Assembly: GCA_035700025.1 (NCBI GenBank)
Contig: DASSOY010000072.1
Span: 80,771 to 144,770 of the forward strand
Length of the DNA stretch: 64,000 bases
Reading direction: 5' to 3'
Origin: Bacillales bacterium
Lineage (GTDB): Bacteria; Bacillota; Bacilli; Bacillales; DASSOY01
Part shown: piece by piece, positions 1 through 64,000 of the stretch
How positions within the stretch are numbered: the stretch's first letter is position 1
Layout of the letters: the number at the start of each line of letters is the position of its first letter
The notes under the pieces: generated by a model
Databases searched by the model: none
What the model was told of the DNA's origin: nothing
Seen by the model: the letters and a program-made list of their open reading frames with translations, nothing else
Made by a program: the position numbers and the translations under genes

Positions 1-2
1 TG

Positions 3-101
3 GAAGACTTTGATTATTTCATCGAGTTAAGAAACCATCGCGATGAAGAAATTAATTACGATATGGTCGACAATAGTTTTTCCTCGTACGATTTTGATTA
101 A
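3..101 (+). CDS. 3' end of an upstream gene entering the window; product unknown
   Basis: The frame is open from the window edge and reads EDFDYFIELRNHRDEEINYDMVDNSFSSYDFD, with TAA at 99-101, 16 nt before the rodZ ATG. No family recognised. Confidence 0.3.
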   Translation, partial: EDFDYFIELRNHRDEEINYDMVDNSFSSYDFD

Positions 102-117
102 CGGGCAGGTGATAAAC

Positions 118-1020
118 ATGAGCGAATTGGGCGACGTTTTGCGTTCGACGCGCGAAGAGAAGGAAATTACGCTCGAACAACTGCAAGCTTCGACGAAAAT
201 TCAAAAACGCTATTTGCAGGCAGTAGAGGACGGGAACTACTCGATGCTTCCCGGAAATTTTTATGCCCGTGCATTTATTCGAAGTTATGCCGAAGCCGTC
301 GGTCTCGATCCGCGGAATTTGTTTGAACAATTCAACGCAGATATTCCGAAAACGTCAGAACAACCGGAGACTTTGCCTTCGCGTTCGCAGCGAAGTGAGC
401 GAAGAACGGGGTCTACGGAACCTTCGAAGTGGGCTTCCTTGTTTCCAAAGCTTCTTGTCGCTTTGCTCGTCATCGGAGTCCTGTTTGCCATTTGGGCCGC
501 GTACCAACATTCAACCGTCGAACCGGAAGCAGGCACGGCGGACAAAATGAATGATTCCGACATCGAGTTTTCCGAAAACCTCGATGCGACGAAGGAAGCG
601 GACGATTCCAAAGACAACGGCGTCGATCAAGAGGCAAAGCCAAATGAAGAGGAAGATGAACAGACTCCTTCCGAAAAACAATCAAGTTTTTCACTCGTGA
701 AGACAGGTGTAACAAACGGTATTGCCGAATATACCTTGAAAAACGCGGACGAATTCGTGTTGAAACTCAAGGTCGTCGACGGAGCGAGCTGGGTTGAAAT
801 TCGCAAAGACGACGCGAACGGGGAAAAGCTCGAATGGGACACGTTCAAAGCTGGGAAAACGATTACACATGATTTAAGCGGCGCGGAGCGGATTTTCGTA
901 AAAATCGGCAGTTCGCCTCACGTGAAATTATCGATCAACGGGAAACCGTTCGAATTACCGAGCGACGCAATCGTGCAGAAATTGTTATTCACCTATGAAC
1001 GACCCGACGAAGTTTCCTAA
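118..1020 (+). CDS. rodZ: Cell-shape protein RodZ (YmfM-like): HTH, single TM segment, C-terminal beta domain
   Basis: ATG 118 is in frame with ORF 43..1020. MSELGDVLRSTREEKEITLEQLQASTKIQKRYLQAVEDGNY is an XRE-type HTH. TM segment LFPKLLVALLVIGVLFAIWAAY is followed by an acidic linker. The gene lies upstream of pgsA-cinA-recA, as ymfM does in B. subtilis. Confidence 0.85.
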   Translation: MSELGDVLRSTREEKEITLEQLQASTKIQKRYLQAVEDGNYSMLPGNFYARAFIRSYAEAVGLDPRNLFEQFNADIPKTSEQPETLPSRSQRSERRTGSTEPSKWASLFPKLLVALLVIGVLFAIWAAYQHSTVEPEAGTADKMNDSDIEFSENLDATKEADDSKDNGVDQEAKPNEEEDEQTPSEKQSSFSLVKTGVTNGIAEYTLKNADEFVLKLKVVDGASWVEIRKDDANGEKLEWDTFKAGKTITHDLSGAERIFVKIGSSPHVKLSINGKPFELPSDAIVQKLLFTYERPDEVS

Positions 1021-1035
1021 TCAATGGGGGACGTT

Positions 1036-1611
1036 ATGTGGAATTTACCGAATCAAATCACGCTTTCTCGCATTGCTTTAATTCCGATATTCATGATTCT
1101 TATGCTTGTTCCGTGGAATTGGGGGAGCGTCGCTTTCGCCGGCGTACACATGCCGGCTGCCGATCTCACGGCTGCCTTAATCTTCATCGTTGCCTCGTGC
1201 ACGGATTGGCTTGACGGCTATTATGCAAGGAAATTAAATCTCGTCAGCGACTTCGGCAAATTCGTCGATCCGCTTGCCGATAAACTGCTGATCACCGCCG
1301 CATTTGTTGCACTCGTCGCGATGAATGCCGTGCCGGCGTGGGCGGTCATTATTATTCTTGCGCGTGAATTCGCGGTTTCCGGCTTACGGCAGATTGCCGC
1401 CGCCAACGGTGACGTAATCGCTGCCAGCGGCTTAGCCAAATGGAAGACGACGACCCAAATCGTCGCCGTTGCCGCGTTACTTTTACATAATGCGTTTTTT
1501 GCCTATTTTTCGTTTCCGTTTGCTTCCTTATGTTTTTGGTTGGCCGTCGTCATGACGGTTCTTTCCGGATGGGATTATTTTTACCGGAACAGATCGATCA
1601 TTTTTAAATGA
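1036..1611 (+). CDS. pgsA: CDP-diacylglycerol--glycerol-3-phosphate 3-phosphatidyltransferase
   Basis: [19 protein letters not shown] matches the B. subtilis PgsA N-terminus. CDP-alcohol phosphatidyltransferase motif [27 protein letters not shown] is present. A GGGGG run lies 5 nt before ATG 1036; ATG 1024 is an alternative start. Confidence 0.9.
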
Positions 1612-2876
1612 AAGCGAGGATCGGCATGGACGCTGAAATCATTGCGGTCGGTTCGGAGTTGCTGCTTGGCCAAATTGTCAACACGAATGCGCAATTTTTA
1701 TCAAAAGAACTTGCTGAATTAGGCATTAATGTGTATTACCATACCGTCGTCGGTGACAACCGTGATCGATTGCGCAACGCCATCACTCACGCGCAAAACC
1801 GTGCCGATTTAATCATTTTTTCCGGCGGTCTTGGTCCGACGAAAGACGATCTTACGAAAGAAACGATCGCCGAATGTTTAGGTCGAAACCTCGTTTACGA
1901 TTCATTGGCGATGGATCAGATCACGAAATATTTTGAAAAGACGAAGCGGCCGATGACGGAAAACAACAAAAAGCAGGCGCTCGTCCTTGAAAACGCCGAA
2001 GTGTTGGCGAATGATCACGGTATGGCTCCCGGCATGGCTCTCCATGTTGATGATAAAACGTACATGTTGTTTCCCGGACCTCCGAGAGAACTGCAACCGA
2101 TGTATGCGAATTACGGGAAACCTTACTTGATGAGAAAGTTGCAAAAAAGAGAAAGGATTACCTCGCGAGTTTTGCGGTTTTTCGGAATCGGAGAATCGAA
2201 ACTTGAAACAGAAATTCTTGATTTGATCGACAGCCAGACGAACCCGACGATCGCCCCGTTGGCTGGTTTCGGCGAAGTCATCCTCCGGCTTACTGCGAAA
2301 AGCCCCTCCTCCGAAGATAACCTCCAATCGCTCGATGCTCTCGAACAGAAAATTATGCGTCGTGTCGGCCGGTTTTTCTACGGCTATGACGACACGAGCC
2401 TTGACAACGAGGTATTCCGAATGTTGAAAAATCGCGGTCTTACGCTTGCTTGCGCAGAAAGTTTGACCGGCGGTTGGTTTGCAAAAACGCTCACCGATAG
2501 ACCGGGAGCTTCCGGTGTGTTGAACGGGGGGGTGGTTGGTTACACGAATCAAGCGAAAGAACATCTGCTTCACATTCCTCGCTCCGTTCTCGACAACGAA
2601 GGTGCTGTAAGCGAAACTTGTGCAAAATTGATGGCGGAAACCTGCATAAACCTTTTCCATGCAGACGTCGGCATCTCGTTTACAGGAGTGGCTGGACCCG
2701 ATGCGAGCGAAGGAAAAGAACCGGGGATCGTCTATGTGGCGATAGCTGAAAGCGGCAAGCGGACACAAGTCCATTCGTTGTTGCTTGCAGGCAACCGAAA
2801 CCGGATACGAAACTTGGCCGTGAAGCACGGATTCTTTTACTTGCTGAAACATTTGCAACACGAAAAATCCGAATGA
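1608..2876 (+). CDS. cinA: Competence/damage-inducible protein CinA (MoCF-binding plus nicotinamide-nucleotide amidase domains)
   Basis: [43 protein letters not shown] and [15 protein letters not shown] are close to B. subtilis CinA. ATGA overlap with the pgsA stop. ATG 1626, with GAGGA upstream, is an alternative start. Confidence 0.9.
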
Positions 2877-2883
2877 ATGTTCG
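2870..2883. promoter_or_regulatory. LexA (Cheo/SOS) box upstream of recA
   Basis: CGAATGAATGTTCG versus consensus CGAACnnnnGTTCG, one mismatch. It overlaps the cinA TGA and lies just upstream of the recA -35. Confidence 0.7.
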
Positions 2884-2892
2884 ATAAAATGG

Positions 2893-2921
2893 TTGGCAAA
2901 TGAAGAAAAACGGTCTATGAT
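2893..2921 (+). promoter_or_regulatory. Sigma-A type promoter of recA
   Basis: TTGGCA (2893-2898), 17 nt spacer, TATGAT (2916-2921), about 50 nt before the recA ATG. Confidence 0.55.
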
Positions 2922-2972
2922 AGAGGTAGAAATCGCGTAAAGACGTGGACCAAAAATGAGGAGTGACAAGCA

Positions 2973-4001
2973 ATGAGTGATCGTAAAGCAGCGTTGGATC
3001 AAGCTTTGAATAAAATTGAGAAACAGTTCGGAAAAGGGTCGATCATGAAGCTCGGAGAACAGGCGGACCGCCGCGTATCAGCCATTTCGAGCGGCTCTCT
3101 TACGCTTGACGTGGCGCTCGGTGTCGGCGGATATCCGCGCGGACGCATCGTCGAGATTTACGGGCCGGAATCATCAGGGAAAACGACGGTCGCCTTGCAT
3201 GCGATCGCTGAAGTGCAAAAGAACGGCGGGCAAGCGGCATTTATTGACGCGGAACATGCGCTCGATCCCGTTTATGCGGAGAAGTTAGGCGTCGACACGA
3301 ATGAATTGCTGCTCTCGCAGCCGGATACCGGCGAGCAAGCGCTCGAAATTGCCGAAGCGTTGGTGCGGAGCGGAGCCGTTGACATCATTGTCGTCGACTC
3401 GGTTGCAGCGCTCGTGCCGCGGGCGGAAATCGAAGGAGAAATGGGCGATTCGCACGTCGGTCTGCAGGCGCGGCTTATGTCGCAGGCGCTTAGGAAACTG
3501 TCCGGCGCGATCAGCAAGTCAAATACGATTGCGATGTTCATCAACCAAATTCGCGAAAAAGTCGGCGTTATGTTCGGGAATCCGGAAACGACGCCAGGGG
3601 GACGAGCCTTGAAGTTTTACTCGTCGGTGCGGCTTGAAGTGCGCCGTGCGGAAACGTTGAAACAAGGCGATGAAATGGTCGGCAGCCGTACACGAATCAA
3701 AATTGTGAAAAACAAAGTGGCGCCGCCGTTCAAAAAATGCGAGGTCGACATCATGTATGGTGAAGGCATTTCCAAAGAAGGCGAAATGCTTGATATTGGG
3801 GCGGCTGAGGATATCGTTCAAAAAAGCGGAGCCTGGTATTCCTATGATGGCGAGCGGCTCGGCCAAGGAAGAGAAAACGCAAAGCAATATTTAAAGGAAA
3901 ATGGAGAAATCGCCGAACAAATTCGCAAGCAAATCCGGCAACATTATCATCTGGAAACGCCGGTACAAGAAGAACCCGCACAGGAAGATCCAGTTTCATG
4001 A
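2973..4001 (+). CDS. recA: Recombinase RecA
   Basis: Walker [23 protein letters not shown] and [28 protein letters not shown]; RBS GAGGAG. Confidence 0.97.
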
Positions 4002-4004
4002 GCG

Positions 4005-4034
4005 AAAAACACCCGCAAGGGTGTTTTTCTTTTG
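4005..4034 (+). terminator. Rho-independent terminator of recA
   Basis: AAAAACACCC-GCAA-GGGTGTTTTT followed by CTTTTG. Confidence 0.8.
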
Positions 4035-4212
4035 CCGCAAAGTCTCTTGCCTTGTCTTGACATTGACCGACCGGAAAGCTTACAATTAAATCGTATATTT
4101 TTGATTTCATTTGAAATTAAAAGTTTACTTTATTCAGTGCTGTATATGAAAGATTGCAGTTACAAAGGTACAGTTGGAAATGCAACCGCAGATAGCAAGA
4201 GGAGGTGACAGT

Positions 4213-5778
4213 ATGGCTGGTATGTCTGTTCTCATCTCCACTTTGCTTGTCTCGTTAGTTGTCGGTGTGCTGGTTGGATACTTTATAAGAAGATCCATTG
4301 CTGAAGCGAAATTGTCCAGTGCGGAACATGCAGCGCAACAGATAATTGAAGAAGGAAAGCGCGCGGCTGATGCAGCCAAGAAGGAAGCGCTTCTGGAGGC
4401 GAAAGACGAAATTCATACGCTTCGGACGGAAGCCGAGAATGAAATTCGTGAACGCAGAGCGGAACTTCAAAAACAGGAGAATCGTCTTGTTCAAAAGGAA
4501 GAGATTCTTGATCGAAGAAGCGAAACCTTGGACAAGAAGGAAGAAACGGTCGACAAGAAGGAGGATTCTCTGGCCAAAAAAGAACGACAAATTGAAGAGA
4601 TGAAAAGCAAAGTGGAACAAATGATGCAGAAGCAGGAAAACGAGCTTGTGCGAATTTCCAGTTTGACGAAAGAAGAAGCACGCGAGATTATTTTTGAACA
4701 AGTTCGCCGGGAAACTGAACATGAAACGGCGATGATGGCCAAGGAAATCGAGTCGCGTGCGAAAGAGGACGCCGACAAGAAAGCGAGAGGGATTTTGTCG
4801 ACGGCATTGCAACGCTGTGCTGCCGATCATGTAGCGGAAACGACCGTTTCCGTCGTCAACTTGCCGAATGATGAGATGAAGGGCCGCATTATTGGCCGCG
4901 AAGGTCGCAACATTCGCACGTTGGAAACATTGACAGGCATTGACCTGATTATTGACGACACGCCCGAAGCCGTCATTCTGTCCGGATTTGACCCGATCCG
5001 CCGCGAGATTGCGCGCGTTTCGTTAGAGAAACTCGTCCAGGACGGACGGATTCATCCGGCGAGAATTGAGGAGACGGTGGAACGTTCCCGCCGCGAAGTG
5101 GATGAAGCCATTCGCGAGTATGGGGAGCAAACGACGTTTGAGGTCGGCATCCACGGACTTCATCCGGACTTGATGAAAATATTGGGACGGTTGAAATTTC
5201 GTACAAGCTACGGCCAAAACGTGTTGAAACATTCGATGGAAGTCGCTTATCTGACTGGATTAATGGCGGCCGAACTCGGCGAAGACGAGCAGTTGGCGCG
5301 CCGCGCCGGTCTTCTGCACGATATCGGGAAAGCCATTGATCATGAAGTGGAAGGCAGCCATGTCGAAATCGGCGTTGAACTTGCCACGAAGTACAAAGAA
5401 CATCCGGTCGTCATCAACAGTATTGCCTCGCACCATGGCGACACGGAATCGACGTCGGTGATCTCGACGCTTGTTGCCGCGGCAGATGCTTTGTCGGCCG
5501 CGCGTCCGGGAGCGAGAAGAGAAACGCTGGAGACGTACATTCGCCGTCTCGAAAAGCTTGAAGAAATCTCGGAATCGTTCGAAGGCGTCGAGAAATCGTT
5601 CGCGATTCAAGCCGGCCGTGAAATTCGCATCATGGTGCAGCCGGATAAGGTCGACGACACGGAATCTTATCGTCTCGCCCGCGAAATTACAAAGAAAATC
5701 GAGAACGAATTGAATTATCCGGGTCATATCAAAATCACGGTCATTCGTGAAACGAGGGCCGTCGAATATGCTAAATAA
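4213..5778 (+). CDS. rny: Ribonuclease Y (TM anchor, coiled coil, KH and HD domains)
   Basis: ATG 4213 follows GGAGGTG by 5 nt. The N-terminal TM segment is followed by a Lys/Glu-rich coiled coil. KH region [15 protein letters not shown] and HD motif LLHDIGKA are present. Confidence 0.93.
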
Positions 5779-5807
5779 AGTGGTTGATCGACCACTTTAT
5801 TTTTTTT
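5775..5807 (+). terminator. Rho-independent terminator of rny
   Basis: Perfect 10 bp stem ATAAAGTGGT/ACCACTTTAT with loop TGATCG and a T7 run. The rny TAA lies in the 5' arm. Confidence 0.85.
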
Positions 5808-5850
5808 GGTACAATAAACATAAACCATTCATGAATGTTAGGAGATTTCG

Positions 5851-6645
5851 ATGAAAGTATTATTTATCGGCGACGTCGTCGGACGTCCGGGAAGAAGAAT
5901 CTTAGATGATTATTTGCCGAAACTGAAACAGAAATATCAACCGACGTTGACGATCGTCAACGGTGAAAATGCTGCGGGCGGGAAAGGCATCACTGAAACC
6001 ATTTATAAAAAATTTCTCGATCTCGGTGCGCAAGTCGTCACGCTTGGCAATCATGTGTGGGACAACCGTGAAGTTTTCGAATTTATTGACGATGCTCCGT
6101 GGCTGATCCGACCTGCCAATTTCCCTTCCGGTACCCCGGGGAAAGGCTTAACCTTCGTCAAAATTAACGATGTTCAAGTTGCCGTCGTTAATTTGCAAGG
6201 AAGGACGTTCATGGCGCCGCTTGAATCCCCCTTCACGACGGCTGATGCGCTCATTGAGCAAGCCCGCAAGAAAACGCCGATTGTCATCGTCGATTTTCAC
6301 GCCGAAACGACGAGCGAGAAACAAGCGCTCGGTTGGTATTTAGACGGCCGCGTTACGGCGGTGATCGGTACGCATACGCACGTGCAAACGGCCGATGAAC
6401 GAATCCTTCCGAAAGGCACAGCTTATTTGTCCGATGCGGGAATGACGGGTCCGCGCGACGGCATTATCGGGATGGACCGCGACGCGGTCATGAAGAAATT
6501 CCTCACCCATTTGCCCGTGCGTTTTGAAGTGGCCTCCGGGAGGGAGCAGTTAAACGGTGTGTTGATCGAGGTTGATCGATCGTCCGGAACGGCAAAATCG
6601 ATTCAACGCATTGCGATTACCGATGAACAACCTTTTTTTGAATAA
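5851..6645 (+). CDS. ymdB: YmdB-family metallophosphoesterase (2',3'-cyclic-nucleotide 2'-phosphodiesterase)
   Basis: MKVLFIGDVVGRPGRR, NGENAAGGKGIT, DFHAETTSEK and GTHTHVQTADERILP. It lies directly after rny, as in B. subtilis. Confidence 0.9.
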   Translation: MKVLFIGDVVGRPGRRILDDYLPKLKQKYQPTLTIVNGENAAGGKGITETIYKKFLDLGAQVVTLGNHVWDNREVFEFIDDAPWLIRPANFPSGTPGKGLTFVKINDVQVAVVNLQGRTFMAPLESPFTTADALIEQARKKTPIVIVDFHAETTSEKQALGWYLDGRVTAVIGTHTHVQTADERILPKGTAYLSDAGMTGPRDGIIGMDRDAVMKKFLTHLPVRFEVASGREQLNGVLIEVDRSSGTAKSIQRIAITDEQPFFE

Positions 6646-6678
6646 TGTTAAACTATTAGAAACTTTTCCAAAATAAGC

Positions 6679-6704
6679 AGGAATACACGGGCTTGATGGC
6701 GAAT
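6679..6704 (+). promoter_or_regulatory. Possible sigma-H type promoter of spoVS
   Basis: AGGAAT (6679-6684), 15 nt spacer, CGAAT (6700-6704), resembling the AGGAwwT-N12-15-cGAAT pattern. B. subtilis spoVS is sigma-H dependent. Confidence 0.4.
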
Positions 6705-6754
6705 AGGGTTATAATGGCGTCATTATCTTTCTTTTCAAGGGAGGTACCCGAGAA

Positions 6755-7015
6755 GTGGAAGTATTAAAAGTTTCAGCAAAATCGAGCCCTAATTCCGTAG
6801 CAGGTGCACTTGCCGGCGTTCTTCGCGAACGGGGCGGTGCCGAAATCCAGGCGATCGGCGCCGGCGCACTCAACCAAGCGGTAAAGGCAGTAGCGATTGC
6901 AAGAGGATTCGTCGCCCCGAGCGGAGTGGACCTCATTTGTATTCCTGCGTTTACAGACATCATCATCGACGGAGAAGAACGAACGGCCATAAAGCTGATT
7001 GTCGAACCGAGATAA
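6755..7015 (+). CDS. spoVS: Stage V sporulation protein S
   Basis: MEVLKVSAKSSPNSVAGALAGVLRERGGAEIQAIGAGALNQAVKAVAIARGF is nearly invariant SpoVS sequence. GTG start, with GGGAGG upstream. Confidence 0.93.
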   Translation: MEVLKVSAKSSPNSVAGALAGVLRERGGAEIQAIGAGALNQAVKAVAIARGFVAPSGVDLICIPAFTDIIIDGEERTAIKLIVEPR

Positions 7016-7025
7016 GAACGAACCG

Positions 7026-7056
7026 ACCTGTTTGGGCGACCGAACAGGTTTTTTTG
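7026..7056 (+). terminator. Rho-independent terminator of spoVS
   Basis: ACCTGTTTGG-GCGA-CCGAACAGGT followed by T7. Confidence 0.8.
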
Positions 7057-7074
7057 TTGAAGGAGAGGGTAAGG

Positions 7075-7995
7075 ATGAAATTATTCGATGCTCATTGTGA
7101 CGTCCTGTTGCATATGTGGAGGGACGAACATCTTGATTTCGCCGACAACGCATTGCATATCGATATGCGGAGATTGACGATAGCCGGCGCGAAAGTGCAA
7201 TGTTTTGCGATTTTCGTTCCGGAGACCGTGCCGGTTTCCGGGAAATTCGAGACTGCGGTGCAAATGGCTGATATTTTTCATGAACGCATTTTGGGACGTT
7301 TTCCCAACATGAAGCATATACGTACAAAAAAAGACATCGAAGCTCTCGGCGACGATGAAATTGGTGCGATGCTGACCCTTGAAGGATGCGACGCCGTCGA
7401 CGTTGATTTGGCGAAGTTTCGAACGTTGTTCCGGCTTGGCGTTGTTTCCGTCGGGTTAACGTGGAATCATGCAAACGCGTGCGCCGACGGCGTGAAAGAG
7501 CCGCGTCAAGGAGGGCTTACCGATTTTGGCAAACAAGTCGTCGAACTGAATAATCGCTTCCGTATTTGGACCGACGTTTCCCATTTGTCGGAAGCAGCGT
7601 TTTGGGACGTCATCGAGACTGCGGATTTTCCGATCGCTTCTCATTCGAATGCGAAATCCCTTTGCAGCCACCCAAGGAATTTAACCGATGCCCAAATCAA
7701 AGCGTTAATCCATAAAGACGGTTGCATCGGGATCGTGTTTGCGCCTCACTTTTTGCGCGACGATGAGCATGCTTCCATCGACGACGTGCTGCGTCATGTC
7801 GAATACGTATGTGAACTCGGCGGCGCTTCGCACCTCGGGTTCGGATCTGATTTTGACGGCATTGATCGCGTGCCGAAACAACTCGAACATTACGGGAAAT
7901 ACCCCGACTTGGTCGAAGCCTTGTTGAAGAGATACCCGGCAAGCGTGGTCGACGGTTTTTGTTTTCAGAATTTCGCAAATGCCTTCCCGCGTTAG
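7075..7995 (+). CDS. Membrane dipeptidase family (peptidase M19) protein
   Basis: ATG 7075 follows GAAGGAGAGGG. MKLFDAHCDVL, ASHSNA and GFGSDFDG are M19 metal-ligand motifs. The long ORF 6937.. is an upstream extension overlapping the spoVS terminator. Confidence 0.85.
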   Translation: MKLFDAHCDVLLHMWRDEHLDFADNALHIDMRRLTIAGAKVQCFAIFVPETVPVSGKFETAVQMADIFHERILGRFPNMKHIRTKKDIEALGDDEIGAMLTLEGCDAVDVDLAKFRTLFRLGVVSVGLTWNHANACADGVKEPRQGGLTDFGKQVVELNNRFRIWTDVSHLSEAAFWDVIETADFPIASHSNAKSLCSHPRNLTDAQIKALIHKDGCIGIVFAPHFLRDDEHASIDDVLRHVEYVCELGGASHLGFGSDFDGIDRVPKQLEHYGKYPDLVEALLKRYPASVVDGFCFQNFANAFPR

Positions 7996-8016
7996 GGTAG
8001 AAAGAGTTTGATCTAC

Positions 8017-8030
8017 TTGAAACATTTCAA
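8017..8030. promoter_or_regulatory. Perfect 6-2-6 palindrome abutting the korAB promoter (candidate operator)
   Basis: TTGAAA-CA-TTTCAA lies 6 nt upstream of the -35. It contains the TGAA-N4-TTCA core shared with Rex-type boxes, but the outer positions do not match. Confidence 0.3.
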
Positions 8031-8035
8031 AAGGG

Positions 8036-8064
8036 TTGAATATTGTGACGAAAAAGGCTATATT
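8036..8064 (+). promoter_or_regulatory. Sigma-A type promoter of korAB
   Basis: TTGAAT (8036-8041), 17 nt spacer, TATATT (8059-8064). Confidence 0.5.
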
Positions 8065-8123
8065 GAAATCGTTTAGGAGTATTTCTTTTGTTAGCGAAAT
8101 ATTCCGAAAAAAGGGGTGTGACG

Positions 8124-9878
8124 ATGGTTAATCAATTTTCTTGGAAAGTGGGCGGACAGCAAGGTGAAGGGATCGAAAGCACCGGGGAAATTTTCGCCTC
8201 CGCGTTGAACCGCTCAGGTTATTATTTGTACAGTTACCGTCATTTTTCTTCGCGAATTAAAGGCGGGCACACGAACAACAAAATTCGCGTAAGTACGACA
8301 CAAGTGCGTTCCATGTCGGATGATCTCGATTTGCTTGTCGCCTTTGATCAAGAAACGATTGATGTCAACGTCCATGAATTGAATGAAGGCGGCATTGTCT
8401 TAGCCGATGAAAAGGTGAAACCTCACGTTCCGGATGATTCCGGAGCACAGCTCTATTCGATACCGTTCACGAAAATCGCGACGGAACTTGGAACTTCGTT
8501 AATGAAAAATATGGTCGCGCTCGGAGCGTCGGCAGCCGCGCTTGGTTTGCCGCCTGACTTTTATGACGAAATCGTCGCAGAAATATTCGGCCGCAAAGGG
8601 CAAGCGGTCGTCGAAAAAAACCGTGAAGCGATTCGCCGCGGTGCGGAACACTTTCTCAAATTAGGCGGAAACCCGTTTCTTGAACTCGCAAAAGCCGACG
8701 GCAAGAAACGCATGTACATGATCGGCAACGACGCGATCGGTCTTGGCGCTTTAACCGCCGGGGTACGGTTCATGGCGGCTTATCCGATCACACCGGCGAG
8801 CGACATTATGGAATATTTGATTAAAAAACTGCCCGAGTTCGGCGGCACGGTCATTCAAACAGAGGATGAAATCGCTGCTTGCATGATGTGTATTGGTTCC
8901 AACTATGCTGGGACGAGGGCTTTTACAGCGTCCGCCGGTCCCGGGCTTTCCTTAATGATGGAGTCAATCGGGCTTGCCGGCATGACCGAAACACCGCTTG
9001 TCGTCGTCGATACACAGCGCGGCGGCCCGAGCACGGGGCTGCCGACGAAACAGGAACATTCGGATCTTTTGGCAATGATTCACGGCACGCACGGGGAAAT
9101 CCCGAAAATTGTTTTGGCTCCGAGCACGGTCGAGGAAGCTTTTTACGATATCGCGGAAGCTTTCAATCTCGCCGATCGCTATCAATGTCCAGTCATTTTC
9201 CTTTCCGACTTGCAATTGTCGCTCGGCAAACAAACCGTTGAACCGCTTGACTTGAAACGAATCAAGGTCGATCGCGGGCGCCTGCTGAAAGACGGAGAAC
9301 TTTCGGAACAAGAAGACAAGCAATATTTCAAACGGTACGAAACGACGGAAGACGGCATTTCTCCGCGCGTGTTGCCGGGAACGAAAAACGGCATTTTCCA
9401 CGCGACAGGCGTCGAGCATGATGAAACTGGAAAACCGTCGGAAAATGCGGAAAACCGAATTAAGCAAATGAATAAAAGGTTGCGCAAACTGCAAAATCTT
9501 TCTTACCCGGAAGCGATTTATCGGAACGCAAAACATCAGGAGGCCGATTTGCTCGTTGTCGGCATCAGTTCGAGTCGGGGAGCGATTGAAGAAGCGATTC
9601 CGCTATTGGAAGACGACGGCTGGAAGGTCAACCATGCCCACGTCCGTCTCGTTCATCCTTTCCCGGCCGATGAAATGAAAGCGTTGATGGACACAGCGAA
9701 ACGGATCGCGGTCGTGGAAAATAATGCAACGGGGCAATTGGCGTCCATCATCAAGACGAACGTTGGACAGGCTGAAAAAATCGAGAACGTCCTGAAATAC
9801 GACGGTACACCGTTTTTGCCGAAGGAACTTTATGGACAATTCAAGACAGTGTTGGACAAAAAAGCGGTTACGCAATAG
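8124..9878 (+). CDS. korA: 2-oxoacid (2-oxoglutarate):ferredoxin oxidoreductase, alpha subunit
   Basis: MVNQFSWKVGGQQGEGIESTGEIF, AAYPITPASDIMEY and GGPSTGLPTKQEHSDL are two-subunit OFOR alpha motifs. ATG 8124 follows AAAGGGGTG. Confidence 0.88.
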   Translation: MVNQFSWKVGGQQGEGIESTGEIFASALNRSGYYLYSYRHFSSRIKGGHTNNKIRVSTTQVRSMSDDLDLLVAFDQETIDVNVHELNEGGIVLADEKVKPHVPDDSGAQLYSIPFTKIATELGTSLMKNMVALGASAAALGLPPDFYDEIVAEIFGRKGQAVVEKNREAIRRGAEHFLKLGGNPFLELAKADGKKRMYMIGNDAIGLGALTAGVRFMAAYPITPASDIMEYLIKKLPEFGGTVIQTEDEIAACMMCIGSNYAGTRAFTASAGPGLSLMMESIGLAGMTETPLVVVDTQRGGPSTGLPTKQEHSDLLAMIHGTHGEIPKIVLAPSTVEEAFYDIAEAFNLADRYQCPVIFLSDLQLSLGKQTVEPLDLKRIKVDRGRLLKDGELSEQEDKQYFKRYETTEDGISPRVLPGTKNGIFHATGVEHDETGKPSENAENRIKQMNKRLRKLQNLSYPEAIYRNAKHQEADLLVVGISSSRGAIEEAIPLLEDDGWKVNHAHVRLVHPFPADEMKALMDTAKRIAVVENNATGQLASIIKTNVGQAEKIENVLKYDGTPFLPKELYGQFKTVLDKKAVTQ

Positions 9879-9893
9879 AGAGGAGCAATGAAC

Positions 9894-10760
9894 ATGGCAA
9901 CGGCAAAAGATTTTCGCAATACGGTGCGTCCGAATTGGTGCCCGGGATGCGGCGATTTTTCAGTACAAGCTTCCATTCAGCGTGCGGCCGCGAATCTCGG
10001 CCTCGAACCGGATGATATGGCTCTGATTTCCGGCATCGGATGTTCGGGACGCATTTCGGGTTACGTTAACACGTACGGTTTTCACGGTACGCACGGACGT
10101 GTGTTGCCGCTTGCGCAAGGCGTGAAGATGGCTAACCGGGACTTGACGGTCATCGCTGCAGGTGGAGACGGCGACGGTTTCGCGATTGGACTCGGCCACA
10201 CCCTTCATGCCATTCGTCGGAACATTGACATCACGTATATCGTCATGGACAACCAAGTATACGGGTTGACAAAAGGGCAAACGTCTCCTCGCAGCGAAGC
10301 AGGGTTTAAGACGAAGAGCACGCCCGAAGGCTCGGTGGAGTCGGCGATGTCTGTCATGGAAATGGCGTTAACCGCCGGCGGCTCGTTTATCGCCCAAGGG
10401 TTTTCCACGAACGTAAAAGAACTGACCGATTTAATTGAACGAGCGGTGCATCATAAAGGCTTTTCTTTCTTGAACGTATTCAGTCCGTGTGTCACTTATA
10501 ACAAAATCAACACGTACGATTGGTTTAAAGAAACGCTCGTCTCTTTAGATTCAGTCGAAAATTATGATCCGTCGAATCGCGTACAAGCAATGCAAACATT
10601 GATGGAGCACAACGGCTTTGTAACCGGAGTCATTTACCAGGATGAAAAACGCCCGTCTTACCAAGACGTCGCACACGGATACAGTAAGGAGCCGCTCATC
10701 GACGCTGATTTGTCGATCAACGAACGCAAGTTTGAGCAACTTTGTGCAGAATTCATGTAA
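9894..10760 (+). CDS. korB: 2-oxoacid (2-oxoglutarate):ferredoxin oxidoreductase, beta subunit (TPP-binding)
   Basis: WCPGCGDF, GIGCSGR and GGDGDGFAIGLGH (TPP motif). ATG 9894 is 8 nt after GAGGAG; ATG 9888 is an alternative start. Confidence 0.88.
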   Translation: MATAKDFRNTVRPNWCPGCGDFSVQASIQRAAANLGLEPDDMALISGIGCSGRISGYVNTYGFHGTHGRVLPLAQGVKMANRDLTVIAAGGDGDGFAIGLGHTLHAIRRNIDITYIVMDNQVYGLTKGQTSPRSEAGFKTKSTPEGSVESAMSVMEMALTAGGSFIAQGFSTNVKELTDLIERAVHHKGFSFLNVFSPCVTYNKINTYDWFKETLVSLDSVENYDPSNRVQAMQTLMEHNGFVTGVIYQDEKRPSYQDVAHGYSKEPLIDADLSINERKFEQLCAEFM

Positions 10761-10769
10761 CTTGATCGG

Positions 10770-10800
10770 AAAGCCCGGCCGCCCGGCCGGGTTTTTCTTT
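10770..10800 (+). terminator. Rho-independent terminator of korAB
   Basis: CCCGGCC-GCCC-GGCCGGG followed by TTTTTCTTTTT. Confidence 0.8.
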
Positions 10801-10967
10801 TTAACGCCGCTGAAAGGGATTTCAGTTTGTTTGCTTCAAGGAATTTTGAAAGCGTTTTCCTTACGGTTACATTTGTGCGTATGGAGTGGACACGTATCTT
10901 TACGAACTTCCGAAATAGTGTTAGAATAGTTTTGGTTATACGTTTTTTGGAGAAAGGGGTGTACACC

Positions 10968-12008
10968 GTGGAAGGAATGATGAAGGCACTCGTTAAGAGT
11001 GAACGAGGGAGTGGAGCCCAATTGAAGCAAGTCCAGATTCCTTCGATTTCGGATAACGAAGTGCTCGTGAAGGTGAAAGCTACATCCATTTGCGGAACCG
11101 ATGTTCACATATATACATGGGACGAATGGGCGCAAAGCCGGATTCAAACACCGTATACGTTCGGACATGAGTTTTCTGGTGTTGTTGTGGAAACCGGCAA
11201 AAATGTGATCGATGTGAAAGTCGGCGATCATGTTTCGGCAGAGACGCATTTTGTGTGCGGAAGATGTCCACAATGTTTGCGAGGAGATCATCACGTCTGT
11301 CAGCATACGAAAATTCTCGGCGTGGACGTGAACGGATGTTTTGCAGAATATGTGGCCGTTCCTGCGGAAAACATTTGGCACAACAGCAAAGAGACGCCGC
11401 ATGACATTGCATCCATTCAAGAACCGATGGGAAATGCGGTTCACACCGTTTTATCCGGTGATGTAACGATGAAAACGGTCGGTATCGTTGGCTGCGGTCC
11501 GATTGGGTTGCTTGCGATTGGTGTTGCGAAGGCTGCGGGTGCGGCGAACGTATTTGCTTTTGACGTGAACGATTATCGGCTTGATTTGGCGAAACAAATG
11601 GGTGCCGATGTAACCGTGCATTCAATGAACGAAAATCCGCTCGCAGTCGTGGACAAACATACCGGCGGAAACGGATTAGAGGTCGTTTGCGAAATGTCGG
11701 GCAACCCGATTGCGATGGACCAAGCGTTTAAGATGGTTTCCTACGGCGGCCGCGTCTCGATTCTCAGCTTGCCGACGAAGCCGATCACCCTCGATGTCAC
11801 GAATGACATCGTCTTTAAAGGTGTGACCGTGAAAGGCATTACCGGAAGAAGAATGTTTGAAACATGGCGTCAAGTTTCCAGCTTCCTTGAAACGAAATCG
11901 GTTGACGTTGAACCGATGATCACGCATTCGTTTAAACTCGAAGACTTTGAAAAAGGGTTTGACCTGATGATTCAAGGGAAATGCGGGAAGGTCGTTCTTC
12001 ATCCGTGA
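10968..12008 (+). CDS. tdh: L-threonine 3-dehydrogenase (Zn-dependent MDR family)
   Basis: GTG 10968 is 6 nt after GGAGAAAGGGGTG. (V)EGMMKALVK...[26 protein letters not shown] and GCGPIGLL are present. The ORF-track start at 10827 is a spurious extension. Confidence 0.9.
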
Positions 12009-12049
12009 GCATAAGTTCATATTTTAAAAACAAGAAAGGAGCATGGCCC

Positions 12050-13225
12050 ATGCAAGGCTTTGAATACTTACAAGAGCGTCTTGATGACATGAAGAAAGAA
12101 GGCGTTTTTCGCGAGCTCATTCCGCTCGAGTCGAAACAAGGCTCGAAGGTAACGATTAAAGGGAAAGAAGTCATTCAGTTGTCTTCGAACAACTACCTCG
12201 GTTTGACGGATCATCCGAAGATGATGGCTGCAGCGGAAAAGGCGGTTGAACAATACGGTGTCGGCACCGGTTCCGTACGTACGATTGCTGGAACGCTGGC
12301 GATGCACAATGAATTTGAGGAAAAATTGGCTGAATTTAAGCACACGGAAGCGGCGCTCGTCTTCCAATCGGGCTTTACGACGAACCAAGGGGTGCTTTCC
12401 TCCATTCTTAGCGAAGGCGACGTCGTCATTTCCGACGAATTGAACCACGCTTCGATTATCGACGGCATTCGTTTGACGAAAGCGGCTCGAAAAATTTACA
12501 AGCATTCCGACATGCAATCGCTCGAAGAAGCGCTGAAAGCTTCGCAAGACTATCGTACGAAGCTCGTTGTTACCGACGGTGTTTTCTCGATGGACGGCGA
12601 CATCGCACCGCTTCCGGAAATTGTCGAATTGGCCGAGAAATACGGCGCGATGGTCATGGTTGACGATGCACACGCCAGCGGTGTGCTTGGCAAAAACGGC
12701 CGCGGCACGGTCAATCATTTCGGTCTCGACGGCCGCGTACACATTCAAGTCGGTACGTTGAGCAAAGCAATCGGCGTGCTCGGCGGGTATGTCGCAAGTA
12801 CGCAAACGCTGCGTGACTATTTGATTCACCAAGGCCGCCCGTTCTTATTCAGCACCTCTCATCCGCCGGCAGTCACTGCGGCTTGCAGCGCGGCGATTGA
12901 CGTGCTGCAAGAGGAGCCGGAATTGATCGAAAAGCTTTGGGACAATACGCGCTTCTTCAAGCAATCGTTGAAAGATCTCGGCTTCGATATCGGCAACAGC
13001 GAAACGCCGATTACGCCGGTGCTTGTCGGCGACGGCGCGAAAGCGCATGAGTTGTCCGATCAACTGTTTGAACACGGCGTATTTGCGCAAGGCATTGCGT
13101 TCCCGACTGTACCGAAAGGGGCTGCCCGCGTGCGCAACATCGTTACGGCGCAACATTCGAAAGAGGAGTTGCAGCAAGCGATTGACGCTTATGAAAAAGT
13201 CGGCAAAAAACTTCGTCTCATCTAA
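12050..13225 (+). CDS. kbl: 2-amino-3-ketobutyrate CoA ligase (glycine C-acetyltransferase)
   Basis: [34 protein letters not shown] and the PLP lysine context GTLSKAIG. It follows tdh, as in B. subtilis. Confidence 0.92.
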
Positions 13226-13268
13226 ACCGATACACCGCCGAACCGGCGGTTTATCGGTTTTTTTTTAT
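13224..13268 (+). terminator. Rho-independent terminator of tdh-kbl
   Basis: Long stem AAACCGATACACCGCCG-AAC-CGGCGGTTTATCGGTTT followed by a T run. Confidence 0.8.
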
Positions 13269-13331
13269 TGTTGGTTTTGGTATAATGAACAAGTTAGAGA
13301 CCGAAGCTGCAACAAGGAGGACGCAAGGAAG

Positions 13332-14834
13332 ATGACTCATTCGTCCGAAAAAACAAAATCGACCGATCATTACGCGAAATATTTTCAACATACGTATCAA
13401 GCGCCGAACTTGAAAGAAGCAAGAAGGCGTCGGAGAAACACCGTTCAACATTTAAACGATTTCAGCATTCCCGAAGACATTCAAGGACTCGGGGAAGGCA
13501 AGCACTATTTAATTCGCACGTACGGCTGCCAAATGAACGAGCATGACACAGAAGTGATGGCAGGCATTTTCGAAGAAATCGGCTATTCGGCGACGGAAGT
13601 TGAGGAAGAGGCCGATGTGATTTTGTTGAACACATGTGCAATTCGGGAAAATGCCGAAAACAAAGTGTTTGGGGAAATCGGTCATTTGACCCATTTGAAA
13701 AAAGAAAAGCCGGGGTTGATTCTCGGCGTTTGCGGCTGCATGGCGCAGGAGGAAGCGGTCGTGAATCGGATTCTCCAAAAGCATCCGCACGTCGACCTCA
13801 TCTTCGGCACGCACAACATTCATCGCTTGCCGCAGCTCATTAAAGAAGCGCTCTTTTCGAAAGAAATGGTGCTTGAAGTTTGGTCTAAGGAAGGCGACGT
13901 GATCGAGGACTTGCCGAAAGCGCGCAAAGGGAACATTCGTGCATGGGTGAACATCATGTACGGCTGCGACAAGTTTTGCACGTATTGCATCGTTCCTTAC
14001 ACGAGAGGCAAAGAACGGAGCCGCAAACCGCAGGAAATCATCAGCGAAGTGCGCGAGCTCGCACGCCAAGGGTATAAGGAAATCACGCTGCTCGGGCAAA
14101 ACGTGAACGCCTACGGCAAAGATTTGGAAGGCGAGACGTACCGCCTCAGCCACTTGATGGATGATATTCGCAAGATCGACATTCCGATCGTGCGTTTTAC
14201 GACAAGTCACCCGTGGGATTTCACGGATGATTTAATCGAAGTGCTGGCCAAAGGCGGCAACCTTGCGGAACACATTCATTTGCCGGTTCAATCCGGAAAT
14301 TCCGACATTTTAAAAATCATGGGCCGCAATTACTCGCGCGAGTCATACCTCGAGTTGTTCCATAAGCTGAAGAAGGCGATTCCGAACGCATCGTTCACGA
14401 CCGACATCATCGTCGGTTATCCGAACGAGACGGAAGAACAGTTCGAAGATACGTTGTCGCTCGTAAGGGAGTGCCAATTTGACGGCGCGTTCACGTTCAT
14501 TTATTCGCCGCGTCCCGGGACACCGGCGGCGAAAATGAAAGATGATGTGCCGATGGACGTAAAGAAAGAGCGGTTGCAGCGGCTCAACGCGCTCGTTAAC
14601 GAACTTTCGGCCAAGAGCAGCAAACGATACGAAGGCAAAACCGTCGAAGTGCTCGTCGAAGGGGAAAGCAAGAAAAATCCGGACGTTTTGTCTGGACATA
14701 CGCGAACTAACAAAGTGGTGAACTTCCGCGGGGATCCTTCCCTCATCGGGGAAATTGTGCCCGTGAAGATCAAGCAGGCGAAAACTTGGTCGTTAGACGG
14801 AGAACTGGCCACAGCAGTCGAGGTGAGTCGATAA
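13332..14834 (+). CDS. miaB: tRNA-i6A37 methylthiotransferase MiaB (radical SAM)
   Basis: ATG 13332. [14 protein letters not shown] (N-terminal Cys cluster), radical-SAM [11 protein letters not shown] and a C-terminal TRAM domain. The ORF-track start at 13023 overlaps kbl and its terminator. Confidence 0.92.
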
Positions 14835-15232
14835 TGGAAAAATATTCACGAGTGGAAATCATCGGCAAGGCGAAACAACTCGCGCGGATGATTTCGGAAA
14901 CCGAAGAAGTCGAATTCTTTCAAAAAGCGGAACAGCAAATTAACGAAAACGAGAAAGTGAGCGGATTGATCGCGCAAATTAAATTGAAACAAAAAGAAGC
15001 CGTCAATTTGCAGCATTTTGGGAAACACGAAGCTTTGAAAAAGGTGGAAGCGGAAATTGATGAGCTGACGGATGAACTCGAAGGCATTCCGATCGTACAG
15101 GAATTCAAAGATTCCCAGTCGAGGATCAATCAGTTGCTGCAGCTCATTTCCAAGACGATTTCCAACACCGTTACCGAAGAAATCATTAAAGCGAGCGAAT
15201 CCAATGAAACAAAGCTCGATTTAAAATCATAA
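14834..15232 (+). CDS. ricA: RicA (YmcA) regulatory iron-sulfur/RNase Y-associated protein
   Basis: ATG 14834 overlaps the mia[40 protein letters not shown] is YmcA/YlbF-family sequence. It sits between miaB and cotE, as in B. subtilis. Confidence 0.8.
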   Translation: MEKYSRVEIIGKAKQLARMISETEEVEFFQKAEQQINENEKVSGLIAQIKLKQKEAVNLQHFGKHEALKKVEAEIDELTDELEGIPIVQEFKDSQSRINQLLQLISKTISNTVTEEIIKASESNETKLDLKS

Positions 15233-15240
15233 CGTGAACG

Positions 15241-15266
15241 AACGCCCCGGCCGGGGCGTTTTTTTC
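15241..15266 (+). terminator. Rho-independent terminator of miaB-ricA
   Basis: AACGCCCCGG/CCGGGGCGTT followed by T7. Confidence 0.85.
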
Positions 15267-15388
15267 ATGGGGAAGGAGCTCTCGCGTGCCGAAAACTGCA
15301 TGATCATCGGGAAGATCGACATTGCACACTAGTCATTCGCCCTGCATAAGATGGGATTGAGATTGGAAGGGGAGGTATTAACAAGAAA

Positions 15389-15955
15389 ATGTCATTTGAT
15401 CATGAACAAAACTATCGAGAAATTATCACAAAGGCGGTCGTCGGCAAAGGAAGAAAATTTTCGCAAAGCGCGCACACCGTTTCTCCGGCGCATCGTCCGT
15501 CAAGCATCCTTGGCTGCTGGATCATCAACCATAAGTACAGAGCGAGAAAAGACGGAGATGTCGTCGTCATCGAAGGAAGCTATGACACGAATACGTGGTA
15601 TTCCCATAATAAGAATACGAAAACCGAAGTTGCGACGGAAACGGTCTCTTATAAAGACGTTGTTCCGCTTTCGGCCAAAGATGAAAACTGCGATAAGTTC
15701 GAAGACGTGCACGTTCGAATCTTGCAAGAGCCGAATTGCTTGGAGGCGAACATTTCTCCAAACGGCAATAAAATCATTATCCAGGCGGAACGCGAAGTAA
15801 TCGTTGAAGTCATCGGCGAGACGAAAATGTGCGTAGCGGTCAATCCGGACGGCTGCATCGGAGACGTTGAGGACAAAAACTGGGACTATGAACTCGAAGA
15901 TGAAGAATTCGAAGATTTGGATCCGAATTTTCTCGTCGGAGATCTTGAAGAATAA
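15389..15955 (+). CDS. cotE: Spore coat morphogenetic protein CotE
   Basis: [42 protein letters not shown] parallels B. subtilis CotE. Acidic C-terminus [21 protein letters not shown]. Confidence 0.9.
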
Positions 15956-16007
15956 CCGGGAAGAAGGGCCCTTCTCCCCGGTTTTTTCCGTATAACGAGG
16001 GAGAGCG

Positions 16008-17054
16008 ATGAAAAAAGCGTTGGCGAATTACATTTCCGGACTGCCGCTCCGGCGCGTGCATGTGCTCCACGATAGGAAAATTACGTTACGTGTGATCAAC
16101 GATGAGTTTGAAGCCATTAAAGTGGAATGGAAGAAACCAGGGGAAACCGACGGTTGGCAGCCGGCGAATCGCGAGGAGCGGTTTCGATTCCGCAAAGGAA
16201 TCGAGACGGCGGTCCATGTTTTGTACGTTTGCGACCTTCCGCACGGCGAATGTATTGTTCAGCGGGAGACGGATGATGAATACCATCTGTTCAAGGTAAG
16301 CGGCAAGGCTGACAGGAACGAACGCCGGCCGCCGTCGGGAATCATCACATACGGCGCGGATGTCGAATGTTTAGTTGTGAGGCGAGGCAGTCATCGACTA
16401 GTACCGGCTTCGCAATGGCTGAGAAGAAACGGTGCGATCGGTTACGATGATGCGGTCGCATTGAAAGGCAACAAAGTTTTGCGGCCGATCGTCGAATTGC
16501 GGCCGGAGCCGGCGGCCGACGGGGATCAATTGTTTATCAATGTGAGCAAACTGTATGTCCGGTTGGAACAATTTTTACGAAAAAATGGGCTTTGCGCCGT
16601 TTCCGAAGGACGCGGGCGATTGTCCCTCGGCGGCCATTTGCATATTGGCGGCGTTCGGCCTTCGTTTTCGCTCGTTCGCCGTCTCGATGTTTTTCTTGCC
16701 TTGCCGATGGCGCTGATCGAACCGGGCGATCCGACGATGCGGCGGAAACGGTTCGGAAGGTTTGGCTCCGTGCGTGCCAACGACTTTGACGGCTTTGAAT
16801 ATCGGGTGCTTGCTTCTTGGTATGATAGGATTCCGGAACTGCTCCCGATGTTTCGTTGGTTTTGTTACCTCGTGCGGCACTATGACCGCCTGCCGTATCT
16901 CTCATTTTCGACAACGATTCTCGAAAGCTATAATGCTCATTCGATCGACCTGTTGAAAGAAACGGCTGCCTGCCTTGAAGGCATTTGTGCAGACATGTTG
17001 CCTGCGGACGATTACAAGTGCATCGCGACGCCTTTTTTTCGGTTGCTTCGCTAG
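16008..17054 (+). CDS. Uncharacterised protein with glutamine-synthetase-fold COOH-NH2 ligase (amidoligase)-like motifs
   Basis: 348 codons. It carries an ordered motif set: YGADVECLV, IVELRPEP, LGGHLHIGG, FGSVRAND, GFEYRV. This is reminiscent of amidoligase/gamma-glutamyl-cysteine-ligase-like families (ExE ... ELxxP ... GxHxH ... R.N ... hEFR). Function is inferred only. Confidence 0.75.
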   Translation: MKKALANYISGLPLRRVHVLHDRKITLRVINDEFEAIKVEWKKPGETDGWQPANREERFRFRKGIETAVHVLYVCDLPHGECIVQRETDDEYHLFKVSGKADRNERRPPSGIITYGADVECLVVRRGSHRLVPASQWLRRNGAIGYDDAVALKGNKVLRPIVELRPEPAADGDQLFINVSKLYVRLEQFLRKNGLCAVSEGRGRLSLGGHLHIGGVRPSFSLVRRLDVFLALPMALIEPGDPTMRRKRFGRFGSVRANDFDGFEYRVLASWYDRIPELLPMFRWFCYLVRHYDRLPYLSFSTTILESYNAHSIDLLKETAACLEGICADMLPADDYKCIATPFFRLLR

Positions 17055-17105
17055 AAACAGAGTATGCTATAATACTTGCAGATGCAGGCGAAAGGATGTC
17101 GAAGC

Positions 17106-19709
17106 ATGGCGTACACTCCGATGATTCAACAATATTTGTCGATTAAGGCACAATACAAGGATGCCTTTTTATTTTTCCGTCTCGGCGATTTTTACGAGAT
17201 GTTTTTCGAGGACGCCAAGCGTGCTTCCAAAGAACTTGAGATTACGCTGACTTCGCGGGACGGAGGCGGAAACGAGCGGATTCCGATGTGCGGGGTGCCT
17301 TATCATTCCGCTTCCGCTTACATCAACCAGTTGATCGAAAAAGGATACAAGATTGCGATTTGCGAACAGATGGAAGATCCGAAGGTGACGAAAGGGATGG
17401 TCAGGCGCGAGGTGGTCCAGCTGATCACCCCCGGGACGATCATGGAAGGGAAAACCCTCAGTGAAAAACAAAACAATTTTATCGTCGCTTTGTCGATGTT
17501 TGATGATCGCTCCTACGGCTTGGCGATGAACGATTTGACGACGGGGGAAAACCGTCTGACGATCGTTTCCGGCGATTGGGACGAGGTTATCCGGGAAATT
17601 GACGCGGTCGATGCGCGGGAGGTCGTCGTGCCTCCCGACCTTCCCGAACAACACGCCAAGCGGATGCGGCAGCAGTTGGACATTACATTGTCGGTCGAAG
17701 CGGAAACGGACGTTCACGAGTCGTTTCGGCCGTTGACGGAAAAGCTCGATGACGATTCATCGATCCTTGCTTTCGGTCGATTGCTGAACTATTTGCTGCG
17801 GACGCAAAAACGGTCACTCGATCATTTGCAGCCGGTGGAAGTCGTTGAACCGAACCAATACATGAAAATGGACGTGCATTCGAAACGAAATTTGGAGCTC
17901 GTCGAGACGATCCGCAACAAAGGGAAAAAAGGGTCGCTGCTCTGGCTCCTTGATGAGACGGCGACGGCTATGGGAGCAAGAAAACTGAAGCAATGGATCG
18001 AACGCCCGCTCGTGAGCCGGCAGGCGATTGCCGAAAGGCTGCAAGTTGTCGCTGCGTTAAAGGACCAATTCTTTCAGAGAGAAGCGTTGCGCGAAGAGTT
18101 GAAAGGCGTGTACGACCTTGAACGATTGGCGGGGCGAGTGGCGTTCGGCAACGTCAACGCGCGGGATTTGGTGCAATTGAAGAAATCGCTGCAGCGGGTT
18201 CCGGGGATTGTCGCGGTCGTCAATGAGCTTGAGGAATTGCCGGTTCAGGAAAGGTTCGGCCGTCTCGAATTGTGCGAATCGCTCGTCGCGTTGCTTGAAG
18301 CTGGCATCGCCGACGACCCGCCGCTTTCCGTAAAAGACGGCGGACTGATTAAGGACGGTTACAACCGCCAGTTGGACGAGTACCGCGAAGCGGCACGGAA
18401 CGGGAAAGATTGGATTGCCGCCCTGCAGATGAGAGAACGGGAAGAAACAGGCATCAAGTCGCTGAAAGTCGGCTTTAACAAAGTGTTCGGCTATTATATC
18501 GAAGTGACGAAAGCGAACCTCGGCCAAATTCCGGAAGGCCGTTACGAACGAAAACAAACGTTGACAAATGCGGAACGGTACGTCACCCCTGAATTGAAAG
18601 AAAAGGAAGTGCTGATTCTCGAGGCTGAGGAGAAAATGCTTGACCTTGAATACGAACTGTTCTTGGCGATTCGCGAACAAGTGAAAACGTACATACCTGA
18701 TTTGCAGCTTCTTGCGAAACAGATCGCCGAACTCGACGTGTTGCAAGGGTTCGCGGTTGTGAGCGAAGAAAGGCAGTATTGCTGCCCGGAATTTTCCCGC
18801 GACCGGGAAATCATGATTCGCGGCGGAAGGCATCCCGTCGTTGAGAAAGTGCTCGACGACGGCACGTATGTTGCCAATAATTTCGAGATGAACCGCGAGC
18901 GGAACATGCTGCTGATCACGGGACCGAACATGGCGGGAAAGAGCACGTATATGCGCCAGCTCGCGCTGACCGCCGTAATGATGCAGGTCGGTTGTTTCGT
19001 TCCCGCGGCGGAAGCCCGTTTGCCGATCTTCGATCAAGTGTTCACGCGTATTGGGGCGGCCGACGATCTCGTCGGCGGTCAAAGCACGTTCATGGTCGAA
19101 ATGCTCGAAACGAAGGATGCGCTCGCAAAGGCGACCGAACATAGTCTCATCTTGCTCGATGAGATCGGCAGGGGAACGTCGACGTACGACGGGATCGCGC
19201 TTGCCCAGGCGATCATTGAGCATATTCACGACACGATCAAAGCGACGACACTGTTTTCGACCCATTACCATGAACTTACGAAACTAGGCAAAACCCTCGA
19301 CCGGCTCGTAAACGTTCACGTCGGGGCAATGGAGGACGAAGGACGCATCGTGTTTCTCCATAAAGTGATCGAAGGGGCCGCGGATGAGAGCTACGGCATC
19401 CACGTCGCGCAGTTGGCGGAATTGCCCGACGAAGTCATTGCGCGGGCGCGCGTCATTTTGAAAGAGTTGGAGACGTCGTCGCAAGCAGCCGCGAGCGTCC
19501 AAGATCGCCGGTCGGAAGAACGGGATCTCGGTAAGCAATTGTCGTTTTTCGTGCGCGATTCCGGGGGACACCCGAAGCGAAAAGCGATGTCGGAGAAAGA
19601 AGGGCAATTGATCCGGAAACTGCAAACGATCGATTTGATGGAGTTGACGCCGCTTGAGGCGATGAACAAGTTGTACGAGCTGCAAAAAATGGTGGACGAG
19701 AAAGGGTGA
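17106..19709 (+). CDS. mutS: DNA mismatch repair protein MutS
   Basis: [37 protein letters not shown], Walker [14 protein letters not shown], and [12 protein letters not shown]. Confidence 0.96.
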
Positions 19710-19714
19710 GGCGT

Positions 19715-21538
19715 ATGGGCCGGATTGTTCGGCTTGACGATCGGTTATCAAATAAAATTGCCGCGGGAGAAGTCGTCGAACGGCCCGCATCCGTCGTAAA
19801 AGAGTTAGCGGAAAACGCCGTCGACGCTGGAAGCACGACGGTCGAAATCGAGGTGGAAGACGGCGGGCTCGGTAAAATTAAAATCGTCGACAACGGGTCC
19901 GGCATTGAACCTGAGGACGTGGAGCTTGCGTTCGATCGACATGCGACGAGCAAAATTAAAGACGAGAAAGATTTGTTTCATATCGAGACGCTCGGGTTTC
20001 GCGGGGAGGCGCTGCCGAGTATCGCTTCGGTGGCGAGAGTCGAAATGAAAACGGGAACGGGGGAGCATGCGGGGACGCATGTCGTCATCGAAGGCGGGAA
20101 AATGGTGGAACAGCGGCCGGCTTCCGGCAGGAAAGGGACGGAAATAACAGTGACGCGGCTTTTTTACAATACGCCAGCCCGGCTAAAGCATTTGAAGACG
20201 GTCCATACCGAGCTTGGCAACATTACCGACGTCGTTTACCGGCTTGCGTTAGGATACCCGCAAGTGGTGTTTCGGCTTTCGCACAACGGAAAGCGCAGTT
20301 TTCAAACGAACGGCAATGGTGACGTACGTCAAGTGCTGGCCGCGATCTACGGGCTCAATACCGCGAGAAAGACGGTTCCCGTTGCGGCGAAATCGATTGA
20401 CTTCGACGTGACGGGTTACATTGCCAAGCCCGAAGTGACACGTGCTTCGCGCCAGCATATGCAGCTGTTCATGAACCGCCGGTACATACGAAATTACGCG
20501 GTGACGAAAGCGGTATTGGAGGCTTTTCATACGCTGCTTCCGATTCGTCGCTATCCGATCGCGGTAATACACATTGAAATGGACCCGACGCTCATTGACG
20601 TCAACGTTCATCCATCGAAGCTTGAAGCGCGCTTGAGCAAAGAACGGGAATTGTGTCGGCTTGTTGAGCAAGCCGTGGGGGATGCTTTAAAACGGTTACA
20701 ATTGATTCCGCAAGCACCTGCCCCGAAGCAGCATCGCGAACAATCGGACCAGCAACAATTTTTGTTTCACCCGCGGCAAGACAAGGAGATCCCGAAAGAT
20801 GCGTCCAGCGGAACGGCTCGTTCACTTCCGAAGCAAGAAAACGGAACCGCTGTTCGAGAGAGCAAAGATGGTTATGAAAGCAAATTCGGCGAAGACGTCT
20901 CTTCTGTTCCTTCCGAAAGTGAAGAAACGGCTGTTGACACCGAAAGGCGGACGGAAAGGATTCCGTATCTCTCTCCAATCGGACAGCTTCACGGAACGTA
21001 CATTTTGGCGCAAAATGAGAACGGCCTTTTCATTATTGATCAACATGCGGCGCAAGAAAGGGTTAAATATGAGTTTTATCGGGAAAAAGTACGTAGAACG
21101 AACGGACAAGTGCAAGAGCTTCTGTTGCCGATGACGTTTGAATTTACGGCGTCGGAAGCATCGGTGGTCGAACAACATCTCGCTGATTTGCGGCATGTCG
21201 GGGTTTTTTTGGAGCCGTTTGGACCGAGCAGCTTTATCGTTCGTTCTCATCCAGATTGGTTTCCCGAAGGGTTTGAGAAAGAAACGATTGAGGATCTTGT
21301 TCACCAAGTAACTGAAAACTCAATGATTGATATTGGCAGGCTGCGTGAAGAAGCCGCGATCTTAATGTCTTGCAAACGATCGATTAAAGCGAACCACCAC
21401 TTGCGCGAAGATGAAATGATCGCCCTTCTGGAAAGCTTGCGAACGTGCGAGGATCCGTTCACTTGCCCGCACGGGCGGCCGGTCATCGTTCGTTTTTCTG
21501 GATACGACTTAGAGAAAATGTTCAAAAGGGTTATGTGA
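19715..21538 (+). CDS. mutL: DNA mismatch repair protein MutL
   Basis: [39 protein letters not shown] (GHKL ATPase). C-terminal endonuclease region [13 protein letters not shown] and CPHGRP. GTG 19706 is an alternative start. Confidence 0.95.
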
Positions 21539-21614
21539 AAACAAGGATTTTGTCCAAGTTTGTAGAAGTAATGAAGAAGTTCTATGGATAACGCCGATGA
21601 AACGGGGGGATTAG

Positions 21615-22193
21615 ATGACGGATCCGGAATCTCTATTTCATGACATAGCACAAGACAACGTCGTCATTCATTATTTTAAAAACCATAGTTTGCGAGTCAT
21701 GCTCTTGTCCAGTTCACTCGGGAAACGATACGGTTGTTATGATGAAAATTTGCGGATTGCCGCCATGCTTCACGACATCGGGAAAATGGGCATCTCTAAA
21801 GAAATTTTATTTAAACCGGACCGATTAAACGATCTTGAAATGGAAATCATCAAGACGCATCCACATACAGGAAATCGGATTGTGAGAAATTATCTCGGCT
21901 TCCCGGAAGCGGCGGAATACGTGCGTGATCATCATGAACGGTGGGACGGCGCCGGGTATCCGCGCGGGTTGAAAGGGAAAGAAATTTCAATTCAAGGTAG
22001 AATCATTTCCATTTGTGACGCGTATGATACGATGACGCTTGATAACCGGTCTTACAAAAAGGATCAATTCAATTCGGGTCAGGCCGTGAGCGAACTGATG
22101 GCGCAGGCGGGGAAACAGTTTGATTCGGAGCTCGTTCATCTTTTCATCGACATGCTGCCGGAAATCAAAATTCCGATGTATTTGTTGGATTAA
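21615..22193 (+). CDS. Stand-alone HD-GYP domain protein (putative cyclic-di-nucleotide phosphodiesterase)
   Basis: AAMLHDIGK, THPHTG and HHERWDGAGYPRGLKG motifs in only 192 aa, with no receiver or sensor domain. RBS GGGGGGA. Confidence 0.8.
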   Translation: MTDPESLFHDIAQDNVVIHYFKNHSLRVMLLSSSLGKRYGCYDENLRIAAMLHDIGKMGISKEILFKPDRLNDLEMEIIKTHPHTGNRIVRNYLGFPEAAEYVRDHHERWDGAGYPRGLKGKEISIQGRIISICDAYDTMTLDNRSYKKDQFNSGQAVSELMAQAGKQFDSELVHLFIDMLPEIKIPMYLLD

Positions 22194-22290
22194 TCAACCG
22201 GCTTTCGCTGCGGCTTAAAGAAGGTTATGAATCAAAGAAAATATGGCGACAATGAAAGATACGTTGTAAGCACGACTAGGTGGGACGGTT

Positions 22291-23214
22291 ATGATGGAAC
22301 GGTTGGCGGCAATTGTCGGTCCAACGGCAGTTGGAAAAACGGAAGTGAGCGTTCAGGTCGCAAAGCGTCTGAACGGGGAAATCATTAACGGCGATTCCAT
22401 GCAAGTGTACCGGGGGATGGACATCGGCACGGCAAAAGTCTCGCAATCCGAAAAACAAGGGGTTCCGCATCATCTGTTCGATATTAAAGAACCGAACGAG
22501 CCATTTTCGGCATCGGAGTTTCAGGAGCTGGCGATTCCGCTCGTTTCCGAAATCAACGAACGCGGGCGGCTGCCGATTGTCGTAGGCGGAACGGGAATGT
22601 ACATAAAAGCGCTCACGCACCATTACAATTTTGCCGAAACGAATGCAAATCCGTCGTTACGGCGGGAAATGGAGCAATATGCCGAAGAAAACGGAAAACG
22701 AGCTTTGCATGAGAAATTGGTTTCGGTGGATCCGGAAAGCGCGCGAAAGATTCATCCGAACAATGTGAGAAGGGTGATTCGCGCCTTGGAAGTATACGAA
22801 ACGGCAGGAAAACCGGCAAGCGAGCAGCGCCGCCGGGAAACGAAGCCGCGTTATCGGCTGGCGACTGTAGGGTTGACGATGGAGCGCGACCTGTTGTACG
22901 AACGAATCAATCGCCGCGTCGATCACATGGTGGAAAATGGATTGTTTGCAGAAGCGCAGCGTTTGTTCGATGCCGGCGTGCAAAACTGTCCGTCCGTGCA
23001 GGCGATCGGTTATAAAGAGGTTTATGCGTATTTGCGCGGGGAATGTTCAAAAGAGGAAGCGATCGAAATGTTGAAGAAAAATTCGCGAAGATACGCGAAA
23101 AAACAATATACATGGTTTCGTCATCAAATGGACGTTCAATGGTTTCATGTAACAAAGGACGGTCCGAGGGAAAAAATTCCCGCCATCCTCGAATTTGTGG
23201 CAGGAACGTTCTAA
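22291..23214 (+). CDS. miaA: tRNA dimethylallyltransferase
   Basis: AAIVGPTAVGKTEVSVQVAKRLNGEIINGDSMQVYRGMDIGTAK; it lies directly upstream of hfq. Confidence 0.93.
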   Translation: MMERLAAIVGPTAVGKTEVSVQVAKRLNGEIINGDSMQVYRGMDIGTAKVSQSEKQGVPHHLFDIKEPNEPFSASEFQELAIPLVSEINERGRLPIVVGGTGMYIKALTHHYNFAETNANPSLRREMEQYAEENGKRALHEKLVSVDPESARKIHPNNVRRVIRALEVYETAGKPASEQRRRETKPRYRLATVGLTMERDLLYERINRRVDHMVENGLFAEAQRLFDAGVQNCPSVQAIGYKEVYAYLRGECSKEEAIEMLKKNSRRYAKKQYTWFRHQMDVQWFHVTKDGPREKIPAILEFVAGTF

Positions 23215-23259
23215 TTGATCGCGAACTAGTTAGTAATGGAAAAAGGGAGGACTGTCAAA

Positions 23260-23505
23260 ATGAAGCAATCCGTCAACATTCAAGACCAGTTTTTAAACCA
23301 GTTGCGCAAAGAAAACGTATACGTGACGGTGATCTTGCTCAACGGATTTCAATTGAAAGGGTTCATCAAAGGATTCGACAGCTTTACCGTCCTAGTGGAA
23401 TCCGACGGCAAACAACAACTCATTTTTAAACACGCGATATCCACGTTCTCGCCTCATAAACGCATTTCTTTGCAAGAGGGAAACGAAGAATCGGCGAGCG
23501 TCTAA
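23260..23505 (+). CDS. hfq: RNA chaperone Hfq
   Basis: ATG 23260 follows [69 protein letters not shown]. Confidence 0.95.
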
Positions 23506-23516
23506 CACCCTTCCGC

Positions 23517-24506
23517 TTAACTCCCCCGAAAACGGGGGAGTTCGTCGTTTGCGGCGGCTGCGATGTATTTTTTTAACGAAACGATGGTTTTCATTCCTGT
23601 CAACGCTTGCACATCTTTGGCGTTTTCACCCGCTTGCAGCCGCCGCAAAATGCAAGTACGGCGCAAATGCTGCAACGAAATGCCGGCTCTCAGCCCCGCG
23701 CGTTTCACTTCTTGGCGGATCATTTTTTGTACGGCGATCTCCGTCAACCGTTTCGGCGCATCTTCCGAATAATCCCAGCGATACGTATTTCTTTGATAAT
23801 CGAAAGCGACAAACAATGGGTCCCGGCTTCGTCTGCGCGGCCTTACCGCCGGCGGGATTTTTTTATAATAAGCGAACACGAGCTTCATGTCCTCGGGTTT
23901 CAGGTGCAGCGTGCGGGCTGAGTGTCCGGTCGGTGCAATGTCGACGGTTTTCTTCTCGAAATGAACATCTTTCATGTTGATCGCCGTCAATTCCGCCAGC
24001 GTCATGCCGCAGGAAAGAACGATGCTTACGATCGCGAGGTTTCGGCTTGCCAAAAAGCTTCGCGATTCGATTTGCTGATCGCTTAGTCCGGAAAGGGAGG
24101 GGATCGACTCAAGCAATTGCGCCGCTTCTTGATCGGAAATGAAATCGGCTGCGGTGAAAGTGTCTTCATTGCTGTTCGAAACGTCCATTGGTTCGACGGG
24201 ATTTTCGGCGACCATACCGAGGGTCAGAAAATGTTCGTAAAATCTTTTCAAAACAGAGGTCACCCGCGCAACCGTTCGTTTTGAATACCGCTTCGTTTCT
24301 GTTAAATAAGCGAGATACGATGCCACATCTTCCGTGGTGCAATGCAGCCAAGTTTTTTCGGCAAACGCGGCACGAACCCACATAAAGTAATTTTCCAGAT
24401 CATATGCATACCTTCGTATCGTTGATGGACGACGGCCGGTTTTTTCCAACTCCGAGAAAAAGGATTGTGCAGCTTGCGGCAGTGAACGTTTGTTGACTAC
24501 ATCCAC
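23517..24506 (-). CDS. Tyrosine recombinase/phage-integrase-family protein with a degenerate catalytic set
   Basis: GTG 24506 is 6 nt after AAGGGGGTG, with TATAAT (complement of 24528-24533) upstream. N-terminal core-binding domain: RRPSTIRRYAYDLENYFMW, KRYSKRTVARVTSVLKRFYEHF. C-terminal domain: CGMTLAEL where Xer proteins have tGlRisEL, then HLRR (HxxR), TGM in place of LGH, and LKKY (Tyr). Confidence 0.8.
   Translation of the reverse strand: MDVVNKRSLPQAAQSFFSELEKTGRRPSTIRRYAYDLENYFMWVRAAFAEKTWLHCTTEDVASYLAYLTETKRYSKRTVARVTSVLKRFYEHFLTLGMVAENPVEPMDVSNSNEDTFTAADFISDQEAAQLLESIPSLSGLSDQQIESRSFLASRNLAIVSIVLSCGMTLAELTAINMKDVHFEKKTVDIAPTGHSARTLHLKPEDMKLVFAYYKKIPPAVRPRRRSRDPLFVAFDYQRNTYRWDYSEDAPKRLTEIAVQKMIRQEVKRAGLRAGISLQHLRRTCILRRLQAGENAKDVQALTGMKTIVSLKKYIAAAANDELPRFRGS
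23519..23542. terminator. GC-rich hairpin after hfq, terminator-like with a weak U tract
   Basis: AACTCCCCCG-AAAA-CGGGGGAGTT. It lies inside the last 8 codons of the convergent recombinase-like ORF. Confidence 0.5.
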
Positions 24507-24756
24507 ATGTCCCACCCCCTTGCAACCATTATAGCAAGGCGGGGAAATGTTGCCACCGTTGGGCAATTATTTCCCAGGTAAGCGCAAAAATTGACAAAAT
24601 ACATTCAATGCGGGTAATGATTCGACTAAAAATGGGGCTTTCTCGTCTTTGTTCGACGAAATCTGAAAACGAAAAAATGTTCGCTGGGCGTTTGTCACAA
24701 TTGTACCGACGCCGCCGTATACTGTGGGTGAACCGAATCGGAAGAGGTGATTCTCC

Positions 24757-25695
24757 TTGAACGAAGCCTTTACAACGAAACGAAAAGGACAAATTCATGT
24801 CATTTTGAATCAAGATACGGAGAGCGAACCGCCGGATTTCTTTACGAGCGAGGCTGAACGGAAAAAACATTATCCGCTTGAGAAAATACAAAAGGAATTG
24901 GACCATCTCGTCGGGCTGCAGGAATTGAAAAAATTAATAAAAGAAATTTACGCGTGGCTGTACATTAATCAACGGCGCGAACATAACGGCTTGAAAACGG
25001 AGAAACAATCGCTTCACATGGTGTTTAAAGGCAATCCCGGGACAGGGAAAACGACAGTGGCGAGATTACTTGGGAAGCTGTTTTATGAGATGAACGTCTT
25101 GTCGAAAGGGCATTTGGTCGAAGTGGAAAGAGGGGATCTTGTCGGGGAATATATCGGACACACGGCCCATAAAACACGGGAACTCGTCAAAAAAGCGAAA
25201 GGCGGTATATTGTTCATTGACGAAGCCTATTCGCTTGCGCGCGGAGGGGAAAAGGATTTCGGAAAAGAAGCAATCGACACACTCGTCAAACATATGGAAG
25301 ACGAACAGCATGAATTCATCCTCATTCTCGCTGGTTACTCATCGGAAATGGAACAGTTTCTGTCGGTAAATCCCGGTTTGCCTTCACGGTTTCCGATTCT
25401 CATCAGTTTTCCTGATTACAAAGTGAACGAATTGATGAGCATCGCCAAAAAAATGGCGGCGGAAAGAGATTATGTGTTAACGTTGGAAGCGGAACAGAAA
25501 ATCGAACAACAATTGCTCGCAGTGAAAAACCAGCAATACCGAACGTTCAGCAACGGCAGGTATGTGCGGAATTTGATCGAGAAAGCGATCCGCAATCAAA
25601 GTGTCCGCTTGTTGAGAGAAGGGGACCACGACAAAGAGCGTCTCATTACGTTGCGACCGGAGGATATTCCGTTCAAAGAAAACTTGTTACCATGA
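24757..25695 (+). CDS. spoVK: Stage V sporulation protein K (AAA+ ATPase)
   Basis: LVGLQELKKLIKEIYAWLYINQRR, Walker A GNPGTGKTTVARLLGKLF and Walker B ILFIDEAY. TTG start 6 nt after GAGGTGA. Confidence 0.85.
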   Translation: MNEAFTTKRKGQIHVILNQDTESEPPDFFTSEAERKKHYPLEKIQKELDHLVGLQELKKLIKEIYAWLYINQRREHNGLKTEKQSLHMVFKGNPGTGKTTVARLLGKLFYEMNVLSKGHLVEVERGDLVGEYIGHTAHKTRELVKKAKGGILFIDEAYSLARGGEKDFGKEAIDTLVKHMEDEQHEFILILAGYSSEMEQFLSVNPGLPSRFPILISFPDYKVNELMSIAKKMAAERDYVLTLEAEQKIEQQLLAVKNQQYRTFSNGRYVRNLIEKAIRNQSVRLLREGDHDKERLITLRPEDIPFKENLLP

Positions 25696-26996
25696 CGAAG
25701 CAGAAGGAAGGAAACGAATTGACGAACAAGAATCATCTCCGGCGGGAAAAAGTCGTTCTCGCCGGCTGTCAATTGCTTACACAATCGGATGAACGATTCG
25801 CTTCTTCCATGGAAGAACTGAAAGCGTTGACCGAGACCGCAAACGGCGTTGTCGCGGCAGTCATTACACAAAAAAGGGCGCGAAAAGATGCGGCCTTTGT
25901 GCTCGGAAAAGGAAAAGTCGCCGAACTCGCGGAAAAAGTGGACGAGTTGGAAGCGGAGACGGTAATTTTTAACGGAGAGCTTACTCCGTCCCAACTTGTC
26001 AATCTTTCCGGCCGGATCGGCGTCCATGTCATCGATCGAACCCAACTCATTCTTGACATTTTCGCGGTGCGCGCACGGTCGCGGGAAGGAAAATTGCAAG
26101 TGGAGTTGGCGCAGCTGAATTATTTATTGCCGCGCTTGTCGGGTAAAGGCAAAGCATTGTCACGGCTCGGAGGCGGCATTGGAACGAGAGGTCCGGGCGA
26201 AACGAAACTTGAGCAAGACCGCCGTTACATTCGTCGGCGGATTGCCGATATTAAACGTCAACTCGATACGATCGTGCGGCATCGAGAACGGTATCGAGAA
26301 CGAAGGAAGCGCAACCAGCTTTTTCAAATCGCACTCGTCGGCTACACGAATGCCGGAAAGACGACGTTGTTCAATGCGATAACAGACGCTGGCGGCACGG
26401 CGGAAAATCAGCTGTTTGCCACGTTGGATCCGTTGACGCGCCGCTTTCAACTGCCTTCCGGCCTTGAAGTCGTCATAAGCGATACCGTCGGTTTCATTCA
26501 AGATTTGCCGACTTCTCTCGTCGCTGCTTTTCGGTCCACGCTCGAGGAAGTGAAAGAAGCAGATCTTATTTTACATGTCATTGACGCTTCGCATCCGGAT
26601 TTCCTCCAACACGAGAAGACGGTTCTCGATTTGCTGGACGATCTAGATGCCGGCCATCTGCCAGCATTGGCGGTATACAACAAAACGGATAAGGTGGACG
26701 AAACGTTCATTCCCTCGCCGGGCATGAAAGCGATCCGAATGTCCGCCAAAAGTGACCGGGATGTCGAACGGCTGAAGGACGAAATCGAACGGTGCGTGAA
26801 AGATGAAATGGTTTATTTTGAGGCATCGATCCCGCTCGAAAACGGAAAATTTCTAGCGAAACTGCGGACACGCGCCGTCGTTGCGGAACAGACGACGAAC
26901 GAGGAACGTGAAACGATCAGCGTGAAAGGGTATACGTTTCGGGATCGACCGCTGCATGAGCAATTAAAACCATTCATTCGGGAGCATGGAAGATGA
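25692..26996 (+). CDS. hflX: GTPase HflX
   Basis: GIGTRGPGETKLEQDRR and G1 motif VGYTNAGKTTLFN, then DTVGFI. ATGA overlap with spoVK. Confidence 0.9.
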   Translation: MTKQKEGNELTNKNHLRREKVVLAGCQLLTQSDERFASSMEELKALTETANGVVAAVITQKRARKDAAFVLGKGKVAELAEKVDELEAETVIFNGELTPSQLVNLSGRIGVHVIDRTQLILDIFAVRARSREGKLQVELAQLNYLLPRLSGKGKALSRLGGGIGTRGPGETKLEQDRRYIRRRIADIKRQLDTIVRHRERYRERRKRNQLFQIALVGYTNAGKTTLFNAITDAGGTAENQLFATLDPLTRRFQLPSGLEVVISDTVGFIQDLPTSLVAAFRSTLEEVKEADLILHVIDASHPDFLQHEKTVLDLLDDLDAGHLPALAVYNKTDKVDETFIPSPGMKAIRMSAKSDRDVERLKDEIERCVKDEMVYFEASIPLENGKFLAKLRTRAVVAEQTTNEERETISVKGYTFRDRPLHEQLKPFIREHGR

Positions 26997-28234
26997 AGAA
27001 GAAAAATTTCGACCAAGCTTTACGCGAAACGGAGCATAAAATTGCGCCCATCCATCGTGAAATTGAACGGATCGCTGAAATCAACCAAAAAAAAGTTCTT
27101 GACGGGTTCCGGCGCCGAAAAGTGAGCGAATCGCATTTTCACCCGTCGACCGGCTATGGCTATGATGATGCAGGAAGAGATACCCTCGAGGCGGTATATG
27201 CAGATATTTTCGGAGCGGAAGAGGCGCTTGTCCGGCCGCAAATCGTATCGGGAACCCATGCGATCACGACAGCCCTGTTCGGCGTACTCCGGCCCGGCGA
27301 CGAATTGTTGTTCATCTCCGGCACACCCTATGACACGCTCGAAGAAATTATTGGACTTCGTGGTACGGCGAGCGGTTCATTGCGGGAATTTCAAATCGAT
27401 TGCCGGATCGTCGAATTGAATGATGAGGGCGGCATCAATTTGCCGGCGGTGAATGATGCGATTCACGATAACACGAAAATGGTAGCGATTCAACGATCAC
27501 GCGGGTACGATCAACGACCTTCGATCACGGTTGCGGAAATCGAAACGGCCGTACGAGGGATTCGTGAGCGACATCCGAACATCGTCGTATTTGTGGACAA
27601 TTGCTACGGCGAATTCGTTGAACCTTTGGAACCGACGAATGTGGGCGTTGATTTAATGGCCGGTTCGTTGATCAAAAATCCCGGAGGCGGTCTGGCAAAA
27701 ACCGGCGGTTATCTCGCCGGCAAGGCGAAGTTGATTGAGCGATGCGCGTGTCGCCTGACCGCACCCGGACTCGGAAAAGAGACGGGAGCGACGCTCGCTG
27801 CGCTTCCGGATATGTTTCAAGGCTTCTTTTTGGCGCCGCACGTCGTTGCACAAGCCTTAAAAGGCGCAGTTTTCACAGCTGCTTTGTTAGAACATTGCGG
27901 GTTTGAAACGAGCCCGAAATACAACGAACCGAGAACGGATTTAATTCAAGCCGTTCATTTTCATGATCGCAAACGGATGATTGCCTTTTGTCAAGCCGTA
28001 CAAGCCGCTTCACCGGTTAACGCATACGTGAATCCTCAGCCGAGTCCGATGCCTGGATACGAAAGTGAAGTTATTATGGCGGCCGGTACGTTTGTCCAAG
28101 GATCAAGCATCGAATTGTCCGCGGATGGGCCGCTCCGACAGCCGTACACTGCCTATGTTCAAGGCGGATTGACCTATGAACATGTAAAAATTGCTGTTAC
28201 GGAAGCCGCTAAACAAATGTTGTTTGGAATGTAA
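26993..28234 (+). CDS. ynbB: YnbB-like PLP-dependent protein (aluminium-resistance / Cys-Met metabolism family)
   Basis: HFHPSTGYGYDDAGRDTLE and SLIKNPGGGLAKTGGY. It lies between hflX and glnR, as in B. subtilis. Confidence 0.85.
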   Translation: MKKKNFDQALRETEHKIAPIHREIERIAEINQKKVLDGFRRRKVSESHFHPSTGYGYDDAGRDTLEAVYADIFGAEEALVRPQIVSGTHAITTALFGVLRPGDELLFISGTPYDTLEEIIGLRGTASGSLREFQIDCRIVELNDEGGINLPAVNDAIHDNTKMVAIQRSRGYDQRPSITVAEIETAVRGIRERHPNIVVFVDNCYGEFVEPLEPTNVGVDLMAGSLIKNPGGGLAKTGGYLAGKAKLIERCACRLTAPGLGKETGATLAALPDMFQGFFLAPHVVAQALKGAVFTAALLEHCGFETSPKYNEPRTDLIQAVHFHDRKRMIAFCQAVQAASPVNAYVNPQPSPMPGYESEVIMAAGTFVQGSSIELSADGPLRQPYTAYVQGGLTYEHVKIAVTEAAKQMLFGM

Positions 28235-28246
28235 GCTTTCCTAACA
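28230..28246. promoter_or_regulatory. GlnR/TnrA operator (glnRAo1-like)
   Basis: TGTAAGCTTTCCTAACA is a perfect match to TGTnAn7TnACA. It overlaps the ynbB TAA and ends 4 nt before the -35. Confidence 0.7.
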
Positions 28247-28250
28247 TCTC

Positions 28251-28279
28251 TTGACAAGTAAGTGGAGTTGTCGTAAACT
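28251..28279 (+). promoter_or_regulatory. Sigma-A promoter of glnRA
   Basis: TTGACA (28251-28256), 17 nt spacer, TAAACT (28274-28279). Confidence 0.6.
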
Positions 28280-28285
28280 GTAACT
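28269..28285. promoter_or_regulatory. Second, weaker GlnR/TnrA-like site overlapping the -10 (glnRAo2-like)
   Basis: TGTCGTAAACTGTAACT has 2 mismatches to TGTnAn7TnACA. Confidence 0.45.
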
Positions 28286-28333
28286 AAGCGAAAAGGGCAT
28301 GCGGTACATAGCAAACGGAAGGAGGGATAGAGC

Positions 28334-28729
28334 GTGAATGATGAAGTTCGCCGTAACATGCCGCTTTTTCCAATCGGAACCGTTATACAACTGACGGAGC
28401 TTTCTGCAAGGCAAATTCGCTATTATGAACAGCATGGATTAATCCACCCGACAAGAACGAAAGGCAATCAACGGTTGTTTTCTTTCCGTGATGTTGATAC
28501 TTTGCTTGAGATCAAGAAACTCGTTGAAGACGGGGTAAACTTGGCAGGCATTAAACAAATTTTCAACATGAAGAGAGAGGCTGAAGCATTGCCGGCAGCA
28601 GTGGAAACGACGAAAGAAAAGATGAGTGACGAACAGTTAATGAAGTATTTGAAGAAAGAATTAATCCATGCAGGGAAACAAGGGAAGGCTTCGCTCATTC
28701 AAGGTGAATTGTCTAGGTTTTTTCATTAA
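28334..28729 (+). CDS. glnR: MerR-family nitrogen regulator GlnR
   Basis: [58 protein letters not shown] start after GGAAGGAGGG. Confidence 0.93.
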
Positions 28730-28776
28730 TGAAAATAGGACGAGATGTATGAAATTTAAGGAGGAGAAACCTGCCG

Positions 28777-30111
28777 ATGGGTAACTATTCAAGGGAAGAC
28801 ATTTTGAAAATTGCCGATGAGCAAGACGTTCGTTACATTCGTTTGCAATTCACGGACATGCTCGGCATCATTAAGAACGTGGAAATTCCAGTCGATCAAT
28901 TGGGGAAAGCACTCGACAACGAAATGATGTTTGATGGATCATCGATCGAAGGCTTCGTCCGTATCGAAGAATCCGACATGAAATTGTTTCCCGATCTCGA
29001 TTCATGGGTCATATTTCCGTGGACGCCGGAAAAGGGAAAAGTCGCCCGTTTAATCTGCGACGTACACAATCCGGACGGAACGCCTTTTGAAGGGGATCCG
29101 CGCGGCATTTTGAAAAGAGTACTGAAAGACATGGAAAGACTCGGGTTTTCCGATTTCAATATCGGACCGGAACCGGAATTTTTCTTGTTCAAGATGGACG
29201 AGAACGGGGAACCGACGCTTGAGTTGAACGACAAAGGCGGCTATTTCGATCTGGCGCCGACGGATCTCGGCGAGAATTGCCGCCGCGACATCGTGCTTGA
29301 GCTTGAGGACATGGGCTTTGAAATCGAAGCTTCTCATCATGAAGTCGCTCCGGGACAACACGAAATTGATTTTAAATATGCGGATGCTGTGACGACATGC
29401 GACAACATTCAAACGTTCAAACTCGTCGTGAAAACGATCGCTCGCAAGCATGGCTTGCATGCGACGTTCATGCCGAAACCATTGTTCGGCGTTAACGGAT
29501 CGGGCATGCATTCAAACATGTCGCTATTTAAAGGAAAGGAAAATGCTTTCTATGACGAGAAGAGCGAGCTCGGTTTGAGCGAAACCGCGATGCAATTTTT
29601 GGCTGGCATCATTAAGCATGCCCAAGGATTCACCGCGATTACGAACCCGCTCGTCAATTCGTACAAACGATTGGTTCCCGGCTATGAAGCGCCGTCCTAT
29701 ATCGCTTGGTCGCTGAGAAACAGAAGCCCGCTCATTCGCATTCCGGCCTCGCGCGGATTGAGCACGCGAATCGAAGTTCGCAGCGTTGATCCATCGGCTA
29801 ACCCGTATTTGGCGATGGCTGTCTTGTTGGCATCAGGTCTTGACGGTGTCGAAAACAAGTTGACACCGCCGGCACCGGTCGACCGCAACATTTACGTCAT
29901 GGACGACGAGGAACTCGAGAAGGAAGGCATTAAGCAGCTTCCTGCGACGTTGAAAGGTGCATTGGAGCATTTCCGGAAAGACGAAGTGCTGTTGAGAGCG
30001 TTAGGCGCTCATGCTTCCGAACACTTTATCGAAGCGAAAGAAATTGAGTGGGACATGTTCCGCACGCAAGTGCATCCGTGGGAACGCGAACAGTATTTGA
30101 CTTCTTATTAA
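28777..30111 (+). CDS. glnA: Glutamine synthetase type I
   Basis: [41 protein letters not shown] and NRSPLIRIP. Confidence 0.97.
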
Positions 30112-30120
30112 GCTTTGAAT

Positions 30121-30155
30121 CCCTTGACACCCTTGGTGTTGAGGGGTTTTTATTT
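30121..30155 (+). terminator. Rho-independent terminator of glnRA
   Basis: CCCTTGACACC-CTT-GGTGTTGAGGG (two G-U pairs) followed by TTTTTATTTT. Confidence 0.75.
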
Positions 30156-30414
30156 TATAAATCGATCTGCGGCAATGGATTCACTCACTAAAATAAAGAT
30201 TGACGTACGAACGAGGGGAAGGATTGGCTAATGATTGAAAGCGAAGCAGGTTATTCGCGGTGAAGGACGGAAACGAATCATCGGCTCCCAATGAAAAATT
30301 GGAAGTGTAGTTTGCCGGAAAAAATAAAAAAATCGGTAGGCGTTATTTTCATTTTCAAGAATGTTCTATACAATTGAGATACAAAAACATAACAGAGAAC
30401 GAGGAGTGGAGTGA

Positions 30415-31515
30415 ATGGATAAACAAATCAACCGAGCTTTGAATTTTAATCCGGGCCCGACGGCGTTGCCGCCGGAGGTGCTTCGTGAAGCACGGGAACA
30501 GTTCATGAACTACCGAAACACCGGCATGTCGGTGATGGAATTGAGCCATCGCAGTGCCGTTTACGAAGAGATTCACAACGGGGCGATCCGCAGGCTTCGC
30601 GAATTGCTCGGCATTAGTGACGAGTATAAGGTCCTCTTCTTGCAAGGCGGAGCAAGTTTGCAGTTTGGCATGATTCCGCTCAATTTTCTAGGAAGCGGGC
30701 AATATGCCAACTACTTGTTGACCGGAAGCTGGTCGGAAAAAGCACAGAAGGAAGCGAATGTCGTCGGGGAAACGTTTGTCGGCGGCTCATCGAAAGAGAA
30801 CAGCTACCGAAACATTCCCGATCGCGTGAAGTTGTTCGCCGAGGACAGAAAACCCGAATATGTCCACGTGACATCAAACAATACGATCTACGGTACACAA
30901 TGGAGGAAATTCCCAGATACGCAGGACATTCCACTCGTAGCCGACATGTCGAGCGATATTTTATCGAGAAAAATAGAGGTGGACAAGTTTTCGCTCATTT
31001 ATGCAGGGGCGCAAAAAAATCTCGGTCCATCCGGCGTAACATTGGTCATTCTGCATGAAAAGATGTTGACGAAAGAGAAGAACGAGACGCCGAACATTTT
31101 AAAATACAGTACGCATGCGAAAAAAAATTCATTGTACCACACGCCGCCCACGTTTTCGATTTACATGCTCGGATTAATGGCAGAGTGGGTGCAGCGGCAA
31201 GGGGGGCTGGAAGCGGTCGAAAAACGGAATGAATGGAAAGCGAGTCTTATTTACGACGCGATTGATGAAAGTGACGGCTTTTATGCCGGTCATGCGGAAG
31301 AAAACAGCCGCTCGCTCATGAACATTACGTTCCGGCTCAAATCCGAAGCGCTCGAACGTCAGTTTCTGCAGGAAGCCAAATCGTACGGATTTGTTGGTTT
31401 GAACGGCCACCGTTCGGTCGGAGGCTGCCGCGTTTCTCTATACAATGCCGTTTCTCCGGAACAATGCGAAACATTGCGGGATTTCATGGACGAATTTCGG
31501 CGACGAAATCAATAA
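30415..31515 (+). CDS. serC: Phosphoserine aminotransferase
   Basis: LNFNPGPTALPPEVL, SHRS, QGGASLQF and the PLP lysine context GAQKNLGPSG. Confidence 0.93.
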   Translation: MDKQINRALNFNPGPTALPPEVLREAREQFMNYRNTGMSVMELSHRSAVYEEIHNGAIRRLRELLGISDEYKVLFLQGGASLQFGMIPLNFLGSGQYANYLLTGSWSEKAQKEANVVGETFVGGSSKENSYRNIPDRVKLFAEDRKPEYVHVTSNNTIYGTQWRKFPDTQDIPLVADMSSDILSRKIEVDKFSLIYAGAQKNLGPSGVTLVILHEKMLTKEKNETPNILKYSTHAKKNSLYHTPPTFSIYMLGLMAEWVQRQGGLEAVEKRNEWKASLIYDAIDESDGFYAGHAEENSRSLMNITFRLKSEALERQFLQEAKSYGFVGLNGHRSVGGCRVSLYNAVSPEQCETLRDFMDEFRRRNQ

Positions 31516-31517
31516 AT

Positions 31518-31548
31518 GAAAGGCGCGGCCGTGCGGCCGCGCTTTTTG
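31518..31548. terminator. Bidirectional terminator between serC and lexA
   Basis: AAAG-GCGCGGCC-GTGC-GGCCGCGC-TTTTT. Confidence 0.85.
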
Positions 31549-31582
31549 CGTTTTTCTCATTCCACTCGCCGTACAGCCTCCA

Positions 31583-32206
31583 TCAATAAACCGCTCGAAA
31601 GACGCCGATCACTTTACCGATGATCGTCACGTTGTCCAAAAGGATCGGTTCGAGCGCTTCATTTTCGGGTTGCAGACGAATATGGTCTTTTTCTTTGTAA
31701 AACCGTTTCACCGTCGCCTCGTAATCTTCCGTCATTGCAACGACAATATCGCCGTTGTTTGCGTTCGGCTGCTGCTTGACGATGACCATGTCGCCGTCGA
31801 GGATTCCCGCATCGATCATACTGTCGCCGACGACGTTCAAGATGAATACATTGTCATCTTCCGAGAAAAACCGTTCCGGCAGCGGCAAATATTCCTCAAC
31901 ATTTTCGATGGCCGTAATCGGTTCACCGGCCGTTACTTTTCCGACAACCGGCACTTGAACGGAACCGCTTTTCCGCACGTTCGAATTGAGATCGTCGTCA
32001 AGCACCTCGATTGCGCGCGGCTTCGTGGGATCGCGTCTGATCAGTCCTTTCTTCTCCAATCGGTCCAAATGGCCGTGTACGGTTGAACTGGAAGCGAGAC
32101 CGACAGCTGTTCCGATCTCTCTTACCGAAGGCGGGTACCCTTTTTTCAAAACTTCTGATTTTATAAATTGTAAAATATCGTTTTGTCGTTTCGACATCTT
32201 CTTCAT
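31583..32206 (-). CDS. lexA: SOS repressor LexA
   Basis: [16 protein letters not shown]...[46 protein letters not shown]. Cleavage and catalytic region VAGEP..GDSM..NGD.V. RBS GAGGTGA. Confidence 0.96.
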
Positions 32207-32269
32207 AGATTCACCTCATCGTCGTATCGCTCAATTTAAAAAAATTATATCAAAGGTTGAAAAAAAAGA

Positions 32270-32283
32270 CAAACATAAGTTCG
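32270..32283. promoter_or_regulatory. LexA (Cheo) box 1 in the lexA/yneA divergent region
   Basis: CAAACATAAGTTCG versus CGAACnnnnGTTCG, 1 mismatch in the core GAAC-N4-GTTC. Confidence 0.6.
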
Positions 32284-32292
32284 AATTTTTAG

Positions 32293-32321
32293 TTGACAAG
32301 AATGTTTGTTCGCCTTATGAT
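32293..32321 (+). promoter_or_regulatory. Sigma-A promoter of yneA
   Basis: TTGACA (32293-32298), 17 nt spacer, TATGAT (32316-32321). Confidence 0.55.
32299..32312. promoter_or_regulatory. LexA (Cheo) box 2, between the -35 and -10 of yneA
   Basis: AGAATGTTTGTTCG (GAAT-N4-GTTC). Confidence 0.6.
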
Positions 32322-32327
32322 AAAACG

Positions 32328-32341
32328 AGAACATAAATTCG
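32328..32341. promoter_or_regulatory. LexA (Cheo) box 3, downstream of the yneA -10
   Basis: AGAACATAAATTCG (GAAC-N4-ATTC). Confidence 0.6.
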
Positions 32342-32361
32342 TATTTAGGAGTGAACGAACG

Positions 32362-32688
32362 ATGAACGTACATTCGCAAAGCAAAACCGGTTGGTCTTAT
32401 ATCCTTTTATTTATTGCATTATTAATACTCGCGTTTTTCGTATTGAGAACTTCCGTGTCCGCAGCCGATCCGGACAAATACATTCAGATCACCGTGCAGC
32501 CAGGTGACACGCTGTGGGAAATCTCCGAACAATATGAGGCATTCACATCCTTGCCGCATGAACAGTTTATTGCATGGACGGAACGAATGAATCACGTAAG
32601 AAGCCGAAAGTTGATTCCCGGACAAACATTGCTCATTCCCGTCGAAAAGCGATCGTTTGTTTCCGATTCCGTTCTTGCGTTAAGATGA
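32362..32688 (+). CDS. yneA: SOS-induced cell-division suppressor YneA (TM plus LysM)
   Basis: ATG 32362 follows GGAGTG. TM segment WSYILLFIALLILAFFVL and LysM region YIQITVQPGDTLWEISEQY...LIPGQTLLIP. Divergent from lexA. Confidence 0.8.
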   Translation: MNVHSQSKTGWSYILLFIALLILAFFVLRTSVSAADPDKYIQITVQPGDTLWEISEQYEAFTSLPHEQFIAWTERMNHVRSRKLIPGQTLLIPVEKRSFVSDSVLALR

Positions 32689-32715
32689 AAGAAAACGCAA
32701 TGAAGGGGATGGCCG

Positions 32716-32946
32716 ATGTTAACGAGAGATAAATTGAACCGCATCAATGAACTTTCGCGAAAATCGAAAGCGGACGGCTTATCGAAGAAGGAGAAGAAAG
32801 AACAGCAAGATTTGCGGAACGAGTATTTGCAAGCGTTTCGCAAATCGTTCGACCGCCAGCTGCATTCGATTAAGGTGGTTGACCCGGAAGGAAGCGACGT
32901 CACACCGGACAAGTTGAACAAGAGTAAACGAAAACACAAAGGATGA
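32716..32946 (+). CDS. ynzC: YnzC-like protein (UPF0291/DUF896)
   Basis: MLTRDKLNRINELSRKSKADGLSKKEKKEQQDLRNEYLQAFRKSF. It lies between yneA and tkt. No yneB resolvase gene is present between them. Confidence 0.8.
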   Translation: MLTRDKLNRINELSRKSKADGLSKKEKKEQQDLRNEYLQAFRKSFDRQLHSIKVVDPEGSDVTPDKLNKSKRKHKG

Positions 32947-33043
32947 CAGGACGCGAACCCAGTCGCTTTTTGTGATGGCGTACCTCGTTTTATGTTAAAC
33001 TTAAGAAGTTGAAAAAGTGACTGAGGGAAAGGATGACAGACTG

Positions 33044-35041
33044 TTGAAAGATTCAATCGAACAGCTTTCGGTGAATACCATCCGCACATTGTCTCTGGAC
33101 AGTGTCGAGAACGCGAATTCTGGACACCCGGGGATGCCGATGGGCGCCGCCCCGATGGCGTATCAGCTTTGGGCAAACCATATGCGTCACAATCCGGAAA
33201 ATCCAAACTGGTTCAACCGCGACCGATTCGTTCTTTCTGCCGGGCACGGATCGATGTTGTTGTACAGTTTGCTTCACCTTTTCGGCTACGGTCTTACGAT
33301 CGAGGATTTGAAGCAATTTCGCCAATGGGGAAGCAAAACGCCTGGGCATCCCGAGTTCGGCCACACGGTCGGCGTCGAAGCAACGACGGGGCCGCTCGGG
33401 CAAGGAATTGCGATGAGTGTCGGGATGGCGATGGCGGAAAGGCATTTGGCGGCGACATACAATAAGGAAGGTTTTCCGTTGATTGACCACCACACGTATT
33501 GCATTTGCGGTGACGGCGACTTAATGGAAGGCGTTTCGGCGGAGGCTGCTTCGTTGGCGGGGCATTTGCGCCTTGGGCGGCTGATCGTGCTCTACGATTC
33601 CAACGACATTTCGCTTGACGGCGATTTGAACAAATCGTTTTCCGAAAAAACACGGGACCGTTTTCAAGCTTACGGATGGCAAGTGTTGCACGTTGAAGAC
33701 GGGAACGATTTGTCGGCGATCAACAAAACACTTGAAGAAGCGTCAGCCGACACGGAACGTCCGTCATTCATCGAAGTGAAGACGACGATTGGATACGGAG
33801 CCCCGACGAAAGCGGGCAAGAAAGATTCTCATGGTGCCCCGCTCGGACCTGAAGAAGCAAAAGGCGCGAAAGAACATTATCAATGGGCATACGATCCTTT
33901 TTATGTACCGGATGAAGTGTATGACCATTTCCGCTCGGCTGCGGAAAATGGAAAACGCGCGAACGACCAATGGGATGAACAGTACAATGACTACTGCGAT
34001 CGTTATCCGGAACTAGGTGCTCAATTGCGTCGAGTCATGAACGGGGAATTGCCGGGTGACTGGAAGGAAGAGCTTCCCGCTTACGAAGCCGGTGTTGATG
34101 AACTGGCAACGCGCGCTGCAAGCAGCGAAGTCATCAACGCTCTTTCAAAACAAGTGCCCGAACTGTTCGGCGGATCTGCCGATCTTGCATCCTCGACGAA
34201 GACATTGATGAAAGGTTCGGATGATTTCAGTGCGGACCGTTACGATGGACGAAACGTCTGGTTCGGCGTTCGTGAATTCGCAATGGCAGCGGCAGCAAAC
34301 GGAATGGCTTTGCACGGCGGTTTGAAACCGTTCGTCGGCACGTTTTTCGTATTCTCCGACTACTTGCGTCCAGCGGTGCGTTTGTCTGCGTTAATGGGAT
34401 TGCCGGTCACGTATGTTTTCACTCACGACAGCATTGCCGTCGGTGAAGACGGCCCGACACACGAACCGATCGAACATCTTGCTTCTTTACGCGCGATGCC
34501 GGGGATTTCCATTATCCGACCGGCGGACGGCAATGAGACGACCGCTGCTTGGAAAGTCGCGATGACGGCACAAAGCCGCCCGACGGCGATTGTTCTTACG
34601 CGTCAAGGCGTTCCGACGCTTGAACGTACTGACGAACTAGCCGAAGCCGGAGTCGAAAACGGCGCATACGTGTTGTCGGAAGCGAACGGACAACCAGATG
34701 CGTTGTTGCTCGGAACGGGTTCCGAGGTCCAATTGCTTGTCAAAGCGCAAAAAGCTTTAAGAGCAGAAGGGATCAACGTTTCGGTTGTCAGCATGCCGTC
34801 ATGGGATCGTTTCGACGCGCAGCCTGACGACTATAAAGAACGGGTGCTTCCGTCTTCCGTTAAGGCAAGGTTGGCCGTTGAAATGGGAGCCTCATTTGGA
34901 TGGCACAAATATGTCGGCGATCACGGCGACATATTGGCGATTGATCGTTTCGGCGCATCCGCCAAAGGTGCGAAAGTAATTGAAGAATATGGATTTACAG
35001 TTGAAAATGTCGTTTCCAAAGTAAAGGGATTGTTGAAATAA
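33044..35041 (+). CDS. tkt: Transketolase
   Basis: [40 protein letters not shown] and [23 protein letters not shown] 33044 after GGGAAAGGA gives an N-terminus of the same length as B. subtilis Tkt. GTG 33017 is the ORF-track alternative. Confidence 0.95.
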
Positions 35042-35153
35042 CGTCTCTTGAATGATTTCGACAAAAGTAGTGCCTCGCTGCGCCGTAATGTGACATCGAT
35101 TGCATGCGGTTTCTCCTATACTGAAATTGTATTCTAGTCTTGGAGGGATTTGC

Positions 35154-35612
35154 GTGAGGCACTACGATATTTTTTTGATCGAAGACGAAGTGGCCGAGAC
35201 GTTTTTCGGAGAAGAAAGCAAGTTGTTTCAATTGTTTTGCGAAGCGGAGACGAACAAGTCGTCCGTCTATCATGAGTTGTTGAAGAAACAAGTTGCGTAT
35301 GTGACGAAACCGCTGAATACGAATGCGGTCGAGCAAGTTATAGAACGGGAAATGCGTTACCGAATCGGCTATTACAAAGTTCCCGGTTATCATTTGTTGA
35401 AAGCGCCGGCAGGAAACAGCCGGGCGGAATTGACGTTTTTTCAGCAGCGCATTCATTTGGATTCACAAGGATCCATCGAATGCGAAACGGCATTTTTTGA
35501 GGTATTGAGACGGTGCGAACGGTGCTTTTGGGCCGTCGATTACCGTAATCGCCGCTACGGCTGGCTAAAGCCGATTAAACAAAGGCGGTACATTAAACCT
35601 TCAACCGTATGA
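35154..35612 (+). CDS. sirA: Sporulation inhibitor of replication SirA (YneE)
   Basis: GTG 35154 is 6 nt after GGAGGG. (M)RHYDIFLIEDEVAETFFGEES, ETAFFEVLRR and RRYGWLKPIK resemble B. subtilis SirA. It lies between tkt and yneF. Confidence 0.8.
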   Translation: MRHYDIFLIEDEVAETFFGEESKLFQLFCEAETNKSSVYHELLKKQVAYVTKPLNTNAVEQVIEREMRYRIGYYKVPGYHLLKAPAGNSRAELTFFQQRIHLDSQGSIECETAFFEVLRRCERCFWAVDYRNRRYGWLKPIKQRRYIKPSTV

Positions 35613-35740
35613 TTCGTCTTGTATAGGTTCATGCATTTATAGTAAACTATTCTTAGCGTCCACTCCCCTTCCGCTCATTCGGTAAGGTTCGGAAGGCGGA
35701 AGAAACGGACGATTGGAAATCGATCTTAGGAGGACTTGAG

Positions 35741-35968
35741 ATGTGGCTCTACTTTCTTGTGGGCTTCTTGGCGCTTCTTCTCGGAATCGCTGCCGGCTTT
35801 TTCATTGCCCGCAAATACATGATGAATTACATGAAGAAAAACCCCCCCATTAACGAGCAAATGCTTCGTGTCATGATGATGCAAATGGGACAAAATCCAT
35901 CGAAGAAGAAGATCAACCAGATGATGAAGGCCATGAACAGCCAGATGGATAAACCCAATTTGAAATAA
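35741..35968 (+). CDS. yneF: YneF (UPF0154) small membrane protein
   Basis: [60 protein letters not shown]. Confidence 0.85.
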
Positions 35969-35985
35969 AGGGTCGATCGCAAACG

Positions 35986-36012
35986 ACACTCGGATGATCC
36001 GGGTGTTTTTTG
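35986..36012 (+). terminator. Rho-independent terminator of yneF
   Basis: ACACTCGGA-TGA-TCCGGGTGT followed by T6. Confidence 0.8.
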
Positions 36013-36048
36013 TTTGGTCGTGTGGTCATGTTATAATGAAAAGATGAA

Positions 36049-37122
36049 ATGAACGAAGGATGGAACGCTATGGACGATTTTCAAGTGCCGGAAACATCGA
36101 TTGGACAAGTGTTGACGGAACAGCCTCCGATTATCGATGTTCGGACACCGAAAGAATTTGAACAGTTTCGGATCCCCGGAGCGATCAACATTCCACTTTT
36201 TTCGAACGATGAAAGGGTGCGGATCGGGACCACTTACACGCAAGATAGCAAAGAGGCGGCGGTGAAGCTCGGGTTAACTTTTTTTTCCGAAACCGCACGG
36301 CACTTTTATGACCGTTGCAAATCTGTGTACGAGAAACAACAAGCGCCTCTCGTCATCCATTGTTGGCGCGGGGGGATGAGAAGTCTTTCCGTTGTTTCTT
36401 TCTTGAACGCGTTAGGCCTCCCGTGCATGCAGTTGCAAGGCGGGATTCGCTCGTTTCGCCGCAAAATCGTCGCAGATCTTGAGCAAATGGCCGATCGCCT
36501 TCCTCCCTTCATCGTTGTGGAAGGCTTGACCGGCACGAAAAAGACAGTTCTGTTAACGGAACTCGAAAAGCAAGGTTATCCGGTGCTCAACATCGAACCG
36601 ATGGCGGGACACCGCGGTTCGACGTTCGGTGCCATTGGATTGTCGCAAACGAGCCAAAAGCAGTTTGAGTGCATGCTTTGGCAACGGCTTTCCGCATTGC
36701 AAGCGGCTCCATACATTCTTATGGAAGCGGAAAGCAAACGAATCGGACGCATCCAAGTCCCTGATTTTCTCATCGCTGCGAAACAAAACGGTGAACGCAT
36801 CCGCTTGCACTATCCTTTCGAAAAACGAGTACAGTATTTGATGTCCGAATATGAGCCCGAGCAACATGAGCAGGCAATTCGACAAGCAACGAAACGAATT
36901 GAGAAGAAACTGAGCGAGGACATTCGAACGACAGCGAAGGCAGCGATGGAAGGCGGCGATTTTCGCCGCTTGACCGCCCTGCTGCTCGAACATTATTACG
37001 ATCCGAGATACCGGTATACGTCAACGCAATACGACACTCCCGTACATGAGGTAAAGATGGAATCGTTGGAGGATGGCCTACAAAAAGTAAAGCAACGGCT
37101 CGGTCGGCCGGTGTTCGCGTAA
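36049..37122 (+). CDS. selU: tRNA 2-selenouridine synthase (rhodanese plus P-loop domains)
   Basis: Rhodanese region IIDVRTPKEFEQFRIPGAINIPLFSNDERVRIGTTY with active-site loop HCWRGGMRS. P-loop-like EGLTGTKKTVLL, then MAGHRGSTFG. Confidence 0.85.
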   Translation: MNEGWNAMDDFQVPETSIGQVLTEQPPIIDVRTPKEFEQFRIPGAINIPLFSNDERVRIGTTYTQDSKEAAVKLGLTFFSETARHFYDRCKSVYEKQQAPLVIHCWRGGMRSLSVVSFLNALGLPCMQLQGGIRSFRRKIVADLEQMADRLPPFIVVEGLTGTKKTVLLTELEKQGYPVLNIEPMAGHRGSTFGAIGLSQTSQKQFECMLWQRLSALQAAPYILMEAESKRIGRIQVPDFLIAAKQNGERIRLHYPFEKRVQYLMSEYEPEQHEQAIRQATKRIEKKLSEDIRTTAKAAMEGGDFRRLTALLLEHYYDPRYRYTSTQYDTPVHEVKMESLEDGLQKVKQRLGRPVFA

Positions 37123-37185
37123 TTCGACGCTGGCCGATCGGAATGATATGATAGCCATAGATTATTTTGACAGGATGGATCCAAG

Positions 37186-38049
37186 TTGGCACAATTGAAC
37201 CGATGGAAAATGACTTTTTTGTTGTCAGGGGCTCTTTCCTTGACGTTATCCGGATGTTCCTACATCCAACAATACATGCCTTCCGACCGCCATGAATCGT
37301 CGGATCAGTCCGATCAGAGCGGGGCGGGTTCACAACAACAAGCGGAAAAGAACGATCAATCGAAAACAAAAACGAACTCGAAGCCAACGCAACAACAGAA
37401 ATGGGACGTGCCCGACCGCTTTCTTTTGAAAAATACGATCAAAACAACACCTGAAGGGAAACGTGTCGTAACGAATCCTGCTAGTTTGCTCGTTTGCGCA
37501 GACAAAAAAAGAAATTTGCCGGCCGACTACGAACCGAAAAACCTCGTCATTCCCGACGTTTATTTTCCGTACGGAAAGAATGCTAAACGGGAGAAAATGC
37601 ACATGCGAAAAGTAGCGGCCGAAGCGCTTGAACAATTGTTTGCCGCGGCGAAACAAGACGGTATACGACTCATGGCGATTTCCGGCTATCGTTCATACGA
37701 GCGGCAAGTGAGTGTGTTTAATTGGCACGTGAGTCAGAAAGGGAGCGTAGAAAAAGCGAATCGAGTGAGTGCTCGCCCGGGACAGAGCGAACATCAGACG
37801 GGCTTATCGATGGACATCTCGAGTGAACAAATCGGCCCGGATTTGACGCAAAAATTCGGGGATACGAAAGCCGGCAAATGGGTGGCGGCACATGCTGCGG
37901 AATACGGGTTTATTTTGCGATATCCGCCGGGGAAAGAAGCGATCACCGGCTATGAATACGAGCCGTGGCATTTGCGCTATGTTGGGAAGCAGCCGGCGGA
38001 AACGATTGCGAACCATCATTTGACTTTGGAGGAATACCTCTCCGAATAG
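37186..38049 (+). CDS. VanY/LdcB-type D-alanyl-D-alanine (LD-) carboxypeptidase, peptidase M15B lipoprotein
   Basis: Lipobox LTLSGC. Zn ligand motifs SEHQTGLSMD and EPWHLRYVG. TTG 37186 or ATG 37210 could be the start. Confidence 0.8.
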   Translation: MAQLNRWKMTFLLSGALSLTLSGCSYIQQYMPSDRHESSDQSDQSGAGSQQQAEKNDQSKTKTNSKPTQQQKWDVPDRFLLKNTIKTTPEGKRVVTNPASLLVCADKKRNLPADYEPKNLVIPDVYFPYGKNAKREKMHMRKVAAEALEQLFAAAKQDGIRLMAISGYRSYERQVSVFNWHVSQKGSVEKANRVSARPGQSEHQTGLSMDISSEQIGPDLTQKFGDTKAGKWVAAHAAEYGFILRYPPGKEAITGYEYEPWHLRYVGKQPAETIANHHLTLEEYLSE

Positions 38050-38060
38050 GGGATGACCAC

Positions 38061-38771
38061 ATGACGGAATTGAATCTTTTTGTCGCTTTCGGTGCAGGCG
38101 TCCTGTCGTTTGTTTCACCGTGCACGCTTCCGGTCTATCCAGGATTTTTATCCTATGTGACCGGCGTTTCTGTATCGGACTTGCAAAAAGAAAACGGGAT
38201 GTTGCAGCGGCGGGCGATCTTGCATACGGCTTTTTTCTTGCTCGGCTTTTCAGTGATTTTCATCGCGCTCGGTTTTTCAACTTCGCTCATCGGCGATTTG
38301 TTTACGCGTTACAATGATGCCTTGCGGCAAATCGGTGCGCTCGTTATTTTCTTTTTCGGACTGGTTGCTCTTGGCGTTTGGCAGCCGCGCTTTTTAATGA
38401 AAGATCAATCGTTCGTGTTTCGGGAACGTCCTTCCGGTTATTTCGGGTCCGTCATTATCGGGCTCGGTTTTGCTGCTGGATGGACCCCTTGCATGGGAAC
38501 GATCTTGGCAGCGGTGCTTGGATATGCTGTTGCCGATTCCGGTCCGGACGTCCCGTACATGATCGCTTACGTCGCCGGTTTCGCAATTCCGTTTTTCGTT
38601 TTGTCCTTCTTTTTGGGCAAGATTCAATGGATTCGCCGCCACAGCGCACGGTTCATGAAGGCGGGCGGCCTCGTGATGATCATCATGAGTGTGTTTTTGT
38701 ATTTTGATTGGATGACGAAGATTTCTTCCTTTTTGACGCAATATGTTTTCGGCGGTTTTCAAGGATTTTAA
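38061..38771 (+). CDS. ccdA: Cytochrome c biogenesis thiol-disulfide transporter CcdA
   Basis: ATG 38061. MTELNLFVAFGAGVLSFVSPCTLPVYPGFLSY and WTPCMG are the two conserved Cys motifs. Confidence 0.88.
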   Translation: MTELNLFVAFGAGVLSFVSPCTLPVYPGFLSYVTGVSVSDLQKENGMLQRRAILHTAFFLLGFSVIFIALGFSTSLIGDLFTRYNDALRQIGALVIFFFGLVALGVWQPRFLMKDQSFVFRERPSGYFGSVIIGLGFAAGWTPCMGTILAAVLGYAVADSGPDVPYMIAYVAGFAIPFFVLSFFLGKIQWIRRHSARFMKAGGLVMIIMSVFLYFDWMTKISSFLTQYVFGGFQGF

Positions 38772-38799
38772 TCCATGGTGACAAAGAAGGTGGATAACA

Positions 38800-39270
38800 T
38801 TGTTGATAGTCAGCGTACTCGTCGGTGCTTTTTTTGCCATGATCATTTTAATGGTTCGCATGAAAGCTGCGAAAAAGCCGGCATCGGTAAAAAAAATCAT
38901 TTTGCCTCCAATCGGCATGAGCACCGGATTTCTCATGTTCATTGATCCGCTGTTCCGGCCGCCGTTCATTGAGGCGATCGGCGCCTTTCTCGTCGGCTGT
39001 TTGTTTTCCGTGTTCTTGATCAAAACGTCCCGGTTTGAAATTCGCGGCAACGACATTTATTTAAAACGGTCGAAAGCTTTCGTTTTCATCTTGTTCGGGC
39101 TGTTGATCATCCGAACGATCATGAAATTCTACGTTGGTGAAGAAGTAACGTTGCCGGTGACGAGCGGACTGTTTTTCATCCTCGCCTTCGGCATGATTTT
39201 GCCGTGGCGAATCGGGATGCTCGTCGGTTATAAACGGCACGAACAGCAACTGACGAACCATCATGCATGA
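38800..39270 (+). CDS. ccdC: CcdC (YneJ, DUF1453) membrane protein
   Basis: Polytopic membrane protein, KKPASVKKIILPPIGMSTGFLMF. It lies directly after ccdA. The ccdB/yneI response-regulator gene of B. subtilis is absent. Confidence 0.75.
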   Translation: MLIVSVLVGAFFAMIILMVRMKAAKKPASVKKIILPPIGMSTGFLMFIDPLFRPPFIEAIGAFLVGCLFSVFLIKTSRFEIRGNDIYLKRSKAFVFILFGLLIIRTIMKFYVGEEVTLPVTSGLFFILAFGMILPWRIGMLVGYKRHEQQLTNHHA

Positions 39271-39276
39271 AGTCGG

Positions 39277-39306
39277 CCTCTTCGTCTATACAGCGGGGAG
39301 GTTTTT
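39277..39306 (+). terminator. Probable terminator after ccdC
   Basis: CCTCTTCG / CGGGGAGG stem (two G-U pairs), 9 nt loop, T5. Confidence 0.55.
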
Positions 39307-39505
39307 CGTGTCGTCCTAAGCGGAACACGGAGGAGACTCTTATCAGAAATGTAAAAAAATCCTTGACGATTGAAAGGGAAATGGTAAGATATACGTATAC
39401 ATAGAGGATAGGGCTTATTAAATTCCATTTACACCACAAAGGAATGACCGTTTCGGTCTATATTTTCATAATGTTCGAAATTGTAGCATAGGTGAGGGTG
39501 TCGCG

Positions 39506-40228
39506 ATGATTCAATTCAAAAACGTTCACAAATGGTTTGGCGATTTGCACGTACTCAACGGCATCAACTTGAAGATCGATGAAGGAGAAGTTGTCGTCAT
39601 TGTCGGTCCGAGCGGATCGGGAAAGAGCACGTTGATTCGTTGCATTAACGGGTTGGAAAGGTTTCAGAAAGGAAATCTTGAAGTCAACGGTAAAGCGCTC
39701 GAAGATAAGAAGATTCAGCTCAACGAACTGCGCAAAGAAATTAGCATGGTGTTTCAACATTTTAATCTATATCCTCATATGTCCGTTTTGGACAATGTGA
39801 CGTTTGCTCCGCGCAAAGTGCTGAAAATTCCGCGGCAAGAAGCCGAACTGCAAGCAAAAGAACAGTTAAGCAAAGTTGGTATTCTCGATAAGGCAAATGC
39901 CAAGCCCGACCAATTGTCCGGAGGGCAAAAGCAACGCGTGGCGATCGCCCGCGGATTGGCGATGAAACCGAAAATCTTCTTGTTCGACGAACCGACTTCG
40001 GCTCTCGATCCGGAAATGATTAAGGAAGTGCTTGACGTGATGAAACTGTTGGCAACCGAAGGTTCGACCATGGTGGTTGTCACGCACGAAATGGGGTTTG
40101 CCCGGGAGGTTGCCGACCGGGTGATTTTCATGGATGACGGCGCAATTGTGGAAGAAAACACGCCGGAAGCATTTTTCCAACATCCGAAGGAGGAACGAGC
40201 GAAGGCGTTTTTGAGCAAAATTTTGTAA
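39506..40228 (+). CDS. Polar amino acid ABC transporter, ATP-binding protein
   Basis: Walker [10 protein letters not shown], signature [16 protein letters not shown] and Walker [13 protein letters not shown]. Confidence 0.92.
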
Positions 40229-40272
40229 GCGCCTATGCTCTTTTCCATAAATAAGAAGGGGGAAGATCCAAA

Positions 40273-41127
40273 ATGAAAAAATCAATCTTATTGCTTTTGA
40301 CGCTCGTGTTCACGATGGGCCTCGTTTTATCGGCCTGTGAATCGTCGGGGTCAAGCGGAGGCGAAGCGAAGGATACATTGCAACAAATCAAAGATCGCGG
40401 CAAGCTGATCGTCGGCGTGAAATATGATGTTAACTTGTTTGGCTTAAAAGATCCGAAAACCGGTAAAGTCGAGGGCTATGACGCCGATTTAATGCGCGCA
40501 TTGGCGAAACATATTTTCGGCGAAGACAAAAAGCTGGAAGACATTTTAGAATTTAAGCAAGTCAACTCGAAAACGCGCTTTGAAATGGTCAACAACGGAG
40601 AAATTGACATGGCTTCCGCTACCGCAACGATTACGCCTGAACGCGAAGAACGCGTCGATTTCAGCAACATTTATTTTATTGCAGGACAGTCGCTTTTGGT
40701 GAAAAAAGGAAGCCCGATCAAAAGCATCGACGATCTCGGTCCGGACACGACAGTCATTGCCGTGAAAGGCTCGACGAGCGAAAAGAATATTAAGGAAAAA
40801 GCACCAGACGCGCCGGTTAAATTGTTTGACGATTATGCTCAAGCATTCAGCGCCTTGAAAGCTGGGAAAGGTGATACGTTGACGACCGACAACGCCATTT
40901 TGCTCGGTATGCACAAGGAAGACCCGAATTATGTTTTGACCGGCGGTTTATTCACGTCCGAACCGTACGGCATGATCTTCCGGGAAGACGATGATGAATT
41001 TAGAAAATACGTCAATGATTTCTTGGATGAACTGAAATCGTCCGGCAAACTGGCAGAAATTTATAAAAAATGGTTTGGCGAAGCACCGCCTGAAGATATT
41101 TTAAAAGAAAACACGATGCTGAAATAA
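40273..41127 (+). CDS. Amino acid ABC transporter substrate-binding lipoprotein
   Basis: Lipobox LVLSAC, then a family-3 SBP (GKLIVGVKYDVNLFG, TITPEREERVDFS). Confidence 0.9.
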   Translation: MKKSILLLLTLVFTMGLVLSACESSGSSGGEAKDTLQQIKDRGKLIVGVKYDVNLFGLKDPKTGKVEGYDADLMRALAKHIFGEDKKLEDILEFKQVNSKTRFEMVNNGEIDMASATATITPEREERVDFSNIYFIAGQSLLVKKGSPIKSIDDLGPDTTVIAVKGSTSEKNIKEKAPDAPVKLFDDYAQAFSALKAGKGDTLTTDNAILLGMHKEDPNYVLTGGLFTSEPYGMIFREDDDEFRKYVNDFLDELKSSGKLAEIYKKWFGEAPPEDILKENTMLK

Positions 41128-41186
41128 CAGCCATCACAAGGGCCGGTGTAAACGCCGGCCCTATCGTTTGAAAAGGGGAAGTAGAA

Positions 41187-41843
41187 ATGGATTTTGCCGC
41201 TGTGTTTTCACATCTGGACCTTTATTGGTCAGGTTTTTTGCGAACGTTACTGACAAGCGCCATTGCGGTCGTTTTAAGCCTCATCCTCGGCTTGATCGTG
41301 GCGGCATTAAGAGTATCGGGCGTCAAGCCGCTCGCTTTTTTCGCCCGCTGGTATGTCGAGTTTTTGCGGAACACGCCGTTGCTCGTTCAAGTCTTTTTCT
41401 TTTATTATGCGTTGCCGCAACTTCATCTTCCATTTTTGAATTTCAACGGCTTTCAAGCTGGCGTACTCGGCTTGAGCTTTTATACCGCGGCTTACGTGGC
41501 GGAAATTGTCCGAGCCGGCATTCAATCGATTGAGGCCGGCCAAATGGAGGCCGCACGCGCCTCTGGACTGACATACGTGCAAGCCATGGTGTACATTATC
41601 TTTCCGCAGGCGTTCCGTATCGTGATTCCGCCGCTCGGCACTGAATATATCAATACGGTGAAAAACTCGGCGATTCTCGCTTTTTTTGCCGGGGCTGATC
41701 TTATGTACGTCGCTGATACGCTGCAAGGGAGCACAGGAGCGGTATTTGCCGTGTACATCACCGCTGGCCTTTTTTATTTGCTCATTACGATTCCGTTAAG
41801 CGTATTCGTTAATTTCTTGGAAAAAAAGCTTTTGGTCGCGTGA
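41187..41843 (+). CDS. Amino acid ABC transporter permease
   Basis: His/Glu/Gln/Arg-type permease with EAA-like loop EAARASGLTYVQAMVYIIFPQA. Confidence 0.9.
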   Translation: MDFAAVFSHLDLYWSGFLRTLLTSAIAVVLSLILGLIVAALRVSGVKPLAFFARWYVEFLRNTPLLVQVFFFYYALPQLHLPFLNFNGFQAGVLGLSFYTAAYVAEIVRAGIQSIEAGQMEAARASGLTYVQAMVYIIFPQAFRIVIPPLGTEYINTVKNSAILAFFAGADLMYVADTLQGSTGAVFAVYITAGLFYLLITIPLSVFVNFLEKKLLVA

Positions 41844-41853
41844 GGTGATGGAA

Positions 41854-42513
41854 ATGGACTTAATTATCGATGCTTACAGTTGGACAAATTTGCAGTTTTT
41901 GGCAAAGGGCATTTTGCTTACTTTGCTGTTGGCTTTCGTGACGATTGTGATCAGTTTTGTCCTCGGTGCGCTGCTCGCGATTTTTCGCTATAGCAAAACG
42001 CCGTTTCTCGGACACTTTGCTTTCCTTTACACGGAAGTCATTCGAAACACCCCGCTCATTTTAATTTTGTTTTTTACGTATTTCGGTTTGCCGCAACTAA
42101 ACTTGCCGTTTGATGTTCCGCTGTTTTGGAAGTTGGCGATCGGGTTGATCATTTTCGAGATCAGTCAGTTGGCGGAAATTGTTCGCGGGGGGCTGAACTC
42201 GATTGAAGACGGCCAATTGGAAGCAGCGCAATCCCAAGGGGTCACGTATTTGCAAATGTTAAACCATATTATTTTGCCCCAGGCTTTTAAACGGATGATT
42301 CCAGCGATCGTCGGTCAATTCATTACCATCGTCAAGGATACGTCCTATACTGCAATGTTCGGTCTTTTGGAGATCTTAAACCGCGCGCAAATCATTTGGA
42401 ATCATCAATTAAACTTTATCTTTCCGATCATCGTTTTGGTAGCCGTTATTTATTTCGTTATTAATTTCGGTTTATCCTCGTTCAGCATTAGGCTCGAAAA
42501 GAAATTAAGTTGA
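41854..42513 (+). CDS. Amino acid ABC transporter permease (second)
   Basis: EAAQSQGVTYLQMLNHIILPQA. ATG 41854 is 8 nt after GAGG; 41845 and 41848 are alternative starts. Confidence 0.88.
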   Translation: MDLIIDAYSWTNLQFLAKGILLTLLLAFVTIVISFVLGALLAIFRYSKTPFLGHFAFLYTEVIRNTPLILILFFTYFGLPQLNLPFDVPLFWKLAIGLIIFEISQLAEIVRGGLNSIEDGQLEAAQSQGVTYLQMLNHIILPQAFKRMIPAIVGQFITIVKDTSYTAMFGLLEILNRAQIIWNHQLNFIFPIIVLVAVIYFVINFGLSSFSIRLEKKLS

Positions 42514-42521
42514 TGTGACAG

Positions 42522-42564
42522 AAGCGGGTTCCGATCAGCGCTTGATCGGAACCCGCTTTTTTTG
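42522..42564 (+). terminator. Rho-independent terminator of the ABC transporter operon
   Basis: 16 bp stem AAGCGGGTTCCGATCA / TGATCGGAACCCGCTT followed by T7. Confidence 0.9.
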
Positions 42565-42598
42565 TGCGATTTAAGGGGGGAGGGGAGGGGGATCGAAT

Positions 42599-43072
42599 TT
42601 ATTTGCTTTCGCCGGCACGTCTGTCGAGAAGCGAGCCGAACCGCGACTCATCGAAAAAGGAACGATAAGGGGCAAGATCAATTTGTTTTCGTTCGAGCGT
42701 TTTGATCAACCATCGGTGATCCTTTTTCGGGGTTGCGAGAATGTATCCGCGCACGATCAAGTCTTGATCGATTTTCGCTGCTCGTTCCCGGATGGCGAGT
42801 TCGCCGATTTTTGCGGCGATTTTGTGCCTGGCGAGGTCACGGAACAGTTGGGGCACCGGAGCGACGAGCTCTTCGAGAAGCTGCTTTTGTTCCGGCGTCC
42901 ATAAATGTTTCGTCTCGTTTACGTAATGCTCTTGCCAATCCATGATCGACCGGCCGTCTTCTTTCGGAAGTTTTTTCAAAAATTTGCGGAACATGAAAAA
43001 CCCGCCGATCGCCATGAAACCGACCATGCAAACGGTCCAAAAGGCGATGAACCACATGAATAAATCCGTCAT
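42599..43072 (-). CDS. YneK-like (DUF2621-type) membrane-anchored protein
   Basis: ATG 43072 follows GAAGAGGGGAA. MTDLFMWFIAFWTVCMVGFMAIGGFFMF is the TM segment, followed by a soluble domain. Its position after ccdC matches yneK in B. subtilis. The family name is from memory. Confidence 0.65.
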   Translation of the reverse strand: MTDLFMWFIAFWTVCMVGFMAIGGFFMFRKFLKKLPKEDGRSIMDWQEHYVNETKHLWTPEQKQLLEELVAPVPQLFRDLARHKIAAKIGELAIRERAAKIDQDLIVRGYILATPKKDHRWLIKTLERKQIDLAPYRSFFDESRFGSLLDRRAGESK

Positions 43073-43350
43073 CCGGATTCCCCTCTTCAAATAAACTCTC
43101 ATCCGTACGCTATCGCCATTATAGACGCCGTGATCCCGAAAAATCAAGCCGAATCGCCGTTTCCTGGAAGATTGACATAACTCAGCTTATGTTAATGCTG
43201 TAACTGTTGCCGAAATGGCAAAATCTGAGTCGGTTTGAATAGAACAGTTGATAACTTGGCGATAGAACAGTTTATGGACTATAACAGCCTGTGTTTCAGA
43301 CTGATACAGCGTTATACGGCATCTGCATAAATATACATAAATGAATGAAG

Positions 43351-43396
43351 TTATACACATTTATCCACAACGACAAGTTATACACAGTTGTCCACA
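43351..43396 (+). repeat. Cluster of four same-orientation DnaA-box-like 9-mers arranged as a 22 nt imperfect direct repeat
   Basis: TTATACACA (43351), TTATCCACA (43361, perfect consensus), TTATACACA (43378) and TTGTCCACA (43388). The units AGTTATACACATTTATCCACAA and AGTTATACACAGTTGTCCACAA are 20/22 identical and separated by CGACA. Confidence 0.6.
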
Positions 43397-43401
43397 AAGG
43401 C

Positions 43402-43427
43402 AAAAAAATAATACCTTACCCAGGTAT
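43402..43427 (-). terminator. Rho-independent terminator downstream of selC
   Basis: On the minus strand: ATACCT-GGGTA-AGGTAT followed by TATTTTTTTG. Confidence 0.6.
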
Positions 43428-43478
43428 ATTTGGAAATTCGTTCCTATGTGAGACGGTTGGTGATTGGCGAAAAAAAAT

Positions 43479-43575
43479 TGGCGGGACCGTGTGGGAATCG
43501 AACCCACCGGAGACGGCACGCGCCTCCCGCAGGGCTTTGAAGGCCCGGGGGGACACCAGCACCCCAGCCGGCCCC
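43479..43575 (-). tRNA. selC: tRNA-Sec (anticodon UCA)
   Basis: The minus strand reads GGGGCCGGCTGGGGTGCTGGTGTCCCCCCGGGCCTTCAAAGCCCTGCGGGAGGCGCGTGCCGTCTCCGGTGGGTTCGATTCCCACACGGTCCCGCCA. Anticodon loop is CTTCAAA (TCA is the complement of 43538-43540). Extra arm is a 7 bp stem, GGAGGCG/CGTCTCC. T arm is GTGGG-TTCGATT-CCCAC. The long acceptor stem ends in encoded CCA. Total length 97 nt. Confidence 0.88.
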
Positions 43576-43596
43576 GAGAATCCGGAAGGGAATTTT

Positions 43597-43626
43597 ATTA
43601 TAAGGGCTCGAAAAAAGAAAAAGCAA
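43597..43626 (-). promoter_or_regulatory. Candidate promoter of selC
   Basis: On the minus strand: TTGCTT, 18 nt spacer, TATAAT, about 15-20 nt upstream of the mature tRNA 5' end. Confidence 0.45.
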
Positions 43627-43637
43627 GGAAAAGAACA

Positions 43638-43646
43638 TGGTATAAT
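43638..43646 (+). promoter_or_regulatory. Extended -10 promoter of selB
   Basis: TGgTATAAT, about 37 nt before the selB GTG. No good -35. It sits back to back with the selC promoter. Confidence 0.5.
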
Positions 43647-43682
43647 GCCGATACAAACATGGGAAACGCGGAGGTGTCGGAT

Positions 43683-45599
43683 GTGAAGCACTATACGGTC
43701 GGCATGGCGGGGCATATTGATCACGGGAAAACGGCGTTGACGAAGGCTTTGACCGGCGTCGACACCGATCGATTGAAAGCGGAAAAAGAACGAGGCGTAT
43801 CGATTGAGCCGGGGTACGCCCGACTCGATTTGGATGAGGAAATGCAAGTTTCGATCATTGACGTGCCGGGCCATGAACGTTTTATTCGACAAATGATCGC
43901 CGGGGTGGCCGGCATTGATCTCGTTGTTCTCGTCGTGGCAGCCGATGAAGGCGTGATGCCGCAAACGGAAGAACATTTGGAAATCTTGACTTATCTCGGC
44001 GTCGAAAACGGCATCGTCGTGATCACGAAATGCGAGAAGGCCGATGAGGAGATTCTCGAGCTCGTGAAAGAGGACGTCCGAGAAACGTTAAGCGACTGCT
44101 CATTGGCGGAAGCCGAAATCGTGTGCGTGGACAGCCTGTCCGGACGCGGCATGGCGACGTTGAAACAGCTGTTTCGAAAAAAACTGCCCGGAGTGGCGCC
44201 GCGAAAAAGGCAAGGGCCGTTGCGTCTGCCGATTGATCAAGTGTTTACGATCCACGGTCAAGGAACGATCGTGCGCGGCACGATCGTCGAGGGGACGGTA
44301 AAGGAAGGAGAAACGTTGACGGTCTATCCCGAAAGGCAGTCGGTACGCGTACGGCAAATTCAAGTGCAGCATGAACGGGTGAAACAGGCCGGCGCCGGAC
44401 AGCGGGCAGCGATCAACGTTAGCGGCTTGTCTAAGCAAGAGCTGCATCGCGGCGACGTGTTGGTCGGTTCGGACGCTGATTGGACGACGAAGCGACTCGA
44501 TGTGAAGGTAACCGCTTCCCGCAAGCTGCGACACCACGTGAAGCAACGAGCCCCGATTCGCCTTCATATCGGCACCGCACAGGCGAAAGGGAAGATGGTT
44601 TTTTTCGACCGAAAACAGTTGGAAGCCGGGGAAGAAGCTTACGTTCAGCTGCAGTTGGAAGAGCCGATTGTCGCTGTGAATGGCGATCGTTTCATCATAA
44701 GGCGGCCGACACCGGCGGAAACGATTGGCGGCGGGAAAGTCATCGAAGCGAAAGCGGAGAAACACCGGTTTGGCGAAGAAACGATCCAACGATTGAAAAA
44801 GAGAAGTGAAGGTACGCTGGAAGAAGCGGTGCTTGATCGGTTTGAACAGGAAGGCGCCCTCGCGGAACAGCAGATCTCCGATGCGTTTCGGGTGTATGGC
44901 GAACCGCTGAAGCAGCTGTTGGCAACGCTGCATGAGCGCGGGGTGATTCGGTTGATCGGTGATGGTCAATGGGTGTACCGACGTGCGTTCGATGAAGTCC
45001 AAAACGACATGATTGACCAATTGAAAGACTATCATGAACGATATCCGTTGCGCCGCGGCATTGAGAAAGCGGAAATGCTCAACCGTTTGAAAGGATCGGA
45101 AACGGTGAAGGAAGCGGCTCTTGAAGCGCTCGTTGCGAGCGAACGCGTGAACAGGCACGGACCTGTATTGGCATTGGCGGCGTTCGTGCCGGCAATGCCG
45201 AAAGCTTTCGAAAAACGATTGAAGCGGTTGACGGCGGAAATGGAGGAAGCGGGGCTCGAAGTCGATCATTGGCAGGCGCTCGTCGAGATGCACGGCCTGC
45301 CGGAAACGGTCGCCGCGGATTTTCGTGCGTTTTTGCTGGAGCAAAACAAGGCGGTGAAGCTCGGTGACTTTGCGTTAGTTCACCGGGAGGCGTTCCGTTC
45401 TGCGGTGCGTCGTTTATTCGAACATACCGGCGGGGCCCCGTTTGATGTGAAAACGGCGAAAGCGGCGCTTGACGTATCACGCAAATATTTGATTCCGCTT
45501 CTTGAGCGAATGGACGCGATGCAAATGACCGTTCGCACCGGAAATGAACGAAAATGGATCGATCGCGGTGTGCGCGGTTGGCTGAAACGAGAAAACTGA
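43683..45599 (+). CDS. selB: Selenocysteine-specific translation elongation factor SelB
   Basis: GTG 43683 is 6 nt after GGAGGTG. (M)KHYTVGMAGHIDHGKTALTKALTG, DVPGHERF and VITKCE are the GTPase motifs. An EF-Tu-like domain II/III follows, then a roughly 280 aa C-terminal extension of the kind that binds SECIS. The ORF-track start at 43464 runs across the tRNA-Sec gene. Confidence 0.92.
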   Translation: MKHYTVGMAGHIDHGKTALTKALTGVDTDRLKAEKERGVSIEPGYARLDLDEEMQVSIIDVPGHERFIRQMIAGVAGIDLVVLVVAADEGVMPQTEEHLEILTYLGVENGIVVITKCEKADEEILELVKEDVRETLSDCSLAEAEIVCVDSLSGRGMATLKQLFRKKLPGVAPRKRQGPLRLPIDQVFTIHGQGTIVRGTIVEGTVKEGETLTVYPERQSVRVRQIQVQHERVKQAGAGQRAAINVSGLSKQELHRGDVLVGSDADWTTKRLDVKVTASRKLRHHVKQRAPIRLHIGTAQAKGKMVFFDRKQLEAGEEAYVQLQLEEPIVAVNGDRFIIRRPTPAETIGGGKVIEAKAEKHRFGEETIQRLKKRSEGTLEEAVLDRFEQEGALAEQQISDAFRVYGEPLKQLLATLHERGVIRLIGDGQWVYRRAFDEVQNDMIDQLKDYHERYPLRRGIEKAEMLNRLKGSETVKEAALEALVASERVNRHGPVLALAAFVPAMPKAFEKRLKRLTAEMEEAGLEVDHWQALVEMHGLPETVAADFRAFLLEQNKAVKLGDFALVHREAFRSAVRRLFEHTGGAPFDVKTAKAALDVSRKYLIPLLERMDAMQMTVRTGNERKWIDRGVRGWLKREN

Positions 45600-45620
45600 C
45601 GGGCATTCCCGTCAGTTTTT
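45596..45620. terminator. Bidirectional terminator shared by convergent selB and selD
   Basis: CTGACGGG-CATT-CCCGTCAG, flanked by AAAA and TTTTT. The selB TGA (45597-45599) and the selD TGA (complement of 45612-45614) lie in opposite arms. Confidence 0.8.
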
Positions 45621-46658
45621 CACGGTCAACGTGTGCGGTCCCGCTTTCACGACTTCGCCGATGATTGCCGTATCGCCGCTGCCCGCCGCTTTCATTGCTT
45701 TCACATAAGTTTCCGCTGCCCGCCGCGGCAGGCTGACGAGCAACCCGCCGGACGTGACTGCGTCGCAAAGGATCCATTGCATCACTTCGTCGATATCGTC
45801 CGCGTAGGCTACGTCATTTTTTAACCATGCGTGGTTTTTCTTTGTGCCGCCCGGCACTTGCTTTAATTCCGCCAACACGCGCGTCCCTTCGAGAACGGGG
45901 ATGCTGCCGGCATCGATGATGAAACTGACGCCGCTTCCTTTCGCCATCTCGCACGCGTGGCCAAGCAAGCCGAAGCCGGTGACGTCCGTCACGGCATGCA
46001 CATCTACGCCTTTTAACAACCTTGCGGCATCCGCGTTCAACGTCGTCATCACGTCCGTGACTTTATTCAACCGGTCCGCGTTCAGTTTTCCATTTTTCAA
46101 AGCCGTTGTCTGAATGCCGACGCCGATCGGCTTCGTCAGGACGAGTACATCGCCTTCTTTCGCTCCGACGTTTCGGTGAAAGCGTTCCGGATGGACGATC
46201 CCTGTCACCGACAGCCCGAACTTCGGTTCCTGATCATCGATCGAGTGGCCGCCGACGACGACTGCGCCAGCTTCTTCTACTTTTATCGCCGATCCTTGCA
46301 AAATGTCCAGCAATATAGACTCGTCCAACTGCTTGATCGGAAATCCGACGAGATTGAGTGCCGTTTTCGGTTCGCCGCCCATTGCGTAAACGTCGCTTAG
46401 TGCATTGGCGGCGGCGATCTGCCCGAATGTGTACGGGTCATCGACGATCGGCGTAAAGAAATCGACCGTTTGGATGAGGGCAATCTCGCCGCTGATTTTG
46501 TAAACGCCGGCATCGTCGCTCGTCTCGGTTCCGACAAGAAGATTCGGGTCTTTCGTTGTCTTCGGAAGGTGACGCAAAACTTGCGTCAAATCGCTCGGTG
46601 CGATTTTGCAGCCTCAACCGCCTTTCGAGCTCAACGTCGTCAATCGGATGTTCGCCAT
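45612..46658 (-). CDS. selD: Selenide, water dikinase SelD, itself a selenoprotein (Sec15 encoded by TGA)
   Basis: Upstream of ORF 45612..46589 the same frame reads ATG(46658) A N I R L T T L S S K G G TGA G C K I A P S D L T Q V L R H L. This is the SelD N-terminal motif G-[C/U]-G-C-K with TGA (complement of 46614-46616) at the catalytic Cys/Sec position. RBS GGTGAGG. Total 348 codons. AIR-synthase-like body (DDAGVY, DFFTPIVDDP). Confidence 0.9.
46571..46587 (-). promoter_or_regulatory. Candidate bacterial SECIS hairpin of selD
   Basis: mRNA UGACGCA-AGUUU-UGCGUCA (7 bp stem). The core GACGCAAGUUUUGCGUC given by these coordinates starts 26 nt after the UGA, and the flanking U-A pair lies just outside them. 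The loop G lies about 34 nt from the UGA. Confidence 0.6.
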
Positions 46659-46694
46659 CGTTGCCTCACCGCCTTTTCGTTAATCTCCATGCTC

Positions 46695-46723
46695 ATCTTA
46701 TTTTCTCACGAACAAACCGTCAA
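46695..46723 (-). promoter_or_regulatory. Candidate sigma-A promoter of selD
   Basis: On the minus strand: TTGACG, 17 nt spacer, TAAGAT, about 35 nt upstream of the selD ATG. Confidence 0.4.
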
Positions 46724-46754
46724 ATTCAATTGCGGAGGCAACGGTTTCATATTT

Positions 46755-46783
46755 TTTACGCAACAAGACGGGTATTATACAAT
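46755..46783 (+). promoter_or_regulatory. Candidate sigma-A promoter of the selW-like/selA/trxB-like unit
   Basis: TTTACG (46755-46760), 17 nt spacer, TACAAT (46778-46783). Confidence 0.5.
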
Positions 46784-46807
46784 AGAAAGAAAAAGGAGGG
46801 ATGCTCT

Positions 46808-47059
46808 GTGAAGTATCATGTGTCGATCGAATTTTGCATGCAATGAAACTACGCGCCAAAAGCCGCGAGTTTCGCGGAACAGTTATTCACTCATTATCGG
46901 GGGCAGTCGAACAGCATCGAACGGATCGAGCTGATCCCCGGTTCCGGAGGCGCCTTCGAAGTCAAGGTCAACGGGAAGCTGTTGTATTCAAAATACGAGA
47001 CGGGCGTGTTCCCGGAAGCCGAAAAGGTAATCAAGCAGATGGAGGCGATTGCCGGCTAA
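46808..47059 (+). CDS. SelW/Rdx-family selenoprotein (CxxU redox motif; Sec13 encoded by TGA)
   Basis: GTG 46808 is 8 nt after AAGGAGG. The frame reads (M)KYHVSIEFCMQ-TGA-NYAPKAASFAEQLFTHYRGQSNSIERIELIPGSGGAFEVKVNGKLLYSKYETGVFPEAEKVIKQMEAIAG, then TAA at 47057-47059. The TGA at 46844-46846 completes a C-M-Q-U motif, and LIPGSGGAFEV and LYSK..TG.FPE are typical of bacterial SelW-like proteins. The ORF track shows only fragments (46556..46846 and an out-of-frame 46801..47088). Confidence 0.85.
46863..46877 (+). promoter_or_regulatory. Candidate bacterial SECIS hairpin of the selW-like gene
   Basis: CCGCG-AGUUU-CGCGG starts 16 nt after the UGA, with the loop G about 23 nt from the UGA. The loop is the same as in the selD hairpin. 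Confidence 0.6.
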
Positions 47060-47084
47060 TCGCGATCCCCGTATGGAGGAAGAT

Positions 47085-48488
47085 ATGAATCGATTAATGC
47101 GCATGCTGCCTGCCGTGCACGTTTTGCAGGAACATCCAAAATTCAATGAATGGGCACAGCGTTTCGAGATTTCCGAGACATTTTTGACAGAGGAGCTGCG
47201 CGCGGAACTTCAACAACTGCGCGAAGCTTTATTGGCCGGAACGTGGAAAGGCGAACCGACGGCTGAAGCGTTGACGGCGCATCTTTTCGAAAAATTGGCC
47301 GAGCGGCTCGAGTCGTATCGTGCGAACAAGCTGACGCCGGTGATCAACGGCACCGGTGTCGTCCTCCATACGAATTTAGGGAGGGCCAGGTTGAGCGACG
47401 AGGCTGTACAGGCGGTCACGAGAGCGGCGGTGAATTACTCGAGTTTGGAGTTCAATCGTGAAACAGGAAAGCGCGGGTCGCGCCACGATCTTGTTGAACC
47501 GTATGTTTGCCGGTTGACTGGCGCGGAAGCGGCCATGGTCGTGAACAATAACGCGGCTGCGGTTTTTCTTGTTTTGTCGGCTTTGGCTTCAGATCGCAAA
47601 GTGATCGTTTCGCGTGGTCAACTCGTCGAAATCGGCGGATCTTTTCGCGTGTCTTCGATCATGGAGGAAAGCGGCGCGCTGCTCGTAGAAGTAGGCACGA
47701 CGAATAAGACGCGATTGCATGACTACGAGGAAGCGGTCGATGAAGAAACCGCGATGATTATGAAAGTACATACGAGTAATTTCACGATTCGCGGGTTCAC
47801 GGAAACCGTGGATACCGCCCCGTTGGCAAAATTGGCCGCCGATCGCGAATGCGTTTATTACGAAGATCTCGGGAGCGGAGCGATTTACGATTTCCGCGCA
47901 GAAGGCATCGGGAAAGAGCCGCTCGTTGCTGAAGTGCTCGCGAAAGGCGCAGATCTCGTTTCGTTCAGCGGCGACAAGCTTTTCGGCGGCCCGCAAGCGG
48001 GGATTATCGCTGGAAAAAAACAGCTAATCGAGCGGTTGAAGAAGCATCAATTGGCCCGTGTTCTGCGTGTTGATAAAATGACTTTGGCCGCGCTCGAGGC
48101 AACGATGAAAGCTTATCTATTCGGAAAAGCGCAAACAACGATTCCGGTCATCCGCGATATGACCGCTACTGTTGCCGACATCCGTGCGCGTGCAGAACGA
48201 TTTGTTTCGTACGCCAATCGTACCGTTCCAGCGTTTCGGTTCGCTGTAAGAGAAGAAACGTCCAAGGTCGGGGGCGGGACAATGCCGGATGTCGCTTTGC
48301 CAACTTGCGGCGTCACCATTGTACATCCGCAATGGACAACGCAAATGGTTTTGGATCACTTGCGAAGTCACGAACCACCTGTGATCGGCCGCGTCGCCTC
48401 CGAAAAAGCGTTCCTCGATTTTCGAACGATTCGCGAAGACGAGTGCGAATCGGTATTGTCGGCGCTTCGCGAACCCGTCGATCAATAG
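47085..48488 (+). CDS. selA: L-seryl-tRNA(Sec) selenium transferase SelA
   Basis: ATG 47085 follows GGAGGA. MNRLMRMLPAVHVLQ, NNNAAAVFL and the PLP-lysine context SFSGDKLFGGPQAGIIAGKK. Confidence 0.92.
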   Translation: MNRLMRMLPAVHVLQEHPKFNEWAQRFEISETFLTEELRAELQQLREALLAGTWKGEPTAEALTAHLFEKLAERLESYRANKLTPVINGTGVVLHTNLGRARLSDEAVQAVTRAAVNYSSLEFNRETGKRGSRHDLVEPYVCRLTGAEAAMVVNNNAAAVFLVLSALASDRKVIVSRGQLVEIGGSFRVSSIMEESGALLVEVGTTNKTRLHDYEEAVDEETAMIMKVHTSNFTIRGFTETVDTAPLAKLAADRECVYYEDLGSGAIYDFRAEGIGKEPLVAEVLAKGADLVSFSGDKLFGGPQAGIIAGKKQLIERLKKHQLARVLRVDKMTLAALEATMKAYLFGKAQTTIPVIRDMTATVADIRARAERFVSYANRTVPAFRFAVREETSKVGGGTMPDVALPTCGVTIVHPQWTTQMVLDHLRSHEPPVIGRVASEKAFLDFRTIREDECESVLSALREPVDQ

Positions 48489-48558
48489 AGGCCGTTTTAC
48501 TTCACGGCCGTTGAGGGAATATTATGGAGAAGAACGACGAACCGAGGAGGTATGGCGA

Positions 48559-49518
48559 ATGTACAAAACGATCGTCGTCGGAACTGGACCGGCGGGCTTG
48601 ACGGCGGCCATTTACTTGGCACGCGCCGATATGGCCCCGCTCGTCATCGAAGGACCGGAACCGGGCGGGCAACTGACGCTCACGACTGAAGTAGAGAACT
48701 TTCCGGGCTTTCCCGACGGCATCATGGGTCCGGCATTGATGGATGACATGAGAAAACAAGCTGAGCGTTTCGGCGCGACGTTCGAAAGAGGTTATGTGAA
48801 ATCCGTCGATTTTTCAAACAAACCGTTTTCGCTGACGGTTGATTCGCTCGGGACGTTTGAAGGGGAGTCGGTGATTATTTCTACCGGCGCATCGGCAAAA
48901 ATGCTCGGCGTTCCGGGAGAGAGTGAAAACGTCGGCAAAGGCGTCAGCACGTGCGCGACATGTGACGGCTTCTTTTTTCGCGGCAAAAAAATTGTTGTCG
49001 TCGGCGGTGGCGATTCGGCGATGGAGGAAGCAACGTTTTTGACGAAATTCGCTTCCGAAGTGACGGTCATTCATCGCCGCGACGAGCTGCGCGCGTCGAA
49101 AATCATGCAAAATCGGGCGAAGGAAAACGAAAAAATTAAATGGAAGCTGAACGCGCAAGTGAAGGAAATTTTGGCGGATAACGGGAAAGTGAGTGCCGTT
49201 CAATTGGTGAATCAGAACGGCGTCGAAGAAACGTTAGCCACCGACGGCGTTTTCATTGCGATCGGTCATACGCCGAACACGGAGTTCTTGAAAGGGCAGG
49301 TCGGGATGGATGATAAAGGTTATTTGAACGTGAAACCGGGAACGACGGAAACGACGGTTGACGGGGTGTTTGCCTGCGGAGACGTACAAGATTTCACGTA
49401 CCGTCAAGCGATCACGGCGGCCGGAACCGGTTGCATGGCGGCGATGGATTGCCAGCGTTATCTCGAGGGAAACGCGTTCACGGACTGGAGCCTAAGCACG
49501 GATCAAGCAAAAAAATAA
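48559..49518 (+). CDS. trxB: Thioredoxin-disulfide reductase (low-Mr TrxB type)
   Basis: ATG 48559 is 8 nt after GAGGAGG. VVGTGPAGLTAAIYLAR, redox centre CATCDG, GGGDSAMEEA and GVFACGDV. It lies 70 nt after selA on the same strand, with no intervening terminator seen. Confidence 0.9.
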   Translation: MYKTIVVGTGPAGLTAAIYLARADMAPLVIEGPEPGGQLTLTTEVENFPGFPDGIMGPALMDDMRKQAERFGATFERGYVKSVDFSNKPFSLTVDSLGTFEGESVIISTGASAKMLGVPGESENVGKGVSTCATCDGFFFRGKKIVVVGGGDSAMEEATFLTKFASEVTVIHRRDELRASKIMQNRAKENEKIKWKLNAQVKEILADNGKVSAVQLVNQNGVEETLATDGVFIAIGHTPNTEFLKGQVGMDDKGYLNVKPGTTETTVDGVFACGDVQDFTYRQAITAAGTGCMAAMDCQRYLEGNAFTDWSLSTDQAKK

Positions 49519-49526
49519 AGTCGCGG

Positions 49527-49560
49527 CGTTCTTTTCCATTCGGAAGAGAACGTTTTTTTT
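49527..49560 (+). terminator. Rho-independent terminator after trxB
   Basis: CGTTCTTTTCC-ATTC-GGAAGAGAACG followed by T8. Confidence 0.85.
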
Positions 49561-49561
49561 G

Positions 49562-49576
49562 ATAAGCAAAAGTTAT
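49562..49576. promoter_or_regulatory. CcpC-type dyad upstream of citB
   Basis: ATAA-N7-TTAT (ATAAGCAAAAGTTAT), the dyad type described for B. subtilis citB/citZ. It lies about 35 nt upstream of the -35. Confidence 0.4.
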
Positions 49577-49611
49577 CATAAACAATAACGGCATCGTCAT
49601 TTACTTATCGG

Positions 49612-49641
49612 TTGAAATTGCGTAAAATAGACTAGTAGAAT
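49612..49641 (+). promoter_or_regulatory. Sigma-A promoter of citB
   Basis: TTGAAA (49612-49617), 18 nt spacer, TAGAAT (49636-49641). Confidence 0.5.
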
Positions 49642-49664
49642 TCTGTGAGTGATGAGGGGGAAAC

Positions 49665-52400
49665 ATGATGGCAAAAACGGAAAACGACCTTTTCAAAGCT
49701 CGCGCTTCCTTTCAAGTAGACGGCCAAAAGTATAACTACTACCGTCTTCAAGCGTTGGAAGAAGCGAACGTTGGAAACGTTTCACGCCTGCCTTACTCGA
49801 TCAAAGTCTTACTGGAATCGGTATTAAGGCAGTATGATGGCAAAACGATTAAGAAGGAACATGTTGAGAACTTGGCAAACTGGGGCACCGACAAGATGAA
49901 GTCGGACGTCGACGTGCCTTTCAACCCTTCCCGAATCATTTTGCAAGACTTCACGGGTGTACCGGCAGTTGTTGATCTCGCTTCGTTGAGAAAAGCCATG
50001 GCGGACATGAAAGGCGACCCAGAGGAAATCAACCCGGAAATCCCGGTTGACCTCGTTGTCGACCACTCCGTGCAAGTGGACCGTTTCGGATCGGTTGACG
50101 CGTTGAAATTCAACATGGAACGTGAATTCGAACGGAACATGGAACGTTACAAATTTTTGAAATGGGCGAAAAATGAACTCGATAACTATAGTGCGGTTCC
50201 GCCGGCTACGGGTATCGTGCACCAAGTCAATCTTGAATACTTAGCTTCGGTTGTCCACGGTGTAGAAGAAGAAAACGGTGAAAAAATCGCCTATCCGGAT
50301 ACACTTCTTGGAACGGACTCGCATACGACGATGATCAACGGTCTCGGCGTACTTGGCTGGGGCGTCGGCGGAATCGAGGCAGAAGCCGGCATGCTCGGAC
50401 AACCGTCTTACTTCCCGGTACCGGAAGTGATCGGCGTACGGATTACCGGTGCGATGCCGAAAGGAACGACAGCAACGGATCTTGCGTTGCACGTGACGAA
50501 GAAATTGCGAGCCAAAGGCGTTGTCGGCAAATTTGTGGAGTTCTTCGGCGAAGGACTTTCGGAAATGTCACTTGCGGACCGCGCAACGATTTCGAACATG
50601 TCGCCTGAAAACGGTGCGACGGCTACGTTCTTCCCGGTTGACGAAGAAACGTTGAACTACTTGCGTTTGACGGGCCGCTCCGAAGAGCAAATTCGCCTCG
50701 TTGAAGCGTATTGCAAAGAAAACGGCTTGTTCTATACGCCAGAAGCGCAAGATCCGAATTTCACGAATATCGTAGAACTTGATCTTTCTGAAGTCGAGCC
50801 GAGTTTGTCCGGACCGAAACGTCCGCAAGATTTGATTAAGCTTACCGACATGAAGGACGAATTCAATCAAATGTTGACTCGCGAAGCGGGCAACCATGGT
50901 CTTGGACTTGACGAAAATGAAATTAAGAAAGAAGTGGAAGTCGTTCATCCAGACGGTGAAAAGTCTGTCTTGAAAACAGGGGCCGTAGCAGTTGCTGCCA
51001 TCACGAGCTGTACGAACACTTCGAACCCGAGCGTTATGATCGGCGCCGGCTTGTTGGCGAAAAAAGCGGTTGAGAAAGGCTTGAAAGTTCCGCGTTACGT
51101 GAAAACCAGCTTGGCACCGGGGTCGAAAGTCGTTACGGATTACTTGAACCATTCCGGTTTAATGCCTTATCTCGATCAGCTTGGCTTCAGCCTTGTTGGT
51201 TACGGCTGTACGACTTGTATCGGTAACTCCGGGCCGCTTCCAGACGAAGTGGAAAAAGCGATCGAAGAAAACGACATGGCTGTCACTTCCGTATTGTCCG
51301 GTAACCGTAACTTTGAAGGCCGGATTCATCCGCTTGTGAAAGCGAATTACTTGGCTTCGCCGCCGCTCGTTGTCGCCTATGCACTTGCCGGCAGCGTCAA
51401 TTTCGACTTGAAAACCGAATCGTTCGGCAAAGACAAAGACGGAAACGACGTATACTTTGACGACCTGTGGCCGTCGAGTGAAGAAGTACAGCAATATATG
51501 AGTGAAAGCTTGAGCCCTGAGTTGTTCAAGAAAGAGTACTCGCGCGTGTTTGATGAAAACGAACGTTGGAATGAACTCAACACAAGCGAAGGTACGTTAT
51601 ACGACTGGGACGAAGATTCCACTTACATTCAAAACCCGCCGTTCTTCGAAAACCTTTCGAAAGAACCGGGTGAAATTGAAACGCTTCAAGGCTTGCGCGT
51701 TATTGGTAAATTCGGAGACTCGGTAACGACGGACCATATTTCACCTGCCGGCGCCATTGCCAAAGACAGTCCTGCAGGCAAATATTTGATCGAAAAAGGC
51801 GTTCGCCCGATTGATTTTAACTCGTACGGTTCCCGTCGCGGTAACCACGAAGTGATGATGCGCGGGACGTTTGCCAACATCCGGATCCGCAACCAGATTG
51901 CTCCGGGTACCGAAGGCGGCTGGACGACTTACTGGCCGACTGGCGAAGTGATGTCGATCTTTGATGCCGCGATGAAATATCAGCAGAACGATACGGGCCT
52001 CGTTGTTCTTGCCGGTAAAGATTACGGCATGGGCTCTTCGCGTGACTGGGCTGCAAAAGGTACGAACTTGCTTGGCATTAAAACGGTCATTGCGGAAAGC
52101 TACGAACGGATTCACCGTTCCAATCTTGCATTGATGGGGGTTCTTCCGTTGCAATTCCAAGCAGGAGAAAGCGCTGAAAGCCTTGGATTGAGCGGGAAAG
52201 AAACGATTCAAGTGGAATTGCCGAAAGACTTGAAGCCTCGTCAAAACGTAACGGTTACGGCTGTTGACGAAGACGGCAATAAAAAGACGTTTGAAGCGAT
52301 TGTTCGTTTCGACAGTGATGTCGAAATTGACTATTATCGCCACGGTGGCATCTTGCAAATGGTGCTTCGCAACAAATTGCAACAACCGAACCACGCATAA
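49665..52400 (+). CDS. citB: Aconitate hydratase A (aconitase / iron-regulatory RNA-binding protein)
   Basis: 911 aa. [26 protein letters not shown], the Fe-S Cys ligands ([20 protein letters not shown]), and SGNRNFEGR. Confidence 0.97.
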
Positions 52401-52404
52401 AACG

Positions 52405-52447
52405 AAAAAGGATCCGAAAGCCTTGTTGCTTTCGGATCCTTTTTTTG
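52405..52447. terminator. Bidirectional terminator between citB and mntH
   Basis: AAAAAGGATCCGAAAG...CTTTCGGATCCTTTTTTT. Confidence 0.9.
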
Positions 52448-52449
52448 GA

Positions 52450-53727
52450 TTAAGAAAAAGTTTGGATGAGCAGGAAGGCATTCAACGTGATGACGAATGC
52501 GGCTACACACCACCCGATGATCGTGGTCCCTTTTCCGTTGACGAGCGTGCCCATGAGGCTTCGATTGCTCGTGAACATAAGCAATGGAACGAGTGCGAAC
52601 GCAATGCCGAATGACAAAATGACTTGGCTGATTACGAGCGCGAAAGTCGGATTGATGCCGAGGGCGATGACGGCAAGCGGCGGGACCATTGTGATCAAAC
52701 GCCGCAAATAAATCGGGATGCGGCGGCGAATGAACCCTTGCATCACAATGTCGCCTGACATGGTTCCGACGCTGGAACTTGACAAGCCGGCAGCAAGCAA
52801 TCCGACGCCGAACAAAATCGCTGAGACCGGTCCGATCAGCTGCCCGAATTGATCAAAAGCGATGTCGAGATCGAGAACGGTCAACCCGTTTTCGAAAAAG
52901 AGAGCGGCCGAAACAATGAGCATGATGCCGTTAATCACCCCAGCGATCAACATCGCGATCACGATGTCGACCATCTCAAAACGAAAGATTTTCCGGCGGT
53001 CTTCTTCCGTTTTTCCGACGACCCGCCGCTGGGTGAGTGCCGAGTGCAAGTATATGGCGTGCGGCATGACGGTTGCGCCCAATATGCCGGCGGCAAGCAT
53101 TAAGCTGTTGACGCCGTCAAATTGCGGAACGAGCAATCCATGCAGCACTTCCGATCCGTCTGGATGCGACAAGAACGCTTCTATGCTGAAGGCAATGACG
53201 ACGGTAAACAAGAAAGCGGCGATTCCCGCTTCGAGCGATCGGAACCCTCTTCGCTGCAATTCAAGAATCGCAAAGGACGCGGCGGCTGCCAACAGTGCGG
53301 ACGGGAACAAGCCGAGTCCGGACAGCAAATGAATGCCGAGCGCACCTCCGATAAATTCGGCGAGATCGGTCGCCATAATGACCAACTCACTTTGAATCCA
53401 TAAGGCGAAAGAGACCGGTTTCGGGAAGTGGTCACGCGCCATTTCCGGCAAATTCCGGCCGGTCGCGATCCCTAATTTTGCTGACATCGATTGAATCAAT
53501 ACGGCCATTAAATTCGACATCAGCACGACCCATAACAACATGTATCCGTACCGGGATCCTGCAGATATGTTTGTAGCGAAGTTTCCGGGATCGATGTAAG
53601 CGATCGCGGCGATGAAGGCAGGTCCGAGAAAAGGAAGGATTTTTCGGAATCCGCGGCTTTTCCCGGTCAATGCCGTTTCGGCAGACAATAAGGTTGCGTT
53701 TTTTCGCGTCGCGCTTTGCGTGTTCAT
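52450..53727 (-). CDS. mntH: NRAMP-family Mn2+/H+ transporter MntH
   Basis: LPFLGPAFIAAIAYIDPGNFATNI (DPGN motif), MPHAIYLHS, and about 11 TM segments. Confidence 0.93.
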   Translation of the reverse strand: MNTQSATRKNATLLSAETALTGKSRGFRKILPFLGPAFIAAIAYIDPGNFATNISAGSRYGYMLLWVVLMSNLMAVLIQSMSAKLGIATGRNLPEMARDHFPKPVSFALWIQSELVIMATDLAEFIGGALGIHLLSGLGLFPSALLAAAASFAILELQRRGFRSLEAGIAAFLFTVVIAFSIEAFLSHPDGSEVLHGLLVPQFDGVNSLMLAAGILGATVMPHAIYLHSALTQRRVVGKTEEDRRKIFRFEMVDIVIAMLIAGVINGIMLIVSAALFFENGLTVLDLDIAFDQFGQLIGPVSAILFGVGLLAAGLSSSSVGTMSGDIVMQGFIRRRIPIYLRRLITMVPPLAVIALGINPTFALVISQVILSFGIAFALVPLLMFTSNRSLMGTLVNGKGTTIIGWCVAAFVITLNAFLLIQTFS

Positions 53728-53762
53728 TGGTTTTCTTCGCTCCTTTATTTCTCTCGACCATC

Positions 53763-53782
53763 AATTTTGCCCTTGGGAAACT
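53763..53782. promoter_or_regulatory. MntR-like operator 1 upstream of mntH
   Basis: AATTTTGCCCTTGGGAAACT is an imperfect palindrome (TTTGCCC..GGGAAAC) of the type I recall for the B. subtilis mntH MntR site. Confidence 0.5.
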
Positions 53783-53803
53783 CGTGGGTAAAATTCAATC
53801 GTA

Positions 53804-53826
53804 AAAGTTTCCCTAGGTCAAATTTT
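53804..53826. promoter_or_regulatory. MntR-like operator 2 upstream of mntH
   Basis: AAAGTTTCCCTAGGTCAAATTTT is an inverted copy of the same half-sites (GTTTCCC..GGTCAAA), about 40 nt from site 1. Confidence 0.45.
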
Positions 53827-53909
53827 ATTCCCTATGCCATCAATTTGCAACTATTTTATTCAAAAAAAATGATTTTGTGTTTCAAAGGCTTGTCCAAACG
53901 GTTCATCAA

Positions 53910-53935
53910 CAAAAAAATGGCGGTCGCTGCCGCCA
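53910..53935 (-). terminator. Rho-independent terminator of the hsp20-like gene
   Basis: On the minus strand: TGGCGG-CAGCGA-CCGCCA followed by T7. Confidence 0.75.
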
Positions 53936-53943
53936 CGTAGTTT

Positions 53944-54375
53944 TTATTGAATGGTGATCGTTCGGGAACGGTCTTGCTGCTTTCCTTTTGGGATAAAAAT
54001 GCGCAAAATCCCGTTATGGTACTCGGCGCTCGTCGCACTTGCGTCGATTTGAAAAGGAACGGTGACTATCCGCTCCAATTGCCCGAACGTCCGCTCACGG
54101 TGATAATAATGCTGGTTGTCGTTCTTTTCTTCATGCACTTGTGAATGATTGGCGGTAATTCTTAACGCCGAATCGAGTACTTCGACGTCGATTTGCTCTC
54201 TCCTTAATCCGGGAAGCTCCGCTTCGACGATCAATGTAGCGTCATCTTCAAACATGTCGACGCGAAACGATTTGTGATCGAGCAGCCTCTGAAACGGATC
54301 TTTGAAAAACGTTTCCATCCATTCGTTCAACAGCTTCTTGTCGATTTTCGGGAATTTGTCGTCTTTCTGCGTCAT
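53944..54375 (-). CDS. Hsp20/alpha-crystallin family protein (possibly CotM-like)
   Basis: Alpha-crystallin domain VDMFEDDATLIVEAELPGLRREQIDVEV...SAEYHNGILRIFIPK. RBS GGAGGGGG. In B. subtilis the alpha-crystallin-type coat gene cotM lies near citB. Confidence 0.85.
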   Translation of the reverse strand: MTQKDDKFPKIDKKLLNEWMETFFKDPFQRLLDHKSFRVDMFEDDATLIVEAELPGLRREQIDVEVLDSALRITANHSQVHEEKNDNQHYYHRERTFGQLERIVTVPFQIDASATSAEYHNGILRIFIPKGKQQDRSRTITIQ

Positions 54376-54536
54376 GAATCCCCCTCCTTTTTTATTGATA
54401 ACTTACGAAAACGGCCGGGAAATGTGACGATTCAAAAAATTTTCATACATTTGTAATATTTTTTTCCGTTTTGGGGAATAACAAAGAGTAGAATGAAAGT
54501 TGAAAGAAAATTACTACAACGAAGGAGGAATTTCAC

Positions 54537-54659
54537 ATGCGGAAAAGAAGAAGCTTGAAAGAGCTCATGGACGAAAACAAACGGGAATTGTTGAGCGATA
54601 ACGGTGCGATTGAAAAGATCGAACGCAAGCTGGAAGAAAAACATTCCAATCGGATCTAA
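54537..54659 (+). CDS. Small basic protein of the Fur-regulated FbpA/FbpB type (40 aa)
   Basis: It is absent from the ORF track, which stops at 60 aa. ATG 54537 is 8 nt after AAGGAGGAA. The product is MRKRRSLKELMDENKRELLSDNGAIEKIERKLEEKHSNRI, and the gene has its own terminator. The family assignment is from memory of the basic N-terminus plus the NK.ELL..-IE-R.E.KH pattern. Confidence 0.65.
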   Translation: MRKRRSLKELMDENKRELLSDNGAIEKIERKLEEKHSNRI

Positions 54660-54692
54660 AAAACAGGAAGGTTCGAATCCTTTCTGTTTTTT
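54660..54692 (+). terminator. Rho-independent terminator of the small basic protein gene
   Basis: ACAGGAAGG-TTCGAAT-CCTTTCTGT followed by T6. Confidence 0.75.
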
Positions 54693-54747
54693 CATTTTAC
54701 ATACGAAACAGGCAAAGTTGACATGCTACCAACGAGGAGGTGACAAG

Positions 54748-54909
54748 ATGGCACGCGATGAAAAATTAAACGAAGAAGCCGCGCGCGATCCGAACCTTCC
54801 GCCGACGGCCGATCCGAAAGATCTTGTCTTTTTGAACCGGCTTGCCGATGAAAAAAAACAGTTGCCGCGCCGCGAAGAAGACGATTCCCATGTTGACCAG
54901 CGCCAGTAA
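54748..54909 (+). CDS. Small acidic hypothetical protein (53 aa)
   Basis: ATG 54748 is 7 nt after GAGGAGGTGA. The product is MARDEKLNEEAARDPNLPPTADPKDLVFLNRLADEKKQLPRREEDDSHVDQRQ. No family recognised. It lies in the sspN/tlp-type neighbourhood. Confidence 0.5.
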   Translation: MARDEKLNEEAARDPNLPPTADPKDLVFLNRLADEKKQLPRREEDDSHVDQRQ

Positions 54910-54980
54910 TGTGATACAACCCGGCATTCGACACCCATCGACGCGGTTTGGAGAACGAATGATGTGAGGGAAGAAATCGA

Positions 54981-55499
54981 ATGTTGGAGGGAAATGCGTT
55001 GACGATTGCTGCAACCGTGCAACCGTTGCCGTTCACCGAGGACGATCCGTTGTACAGGGATCTTGAAATCATGATGCAACGGCTCGGGCATCTCGTCGCT
55101 TTTCGAGAAAAGTTCCAATGGGAAGAGCGGGTGGAACGGTTCGAACTCGGCGATGAAAACGACTTGCGCAAGTTGAAAAAATGTGCGGCGAAAAACGACG
55201 GCGTTCCTTTGTTTTGGGCGCGCTTGACGAAAAACACCGTGTACCGGCATCTTCTTTTCCATCCGAACAATGAAGGTTTTTATTTACCGGTTCGTTTCGA
55301 CGATCCGTTTACGATCACCGCCGGCGGAAAAAACGTTTGGTTTGGTTCTTCGGTCAGGCTTGGCGAGGAATTGAAGTGGTTGGAAATGTCAATGAATCAC
55401 AACAACGACGAATCGCTCATTGAATGTTGGCGTGCATTTCGCGAACTTTGCCAATGCAGTGTCGAACGGATGTGTCCGATTCAACTCGAGCATACATAA
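54981..55499 (+). CDS. Hypothetical protein (172 aa)
   Basis: ATG follows GAGGGAAG. No motif recognised (..FHPNNEGFYLPVRFDDPF..). Confidence 0.6.
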   Translation: MLEGNALTIAATVQPLPFTEDDPLYRDLEIMMQRLGHLVAFREKFQWEERVERFELGDENDLRKLKKCAAKNDGVPLFWARLTKNTVYRHLLFHPNNEGFYLPVRFDDPFTITAGGKNVWFGSSVRLGEELKWLEMSMNHNNDESLIECWRAFRELCQCSVERMCPIQLEHT

Positions 55500-55558
55500 A
55501 CGCGCGAATATCGCTTAAACTAACGACTGTTCAGCATGAAGACAAAGGAGGAACAGTT

Positions 55559-55795
55559 GTGGACGAATCGAAACGGCCGAAACCGGACGATCGCAGCGAT
55601 AACGTCGAAAAGCTTCAACAGATGGTGCATGACACGATTGAAAACATTGAAGCGGCCCATGAAACCTTGCAAAACGACGACTTGAGCGAAAACCAGCGTC
55701 AAGAAATCATCGCGAAAAATGAGCGAAGAGAACAAAGCTTGCGCGGCATGCGCGAAGAATTGAAAGACGAAGCTCACGATCAGAAAAACAAGTAA
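55559..55795 (+). CDS. tlp: Small acid-soluble spore protein Tlp
   Basis: GTG 55559 is 7 nt after AAAGGAGGAA. PKPDDRSDNVEKLQQMVHDTIENIEAAHETL matches the conserved Tlp core. Confidence 0.85.
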   Translation: MDESKRPKPDDRSDNVEKLQQMVHDTIENIEAAHETLQNDDLSENQRQEIIAKNERREQSLRGMREELKDEAHDQKNK

Positions 55796-55804
55796 ATGCG
55801 AAAA

Positions 55805-55836
55805 AAGAAACCGGGAATCTGTTCCCGGTTTTCTTG
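55805..55836 (+). terminator. Rho-independent terminator of tlp
   Basis: GAAACCGGGAA-TCTG-TTCCCGGTTTTC. Confidence 0.85.
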
Positions 55837-55884
55837 TGCCTGCGCTGCCGACGCTATACAATGGCAAACGAAGGGAGTGTCACG

Positions 55885-56961
55885 GTGAGACGTTTGTATT
55901 TAGTCGGGGCGGGCCACGCCCACCTGTATGTGCTGAACCGGCTGCGGCGCGAGAGGCTTCCGGGGGTTGAAGTATCGCTTCTTACGCCGGAAACGGTGAA
56001 ATTCAGCAGGGAAATGGCTGCCGGTTATATCGAAGGTTTATATACGAAAGCACAAATGGGTTTGGATATTGGGGAGCTGGCGAAACAGGCCGGTGCGAAT
56101 CATATAAAAGCTGCGGTGATGTCGATCGATCCACTGCAGAAAGCGGTTTTAACCGAAAAAGGCGGGTACCTCGAATACGATGTCATTTCTTTCGACATCG
56201 GGGCGTTGACGGAAGCGACGGATCTCCCGGGCGTATTGACGGCCGCCGAAATGCTGCGGCCGAATGAAAAGCTTCCGGACGCGCTGGACCGGCTGATTGC
56301 GGCGGAGCAGCTCGTGATCGCCGGCGACGGAGATGCTTGTGCGGAAATTGCGTTCGCCTTGCAGGCGAGGAGAATGAAGGAAGGAAAGACACCGGTTCGT
56401 TGGATCGGTGGATTCAACAAAGGCACCGCTTTCCGCGCGTTTCCTCCTGATGCTGAGCAATGGGCGCAGGATGCCGGCATTTTGCTGCATAAAAATAGTC
56501 GAGTACGGCGGGCAGGAGGCGGAAAGCTGGAGACGGACAACGGCGCCGTCCACTTGTACGATCGATTGCTCTGGATTTATCCGCCGCGCCCTCACAAGTT
56601 GTTTCGTGCGGCACTCCCTGTGGACAGCGACGGGTATTTGCTCGTCGAAAAGACGTTGCAAGTGAAGTCGTTTCCTTCCGTCTTTGGAGCTGGTGACTGC
56701 ATCACAGTGAACCGGCATTCCCATATTGCGCATGAGGGACGGTATGCGGTAGACGAAGGGCCGGTGTTATGGAAAAATTTGCGCGGTTATTTCACGGACG
56801 GAGAAGGCCGAACTTTCGCACCGGCGAATGCCGCGTATTGTTTTTCGACGGGAAACAAGCAAGCGGTGTTGCGTCGGAAGCGAAAGGTGATTCGAGCCGG
56901 TTGGGTGCATCGGTTGAAAAGTTACGTCGACCGCACGTACGTAAAAAAATCTTCTCCGTAG
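55885..56961 (+). CDS. FAD-dependent pyridine nucleotide-disulfide oxidoreductase family protein (GAGHAH type, of the kind found fused or adjacent to SelD)
   Basis: GTG 55885 is 7 nt after GGGAG. (M)RRLYLVGAGHAHLYVL is the Rossmann start, followed by a second dinucleotide fold LVIAGDGDACAEIAFAL and the C-terminal FGAGDC. Confidence 0.8.
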   Translation: MRRLYLVGAGHAHLYVLNRLRRERLPGVEVSLLTPETVKFSREMAAGYIEGLYTKAQMGLDIGELAKQAGANHIKAAVMSIDPLQKAVLTEKGGYLEYDVISFDIGALTEATDLPGVLTAAEMLRPNEKLPDALDRLIAAEQLVIAGDGDACAEIAFALQARRMKEGKTPVRWIGGFNKGTAFRAFPPDAEQWAQDAGILLHKNSRVRRAGGGKLETDNGAVHLYDRLLWIYPPRPHKLFRAALPVDSDGYLLVEKTLQVKSFPSVFGAGDCITVNRHSHIAHEGRYAVDEGPVLWKNLRGYFTDGEGRTFAPANAAYCFSTGNKQAVLRRKRKVIRAGWVHRLKSYVDRTYVKKSSP

Positions 56962-56975
56962 CGAGCGGAGAAGAT
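56943..56975 (-). terminator. Terminator of the thioredoxin-like gene (hairpin spans the oxidoreductase stop codon)
   Basis: ATCTTCTCCG-TAGCGAG-CGGAGAAGAT, followed on the minus strand by T7. Confidence 0.75.
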
Positions 56976-56980
56976 CATGG

Positions 56981-57301
56981 TTACACCGTTTCGAGGAAAT
57001 TTCTTACTTGATCCGGTGTTTTCGCATTAGCGCTGTGCAAATGGGCGATTTTTTTCCCGTCCTTAAAAACGAGCAAACTCGGAATCCCTAACACTTCATA
57101 CGTTTCGGCAAGTTCGGGAAATTCGTCGCGGTTGACTTCATACCATTTTTTATCATCATAATCGTTCACGATGTCGCCGATGAACATGTCCATGCGGCGG
57201 CAATCCGGGCACCAGCCGGCCTCGAATTTCATGATCGTTTCTTGGTCGCTTTCAATCAGCTGCCGAAATTGTTCGACAGACGTTACTTTTTCCAAAGTCA
57301 T
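56981..57301 (-). CDS. Thioredoxin-family protein
   Basis: 106 aa. WCPDC active site and GIPSLLVFKDGK. Confidence 0.88.
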   Translation of the reverse strand: MTLEKVTSVEQFRQLIESDQETIMKFEAGWCPDCRRMDMFIGDIVNDYDDKKWYEVNRDEFPELAETYEVLGIPSLLVFKDGKKIAHLHSANAKTPDQVRNFLETV

Positions 57302-57430
57302 CTTCCTTTCCGCTAGGCTTGTTTTCTAGTATACCGAAAAACGAAGCGCTTGCGTAACCATGTGCTTACGGTTTTCGTTTGTACGGATTCGGGTATCATA
57401 ACGACGTATGAATTAGAAAGGGTGAGAGGA

Positions 57431-57874
57431 ATGGCATCGACATTTCGGGAGGTACGCATAAAAAGTACGACCGTCGGCCTGAAAAGCGTCGTGGAGGCGG
57501 CTGATCACACGTTTAACTTGGACGAACCAGCGGCGATCGGCGGAACGAATACGGGACCGAACCCTCTTGAAGCGTTTCTCGGCGCACTCGCCGGATGTGA
57601 AAACGTAACGGCGCGATTCGTTGCCAAGGAAATGGATTTTGATCTTGCGGGCATGACGTTCGAGATTTCCGGCAGTTACGACAGCCGCGGGCTGAAAAGC
57701 GGGGCGGAAGTGCGTCCAAATTTTCGAACCCTCGAAATTCGCGTGAATGTGGAAACGACGGAATCGGAGGAACGGTTGAAACGGCTGCAAGAGGAAACCG
57801 ACCGCCGTTGCCCGGTTTTTTCCACGCTTGAAGCGGCCGGCATTGAGGTTTCAATCGATTGGCGAAAGGTGTAG
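57431..57874 (+). CDS. OsmC/Ohr-family peroxiredoxin-like protein
   Basis: ATG 57431. GPNPLEAFLGALAGCE and the second Cys in RRCPVF. Confidence 0.85.
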   Translation: MASTFREVRIKSTTVGLKSVVEAADHTFNLDEPAAIGGTNTGPNPLEAFLGALAGCENVTARFVAKEMDFDLAGMTFEISGSYDSRGLKSGAEVRPNFRTLEIRVNVETTESEERLKRLQEETDRRCPVFSTLEAAGIEVSIDWRKV

Positions 57875-57946
57875 TTCACAGCATGTTCAATTTCTTCTTG
57901 GCAAAGTATGATAAAATAAAGAAAAAAAAGAAGGAATTGATCTTTC

Positions 57947-58507
57947 GTGTCCCTACGATATGCGATTTTAGGATTGCTCTCGGAGCAAGACGCGAGCGGT
58001 TATGAATTGACGCAGCGTTTTAAAGAGACGATGATTCATTTCTGGCATGCCCATCATACGCAAATCTACCGCGAGTTGGCGAAAATGGAGCAGGAAGAGC
58101 TCGTCGGCCACCGCGACGTCCATCAAGACGATCATCCCGACAAAAAAGTGTATTCGATTACCGATGAAGGGTTTCTTGCCTTGTTGAAATGGCTGACGGA
58201 AGGGGAAATCGCTCCGCCCAAACTGAAGGACGGCCGGCTTTTGAAAATCTCTTTGTTTCATCTCATTTCCGCCGACAAAGCAATCGCGCAGCTGGAAAAA
58301 AGCAAGAAGGACCATAAAGAAACGTTGAAGTCGATGAAAGAATGGAAGAAACACTATTCGTCGGAGTTTCTCGAAAACCAGATCGGCGAATATTTAACGC
58401 TCGAATACGGGATTCGTTCGATGACGACATGGATCGAATGGAGCGATTGGGCGATCGGCATTTTGAAAAAGAAGAAATTCGCGGAAAAAGAAAAAACGAA
58501 AAGCTAA
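57947..58507 (+). CDS. PadR-family transcriptional regulator
   Basis: (M)SLRYAILGLLSEQDASGYELTQRF...IYRELAKMEQEELV, a winged HTH with a C-terminal dimerisation region. GTG start. Confidence 0.85.
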   Translation: MSLRYAILGLLSEQDASGYELTQRFKETMIHFWHAHHTQIYRELAKMEQEELVGHRDVHQDDHPDKKVYSITDEGFLALLKWLTEGEIAPPKLKDGRLLKISLFHLISADKAIAQLEKSKKDHKETLKSMKEWKKHYSSEFLENQIGEYLTLEYGIRSMTTWIEWSDWAIGILKKKKFAEKEKTKS

Positions 58508-58544
58508 GGCGCGTTGAACAGCACCCTGGCTTTTCGTTTCTTTG

Positions 58545-59432
58545 TTACAGGAAGCGGTAGTTTTTGCTCGCGAGGGTTCGCGATATGAGCGGTTTGACGA
58601 TGTCGACCGCTTTTTTCAAGGCTGCCGTGTCGATGCCGGTGTCGATTCCCATTTCGTGCAGCATAAACACGACATCTTCGGTCGCCACATTTCCCGTGGC
58701 GCCCGGCGCAAACGGGCAGCCGCCGAGTCCGCCGGCCGAAGCGTCGAACCGCGAAACGCCGGCCTGCAAGGCGGCGAAAACGTTCGCGAGCGCGGTGCCG
58801 TGCGTATCGTGAAAATGACCCGCGATCAACGTCTCCGCCGGCAATACCTGCTTCAATTTTATAAAAAGTTCATACACTTGTTTCGGGTTGGCCATGCCGA
58901 TCGTGTCGGCGACGCTTAATTCGTCCGCCCCGTAATCGACGAACCGCTTGCACAGCGCCAGCGTCTCCTCGGCGTTCACTTTCCCTTCATAAGGACAGTG
59001 AAAGGCTGTCGAAATGCACGCCCGTACAAAATAGCCTTTTTCTTTCAGTTCGGCGATCAGCGGTTTCAGTTCAGCCATGCTTTCATCGGTCGATTTGTTA
59101 ATGTTTTTCTTGTTGAATGCGGCACTTACGCCGACGAAAACGGCCGCGTTTTTGCAATCCGTTTCATACAGCCGCTCGACGCCTTTGGCGTTCGGCACTA
59201 ACACATAATTCCGCCCGTCATCGTTCACCGCCCGAATAACCTCTGCGGCATCTTTCATTTGCGGCACCCATTTCGGCGACACGAACGACGTTACTTCCAT
59301 CTCGCGAAGGCCGGCTCGTTTCAAAGCCTCGATGAAGGCGATTTTTGCCTCGGTCGCGACGAGGTTCTTCTCGTTTTGCAAGCCGTCCCGGGGGCCGACC
59401 TCAATGATTTCCACGCGTTCCGGCAATTTCAT
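58545..59432 (-). CDS. Hydroxymethylglutaryl-CoA lyase
   Basis: VEIIEVGPRDGLQNE, GHFHDTHGTALANV and GLGGCPFAPGATGNVATEDV. Confidence 0.9.
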   Translation of the reverse strand: MKLPERVEIIEVGPRDGLQNEKNLVATEAKIAFIEALKRAGLREMEVTSFVSPKWVPQMKDAAEVIRAVNDDGRNYVLVPNAKGVERLYETDCKNAAVFVGVSAAFNKKNINKSTDESMAELKPLIAELKEKGYFVRACISTAFHCPYEGKVNAEETLALCKRFVDYGADELSVADTIGMANPKQVYELFIKLKQVLPAETLIAGHFHDTHGTALANVFAALQAGVSRFDASAGGLGGCPFAPGATGNVATEDVVFMLHEMGIDTGIDTAALKKAVDIVKPLISRTLASKNYRFL

Positions 59433-59587
59433 GGAATCCCCTCCGATTCGTCGGTTGTTTTTCTTTCATTGTATCATGTTCGCGCGAAGAGAGTGGACGG
59501 TCCCGCTGTTTTGCGGGAAAACTTGAAAACGTTTACGAAATCATCCTAAAATAGAGAAGAAAGCTAAGTTCGAAGGGAGAGGACGTC

Positions 59588-61528
59588 TTGACGAAAGCGG
59601 TATGGAGACCGACGGCCGCAGAAATGGAAAACACGCGGTTGTACCGATGGATGAAACAATTGGGGTTTACCGATTACGATGCGTTTTTTGAACATTCAAT
59701 CAAAGATGTCGGAGCGTTTTGGGATGAAGCGGTCCAAGCGATGGACGTCGAATGGTTTCAGCCGTACGATGACGTCTTGGATTTGTCGAAAGGGGTGCAG
59801 TGGCCGGCATGGTTTCAAGGCGGGCGGCTGAACGTCACGCACGCAGCTGTTGACCGGTGGCGCGAGGATCGAACGATGAAAGACGCGGCCGCCGTTATTT
59901 GGGAAGGTGAAGACGGCGACGTGCGTACGTATTCGTACAAAGCACTTTCCGATTGGGTGAATCGCGTGGCGCTCGGGCTGCGGGAACAAGGCATCGAAAG
60001 GGGCGATCGGGTCGTTCTGTACATGCCGATGATTCCGGAGACGGTTGCAGCGATGCTTGCATTGTCAAAAATCGGCGCGGTGTTTACACCGGCGTTTTCC
60101 GGGTATGGAGCGGAAGCGGTGGCGAAACGTATCGAAGCAGCCGGGGCGAAAATGCTCATTACTGCCGACGGCTTTTATCGGCGCGGCAAGGAGATTCCGA
60201 TGAAGGAGGAAGCCGACAAGGCGGCGAAACTTGCTGGTGGATTGGAAAAGGTCGTCGTCGTTGCGCGGACAGGACGCGAGATTCCATGGGATGATACTTG
60301 TGACGTGCGCTGGAGCGCGGTGGAGAAAGACGGCGCGTTTTTCCAGGCGGAAGCGATGAAAAGCGATGATCCGTTTATGCTCATTTATACGTCGGGGACG
60401 ACGGGGCGGCCGAAAGGGATCGTTCATACGCACAGCGGTTTTCCGATCAAAGCGGCGTTCGATGCCGGTTTTTGCATGGATTTGCGGGCGAACGACACGT
60501 TGTTTTGGATTACCGATATGGGCTGGATGATGGGACCGTTTCTCGTATACGGAGCGTTGTTGAATCAGGCTAAGATGGTCGTGTACGAAGGCTCTCCCGA
60601 CTATCCGAATCCAGACCGGGTGTGGCGATTGGTCGAGCAGCACCGGGTGACGCATCTCGGCATCTCGCCAACGTTGATCCGGGCGTTGATGAAAAAGGAA
60701 AGCCATTGGTACGAAAATTGCGACCTGTCTTCGCTCAGAGGCATTGGCTCGACCGGGGAGCCGTGGAATCCGGGGCCTTGGCATTGGTTGTTCGAGAAGA
60801 TCGGCCAAGCGCGCGTGCCGATATTCAACTATTCCGGGGGAACGGAAATTTCCGGCGGCATTCTCGGGAACGTGCCGGTGAAGCCGATTGCTCCGGTCGG
60901 TTTCAATGCGGCGTTGCCGGGTATGGACGCGGACGTTTATAATGCGGACGGCGAGCCGGTGCGCGGGGAAGTCGGTGAGCTCGTTTTGCGCCAGCCGTGG
61001 GTCGGGATGGCAAATGGTTTTTGGGGCGAACCGGAACGATACGAAAACACGTATTGGAGCCGCTGGGAAAATACGTGGGTGCACGGCGATTGGGTGGAAA
61101 TCGACGAGGAAGGCTTTTGGTACATTACCGGACGTTCCGATGATACGTTGAAAGTGGCCGGGAAACGGCTTGGGCCGGCGGAGATGGAATCGGTGCTCGT
61201 GAAGCACGATGCCGTCGTCGAAGCGGCGACGGTCGGGGTACCCGATGACGTAAAAGGCGAGGCCGCCGTTTGCTTCGTTGTGCTCGTCGGCGGAAGCGAA
61301 CGAGGGGAGCGGTTGGAACAAGAATTGACTGCCCTCGTCGCCGAAAATCTCGGCAAAGCGCTGAAGCCGAAGGCGATTCATTTTGTCGGCGACTTGCCGA
61401 AGACGCGGAACGCGAAAGTGATGCGGCGTGTAATCAGAGCCGCCTATTTAGGCGAAGAAACGGGAGATTTGTCGGCGTTGGAAAATCCGGATGCCGTCGA
61501 GGCGATTCGAGCGATAAATGGCCGATAA
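59588..61528 (+). CDS. AMP-forming acyl-CoA synthetase of the acetyl-/acetoacetyl-CoA synthetase family
   Basis: 646 aa. YTSGTTGRPKG and WITGRSDDTLKVAGKRLGPAEMES. TTG start after GGGAGAGGA. It is divergent from the HMG-CoA lyase gene, whose product acetoacetate it could activate (inference). Confidence 0.88.
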   Translation: MTKAVWRPTAAEMENTRLYRWMKQLGFTDYDAFFEHSIKDVGAFWDEAVQAMDVEWFQPYDDVLDLSKGVQWPAWFQGGRLNVTHAAVDRWREDRTMKDAAAVIWEGEDGDVRTYSYKALSDWVNRVALGLREQGIERGDRVVLYMPMIPETVAAMLALSKIGAVFTPAFSGYGAEAVAKRIEAAGAKMLITADGFYRRGKEIPMKEEADKAAKLAGGLEKVVVVARTGREIPWDDTCDVRWSAVEKDGAFFQAEAMKSDDPFMLIYTSGTTGRPKGIVHTHSGFPIKAAFDAGFCMDLRANDTLFWITDMGWMMGPFLVYGALLNQAKMVVYEGSPDYPNPDRVWRLVEQHRVTHLGISPTLIRALMKKESHWYENCDLSSLRGIGSTGEPWNPGPWHWLFEKIGQARVPIFNYSGGTEISGGILGNVPVKPIAPVGFNAALPGMDADVYNADGEPVRGEVGELVLRQPWVGMANGFWGEPERYENTYWSRWENTWVHGDWVEIDEEGFWYITGRSDDTLKVAGKRLGPAEMESVLVKHDAVVEAATVGVPDDVKGEAAVCFVVLVGGSERGERLEQELTALVAENLGKALKPKAIHFVGDLPKTRNAKVMRRVIRAAYLGEETGDLSALENPDAVEAIRAINGR

Positions 61529-61535
61529 GTCCGTT

Positions 61536-61570
61536 GGGCGGGCGTCATAAACGCTCGTCCTCCGCCTTTT
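61536..61570 (+). terminator. Possible terminator after the acyl-CoA synthetase gene
   Basis: GGCGG..GCG-loop-CGC..CCGCC followed by TTTT, with an irregular stem. Confidence 0.4.
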
Positions 61571-61649
61571 AATCGCCAAAATCCGACATTGTTTTAAACG
61601 TTTGTTTAATTAACGAAAATTTCGTCGAATCAAAGGAGCGGACGGTCCC

Positions 61650-62438
61650 ATGCGGTTAACCGGCAAACATGTGGTCATTACAGGCGCTTCGAGCGGCATC
61701 GGGGCGCAAATCGCTTTAAAAGTGGCCGGGCAAGGCGCGACGCCAGTTATGTTGGCACGTTCGGAGGAGAAATTGACAACCGTGTGCGAAAACATTAAGA
61801 ACGTCACGGGCGTCGATGCATTGCCTTACAAGCTGGATGTGAGCGACGCCTCGGCAGTTTCAGCCGTATTCGACCGTGTGTTGGACCGGCTCGGAACGAT
61901 CGATGTGCTCGTCAACAACGCTGGATTCGGCGTGTTCGACTTGTTTCATGAGGCAGACATTGATGAAGCGAAACGCATGCTGGACGTGAACGTCCTCGGC
62001 GTTATGGCATGCACGAGAAAGCTGCTCCCGCACTTTCTCGTACGCAACAGCGGCCACATCCTTAACATCGCTTCGCTCGCCGGCAAGGTGGCGACGCCGA
62101 AATCAGCCGTTTATTCGGCGACAAAGCACGCCGTTGTCGGCTTTTCCAACGCGCTTCGCCTGGAGCTGGCGGGTACGAACATCTACGTGACGACCGTGAA
62201 TCCCGGTCCGGTCGAAACGCACTTTTTCGGCATTGCCGATCCGTCCGGGGAATATGTGAAAAATGTGGCATCGTTCATGCTCGCGCCGGAGCAAGTCGCA
62301 GAGAAAGTGGCGGCGGCGATCGGCAAGCGGAAGCGCGAAATCAACGTACCGTTTTCGATGAACGTTGGCGCGCGCCTCTACCAAATGTTCCCGTCCGTAC
62401 TTGATTCGCTCGTCGGCAAATGGATGAACAAGAAATAA
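61650..62438 (+). CDS. Short-chain dehydrogenase/reductase (SDR)
   Basis: TGASSGIG, NNAG and YSATKHAV. Confidence 0.9.
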   Translation: MRLTGKHVVITGASSGIGAQIALKVAGQGATPVMLARSEEKLTTVCENIKNVTGVDALPYKLDVSDASAVSAVFDRVLDRLGTIDVLVNNAGFGVFDLFHEADIDEAKRMLDVNVLGVMACTRKLLPHFLVRNSGHILNIASLAGKVATPKSAVYSATKHAVVGFSNALRLELAGTNIYVTTVNPGPVETHFFGIADPSGEYVKNVASFMLAPEQVAEKVAAAIGKRKREINVPFSMNVGARLYQMFPSVLDSLVGKWMNKK

Positions 62439-62465
62439 GCGTACGGCGAAGCCGTACGCTTATTT
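62433..62465. terminator. Bidirectional terminator between the SDR and aldo/keto reductase genes
   Basis: Perfect 15 bp stem AAATAAGCGTACGGC-GAA-GCCGTACGCTTATTT. Confidence 0.9.
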
Positions 62466-62466
62466 C

Positions 62467-63375
62467 TCATCGATGTTTTTCATACACATTCGCGCGCGAA
62501 TAACCGCGAATGTCGGCGAGTTCCGCTTCCGTCAACGCCGCGTTCGCAGCGCCGATGTTCTCTTGCAACTGCTTCGAGCTGCTCGCCCCCGGAACCGCGG
62601 CGGCGACCGCGGGATGGCTCAAGGAATAGCGAAGGGCGATCTGCGCCGGAGTTCTCGTATCGCTCGCCATTGCTTCCACTTTTTTCGCAATTTCCACGAT
62701 CTCGTCCCGCTCGTAACCGAGAAACCCTTTTTCCGGCGTTTTCTTTTTCGCTCTTTCCGTCAGCATCCCTTTGGCGATCGGTCCGCGCGCGATCACGCTA
62801 ATGTCATTCTCCGCGAGGAGCGCCAACATTTCTTCCTCCGGCCGGCGGTCGAGAATGCTGTATTGCATCATGACACTCACCATGTTCGACCGTTTCACGT
62901 ACTCGCGAATTACGTTCGGGCGAATCGAAGAGATGCCGTATTCGCGAATGAGTCCTTCCTGCTTCAATTCTTCCAGGCCTTCGATTGATTCGTCGATCGG
63001 ATCGTCGATTGTGCCGCCGTGCAATTGAAACAGATCGACGTAGTCGGTCTCGAGCCGCTGCAAACTTTTTTTCAACGCTTCTTTCAAATAAGCTTTTGAC
63101 GGATCCCAATACCAGCCGTCCTTGCCTTCTTCCCAGCGGTTGCCGGCTTTCGTTGCCAATACGACTTCGTCGCGGCGGCCTTTCAACGCTTTGCCAAGCG
63201 TTTTTTCGATCGCCCCGAAATGGTAAAGGTCGGCCGTGTCAAAGAAATTGACGCCGCCTTCGATCGCCTCACGGATCATGCGAATGTCCTGTTTTTCGTT
63301 GTTGCCGAGCGACATCGTGCCAAACCCGATCTCGCTTACGCGCAGTTCCGATTTTCCGAGTCGATTCGTTTTCAT
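62467..63375 (-). CDS. Aldo/keto reductase (YqkF-like)
   Basis: ATG 63375 follows AGAGGAGGAAA. MKTNRLGKSELRVSEIGFGTMSLG, FFDTADLY, and LQRLETDYVDLFQLH. The ORF-track start at 63627 is an upstream extension without an RBS. Confidence 0.9.
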   Translation of the reverse strand: MKTNRLGKSELRVSEIGFGTMSLGNNEKQDIRMIREAIEGGVNFFDTADLYHFGAIEKTLGKALKGRRDEVVLATKAGNRWEEGKDGWYWDPSKAYLKEALKKSLQRLETDYVDLFQLHGGTIDDPIDESIEGLEELKQEGLIREYGISSIRPNVIREYVKRSNMVSVMMQYSILDRRPEEEMLALLAENDISVIARGPIAKGMLTERAKKKTPEKGFLGYERDEIVEIAKKVEAMASDTRTPAQIALRYSLSHPAVAAAVPGASSSKQLQENIGAANAALTEAELADIRGYSRANVYEKHR

Positions 63376-63482
63376 CCGATTTCCTCCTCTAAGTTTCGCT
63401 CCGTGCGTTGTGCCTTTGGTGTGCACGGTTATTGACGGCAAGCGTTCTCGTTTTTTTGCCGTAAACGTCGAAACCCGTATAC

Positions 63483-63674
63483 TTAAATGGTATCGCCGCT
63501 TTTCCGGATTGTCGAGCGAAGGAAATCGGAGCTCGAAGTTGGTTCCTTTGCTTGAACGCTTTTCGTCCATTGTTCGATTGTCTGGAACGTTCGCGCATAG
63601 TGACGAAGCGCGCTTTTCACTTGCCATGCTTTGCCGACGACGGTAATGCCGTTTTCTTTGACATAAATTTTCAT
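63483..63674 (-). CDS. Hypothetical small protein (63 aa)
   Basis: ATG follows CGGAGGGAC. MKIYVKENGITVVGKAWQVKSALRHYARTFQTIEQW. No family recognised; the C-terminal part looks low-complexity. Confidence 0.35.
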   Translation of the reverse strand: MKIYVKENGITVVGKAWQVKSALRHYARTFQTIEQWTKSVQAKEPTSSSDFLRSTIRKSGDTI

Positions 63675-63755
63675 GACGGTCCCTCCGTTTACAGCTTGTC
63701 CGATATGCTAAACTGTATGTGTGAGAGTGAAACGATAGAACAAGGAGAGGAACCG

Positions 63756-64000
63756 ATGGCTGATTTTAAAGAAATTACGTTGTCGACTGAGTCGATTTTT
63801 TCGGGAACCATCATTGATGTGAAAAGAGATCACGTCCAATTGCCGAACGGAAAAACGAGCCGGCGCGAACTCGTCTATCACCCCGGGGCGGTTGCGGTGA
63901 TTGCCGTCAATGACGAAGGCAACATTCTCATGGTGCGCCAGTTTCGCAAGCCGCTGGAGCGGACGTTAGTCGAAATTCCGGCAGGGAAGCTGGAAAAAGG
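63756..64000 (+). CDS. nudF: ADP-ribose pyrophosphatase NudF (Nudix), 5' part, running off the window
   Basis: ATG follows GGAGAGGA. MADFKEITLSTESIFSGTIIDVKRDHVQLPNGKTSRRELVYHPGAVAVIAV...EIPAGKLE. Confidence 0.85.
   Translation, partial: MADFKEITLSTESIFSGTIIDVKRDHVQLPNGKTSRRELVYHPGAVAVIAVNDEGNILMVRQFRKPLERTLVEIPAGKLEK

Follow-up and report, generated by a model that had tools for sequence, protein, structure and literature searches.

RESULTS

Gene content of the locus

The DNA analysed here (the window) is a 64,000-nucleotide stretch of ordinary Bacillales chromosome. Its genes run rodZ, cinA, recA, rny, ymdB, tdh, kbl, miaB and ricA/ymcA, followed by cotE, a gene that we call X, mutS, mutL, miaA, a spoVK-like gene, hflX, glnR and glnA. 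The initial annotation had placed X between cotE and mutS as a frame for a 348-aa product, and a rereading of the open reading frames gave the same result, with an ATG start codon preceded by the ribosome-binding sequence GAGGGAG. The upstream neighbor is CotE by its match to Pfam PF10628, and MutS, with MutL behind it, lies downstream. With homologues as distant as 26% identity and a Pfam match of 136 bits against a cut-off of 25, the frame is a real gene and not a chance one. An identical protein from a soil "Bacillales bacterium" metagenome-assembled genome (MAG) is on record as hypothetical, with PF14395 as its precomputed annotation. The GC content of X is like that of the adjacent genes. 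The features discussed below are as follows.

15326 to 15353, + strand: sigma-K-like motif AC-N17-CATAAGATG, 36 nt 5' of the cotE start; a weak match to the sigma-K consensus
15389 to 15955, + strand: cotE, encoding the 188-aa morphogenetic protein of the outer spore coat, which has an acidic tail (Pfam PF10628, E=6.8e-81)
15956 to 15987, + strand: intrinsic terminator of cotE, CCGGGAAGAAGGGCCCTTCTCCCCGG followed by TTTTTT; a 12-bp G+C-rich hairpin with one mismatch and a U6 tract
15997 to 16003, + strand: ribosome-binding site of X, GAGGGAG, read from the sequence and starting 9 nt past the terminator U-tract
16008 to 17054, + strand: gene X, putative ATP-dependent carboxylate-amine ligase of 348 aa (reading frame, Pfam, structural model and alignment)
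16008 to 16307, + strand: N-terminal domain of X, aa 1-100, predicted as a beta-hairpin, a helix and two strands (domain model; no Pfam coverage)
16353 to 16934, + strand: catalytic domain of X, aa 116-309, predicted glutamine-synthetase fold, matching PF14395 positions 2-198 of 254 (Pfam, Foldseek and alignment)
17063 to 17073, + strand: extended -10 element TATGCTATAAT, presumed sigma-A promoter of mutSL, recognized from its sequence 9 nt past the X stop codon
17106 to 19709, + strand: mutS, with the start codon as chosen here; MutS domains were identified in the homologous loci
28777 to 30108: glnA of the window, 12 kb downstream of X

Distribution and synteny of X

A word-index homology search showed only 6 relatives of X, which made an exhaustive search necessary; the exhaustive profile search gave 1029 relatives at E≤1e-3. 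The loci that we read come from soil Bacillales MAGs (L001-L003, L006), Logan assemblies (L004/L005), a JGI contig (L007), Texcoconibacillus texcoconensis (L008), Anaerobacillus alkalidiazotrophicus (L010), Bacillaceae bacterium IKA-2 (L011), and Alteribacter lacisalsi together with an Alteribacter genome whose X clusters with that of A. populi (L012, L013). The order cotE-X-mutS is found in the window, in L002, L004, L006, L008 and L010-L014, and on the P0037 contig, and the order X-mutS is seen in L001, L003 and L007. The gene directly 5' of X is cotE in every locus for which the upstream flank is available, the window included, and the gene directly 3' is mutS in every locus read. No mobile-element genes flank X. 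Several of the X orthologues carry the NCBI name "putative amidoligase domain-containing protein."

Longer PF14395 proteins, of 440-540 aa and with Pfam E-values of 1e-80 to 1e-96, occur in the Paenibacillaceae (Paenibacillus, Gorillibacterium). The two that were looked up are both encoded directly 3' of cotE, and mutS follows wherever that gene could be recognized. X is absent from Priestia and Fictibacillus, where cotE is followed directly by mutS; cotE and mutS adjoin in all Bacillaceae examined. The arrangement cotE-X-mutS occurs in a subset of the spore-forming bacilli: in alkaliphilic Bacillaceae, in soil Bacillales MAGs and, with the longer form of the protein, in Paenibacillaceae.

When ten loci were compared pairwise, identity averaged 68.5% for CotE and 61.5% for MutS, against 36% for X. 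The identity of X nevertheless tracks that of MutS (Spearman rho 0.68), and this correlation, taken with the native GC content, indicates that X is old and has been inherited vertically at its present site. Recent horizontal transfer was considered and rejected on the same grounds, together with the lack of mobile genes nearby.

A terminator separates cotE from X

The initial annotation reported that no terminator was seen between cotE and X (15956-16007) and built an operon argument on this. The observation was wrong, since a canonical intrinsic terminator fills almost all of that stretch: the hairpin takes up 15956-15981 and the T-run 15982-15987, which is most of the 52-nt spacer, and a 66-nt stretch containing them folds at -22.5 kcal/mol. 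An equivalent hairpin and T-run stand 3' of cotE in 12 of the 12 other X loci read across this junction, and also in both loci without X. With a strong terminator between the two genes, the operon argument falls in the form in which it was made: the junction is not the terminator-free one that would have assigned X to a cotE operon, although a joint transcript could arise by read-through.

A promoter for X was not detected either. In the window, L001 and L004, the ribosome-binding site of X follows directly on the T-tract, which leaves no room for a promoter of its own. Matches to the sigma-A, E, K, G and F consensus sequences were as frequent in the 13 cotE-X spacers as in shuffled sequence, and a generic promoter scan of the window returned nothing in the cotE-X spacer. 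A promoter of a type outside the sigma-A/E/K/G/F scan could exist.

On the other side of X, mutS is preceded by a TRTGnTATAAT-type element in 7 of 9 loci that have X, and the two loci that lack X show the order cotE, terminator, TRTGTTATAAT, mutS. X fits exactly into the space that separates the cotE terminator from the mutSL promoter. There is no terminator in the X-mutS gap of the window, so transcripts of X would run on into mutSL; in L002 this gap is only 3 nt long.

Because cotE is followed by a terminator and no X promoter was detected, transcripts that read through the cotE terminator are the probable source of X; we consider this its likeliest route of expression and one that would give a low level of product. 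In B. subtilis, cotE is expressed in the mother cell from two promoters, P1 for sigma-E and P2 for sigma-K (PMC517825). A link of X expression to cotE and the mother cell has, in our estimate, about an even chance of being real. The cotE hairpin looks efficient, and read-through could be negligible. With this caveat, we infer that the sporulation-linked expression proposed in the initial annotation has support, by way of read-through and not of a terminator-free operon.

X belongs to a ligase family with the glutamine synthetase fold

The initial annotation recognized in X a resemblance to ligases of the glutamine synthetase (GS) and gamma-glutamylcysteine ligase type and recommended profile searches and structure prediction. 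In Pfam, the X protein matches PF14395 (COOH-NH2_lig, phage phiEco32-like COOH.NH2 ligase type 2) over aa 116-309 with E=1.3e-39 and 136.4 bits, well above the curated gathering threshold of 25 bits for the family. No other Pfam family was returned for X with the E-value limit set to 10; at that limit the GCS2/YbdK, Amidoligase_2 and Pup ligase models gave no match. No NCBIfam model matches X. By sequence, then, X is a member of PF14395 and is not a glutamine synthetase, YbdK, Amidoligase_2 or PafA.

A confident AlphaFold2 (AF2) model of X built on six sequences (pLDDT 80.7, pTM 0.83) retrieved GS-fold ligases, and not proteins of a different fold. In Foldseek, its best matches in the PDB were glutamine synthetases, YbdK (1r8g, 1tt4), GmaS and glutamate-cysteine ligases, at probabilities of 0.95-1.0 and with TM scores of only 0.3-0.48, the highest being that to YbdK at 0.48. 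The best matches among predicted viral structures are annotated as COOH-NH2 ligase or amidoligase. Searches of PDB sequences with the single X protein and with a 21-sequence profile returned noise only, and alignment of the X family profile with the GlnA of the window (hhalign) was not significant, at a probability of 0.1%. The single stretch aligned in that comparison, though not significant, was topologically sensible. There appears to be no experimental structure for any PF14395 member. Taking the Pfam and Foldseek results together, the resemblance first noted has held up, and X is almost certainly a PF14395 member with the glutamine synthetase fold.

The predicted catalytic residues are invariant

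The five motifs named in the initial annotation are all present in the 348-aa translation and in the order given there: YGADVECLV at aa 115-123, IVELRPEP at 161-168, LGGHLHIGG at 207-215, FGSVRAND at 252-259 and GFEYRV at 262-267. Conservation was assessed on an alignment of 21 homologues sharing 26-46% identity with X. No variation is seen at 19 positions (R86, G116, D118, E120, D147, E163, G208, H210, H212, D227, P233, R245, R246, G250, N258, G262, E264, Y265 and R266), and they take in the core of all five motifs and every predicted catalytic residue, as expected if the motifs are conserved among orthologues. Read along the protein, the invariant residues give an acidic pair, a Glu, His-x-His, Arg and Glu-x-Arg, the order usual for the strands that bind metal and ATP in the glutamine synthetase superfamily. 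From this order and pattern, D118/E120, E163, H210/H212, R245/R246 and E264/R266 are predicted to correspond to the metal and ATP ligands of GS. X changes fast everywhere except at this predicted active site, and its reading frame is intact in all loci read. By analogy with the superfamily, X is likely to be an active ligase.

The N-terminal domain resembles half of an ATP-grasp module

When the N-terminal domain of X was modelled alone with 21 sequences (pLDDT 87.3), all of its best 50 Foldseek matches in the PDB were ATP-grasp enzymes, at probabilities of 0.97-1.0 and TM scores, relative to the query, of 0.42-0.50. They include D-Ala-D-Ala ligase, ArgX, RimK, PsnB, MdnB/MdnC, L-amino-acid ligases, Asp1 kinase and pyruvate carboxylase. 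The matched region covers 73-113 alignment columns of targets that are 243-1072 aa long (most 275-335 aa). A Pfam search of the same region gave no match.

Additional evidence comes from the longer Paenibacillaceae proteins. The N-terminal domain of X corresponds to about the C-terminal two-thirds of their N-terminal region of about 200 aa (hhalign probability 97.4%, E=1.6e-11). A profile of that longer region, run against PDB sequences, found only RimK (E=0.02), in two collinear segments, one matching the beginning of the ATP-grasp module and the other its "GVDI...VMEVN.SPG" metal-binding strands. An hhalign comparison with a YheC/D domain aligned the right motif, at E=0.11. Structure prediction is thus the main support for reading the X domain as ATP-grasp-like, with marginal support from sequence.

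VMEVNASPG of RimK corresponds to V-x-D-V-D/E-P in the long forms and to HLFKVSG in X. X has neither the lid nor the E-x-N ligands, which leaves it with less than a complete ATP-grasp module, and their loss is why we read the domain as an inactivated remnant: it is probably a truncated, inactive half of a RimK/Ddl-like ATP-grasp domain, as the models suggest, kept for binding or scaffolding. YheC and YheD, which carry ATP-grasp domains of the YheC/D type, are described as coat-associated in B. subtilis. One Haloplasmataceae protein (P0109) is a natural fusion of PF14395 with a complete YheC/D-type ATP-grasp domain, a fusion that ties the two types of ligase together functionally.

DISCUSSION

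A candidate modifier of the spore surface

The reading that we favor is that X is a PF14395 ligase expressed in the mother cell by read-through and acting on the outer layers of the spore; for this picture as a whole we estimate a probability of about 0.55. X would be a cytoplasmic enzyme of two domains, with a catalytic domain of GS fold at about aa 110-348. By analogy with the superfamily, it would bind Mg-ATP through D118/E120, E163, H210/H212, R245/R246 and E264/R266 and phosphorylate a carboxylate of its substrate to give an acyl-phosphate, which an amine would then attack to form an amide or isopeptide bond. The N-terminal remnant would serve as a binding or scaffolding module. Read-through of the cotE terminator would supply a low level of X in the sporulating mother cell, where the enzyme's target would be some component of the outer layers of the spore.

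Catalytic activity, expression by read-through and a spore-coat target are each what we infer from the data above, and they differ in strength. It is the position of the gene that suggests modification or cross-linking of a coat component, as the initial annotation had proposed, and a substrate in the coat or spore envelope is, taken as a separate claim, possible but rather doubtful. A single ancient insertion between cotE and mutS may have given the same synteny. In the literature searched, we found no biochemical or genetic data for any PF14395 member, phage or bacterial. X is a reasonable candidate for a spore-coat modifier.

A more specific form of the idea is that X is a protein-modifying ligase of the spore in which the relic RimK-like half docks an acidic tail, with the ...GDLEE end of CotE as the candidate, while the GS domain carries out the ligation. 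If this were true, X would add an amine or amino acid to a carboxylate or join the carboxylate to a lysine of a coat protein, and would amount to an ATP-driven, PafA-like isopeptide cross-link in coat assembly, apart from the transglutaminase route. We hold this form to be improbable. The CotE tail itself was considered as the substrate, and comparison does not favor it: acidic tails ending in ...GDLEE or ...EEE are general in the Bacillaceae, including Priestia and Fictibacillus, which lack X, and the CotE of a Paenibacillus ends differently although X is present, so that the tail does not co-vary with the presence of X.

Other readings of X

The alternative that survives best is that X is an active ligase on a small metabolite, as are YbdK, GshA and the amine-utilising GS relatives, with no role specific to the spore and a map position that is a frozen accident. 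Ligases of small molecules (YbdK, GmaS and glutamate-cysteine ligase) are indeed among the closest solved folds; vertical inheritance would account for the synteny, and many spore formers, Priestia and Fictibacillus among them, do without X. The absence from the locus of a substrate-linked neighbor gene is cited here in its favor. However, X has been kept at this exact spot in two families and across lineages whose MutS proteins are only 50-60% identical, a promoter of its own was not detected, and PF14395 is fused to a YheC/D-type ATP-grasp domain in one lineage. Moreover, X, at 36% mean identity, evolves faster than one would expect of a metabolic enzyme. On balance we consider this alternative unlikely.

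In a second alternative, X would work with mutS and mutL as the first gene of an X-mutS-mutL transcript and act on DNA, on nucleotides or on MutS/MutL. The lack of a terminator between X and mutS, the gap of 3 nt in L002 and the placement of X directly 5' of mutS at every locus all fit such a transcript. There is also a parallel with the amidoligase genes in phage thymidine-hypermodification clusters: genes of the amidoligase family co-occur with phage DNA hypermodification genes, and their role there is unexplained (PMC8989533). Yet the extended -10 element for mutS is conserved 3' of X and is placed as in genomes without X, which means that mutSL does not depend on transcription of X; most Bacillaceae carry out mismatch repair without X, and the Pfam search of X revealed no nucleic-acid-binding domain. 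This role is very improbable.

Least probable of all is that X, perhaps derived from a phage, is a non-catalytic or degenerating remnant drifting towards loss: its very fast divergence, the N-terminal module truncated relative to the Paenibacillaceae forms, the match to only positions 2-198 of the 254 in PF14395, its absence from many relatives and the phage name of the family would fit, but the frame is intact in all loci, the composition is native with no flanking mobile-element genes, and 19 residues, every predicted catalytic one included, are invariant at 26-46% identity.

Comparison with known systems

Among solved folds, YbdK/GCS2 (1r8g, 1tt4) and glutamate-cysteine ligase superpose best on the X model (1tt4 with a TM score of 0.48 over 336 columns at probability 1.0). 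These enzymes are similar to X in size and also have a single catalytic domain, whereas their sequence similarity to X is undetectable, and YbdK, which acts weakly on small molecules, is without an ATP-grasp-like N-terminal domain. GlnA shares with X the motif order DxE, E, HxH, R, ExR, and glutamine synthetases are its top Foldseek matches. X, however, has neither a Gln-synt_C nor a Gln-synt_N match in Pfam, which sets it outside the genuine glutamine synthetases, and its N-terminal domain is ATP-grasp-like in the model, in contrast to the beta-grasp N-terminal domain of GS. The Pup ligase PafA is a GS-fold enzyme that ligates a protein carboxylate to a protein lysine (PMC3511204), which is the chemistry that the idea of X as a coat modifier needs; PafA/Dop appeared neither in the Pfam search of X nor among its top Foldseek matches, and the locus has no Pup-like gene. 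With RimK, YheC and YheD the likeness lies in the N-terminal domain, which in the model aligns structurally with the C-terminal halves of RimK, Ddl, ArgX, PsnB and MdnC, but X keeps only about 100 aa, without the E-x-N metal-binding strand or the ATP-binding lid.

The nearest system is PF14395 itself, of which X is a direct member by its HMM score. Within the family, X stands on a short divergent branch of 348-400 aa, against 440-540 aa for the Paenibacillaceae proteins, with an N-terminal module of about 100 aa and a family match of E=1e-39 as opposed to 1e-80 to 1e-96 for the long forms. Phage papers mention the PF14395 domain only when annotating genes or when noting, without explanation, that it accompanies DNA-hypermodification genes. 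For bacteria, the Pfam text states that the domain adjoins YheC/D-like ATP-grasp genes and CotE in Firmicutes and that it may act in cell-wall modification or spore-coat biosynthesis; the cotE neighborhood described there is the one that X has in the window and in the loci with an upstream flank. The entry goes back to work by Iyer, Abhiman, Burroughs & Aravind (2009, Mol Biosyst 5:1636). The link of PF14395 to the coat and cotE is therefore an existing computational prediction, which we have re-derived here as an annotation-level result. What is new is the correction concerning the cotE terminator, the architecture of terminator, X and promoter, how far the synteny extends and where it ends, and the relic of an ATP-grasp domain suggested by the models. 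The locus is a clean example of a gene that lies between a terminator and the next promoter and whose expression is apparently set by leakage of the terminator. Fixed beside cotE in the Paenibacillaceae and the alkaliphilic Bacillaceae, X offers a tractable entry to PF14395 and might lead to a modification of the spore surface in which amide bonds are formed at the expense of ATP.

Insertion site and divergence of the ligase gene

The putative COOH-NH2 ligase gene (PF14395) lies between cotE and mutS, at a position that is empty in two relatives. These empty sites and the window features discussed below are as follows.

Features of the window and the empty-site loci
Window 13023-14834: miaB ORF, mechanical start TTG 13023; overlaps kbl by ~200 nt
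Window 15326-15353: sigma-K-like motif AC-N17-CATAAGATG, 36 nt ahead of the start codon of cotE
Window 17076-19709: mutS ORF, mechanical start TTG 17076
Window 23517-24563 (-): tyrosine recombinase (phage-integrase family) gene, between miaA and a spoVK-like AAA gene
Window 28334-30108: glnR-sized ORF, then a genuine glutamine synthetase gene (Gln-synt_N + Gln-synt_C, E=2e-142)
L015 4547-4690 and L016 4574-4674: empty-site loci (Priestia and Fictibacillus)

Both empty-site loci have the order cotE terminator, TRTGTTATAAT, mutS and lack the ligase gene, which shows the precise position of its insertion in the genomes that carry it. Upstream of cotE, the motif is sigma-K-like by comparison with the consensus. 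The mechanical starts of miaB and mutS are probably too far upstream; the true mutS start is most likely ATG 17106.

Compared with the homologous loci L002-L014, the ligase gene (window 16008-17054) diverges far faster than its neighbors. Between the two Alteribacter genomes (L012 and L013), CotE is 90% identical and MutS 73%, but the ligase only 39%. Despite this divergence, the predicted catalytic residues and Q85-R86 of the N-terminal domain are unchanged across the same set.

Neighboring recombinase and two contigs from one MAG

At the end of L006, from a soil metagenome-assembled genome (MAG), a recombinase gene of the same family as that in the window lies just downstream of hfq, on the opposite strand, and hfq follows miaA. 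On this basis, the window gene is probably not a mobile element but a resident, Xer-like gene.

A single MAG, SMAG_U2390, is the source of both L001 (1-4247) and L003 (1-7554). Since each carries the cotE 3' end, a ligase homologue (sharing 45% identity with the window protein in L001 and 41% in L003) and mutS, the bin is probably a mixture of two organisms, unless the region is duplicated. In L001, two separate ORFs (1381-2148 and 2167-4035) make up mutS, suggesting a frameshift or assembly error.

Comparison with other ligases

The window's own glutamine synthetase served as an internal comparison for the ligase family profile, and their alignment was not significant. The 977-aa homologue P0109, from a Haloplasmataceae MAG, joins three modules in one natural polypeptide: an ATP-grasp-like N-terminal region, a PF14395 ligase and an entire ATP-grasp of the YheC/D type. 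This fusion suggests that the PF14395 and YheC/D-type ligases act on one substrate.

Follow-up and report, generated by a model that had tools for sequence, protein, structure and literature searches.

Gene content of the locus

A total of six elements was found between positions 43479 and 49518 of the window, which is the whole stretch of 64,000 nucleotides analysed: a tRNA-Sec gene (selC), selB, selD, a short gene with a CxxU motif, selA and a trxB gene whose product carries CATC. All six had been named in the original prediction, and ARAGORN and profile searches matched each of them at its place. The six functional assignments hold as well, with the five proteins scoring above curated NCBIfam cutoffs and the Pfam architectures in agreement, and the units follow one another in the divergent, convergent, divergent layout that had been described.

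The selC gene (43479-43575, minus strand) encodes a 97-nt tRNA with the anticodon UCA (TCA in the DNA), a long variable arm and an encoded CCA. It is the only tRNA called by ARAGORN in the window, and its score of 58.2 bits against Rfam RF01852 (gathering score 47) bears out the predicted tRNA-Sec. Alignment with six Bacillales tRNA-Sec genes revealed that every stem is kept in the seven sequences and that pairs have changed in a compensatory way, e.g. from C6-G88 to U6-A88. Bacterial tRNA-Sec has an 8/5 acceptor/T-stem geometry (13 bp); in comparison, analysis by hand identified a T stem of 5 bp (GUGGG/CCCAC) and an acceptor of seven standard pairs plus a G8/A86 mismatch at the eighth position, which is invariant in 7/7 sequences.

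The profile matches expected for SelB, SelD and SelA were obtained for all three reading frames, each above its cutoff. Divergent from selC, a putative extended -10 element read from the sequence (TGGTATAAT, 43638-43646, plus strand) lies ahead of selB (43683-45599, plus strand), which begins with GTG and encodes a Sec-specific elongation factor of 638 amino acids. SelB scored 367.9 bits against TIGR00475 (cutoff 242). Its Pfam domains are GTP_EFTU (PF00009), D2 (PF03144), Beta-barrel_SelB (PF25461) and SelB-wing_2/3 (PF09106/PF09107), i.e. EF-Tu-like domains together with the C-terminal winged helices that bind SECIS elements in this family. The protein is 100% identical to an NCBI entry named SelB from "MAG TPA Bacillales bacterium". 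A hairpin with T-runs on both strands (CTGACGGG-CATT-CCCGTCAG, 45596-45620) overlaps the stop codons of selB and selD and, judged by its sequence, is probably a bidirectional terminator.

The selenophosphate synthetase gene selD (45612-46658, minus strand) gave 412 bits against TIGR00476 (cutoff 125) and 386 bits against NF002098. Next to it is an 83-codon gene of the SelW/SelT/SelH (Rdx) family (46808-47059, plus strand, GTG start), here called SelW-like, with 76.6 bits against PF10262 (cutoff 22.6) and 62.6 bits against TIGR02174 (cutoff 34.2). Its 82 bits against the Campylobacter equivalog SelTWH_Campy NF041051 fall below the cutoff of 88, and it therefore belongs to a different subfamily. 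The start of selA (47085-48488, plus strand), encoding L-seryl-tRNA(Sec) selenium transferase, lies 25 nt past the SelW-like gene, and the two are probably co-transcribed. SelA scored 555.9 bits against TIGR00474 (cutoff 268) and 482 bits against PF03841, and its translation contains the PLP-lysine motif FSGDKLFGGPQAG. The last gene, trxB (48559-49518, plus strand), begins 70 nt after selA and is followed by a strong terminator at 49525-49554. Its product is a low-Mr NADPH thioredoxin reductase with the motifs CATC, GTGPAG, GGGDSA and HRRDELRA, scoring 392.3 bits against TIGR01292 (cutoff 343.45).

In-frame TGA codons and SECIS-like hairpins

Both genes proposed as selenocysteine clients, selD and the SelW-like gene, contain an in-frame TGA followed by a conserved stem-loop. 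In selD the TGA is codon 15 (46614-46616) and the N-terminal glycine-rich loop reads G-G-U-G-C-K; the TGA occupies the identical codon in 10/10 Bacillales loci compared. In the SelW-like gene it is codon 13 (46844-46846), giving the motif C10-M-Q-U13, and it is kept in 5/5 loci that carry the gene. TGA ends 15 of the 52 genes in the window; since it is a normal stop there, the code is not reassigned, and the in-frame TGAs of these two genes are exceptions.

The SECIS-like hairpin of selD (46570-46588, minus strand; RNAalifold) has 7 bp and a GU-containing loop about 33 nt past the UGA. In the alignment of relatives 70/70 cells are paired (100%), one pair takes five types (AU, GC, UA, UG and GU), and the covariation is strong, its observed level being reached by 0/500 shuffles; when the register is slid, the paired fraction drops to 16-70%. 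The corresponding hairpin of the SelW-like gene (46863-46877, plus strand; CCGCGA-GUU-UCGCGG) places its loop 23 nt past the UGA and is paired in 30/30 cells, with one compensatory change from CG to UA. With five sequences its statistics are weak (92/500 shuffles equal the observed covariation), and RNAalifold favours another fold.

Sec-containing SelD is a common and well-known feature: with 383 organisms it ranks second in frequency among the selenoprotein families of bacteria (Peng et al. 2016, PMC5029168, Table 3).

Position of the sel genes among Bacillales

The flanking genes were identified as described in the original prediction. On the left, yneK (DUF2621; 42599-43072, minus strand) matched PF11084 with 234 bits and also adjoins selC in the relatives L001-L004; on the right is citB, encoding aconitase (49665-52400, plus strand; from its translation). 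CcdC (PF07301) and SirA (PF10747) are also present among the flanks.

Comparison of loci revealed sel genes between yneK and (sspP/sspO-)citB in the sister MAGs GCA_035701065 and GCA_036381575. The same slot is used in Halobacillus sp. MO56, Thalassobacillus cyri, T. devorans and Evansella cellulosilytica, and in Bacillus haikouensis it contains a portion of the block, so that at least four other genera besides the two sister MAGs share the site. The order is yneK-selC-(histidine kinase)-selB-selD-selA-sspP-citB in Halobacillus and Thalassobacillus, selC-...-selB-GGDEF-selD-selW-selA-sspP-sspO-citB in Evansella cellulosilytica and mnmH-ldcB-ccdA-ccdC-yneK-...-selC-selB-GT-selD-selW-selA-sspP-trxB-citB in the two sister MAGs. 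CitB is 71-89% identical to the aconitase encoded after the sel genes in loci L001-L007 and L010, and for SelA, SelD and SelB alike, pairwise identity rises and falls with that of CitB (Pearson 0.92-0.94). Identity of SelA and SelB between the window and the sister MAGs is only 58-62% and 52-53%, against 72-73% between the sister MAGs themselves, while CitB identities are similar among all three (88-91%); this may reflect a higher rate of evolution in the window or a homologous replacement long ago.

Based on these results we consider it very likely that the locus is a complete bacterial Sec-decoding gene cluster of an uncultured Bacillales bacterium, most likely functional, which has long occupied the yneK-(sspP/sspO)-citB slot, at a position conserved in several Bacillales lineages, and is no recent island. 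The identities of the genes, the retained UGA codons and hairpins and the synteny were all directly observed; Sec incorporation is predicted from sequence, and the cluster is most likely active. The sel block appears to have been inherited vertically with loss in some lineages.

The original prediction had instead presented the 6-kb block as an accessory insertion inside a B. subtilis-like yneK-citB neighbourhood, and a recent acquisition of this kind now seems unlikely. To our knowledge B. subtilis 168 has no sel block, and the block opens with a tRNA gene, a classic landmark of islands. Compared with the sister MAG L006, the window also has an ABC transporter inserted between ccdC and yneK. 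Mobile DNA can enter the site, as seen in Evansella, where tRNA-Sec borders directly on a prophage integrase. The block (GC 0.53-0.565) is somewhat richer in GC than the immediately adjacent genes (0.45-0.50), a difference of about 5 points. Against an island stand the shared slot, the divergence that tracks citB and native sspP directly 3' of selA in all relatives. Gene-level GC and GC3 of the sel genes are also within the range of the window: their GC of 0.52-0.557 compares with a gene mean of 0.501 (sd 0.035), giving z-scores of 0.5-1.6 that other genes in the window reach as well. No integrase, transposase or other mobility gene was found among the window's open reading frames, and a search for flanking direct repeats around the block returned none. 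The block thus lacks the marks by which horizontal acquisition as a genomic island is recognised. The expectation that an ancestral block would recur at this place in relatives was borne out for several lineages but not for all: Neobacillus niacini and Planococcus carry their sel genes outside the yneK-citB slot. Since this position is not universal in Sec-positive Bacillales, the site may be a recombination hot spot.

Proposed pathway and users of selenophosphate

Homology with E. coli suggests the following pathway: tRNA-Sec would be charged with serine, and SelA would convert Ser-tRNA-Sec to Sec-tRNA-Sec with selenophosphate from SelD as the donor. SelB-GTP would then bind Sec-tRNA-Sec and, in the mRNAs of selD and the SelW-like gene, the hairpin just 3' of the in-frame UGA, and deliver Sec to the ribosome at these codons. 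The gene arrangement suggests four transcription units, namely selC, selB, selD and SelW-like-selA, the last possibly including trxB; SelW-like, selA and the thioredoxin reductase gene would then form one probable transcript in this organism.

Sec in its loop means that SelD needs the product of its own pathway, and the module had been described as self-referential. This stands insofar as SelD itself is a UGA-containing client. It is not the whole picture: analysis of the window also revealed mnmH (selU/ybbB; 36049-37122, plus strand), which encodes tRNA 2-selenouridine synthase. The protein has an N-terminal rhodanese and a P-loop domain and scores above the equivalog cutoffs, with 337.3 bits against NF008750 (cutoff 241) and 313.5 bits against TIGR03167 (cutoff 219.75). 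The gene lies 6.4 kb upstream of selC, outside the span of the original prediction, where it was overlooked, and has the same position in the sister MAG L006 (Rhodanese + AAA_SelU). MnmH is a second consumer of the selenophosphate made by SelD, independent of Sec, and the module is therefore not purely self-referential. Selenophosphate from SelD would also supply MnmH for the formation of 2-selenouridine in tRNA.

The inclusion of trxB in the block did not survive comparison across lineages, in which its linkage to the sel genes is not conserved. No trxB accompanies the sel genes in L001-L005, L009 and L010, and in the sister MAGs (L006, L007) sspP, alone or together with a VTT gene, lies between selA and trxB. 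TrxB homologues of 71-74% identity occur in unrelated contexts, and members of the same clade are found elsewhere in the genomes of Guptibacillus and Thalassobacillus. Membership of trxB in the Sec module is doubtful; its product is an ordinary NADPH thioredoxin reductase, whose link to selenium is possible but finds no support in conservation, and any role of TrxB in the selenium pathway is presumptive.

These data bear on the idea that the SelW-like protein, possibly with TrxB, is a working part of selenium activation, in which a thioredoxin-fold selenol/thiol relay, reduced by TrxB, would pass selenium to SelD. We regard this as improbable. The SelW-like gene does lie between selD and selA in 5/10 Bacillales loci, with orthologues having the same TGA in L005, L006, L007 and L010; this placement was not found described in the literature searched. 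The short distances of the SelW-like gene and trxB from selA in the window also favour a relay, as does the reported finding (PMC8538045) that the thioredoxin system carries out the initial step in reducing selenite on the way to bacterial selenoproteins. Halobacillus, Thalassobacillus and Planococcus nevertheless possess selC, selB, selD and selA but lack the SelW-like gene, which is therefore dispensable for the pathway, and the TrxB clade occurs elsewhere unlinked to sel genes. Planococcus has a different selenoprotein gene (ResA-like, WAxxUxC) at the equivalent place beside selA, which fits a client gene parked beside the machinery. Likewise improbable is the reading of the SelW-like gene as more than a client, either as a dedicated redox or selenium-carrier step (TrxB-reduced, bringing selenide to SelD) or through an early UGA that would tie selA expression to the supply of Sec-tRNA. 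That the in-frame TGAs are true stops and selD and the CxxU gene truncated pseudogenes of a decaying cluster is highly improbable: TGA does serve this genome as an ordinary stop and gene callers truncate both reading frames, but the codon holds the same catalytic position in all ten selD and all five SelW-like genes, the frames continue intact past it, the hairpins are conserved, and selA, selB and selC are all intact.

Significance and comparison with known systems

The system is of the textbook kind and therefore carries little mechanistic weight; the sel genes of the source MAG are already annotated at NCBI. SelB homologues are annotated at NCBI across dozens of Bacillaceae genera, and Sec decoding is widespread among Bacillaceae-type spore-formers, with at least one chromosomal Sec slot (yneK-sspP-citB) conserved across genera. 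This conservation points to B. subtilis as a loss lineage, and lineages such as this one most likely lost the sel block. How the 21st amino acid is gained and lost could be studied cleanly at this slot. Very few clients are visible in the window (SelD and SelW-like; elsewhere ResA-like), and these aerobes may keep the entire machinery for them. Being compact (5 kb) and bringing its own clients, the block might also be of use as a portable Sec cassette in Gram-positive chassis.

The E. coli machinery (selAB operon, selC and selD, with the fdhF-type SECIS) has the same four components as the window. Both share the C-terminal winged-helix extension of SelB and the PLP lysine of SelA, and in both an mRNA hairpin whose loop contains GU comes shortly after the UGA. 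In E. coli the sel genes are scattered over three loci, whereas in the window all components lie within 5 kb. SelD of the window has Sec where E. coli has Cys17, and the clients seen in the window are SelD and the SelW-like protein, in contrast to formate dehydrogenase in E. coli. The distance from UGA to loop in selD is at the upper limit for bacterial SECIS elements.

Known Sec-containing SelD proteins, e.g. of Haemophilus influenzae, have the same Sec in an N-terminal G-x-U-G-C-K loop and show no substantive difference from that of the window. Likewise, bacterial SelW-like/Rdx proteins (PF10262, TIGR02174) are short, with an N-terminal CxxU and a thioredoxin-like fold, as in the window; the window gene, outside the SelTWH_Campy subfamily, lies between selD and selA, as it does across several Bacillales.

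Clustered sel genes also occur in Gram-positive anaerobes, e.g. selD1-selA-selB-selC of Eubacterium acidaminophilum, and these clusters and the window alike have the machinery genes in one compact Firmicute locus. The window differs in gene order and in its divergent, convergent, divergent orientation, comes from a host of the aerobic, spore-forming kind (Bacillales), and has a gene for a second selenium trait, mnmH, nearby.

Gene content and probable transcription layout of the selenocysteine cluster

Analysis of the window using ARAGORN, Rfam, NCBIfam and Pfam confirmed the six elements of the original prediction, and its functional annotation was correct. ARAGORN identified selC as a 97-nt tRNA-Sec with the anticodon UCA on the minus strand (43479-43575), the only tRNA in the entire 64-kb window; it scored 58.2 bits with the Rfam tRNA-Sec model against a gathering score of 47. 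Reading frames were re-derived from the sequence and selenocysteine (U) was replaced by cysteine before NCBIfam scoring; all five cluster proteins scored above the curated cutoffs (bit score versus cutoff in parentheses) and their Pfam architectures were as expected. On the plus strand, selB (43683-45599; 368 versus 242) has a GTG start 8 nt past GGAGG and encodes the beta-barrel and winged-helix domains of SelB, while selD, on the minus strand (46658-45612; 412 versus 125), carries TGA as codon 15 within GG-U-GCK. Three plus-strand genes complete the cluster: the SelW-like gene (46808-47059) with 83 codons, of which codon 13 is TGA within C-M-Q-U (CXXU_selWTH, 62.6 versus 34.2), selA (47085-48488; 556 versus 268) and the thioredoxin reductase gene trxB (48559-49518) with a CATC motif (TRX_reduct, 392 versus 343). 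The tRNA-Sec search and the SelA, SelB and SelD profile searches had been proposed with the original prediction, and both gave positive results.

SelB and TrxB of the window match, at 100% identity, NCBI proteins of a "MAG TPA: Bacillales bacterium", where they are already named selenocysteine-specific elongation factor and thioredoxin-disulfide reductase, respectively. Sec-containing SelD is common, being listed for 383 organisms (PMC5029168, Table 3), and three selenoproteins in Firmicutes/Bacillales were already tabulated by Zhang et al. 2006 (PMC1794560, Table 2). The literature search found no description of this Bacillales locus or of a SelW-TrxB link. The cluster adds one more example to a well-known kind of system; the conservation of its chromosomal location is of mild interest.

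The divergent genes selC and selB are separated by a spacer of about 100 nt, in which TATAAT is a putative selC promoter element and TGGTATAAT a putative selB one. selB and selD converge on a shared hairpin (45596-45615) that has T-runs on both strands and overlaps the stop codons of both genes. selD and the SelW-like gene are again divergent, with promoter-like sites on either strand of their 149-nt spacer. The SelW-like stop lies 25 nt from the selA start, and trxB starts 70 nt after selA with a promoter-like site inside the gap; the sole strong terminator of the putative SelW-like-selA-trxB unit is found downstream of trxB (49525-49554). A hairpin lacking a T-run, GGCCGT-TTTACTTC-ACGGCC, was also observed immediately 3' of the selA stop (48489-48512), and a promoter-like site (48496-48525) overlaps it.

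Probable UGA recoding in selD and the SelW-like gene

TGA is the stop codon of 15 of the 52 genes delimited in the window; therefore the two internal TGA codons are site-specific exceptions and not the sign of an altered genetic code. Candidate recoding signals were compared using the selD region from ten Bacillales loci and the SelW-like region from five. The selD TGA is the identical codon in all ten loci and is followed, at 26-44 nt, by a SECIS-like hairpin with a 7-bp stem (46570-46588, minus strand). All 70 cells of this stem are paired (100%), and pairing falls to 16-70% when the register is slid. The third pair varies as AU, GC, UA, UG and GU, and the covariation was reached by none of 500 column shuffles. 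At the covarying pair, one side falls in a codon that changes between Thr, Ser and Ala, and the other side compensates through the silent third position of an Arg codon, a pattern expected where an mRNA structure is superimposed on a reading frame. A more proximal hairpin, at +11 to +29 past the UGA, was rejected as the SECIS, as hand inspection revealed a 2-nt shift of register between lineages and RNAalifold dropped it, keeping the distal stem alone.

All five SelW-like loci keep the TGA, with the SECIS-like hairpin CCGCGA-GUU-UCGCGG downstream (46863-46877, plus strand). This hairpin is paired in every sequence and shows one CG to UA double change, with weak statistics at n=5. The RNAalifold consensus for the region is another fold in which the UGA itself is paired; the local CCGCGA/UCGCGG hairpin is tentatively favoured over it as the recoding signal. 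Both the selD and the SelW-like hairpin have GU in the loop, the expected loop feature of bacterial SECIS elements. A scan of the window for TGA-interrupted ORFs, narrower than a full bSECIS search, found nothing beyond selD and the SelW-like gene but spurious N- or C-terminal extensions.

Chromosomal position of the sel genes in Bacillales

A single genome scan with SelA gave five loci, the best at 52% identity and none of them from the source species, and gene order in the comparison loci was then established by tblastn mapping and ARAGORN. Halobacillus sp. MO56, Thalassobacillus cyri and two T. devorans strains share the order tkt...ccdC-yneK-selC-(histidine kinase)-selB-selD-selA-sspP-citB. 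Two sister MAGs (GCA_035701065 and GCA_036381575), to which the window is closest among the loci compared in both sel genes and flanks, have mnmH-ldcB-ccdA-ccdC-yneK-...-selC-selB-(glycosyltransferase)-selD-SelW-like-selA-sspP-(VTT)-trxB-citB. In Evansella cellulosilytica DSM 2522 the order is selC-RNase T-selB-GGDEF-selD-SelW-like-...-selA-sspP-x-sspO-citB. Bacillus haikouensis (locus positions 1-12700) retains selD-SelW-like-x-selA-sspP-sspO-citB with U in both selenoproteins, but within 8 kb tblastn and ARAGORN found neither selB nor a tRNA-Sec gene; either its Sec machinery is dispersed over the genome or it is in decay. GGDEF/EAL and helicase genes occupy the place of selB and tRNA-Sec there.

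These gene orders therefore place the core block in the interval from yneK to sspP/citB in at least five lineages of genus rank, among which CitB proteins share only 71-75% identity. SelA, SelD and SelB identities track CitB identity (Pearson 0.92-0.94, 36 locus pairs). Tests for horizontal transfer in the window were negative: no integrase, transposase or bordering repeat was found, and composition was not outlying, the sel-gene GC of 0.52-0.557 being high against the window gene mean of 0.501 (sd 0.035) yet equalled by genes at 55.8-62.4 kb. The original prediction of an accessory island, which was to be refuted by presence of the block at this position in essentially all relatives, is not supported. 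The comparison of loci favours ancestry in that the block occupies the same site in several genera; the site is not universal, as Neobacillus niacini has selB alone at another site and Planococcus has selD-GT/selC-selB-selA away from yneK-citB. For this reason a recombination hot spot at the yneK-citB position is kept as a possibility. Most simply, the block is a long-standing resident that was inherited vertically and has been lost from some lineages, B. subtilis being an example.

In E. cellulosilytica (CP002394, locus positions 1-8848), a phage-type integrase gene (7602-8576, minus strand) and prophage tail, holin and amidase genes adjoin the 3' side of tRNA-Sec (8752-8848, minus strand), which suggests that this tRNA gene serves as an integration site.

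Selenium clients and the position of trxB

The window also contains mnmH, encoding tRNA 2-selenouridine synthase (36049-37122; 337 bits versus cutoff 241), which had been overlooked and is found at the equivalent place in a sister MAG. SelD therefore serves a second selenium trait, and the module is not the self-referential one that had been proposed.

TrxB of the window is a bona fide low-Mr TrxR. Its listing as a member of the Sec module did not survive the comparison: the native spore-protein gene sspP lies between selA and trxB in the sister MAGs, together with a VTT-domain gene in one of them, and trxB is unlinked to the sel genes elsewhere, adjoining hsp20 and thyA in the Sec-positive Guptibacillus algicola and directly following arsR-arsB-arsC in Thalassobacillus devorans. 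The TrxB clade (70-80% identity) is spread across many Bacillales. Neither sspP nor sspO gave a tblastn match in the window, which has lost both. A role of TrxB in supplying reduced selenium is possible and chemically reasonable (PMC8538045), but gene linkage does not support it.

Neighbouring genes and further observations

Between ccdC and yneK lie four genes for an ABC transporter of the polar-amino-acid type (39506-42513), encoding an ATPase, a binding protein and two permeases; ccdC and yneK are adjacent in one sister MAG (GCA_035701065), Halobacillus and Thalassobacillus. The transporter is generic, with every equivalog score below cutoff, and is not clearly related to selenium. The yneK-selC spacer holds a DnaA-box cluster (43348-43401): TTATCCACA (at most one mismatch) has eight matches in the window, four of them clustered within a 46-nt stretch and arranged as a tandem duplication of 27 nt. 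In the same sister MAG, a similar four-box cluster (locus positions 9179-9224) precedes a Spo0E-like gene; the window lacks this gene. The yneK-selC cluster may be a DnaA-regulated promoter.

A redox trio is located 6 kb downstream of citB (55861-56961; 56981-57301, minus strand; 57431-57874), comprising a pyridine-nucleotide-disulfide oxidoreductase resembling the "N-terminal-to-SelD" family (TIGR03169, 185 bits, below cutoff 310), a thioredoxin-like protein with WCPDC and a Cys-form OsmC-like protein ("OsmC-related (seleno)protein" model, 75 bits, below cutoff 95). tblastn mapping found no homologues of the trio in the related loci compared.

A GT4 glycosyltransferase gene, absent from the window, is conserved beside selB/selD in Planococcus sp. 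N028 (8520-9515, minus strand) and in the sister MAGs (GCA_035701065 locus, 11895-12779; GCA_036381575 locus, 2192-3082); in the sister MAGs the gene and the selB stop overlap. Its best NCBIfam match is "GPMC system family 4 glycosyltransferase" (216-280 bits, below cutoff 400), and it weakly matches the selenosugar synthase SenB (71-76 bits, below cutoff 300); its presence may hint at a trait of the selenosugar type in these relatives.

In the Planococcus sp. N028 locus, a 37-aa "AhpC-TSA" stub after selA (13391-13960) becomes a ResA-like protein of about 190 aa with WASW-U-RC if TGA is read through (WAxxUGC selenoprotein family NF041054, 99.8 bits, below cutoff 300), therefore a different client selenoprotein is parked beside selA in Planococcus. 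Among database SelW-like proteins, several from Logan and JGI assemblies have tryptophan at the Sec position (FCMKW/FCMMW), likely because the contigs were translated with TGA as Trp; such entries conceal Sec codons.

Follow-up and report, generated by a model that had tools for sequence, protein, structure and literature searches.

A predicted selenocysteine codon in the catalytic loop of SelD from an uncultured Bacillales lineage

The selenium locus

The DNA analysed here, referred to throughout as the window, is a 64,000-nucleotide stretch of a metagenome-assembled genome from an uncultured Bacillales lineage. Its genes and features connected with selenium are listed below, with the supporting evidence in brackets.

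36049..37122, plus strand: mnmH/selU, tRNA 2-selenouridine synthase (NF008750, 337 bits, cutoff 241)
43483..43575, minus strand: selC, tRNA-Sec with anticodon UCA (ARAGORN; Rfam RF01852, 58.2 bits, gathering score 47)
43659..45599, plus strand: selB, Sec-specific elongation factor, starting at ATG 43659 or GTG 43680 (TIGR00475, 367 bits, cutoff 242)
45596..45615, both strands: 8-bp hairpin CTGACGGG-AATG-CCCGTCAG with T-runs on both strands, holding the stop codons of selD and selB (read from the sequence)
45612..46658, minus strand: selD coding sequence, 348 codons plus a TGA stop, with codon 15 the predicted selenocysteine (Sec) codon (translation; TIGR00476; NF002098; PDB 3U0O)
47049..48488, plus strand: selA, L-seryl-tRNA(Sec) selenium transferase, start uncertain between 47049 and 47085 (TIGR00474, 556 bits, cutoff 268)
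48559..49518, plus strand: trxB, thioredoxin reductase, 70 nt 3' of selA (TIGR01292, 392 bits, cutoff 343)

The selD gene thus has a convergent selB on one side and a divergent selA on the other. The selB product carries the Pfam SelB beta-barrel domain and the winged-helix domains SelB-wing_2 and SelB-wing_3, which are of the kind that binds SECIS elements; a longer selB open reading frame (ORF) starting at 43464 is an artefact that overlaps selC. The hairpin at 45596-45615 is probably a bidirectional terminator common to the convergent selD and selB, and was not among the features listed by a simple terminator scan. A copy of trxB occupies the same position in the closest relative (L081), where it is 79% identical, and its product may supply reducing power or selenide. 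MnmH/SelU is a second consumer of the selenophosphate made by SelD. Outside these features the window consists of unremarkable core Bacillales chromosome.

UGA ends 13 of the 41 long ORFs in the window, selD among them, and as it is an ordinary stop codon here a reassigned genetic code is excluded. When the whole window was scanned for other TGA-interrupted frames with SECIS-like hairpins none was found besides selD, the other hairpin matches being terminators or short spurious extensions. Two ORFs were examined as possible selenoproteins because their best NCBIfam matches are families with selenoprotein members, namely an OsmC-like ORF (57350-57874) and a DsbD/TsoB-like ORF (37965-38771), and both were rejected as ordinary Cys proteins, OsmC and CcdA respectively, with no in-frame TGA. 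In L081 glycine reductase genes lie beside selD, with the GrdA motif C-F-V-*; a search of the window for grd genes found none.

Reading frame and start codon of selD

The mechanical ORF list begins selD at TTG 46589 (MTQVLRHL...) and gives a product of 325 aa. The initial annotation had argued that this start misses the catalytic N-terminus, and that the same frame read further upstream runs through an in-frame TGA to an ATG with a ribosome-binding site, for a total of 348 codons. All of this was borne out. On the minus strand the frame opens with ATG at 46658-46656, continues through ANIRLTTLSSKGG to the TGA at 46616-46614 (codon 15) and then through GCKIAPSDLTQVLRHL, and has 348 codons before the stop at 45614-45612. 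The codons from 46658 read ATG GCG AAC ATC CGA TTG ACG ACG TTG AGC TCG AAA GGC GGT TGA GGC TGC AAA, and the N-terminal translation is M-A-N-I-R-L-T-T-L-S-S-K-G-G-*-G-C-K-I-A-P-S-D-L-T-Q-V-L-R-H-L. The features that define the gene model are as follows.

46664..46675, minus strand: Shine-Dalgarno sequence AAGGCGGUGAGG for ATG 46658 (16S duplex, -13.6 kcal/mol)
46656..46658, minus strand: ATG start of selD (sole start codon between the upstream TAA and the TGA; strong Shine-Dalgarno sequence)
46614..46616, minus strand: UGA at codon 15, predicted to encode selenocysteine and aligned with Cys17 of E. coli SelD (alignment; comparison across Bacillales)
46587..46589, minus strand: TTG picked by ORF calling, not a real start (no Shine-Dalgarno sequence; position at a hairpin junction; product without the catalytic loop)

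An in-frame TAA lies eight codons 5' of ATG 46658 and there is no other start codon between the two, so that this ATG is the only start able to include the loop. The Shine-Dalgarno-like AAGGCGGUGAGG (46675-46664) forms a duplex of -13.6 kcal/mol with the Bacillus 16S rRNA 3' end, stronger than at every one of the 314 in-frame positions of selD used as controls (314/314), whereas the 25 nt 5' of TTG 46589 reach a mere -2.6 kcal/mol. In the RNA fold TTG 46589 sits at the junction of two hairpins, described below as hairpins 1 and 2. With no Shine-Dalgarno sequence, a position between hairpins and a 325-aa product that would lose the positions of Cys/Sec17 and Lys20 (E. coli numbering), it was rejected as the start of selD.

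Family membership and the catalytic residue

Profile searches of the 348-residue SelD were run with Cys in place of the in-frame stop. The TIGR00476 profile was matched at 412.3 bits (cutoff 125), with residues 5-314 covering profile positions 1-310 of 311, and NF002098 at 385.7 bits (cutoff 299). Since the first position of TIGR00476 aligns at residue 5, the stretch 5' of TTG 46589 is genuine SelD sequence. The best match among solved structures was E. coli SelD (PDB 3U0O, E = 7e-82, residues 3-339), followed by SelD of Aquifex aeolicus (2YYE/2ZOD), and the N-termini of both align with that of the window protein. A lack of resemblance between the 23 upstream codons and known SelD N-termini had been named as grounds for discarding the longer reading; the resemblance is there, and the peptide in question recurs throughout the related genes described below (80/80).

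The TGA had been placed exactly at the Cys/Sec position of the loop, and the structural alignment agrees: residue 15 falls on Cys17 of 3U0O and Lys18 on Lys20, with K-G-G-U15-G-C17-K18 of the window protein set against G-A-G-C17-G-C19-K20 of the E. coli enzyme. The protein is divergent, its best match in a collection of 5.8 billion proteins sharing no more than 69% identity.

Distribution of TGA and Cys codons among Bacillales selD genes

Alignment with orthologues carrying Cys or Sec had been suggested as a check on the reading of codon 15, and a scan of one genome per species provided 80 Bacillales selD loci whose products are 59-66% identical to the window SelD. At the equivalent of codon 15 there were 34 TGA codons, 43 TGC and 3 TGT, the last two making up 46 Cys-type genes, to whose products the window SelD is about 60% identical. 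The flanking peptide is conserved irrespective of the codon: (I/V)(K/R)-L-T-x-(L/F/Y)-(S/T)-x-K-(G/A)-G precedes it and G-C-K follows it in all 80 loci. The three closest relatives, which come from other metagenomes, all have TGA and share with the window the peptide K-(I/L)-A-P-S-D-L-T-Q-V-L-R-H-L-P. Their products as given by gene callers are shortened to 321-324 aa, and truncated products of 317-324 aa were called for related genes. The clade to which the window belongs has K-I-A-P-S-D-L at this point, compared with K-I-G-P-E-D-L in most Sec-type Bacillales SelD proteins.

The two types of gene also occur in different surroundings. A selA gene was found within 6 kb of selD at 29 of the 34 TGA-type loci and at none of the 46 Cys-type loci (Fisher p = 5e-17), and tRNA-Sec was present at 12/34 TGA-type loci versus 0/26 of the Cys-type loci scanned. 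Conversely, selU/mnmH directly follows selD at 43 of the 46 Cys-type loci versus three of the 34 TGA-type loci (p = 2e-15), so that Cys-type Bacillales selD genes typically form selD-selU operons, which are without selA or selB. The arrangement in the window is that of the TGA-type, with a separate selU at 36049-37122 in addition. At the other five of the 34 TGA-type loci neither selA nor selB lies within 6 kb, and in these genomes the two genes are presumably located elsewhere.

RNA structure downstream of the UGA

Two adjacent hairpins are predicted in the coding sequence 3' of the UGA.

46588..46606, minus strand: hairpin 1, AAAUCGC-ACCGA-GCGAUUU, directly 5' of the SECIS core, role uncertain (minimum free energy and centroid folds)
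46570..46588, minus strand: hairpin 2, predicted SECIS core, (U)GACGCAA-GUU-UUGCGUC(A), 7-8 bp with a GUU loop (folds; covariation; RNAalifold; bSECIS model)

The model of bacterial SECIS elements (bSECIS) has an apical loop of 3-9 nt, an upper stem of 4-16 bp, a G among the first two nucleotides of the loop, often then followed by G or U, and a distance of 16-37 nt from the UGA to the loop (PMC13188914). Hairpin 2 agrees with every one of these constraints, having a 3-nt GUU loop that begins with G then U, a base helix of 7 bp (46587-46571) to which U46588-A46570 adds an eighth pair, and a distance of 33 nt 3' of the UGA.

Comparative data point in the same direction. The counts of hairpin 2 pairs at the codon-aligned position refer to 35 TGA-type genes, as against the 34 among the 80 scanned loci; 6-7 of the seven pairs can form in all 35, whereas the 46 Cys-type genes form between one and six, with a median of four (Mann-Whitney p = 9e-16). 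Across the TGA-type set 98.8% of cells in the helix are paired and four of the seven pairs show double compensatory changes, although the sequences are phylogenetically non-independent and such counts overstate the number of independent events. None of 500 shuffles matched the observed values, and registers slid along the alignment all dropped to 26-54% paired. RNAalifold found the helix de novo, and it persists in the three closest relatives, capped by a GUG or GUU loop. Where the encoded peptide at this point is exactly Q-V-L-R, the protein can be held constant, and among such genes 33 of the TGA-type form 6-7 pairs compared with 3-6 in 15 of the Cys-type (p = 7e-11). In the TGA-type genes the Gln codon CAA always goes with Leu UUG (23 genes) and CAG with CUG (10 genes), whereas the Cys-type genes use CUG, CUC, UUA or CUU for Leu irrespective of the Gln codon. 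These patterns show that hairpin 2 is under selection for RNA structure at synonymous sites, and that this selection is confined to the UGA-bearing genes. The terminal UGA stop of selD has no such hairpin after it.

Two other measures were less telling. The stability of the local fold downstream of the UGA, compared with shuffled sequences, was not exceptional (z = -1.3). A search of Rfam with the selD strand between 46450 and 46750 (E <= 10) matched no family, the only hit being a spurious one to SCARNA3 on the opposite strand, and over the whole window tRNA-Sec alone passed its gathering score; the SECIS assignment consequently draws on the consensus model and on comparison between genes, not on a curated covariance model. 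The lack of an Rfam match means that there is no matching curated model, and does not show that hairpin 2 is not a SECIS element.

The case for hairpin 1 is weaker. The form found in the window also occurs in the three closest relatives (AUCGC-NNNNN-GCGAU in this clade), but most TGA-type genes have GGUCC-UGA-GGACC instead, in a different register. There are no double compensatory changes in the TGA-type set, and Cys-type genes form 5-6 of the seven pairs in the window register, in part because the Ile codon AUC and the Asp codon GAU are reverse complements. With a register and sequence that vary between clades, no double compensation and about equal formation in Cys-type genes, hairpin 1 was rejected as the SECIS element; it may be an accessory element, and maybe in part a by-product of the coding sequence. 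A lower stem enclosing both hairpins (UGC/UGU-AAA with UUU-GCC/ACC) appeared in many single-sequence folds, but it is missing from the RNAalifold consensus and absent in the window, and was likewise rejected.

Interpretation of the in-frame UGA

Taken together, the position of the UGA, the covarying hairpin, the adjacent machinery and the association with selA and selB support the proposal of the initial annotation that selD is itself a selenoprotein gene. Its product is very probably a selenide, water dikinase (selenophosphate synthetase) of 348 residues in which Sec would occupy the catalytic N-terminal loop through SelB/SECIS decoding of the UGA. An important consideration is whether the same observations could arise in some other way. 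Were the TGA to terminate translation, selD would either be a pseudogene or give a truncated protein from TTG 46589 without the catalytic loop. This is the model that mechanical ORF calling yields, the called products of related genes are truncated likewise, and UGA serves as a normal stop codon for other genes of the window. Against this, the TTG has no Shine-Dalgarno sequence and is buried between two hairpins, and the truncated enzyme would be without both of its catalytic-loop residues. The 14 codons before the TGA are moreover conserved as protein in 80 species, which is unexpected for untranslated sequence, and 37 other genomes likewise have TGA at this codon, accompanied by a conserved hairpin that is specific to TGA. 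A pseudogenised selD would also deprive intact selA, selB, selC and selU of selenophosphate. Termination at this codon is therefore very unlikely. An error of assembly or sequencing is conceivable in a metagenome-assembled genome, given that a change from TGC to TGA involves a single base and that the real codon might then be TGC or TGT for Cys. However, the downstream hairpin and the synonymous codons are those of the TGA-type and not of the Cys-type, as is the selA/selB/selC context, which is not that of a Cys-type selD-selU operon, and the three closest relatives have TGA with the same flanking peptide in independent samples. The probability of such an error must be reckoned as almost negligible.

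The identity of the amino acid inserted is a separate question. The UGA might be recoded mainly to something other than Sec, such as Cys carried by Cys-tRNA(Sec) or Trp by a near-cognate tRNA, at least when selenium is scarce. Misinsertion of Cys at Sec codons under selenium deficiency can occur in some systems, and there is an apparent bootstrapping problem in that Sec synthesis requires SelD, which itself needs Sec. Nevertheless, the TGA is conserved along with the complete Sec machinery and a SECIS element of SelB type, which is sensible only if SelB and Sec-tRNA(Sec) decode the UGA, and dividing cells inherit existing SelD, so that bootstrapping is not required in the steady state. Recoding mainly to another residue is thus highly improbable, and insertion of a residue other than Sec would be at most a minor or conditional mode.

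On the preferred reading, that of Sec insertion, translation would start at ATG 46658, and SelB-GTP-Sec-tRNA(Sec) would bind the GUU-loop hairpin at 46570-46588 through the C-terminal winged-helix domains of SelB. Sec-tRNA(Sec) would then be delivered to the A site at the UGA (46616-46614), so that Sec would be inserted instead of termination taking place and would be located in the flexible, selenium-handling loop at the N-terminus. The selenophosphate made by SelD would pass to SelA for the synthesis of Sec, including the Sec of SelD itself, and to MnmH/SelU for tRNA selenouridine. These decoding and selenophosphate steps follow the established bacterial pathway (PMC1794560, PMC13188914). 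SelD may in this way regulate its own production in response to selenium. A more elaborate scheme would have a composite SECIS element, in which the GUN-loop hairpin needs the adjacent 5' hairpin (AUCGC/GCGAU in the clade of the window with the peptide IAPSDL, GGUCC/GGACC elsewhere with IGPEDL), the UGA acting as a selenium-sensing gate that sets the supply of selenophosphate for both the Sec and the selenouridine traits, with SelD possibly the only selenoprotein of the genome; this scheme is a speculative one and rather unlikely to be correct.

Relation to known systems

Sec-containing SelD, known for decades, forms a major family of bacterial selenoproteins (PMC1794560, PMC4561486, PMC13188914), and the literature ranks it as the second largest in prokaryotes. 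Zhang et al. (2006) recorded SelD among the selenoproteins of many bacteria and argued that it helps to keep the Sec trait where FdhA is absent, species with the selenouridine trait included (PMC1794560), and Mariotti et al. (2015) mapped the SelD-Sec and SelD-Cys forms across prokaryotes (PMC4561486). Comparison with the Sec-SelD proteins of Haemophilus influenzae, Clostridia, Deltaproteobacteria and Aquifex aeolicus (2ZOD/2YYE) shows a shared family (TIGR00476), a UGA placed identically in the glycine-rich loop near the N-terminus (G-x-G-U-G-C-K), an in-coding SECIS element directly downstream and linkage to selA, selB and selC. The co-existence of a Sec-type SelD with the selenouridine trait has been described as well (PMC1794560). 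There is thus no difference in kind, although the window protein is divergent, comes from an uncultured Bacillales lineage and has a loop peptide and a hairpin 1 specific to its clade. With E. coli SelD (3U0O) and the Cys-type enzymes of Paenibacillus and other Bacillales it shares the fold and the catalytic loop, but in these the catalytic residue is Cys and its codon is not followed by a conserved hairpin, where the window selD has TGA and a hairpin. Like the SECIS element of E. coli fdhF and the bSECIS model (Zhang and Gladyshev, via PMC13188914), hairpin 2 is an in-coding stem-loop just 3' of the UGA with a small loop starting with G-U and is the putative SelB site, but its distance of 33 nt approaches the upper limit of the 16-37 nt range, and a second hairpin takes up the stretch that separates the UGA from the SECIS core.

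Sec-containing SelD being already well known in many bacteria, the finding is an ordinary one, correct yet known in kind, and it leaves the current understanding of selenoprotein biology unchanged. What it offers is a correction to the gene model and a neat comparative example. To start selD at TTG 46589, or to call it a pseudogene, is to lose the catalytic loop, and a selD mis-annotated in this way would wrongly imply that the organism is unable to make selenophosphate. The 38 TGA-type and 46 Cys-type Bacillales selD genes form a clean comparative set in which selection on the predicted SECIS element is visible at synonymous sites. With selA, selB, selC and selD in one place and mnmH/selU nearby, this uncultured member of the Bacillales combines the two selenium traits, the decoding of selenocysteine and selenouridine in tRNA.

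The region after the UGA of selD

A further stem lies in the spacer that separates the UGA of selD from its SECIS core.

46588-46606, minus strand: hairpin 1

Hairpin 1 occurs in two clade-specific forms among TGA-type Bacillales, those with TGA at the catalytic position of selD. In the clade of the window the stem is AUCGC/GCGAU and the encoded peptide I-A-P-S-D-L, and in most other TGA-type Bacillales the stem is GGUCC/GGACC and the peptide I-G-P-E-D-L. The same stretch of Cys-type genes encodes I-G-P-A-D-L in most cases.

Boundaries of selD, selB and selC

The convergent selD and selB genes meet in a short inverted repeat.

45596-45615, T-runs on both strands: 8-bp hairpin CTGACGGG-AATG-CCCGTCAG

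This hairpin holds both stop codons (selD TGA, 45612-45614; selB TGA, 45597-45599) and is probably a bidirectional terminator common to the two genes; it was not among the sites listed by a simple terminator scan of the window. At the other end of selB, the listed 711-aa ORF on the plus strand (region 43464-43700) carries an artefactual 5' extension that crosses the oppositely oriented tRNA-Sec gene.

43483-43575, minus strand: tRNA-Sec gene (selC)

The true start of selB is ATG 43659 or GTG 43680, so placed that selB and selC are divergent and approximately 85-105 nt apart.

Neighbouring genes in the window and in relatives

48559-49518, plus strand: thioredoxin reductase, between selA and aconitase
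55834-56961, plus strand: pyridine nucleotide-disulfide oxidoreductase (its best match, to the family "Nterm_to_SelD", scores 185 bits and falls short of the cutoff, 310)
57350-57874, plus strand: OsmC-like protein (its best NCBIfam match, to "OsmC-related (seleno)protein", scores 75 bits and falls short of the cutoff, 95)
36049-37122, plus strand: mnmH/selU, tRNA 2-selenouridine synthase (337 bits, above cutoff)

The OsmC-like gene has no in-frame TGA and both catalytic positions of its product are Cys. The thioredoxin reductase gene begins 70 nt downstream of the selA stop codon. In L081 and L083, the closest relatives, a copy with 79% identity occupies the corresponding interval, but at 34 TGA-type loci that are more distant none was found up to 6 kb from selD. 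We infer that the enzyme may help to reduce selenite or to supply selenide.

In L081, the closest relative, selD is adjoined by a glycine reductase cluster that encodes GrdA, thioredoxin, a second TrxB and GrdB.

L081 9121-9639, minus strand: GrdA (cluster including neighbours, 9121-12966)

Its GrdA, cut off early by the gene caller, has the classic Sec motif (...TQCFV*TAAGAMD). There are no grd genes in the 64-kb window.

In several TGA-type relatives (L002, 7644-11144; L020, 7085-11625) three items lie between selD and selB. The first is a Phn-type ABC transporter; similarity of its binding protein to the "putative selenate ABC transporter" family does not reach the cutoff. The second is a "selenium metabolism-associated LysR regulator", which exceeds its cutoff with 335 bits, and the third a GT4 glycosyltransferase weakly similar to the selenosugar synthase SenB. 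The selD-selB interval of the window has none of the three.

Whereas selU directly follows selD at 43 of the 46 Cys-type Bacillales loci, it does so at only three of the 34 of TGA type, and in the window mnmH/selU and selD are approximately 9 kb apart. The presence of mnmH/selU in the window means that both selenium traits occur in this genome.

Follow-up and report, generated by a model that had tools for sequence, protein, structure and literature searches.

A gene for a SelW-like selenoprotein between selD and selA of a Bacillales bacterium

A gene for a SelW-like selenoprotein is located between selD and selA in the DNA of a metagenome-assembled Bacillales bacterium, where it is missed by ORF calling. 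Within the 64,000-nucleotide stretch that we analyzed (hereafter the window), positions 46808-47059 of the forward strand are best read, with a probability that we put at about 0.9, as encoding an 83-residue protein of ~9 kDa that would receive its selenocysteine (Sec) by means of SelB and an RNA hairpin, and that has a putative redox role. The gene belongs to a well-known family. What it adds is modest, namely a constant place on the selA side among Bacillales and a SECIS model for these organisms that is supported by covariation.

A reading frame that continues through TGA

The initial annotation of this region, made from the sequence only, had proposed a ribosome-binding site, a GTG start, an in-frame TGA, a TAA stop and a length of 83 codons for the gene, and every one of these assignments matches the sequence. 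The elements of the gene and of its 5′ region are as follows.

46808..47059, + strand: gene for the SelW-like selenoprotein of the Rdx family, 83 sense codons and a TAA, carrying C10-M-Q-U13 (translation, Pfam Rdx, TIGR02174)
46844..46846, + strand: in-frame TGA, selenocysteine, residue 13 (TGA at the aligned codon in homologous loci)
46793..46799, + strand: ribosome-binding site AAGGAGG, read from the sequence, followed by an 8-nt spacer and the GTG at 46808-46810
46755..46783, + strand: promoter-like site TTTACG-17-TACAAT, 9 of 12 matches in a consensus scan (pattern match only)

The frame translates as VKYHVSIEFCMQ-TGA-NYAPKAASFAEQLF...IELIPGSGGAFEVKVNGKLLYSKYETGVFPE...IAG-TAA, with the TAA at 47057-47059. 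Its single in-frame TGA is codon 13, in the context F-C-M-Q-TGA-N-Y-A-P-K. In an alignment with homologues, the GTG at 46808 coincides with their ATG starts. The promoter-like site falls within the divergent intergenic region that separates selD from the SelW-like gene, on the 5′ side of the latter.

A mechanical list of open reading frames contains only two entries at this location, a 96-aa frame closed by the TGA (46556-46846) and, out of frame with the gene, an ORF of 95 aa (46801-47088). The gene is indeed invisible in such a track, as had been noted when it was first proposed.

Membership in the Rdx family

The initial annotation had assigned the product to the SelW/Rdx-like CxxU proteins and had suggested a profile search with the Sec position filled. 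When the TGA codon is translated as Cys, two family profiles recognize the whole protein above their curated thresholds, Pfam Rdx (PF10262, formerly PF05169) with 76.6 bits (cut-off 22.6) and TIGR02174 (CXXU_selWTH) with 62.6 bits (cut-off 34.2). The 70 residues located 3′ of the TGA reach 53.8 bits on Pfam Rdx by themselves, indicating that the frame is beyond chance. A third profile, the NCBIfam equivalog NF041051 (SelTWH_Campy), gives 82 bits where 88 are required, and the protein is therefore a relative of that narrow subfamily and not a member of it.

Six solved bacterial SelW-related proteins (3dex, 2ojl, 2p0g, 2fa8, 2obk and 2oka) match the window protein by sequence with E values from 5e-10 to 5e-7. 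Their CTQC or CRQC motifs align with C10-M-Q-U13, such that U13 takes the position of the second Cys of CxxC. These proteins carry the redox motif at the same position and, as judged through the model described below, share the same fold, although they have Cys in place of Sec, are ~20 residues longer and are 29-42% identical to the window protein.

The fold was examined by proxy, using the AlphaFold model of a Cys-containing homologue (P0002) that is 66% identical to the window protein. This model has a pLDDT of 91.7 and the element order beta-alpha-beta-beta-beta-alpha-alpha, with the first Cys closing strand 1 and helix 1 beginning five residues on. In Foldseek comparisons it superimposes on 2oka, 2fa8, 2obk, 3dex and 2p0g with TM scores of 0.86-0.89 and rmsd values of 1.3-1.9 Å, while the TM score is 0.72 with mouse SelW and ~0.5-0.6 with thioredoxins. 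By this proxy, the window protein is predicted to have the thioredoxin-like beta-alpha-beta-beta-beta-alpha fold of the Rdx family. Both the profile scores and the fold proxy agree with the family assignment. Together with the homologue comparison, the hairpin and the neighboring Sec machinery described below, they support a SelW/Rdx-like CxxU selenoprotein overlooked by ORF calling.

Conservation of the TGA codon and of the frame around it

A genome scan in which each species was represented by a single genome yielded 80 loci, 58 of them from Bacillales (including Virgibacillus, Aquibacillus, Sediminibacillus, Rossellomorea, Planococcus and Halobacillus) and 22 from Poribacteria MAGs. Five additional loci reached through SelA extend the collection to 85 (63 Bacillales and 22 Poribacteria). 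A TGA occupies the aligned codon in 80 of the 80 scan loci and in each of the five SelA-anchored loci, and hence in 85 of 85 representatives from two phyla.

The protein is conserved both before and after the TGA in the alignment of homologous loci. Among the 18 codons that follow the TGA in Bacillales, the variable columns number 5, 6 and 17 at codon positions 1, 2 and 3, respectively. Such a concentration of variation at third positions is the signature of a frame that is translated and constrained. Two database homologues, P0001 and P0002, have Cys at the Sec position (CMQC), and eight others, P0003-P0010, have W, presumably because the TGA was read as Trp.

Conservation on both sides of the codon, with Cys-containing homologues included, had been put forward in the initial annotation as a check on the gene, and both sides are in fact kept, with P0001 and P0002 supplying the Cys forms. 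Homologues that end at the TGA, or that lose conservation downstream of it, would have argued against the gene; none were seen, and the frame runs intact past the TGA found at every locus.

Some individual loci depart from the general pattern. The copies in Virgibacillus ndiopensis (L042) and V. oceani (L055), at ~6001-6240 of their loci, read FRMQ-TGA, wherein Arg replaces the first Cys of CxxU. Both also have SRGAFG for SGGAFE in a conserved motif, and selA is displaced by 1.3-1.8 kb. These two copies may be losing function. At ~4678-6000 of the Sediminibacillus massiliensis locus (L013), a second, partial SelW-like N-terminus continues through an unknown base (X) into selB-like sequence, and this partial copy looks like an assembly artefact.

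A conserved hairpin downstream of the UGA

Bacterial SECIS elements have a small apical loop that contains G (PMC1088965). A stem-loop with these properties, including a G in its small loop, is present shortly after the UGA of the SelW-like gene.

46863..46877, + strand: SECIS hairpin CCGCG-AGUUU-CGCGG, stem beginning 16 nt 3′ of the UGA (covariation, RNAalifold)

Among 72 distinct sequences, 95% of the cells in this hairpin are paired. The loop-closing pair is unbroken in all 72 (GC in 29, AU in 25, CG in 18). Bacillales have CG, UA or UG as the second pair. The observed covariation score was not attained in any of 500 shuffles, controls in which the register was slid collapse to 20-55% paired, and RNAalifold recovers the same helix. 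A relative from Mesobacillus has the loop GGUCU, again with a compensated stem. These compensatory changes support the assignment of the hairpin as a SECIS. Counting against it are the stem of only 5 bp and an Rfam search of the region, which matched no SECIS or other RNA family to the hairpin.

The minimum-free-energy hairpin of the window RNA, which pairs the GA of the UGA, was rejected because the homologues show no covariation for it and break many of its pairs. The window supplies independent support for the SECIS. Its 64 kb contain three hairpins that have five or more pairs and an AGTTT loop, versus 0.9 expected, and two of the three follow Sec codons. One such hairpin, at 2163-2177, is a chance match inside an intact 422-aa ORF of the cinA type that has no in-frame TGA. 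A scan of the window for other TGA-interrupted frames with G-containing hairpins uncovered no further selenoprotein gene; its other candidates (for example, at 56375) are terminators or are located inside longer ORFs of another frame.

Selenocysteine machinery near the gene

Genes for the complete set of selA, selB, selC and selD are located within 4 kb of the SelW-like gene, and all score above curated cut-offs.

43479..43575, - strand: selC, tRNA-Sec with anticodon UCA (ARAGORN; Rfam RF01852 58.2 bits versus a gathering score of 47)
43659..45599, + strand: selB, Sec-specific elongation factor (TIGR00475 367.8 bits versus a cut-off of 242)
45612..46658, - strand: selD, selenophosphate synthetase, Sec-containing (TIGR00476 412 bits; translation)
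47085..48488, + strand: selA, selenocysteine synthase (TIGR00474 555.9 bits), 25 nt after the SelW-like gene

The selD gene is interrupted by a Sec codon of its own. It reads MANIRLTTLSSKGG-U-GCKIAP (GG-U-GCK), with the TGA at 46614-46616, and the ORF list gives only the part that follows this codon. The TGA is kept in all 25 of the relatives matched. A hairpin at 46570-46588, TGACGCA-AGUUU-UGCGUCA, has a 7-bp stem that starts 25 nt after the selD UGA and carries the same AGUUU loop as the hairpin of the SelW-like gene.

Farther along the window, at a distance of ~7 kb from the sel cluster, is a gene for a pyridine nucleotide-disulfide oxidoreductase of 366 aa (55861-56961, + strand). Its product scores 185.6 bits on TIGR03169 ('Nterm_to_SelD'), under the cut-off of 310, and it is adjoined by a WCPDC thioredoxin-like gene (56981-57301, - strand). 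A link between this pair and selenium metabolism is possible.

Alternative readings of the TGA

If the TGA were a genuine stop, the locus would hold either a 12-codon leader or a dead gene, and the similarity downstream would be a decaying remnant. Standard ORF calling does stop at the TGA, the public records for L082, L083 and L085 have a post-TGA fragment or no call at all, and the L042 and L055 copies with Arg for the first Cys are possibly in decay. However, the TGA is kept at this codon in all 85 loci, which span two phyla, and the frame behind it is intact and varies mainly at third positions. The covariation of the hairpin and the intact Sec machinery also stand against a stop. The comparative data already contradict this reading, which we consider extremely improbable.

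The codon might instead be read as Trp or Cys, by a change of the code or by near-cognate read-through. The W residues at the Sec position of P0003-P0010 could be taken to favor this, but the best explanation for them is gene calling with a table in which TGA is Trp. The window itself uses the standard code, since table 11 leaves its long genes (selA, selB, acnA and others) intact, with no internal TGA. Moreover, alignment pairs the TGA position with the catalytic Cys of CxxC and not with a Trp, and tRNA-Sec, SelB and the SECIS hairpin are all present. We attach almost no weight to decoding as Trp or Cys, and read the TGA as a Sec codon.

Arrangement of the locus

Two additional elements lie downstream of selA.

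48559..49518, + strand: trxB-like thioredoxin-disulfide reductase gene, CATC active site (TIGR01292 392.3 bits versus a cut-off of 343)
49525..49554, + strand: intrinsic-terminator-like hairpin after trxB, 13-bp stem plus T run (consensus scan)

The SelW-like gene had been described as ending 25 nt before selA, and this spacing is borne out by the positions of its stop codon and of the selA ATG at 47085. A further 70 nt separate selA from trxB, and the hairpin at 49525-49554 is the only strong terminator-like element 3′ of the SelW-like gene. The short gaps, and a sole strong terminator that follows trxB, make it plausible that the SelW-like gene, selA and trxB are transcribed together.

The place next to selA is constant among Bacillales. 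In the 58 Bacillales loci of the scan, all of which were found through the SelW-like protein itself, selA is downstream on the same strand without exception, at a distance of no more than 150 nt in 23 loci and no more than 1 kb in 55. The upstream neighbor is either selD on the opposite strand (32 of 58) or selB on the same strand (26 of 58). In a separate sample anchored on SelA (n=6), a TGA-containing gene is present between selD and selA in five loci. The Desertibacillus haloalkaliphilus locus (L086) has divergent selD and selA genes with 250 nt of non-coding DNA between them (3749-4001) and no SelW-like gene, revealing that not every sel locus of Bacillales contains the gene. We found no description of a SelW-like gene placed beside selA in bacilli in the searchable literature, which is not proof that the arrangement is undescribed.

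The 22 TGA-bearing homologues of Poribacteria have no sel genes within 6 kb. These copies stand alone beside lpx genes, and their neighborhoods offer no hint of function.

The initial annotation had also viewed the selenoprotein, its synthase and the disulfide reductase as one unit. Their adjacency holds in the window and in its two nearest relatives (L081 and L082, both MAGs, with 61% identity for SelA, 80% for TrxB and 88% for AcnA), which are the only loci to have a trxB-like gene between selA and acnA. Wider conservation does not hold, as TrxB is absent within 6 kb of the SelW-like gene in the 58 other Bacillales loci, where small spore-protein genes and then aconitase are found instead. 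We therefore rejected trxB as a conserved partner. Its retention in the closest relatives only argues weakly for a reductase in one unit, the selenoprotein-selA-trxB arrangement is lineage-specific at best, and the link to trxB may reflect only local synteny with sspP and acnA.

G+C content across 44000-49000, which spans the sel cluster, is 0.51-0.565 compared to 0.45-0.51 in the flanks. This difference fits insertion of the cluster upstream of an ancestral sspP/acnA region that is seen in relatives. In L082, the space that separates selD from the SelW-like gene is filled by an 83-nt tandem repeat (3938-4279; 4.1 copies, 94% matches). A repeat of this type is absent from the same place in the window.

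Proposed mechanism

The anatomy of the gene suggests that translation would begin at GTG 46808 and that the UGA at 46844 would be bypassed as a stop. As in established bacterial Sec decoding, SelB carrying Sec-tRNA(Sec) would bind CCGCG-AGUUU-CGCGG within the coding sequence and insert Sec. The Sec-tRNA would be made by SelA from selenophosphate that SelD supplies, and the UGA of selD would require the same recoding. In the resulting protein, Cys10 and Sec13 would be located where strand 1 ends and helix 1 starts in a thioredoxin-like beta-alpha-beta fold. By analogy with the family, the two residues most probably alternate between the selenol/thiol state and a selenenylsulfide, as would befit a thiol-dependent oxidoreductase. 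The thioredoxin system would be the most likely reductant, a bacillus being without glutathione. The analysis thus demonstrates the gene and its family, the Sec codon, the conserved hairpin, the complete machinery and the conserved position in the sel locus, whereas we infer that selenium is actually inserted, and also infer the redox cycle, its reductant and the substrate. We likewise view the protein as a putative oxidoreductase reduced by the thioredoxin system, with adjacency to TrxB confined to the window, L081 and L082.

A different role has to be weighed against a general redox function. The SelW-like protein might be a working part of selenium supply, for example by carrying or reducing selenium species for SelD, or by recycling the Sec/Cys active site of SelD. 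Such a role would explain why the gene is retained inside the sel locus, flanked by selD or selB on one side and by selA on the other in all 58 Bacillales loci found through the protein, and likewise present in five of the six loci found through SelA. The SelD proteins of the same loci contain Sec, and one of the solved relatives, 2obk, bears the name 'putative Se binding protein', although this is the depositor's label only. On the other hand, the 22 Poribacteria homologues also have the TGA and yet have no sel genes nearby, and one Desertibacillus sel locus lacks the SelW-like gene. It is also awkward for a component of the machinery to need that machinery itself. Moreover, a sel cluster joined to a client gene is known for formate dehydrogenase, where the client is outside of the machinery (PMC5029168). 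A part in selenium supply therefore seems unlikely to us, and a redox protein with Sec at its active site remains the preferred reading.

A more speculative proposal, to which we give a low but slightly better chance, concerns the aerobic, mostly halophilic Bacillales. In these organisms the SelW-like protein could be either a fixed part of the sel locus that handles selenium, supplying or recycling it for the Sec-containing SelD, or else the sole selenoprotein outside of the machinery, such that four genes and a tRNA would be kept essentially for one 9-kDa protein.

Comparison with known selenoproteins and sel clusters

Mammalian selenoprotein W (2npb) has the CxxU motif, the thioredoxin-like fold and the Rdx membership of the window protein, but is distant from it, with an E value of 0.03 and a TM score of 0.72 for the mouse protein. 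The mammalian protein is made with a eukaryotic SECIS in the 3′ UTR, in contrast to the hairpin inside the coding sequence here. It also binds glutathione, which bacilli do not have.

Much closer are the SelW-like selenoproteins of prokaryotes. These share with the window protein the family HMM, a CxxU motif after strand 1 and a length of ~80 aa, and their genes share the in-frame UGA and a downstream hairpin with G in the apical loop. Sec forms outnumber Cys forms in this group (PMC1088965, PMC1794560, PMC2398784). There is no difference at the protein level, and the fixed place beside selA in Bacillales is an added detail. Descriptions of the SelW-like CxxU proteins as one of the most abundant selenoprotein families of prokaryotes go back to 2005, and they are an established family with few Cys forms (PMC1088965, PMC1794560, PMC2398784, PMC9312934). 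A count from 2006 gave three selenoprotein families and three proteins for Bacillales (PMC1794560), a census from 2016 recorded SelW-like proteins in 35 sequenced bacteria (PMC5029168), and a review from 2022 includes SelW-like proteins, giving their Pfam family as Rdx and their motif as CxxU (PMC9312934).

Formate dehydrogenase genes that reside beside selA, selB and selD offer a precedent for the cluster, as machinery and selenoprotein gene are close together or in one operon, as here (PMC5029168). The client in those clusters is FdhA, whereas in the window it is the SelW-like protein.

Implications

The current understanding of selenoproteins is unchanged by this gene, which would not surprise a specialist, and its practical value is for annotation. 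Public records for the gene in L081-L085 comprise two full-length proteins (81 and 78 residues), two post-TGA fragments (52 and 42 residues, assigned to Pfam Rdx) and one case in which the gene is not called. The case thus illustrates the way in which annotation can miss or shorten small selenoprotein genes. The conserved hairpin with an A-G-U-U-U or G-G-U-C-U loop provides a concrete SECIS model for Bacillales that could serve to find further selenoprotein genes.

The constant position on the selA side also makes culturable bacilli, including Virgibacillus, Planococcus, Rossellomorea and others, convenient for studies of SelW-like function. If either part of the proposal made above for aerobic Bacillales were true, whether a place for the protein in the handling of selenium or its standing as the only selenoprotein outside of the machinery, it would provide the first functional handle on the SelW-like family, from bacteria to mammals.
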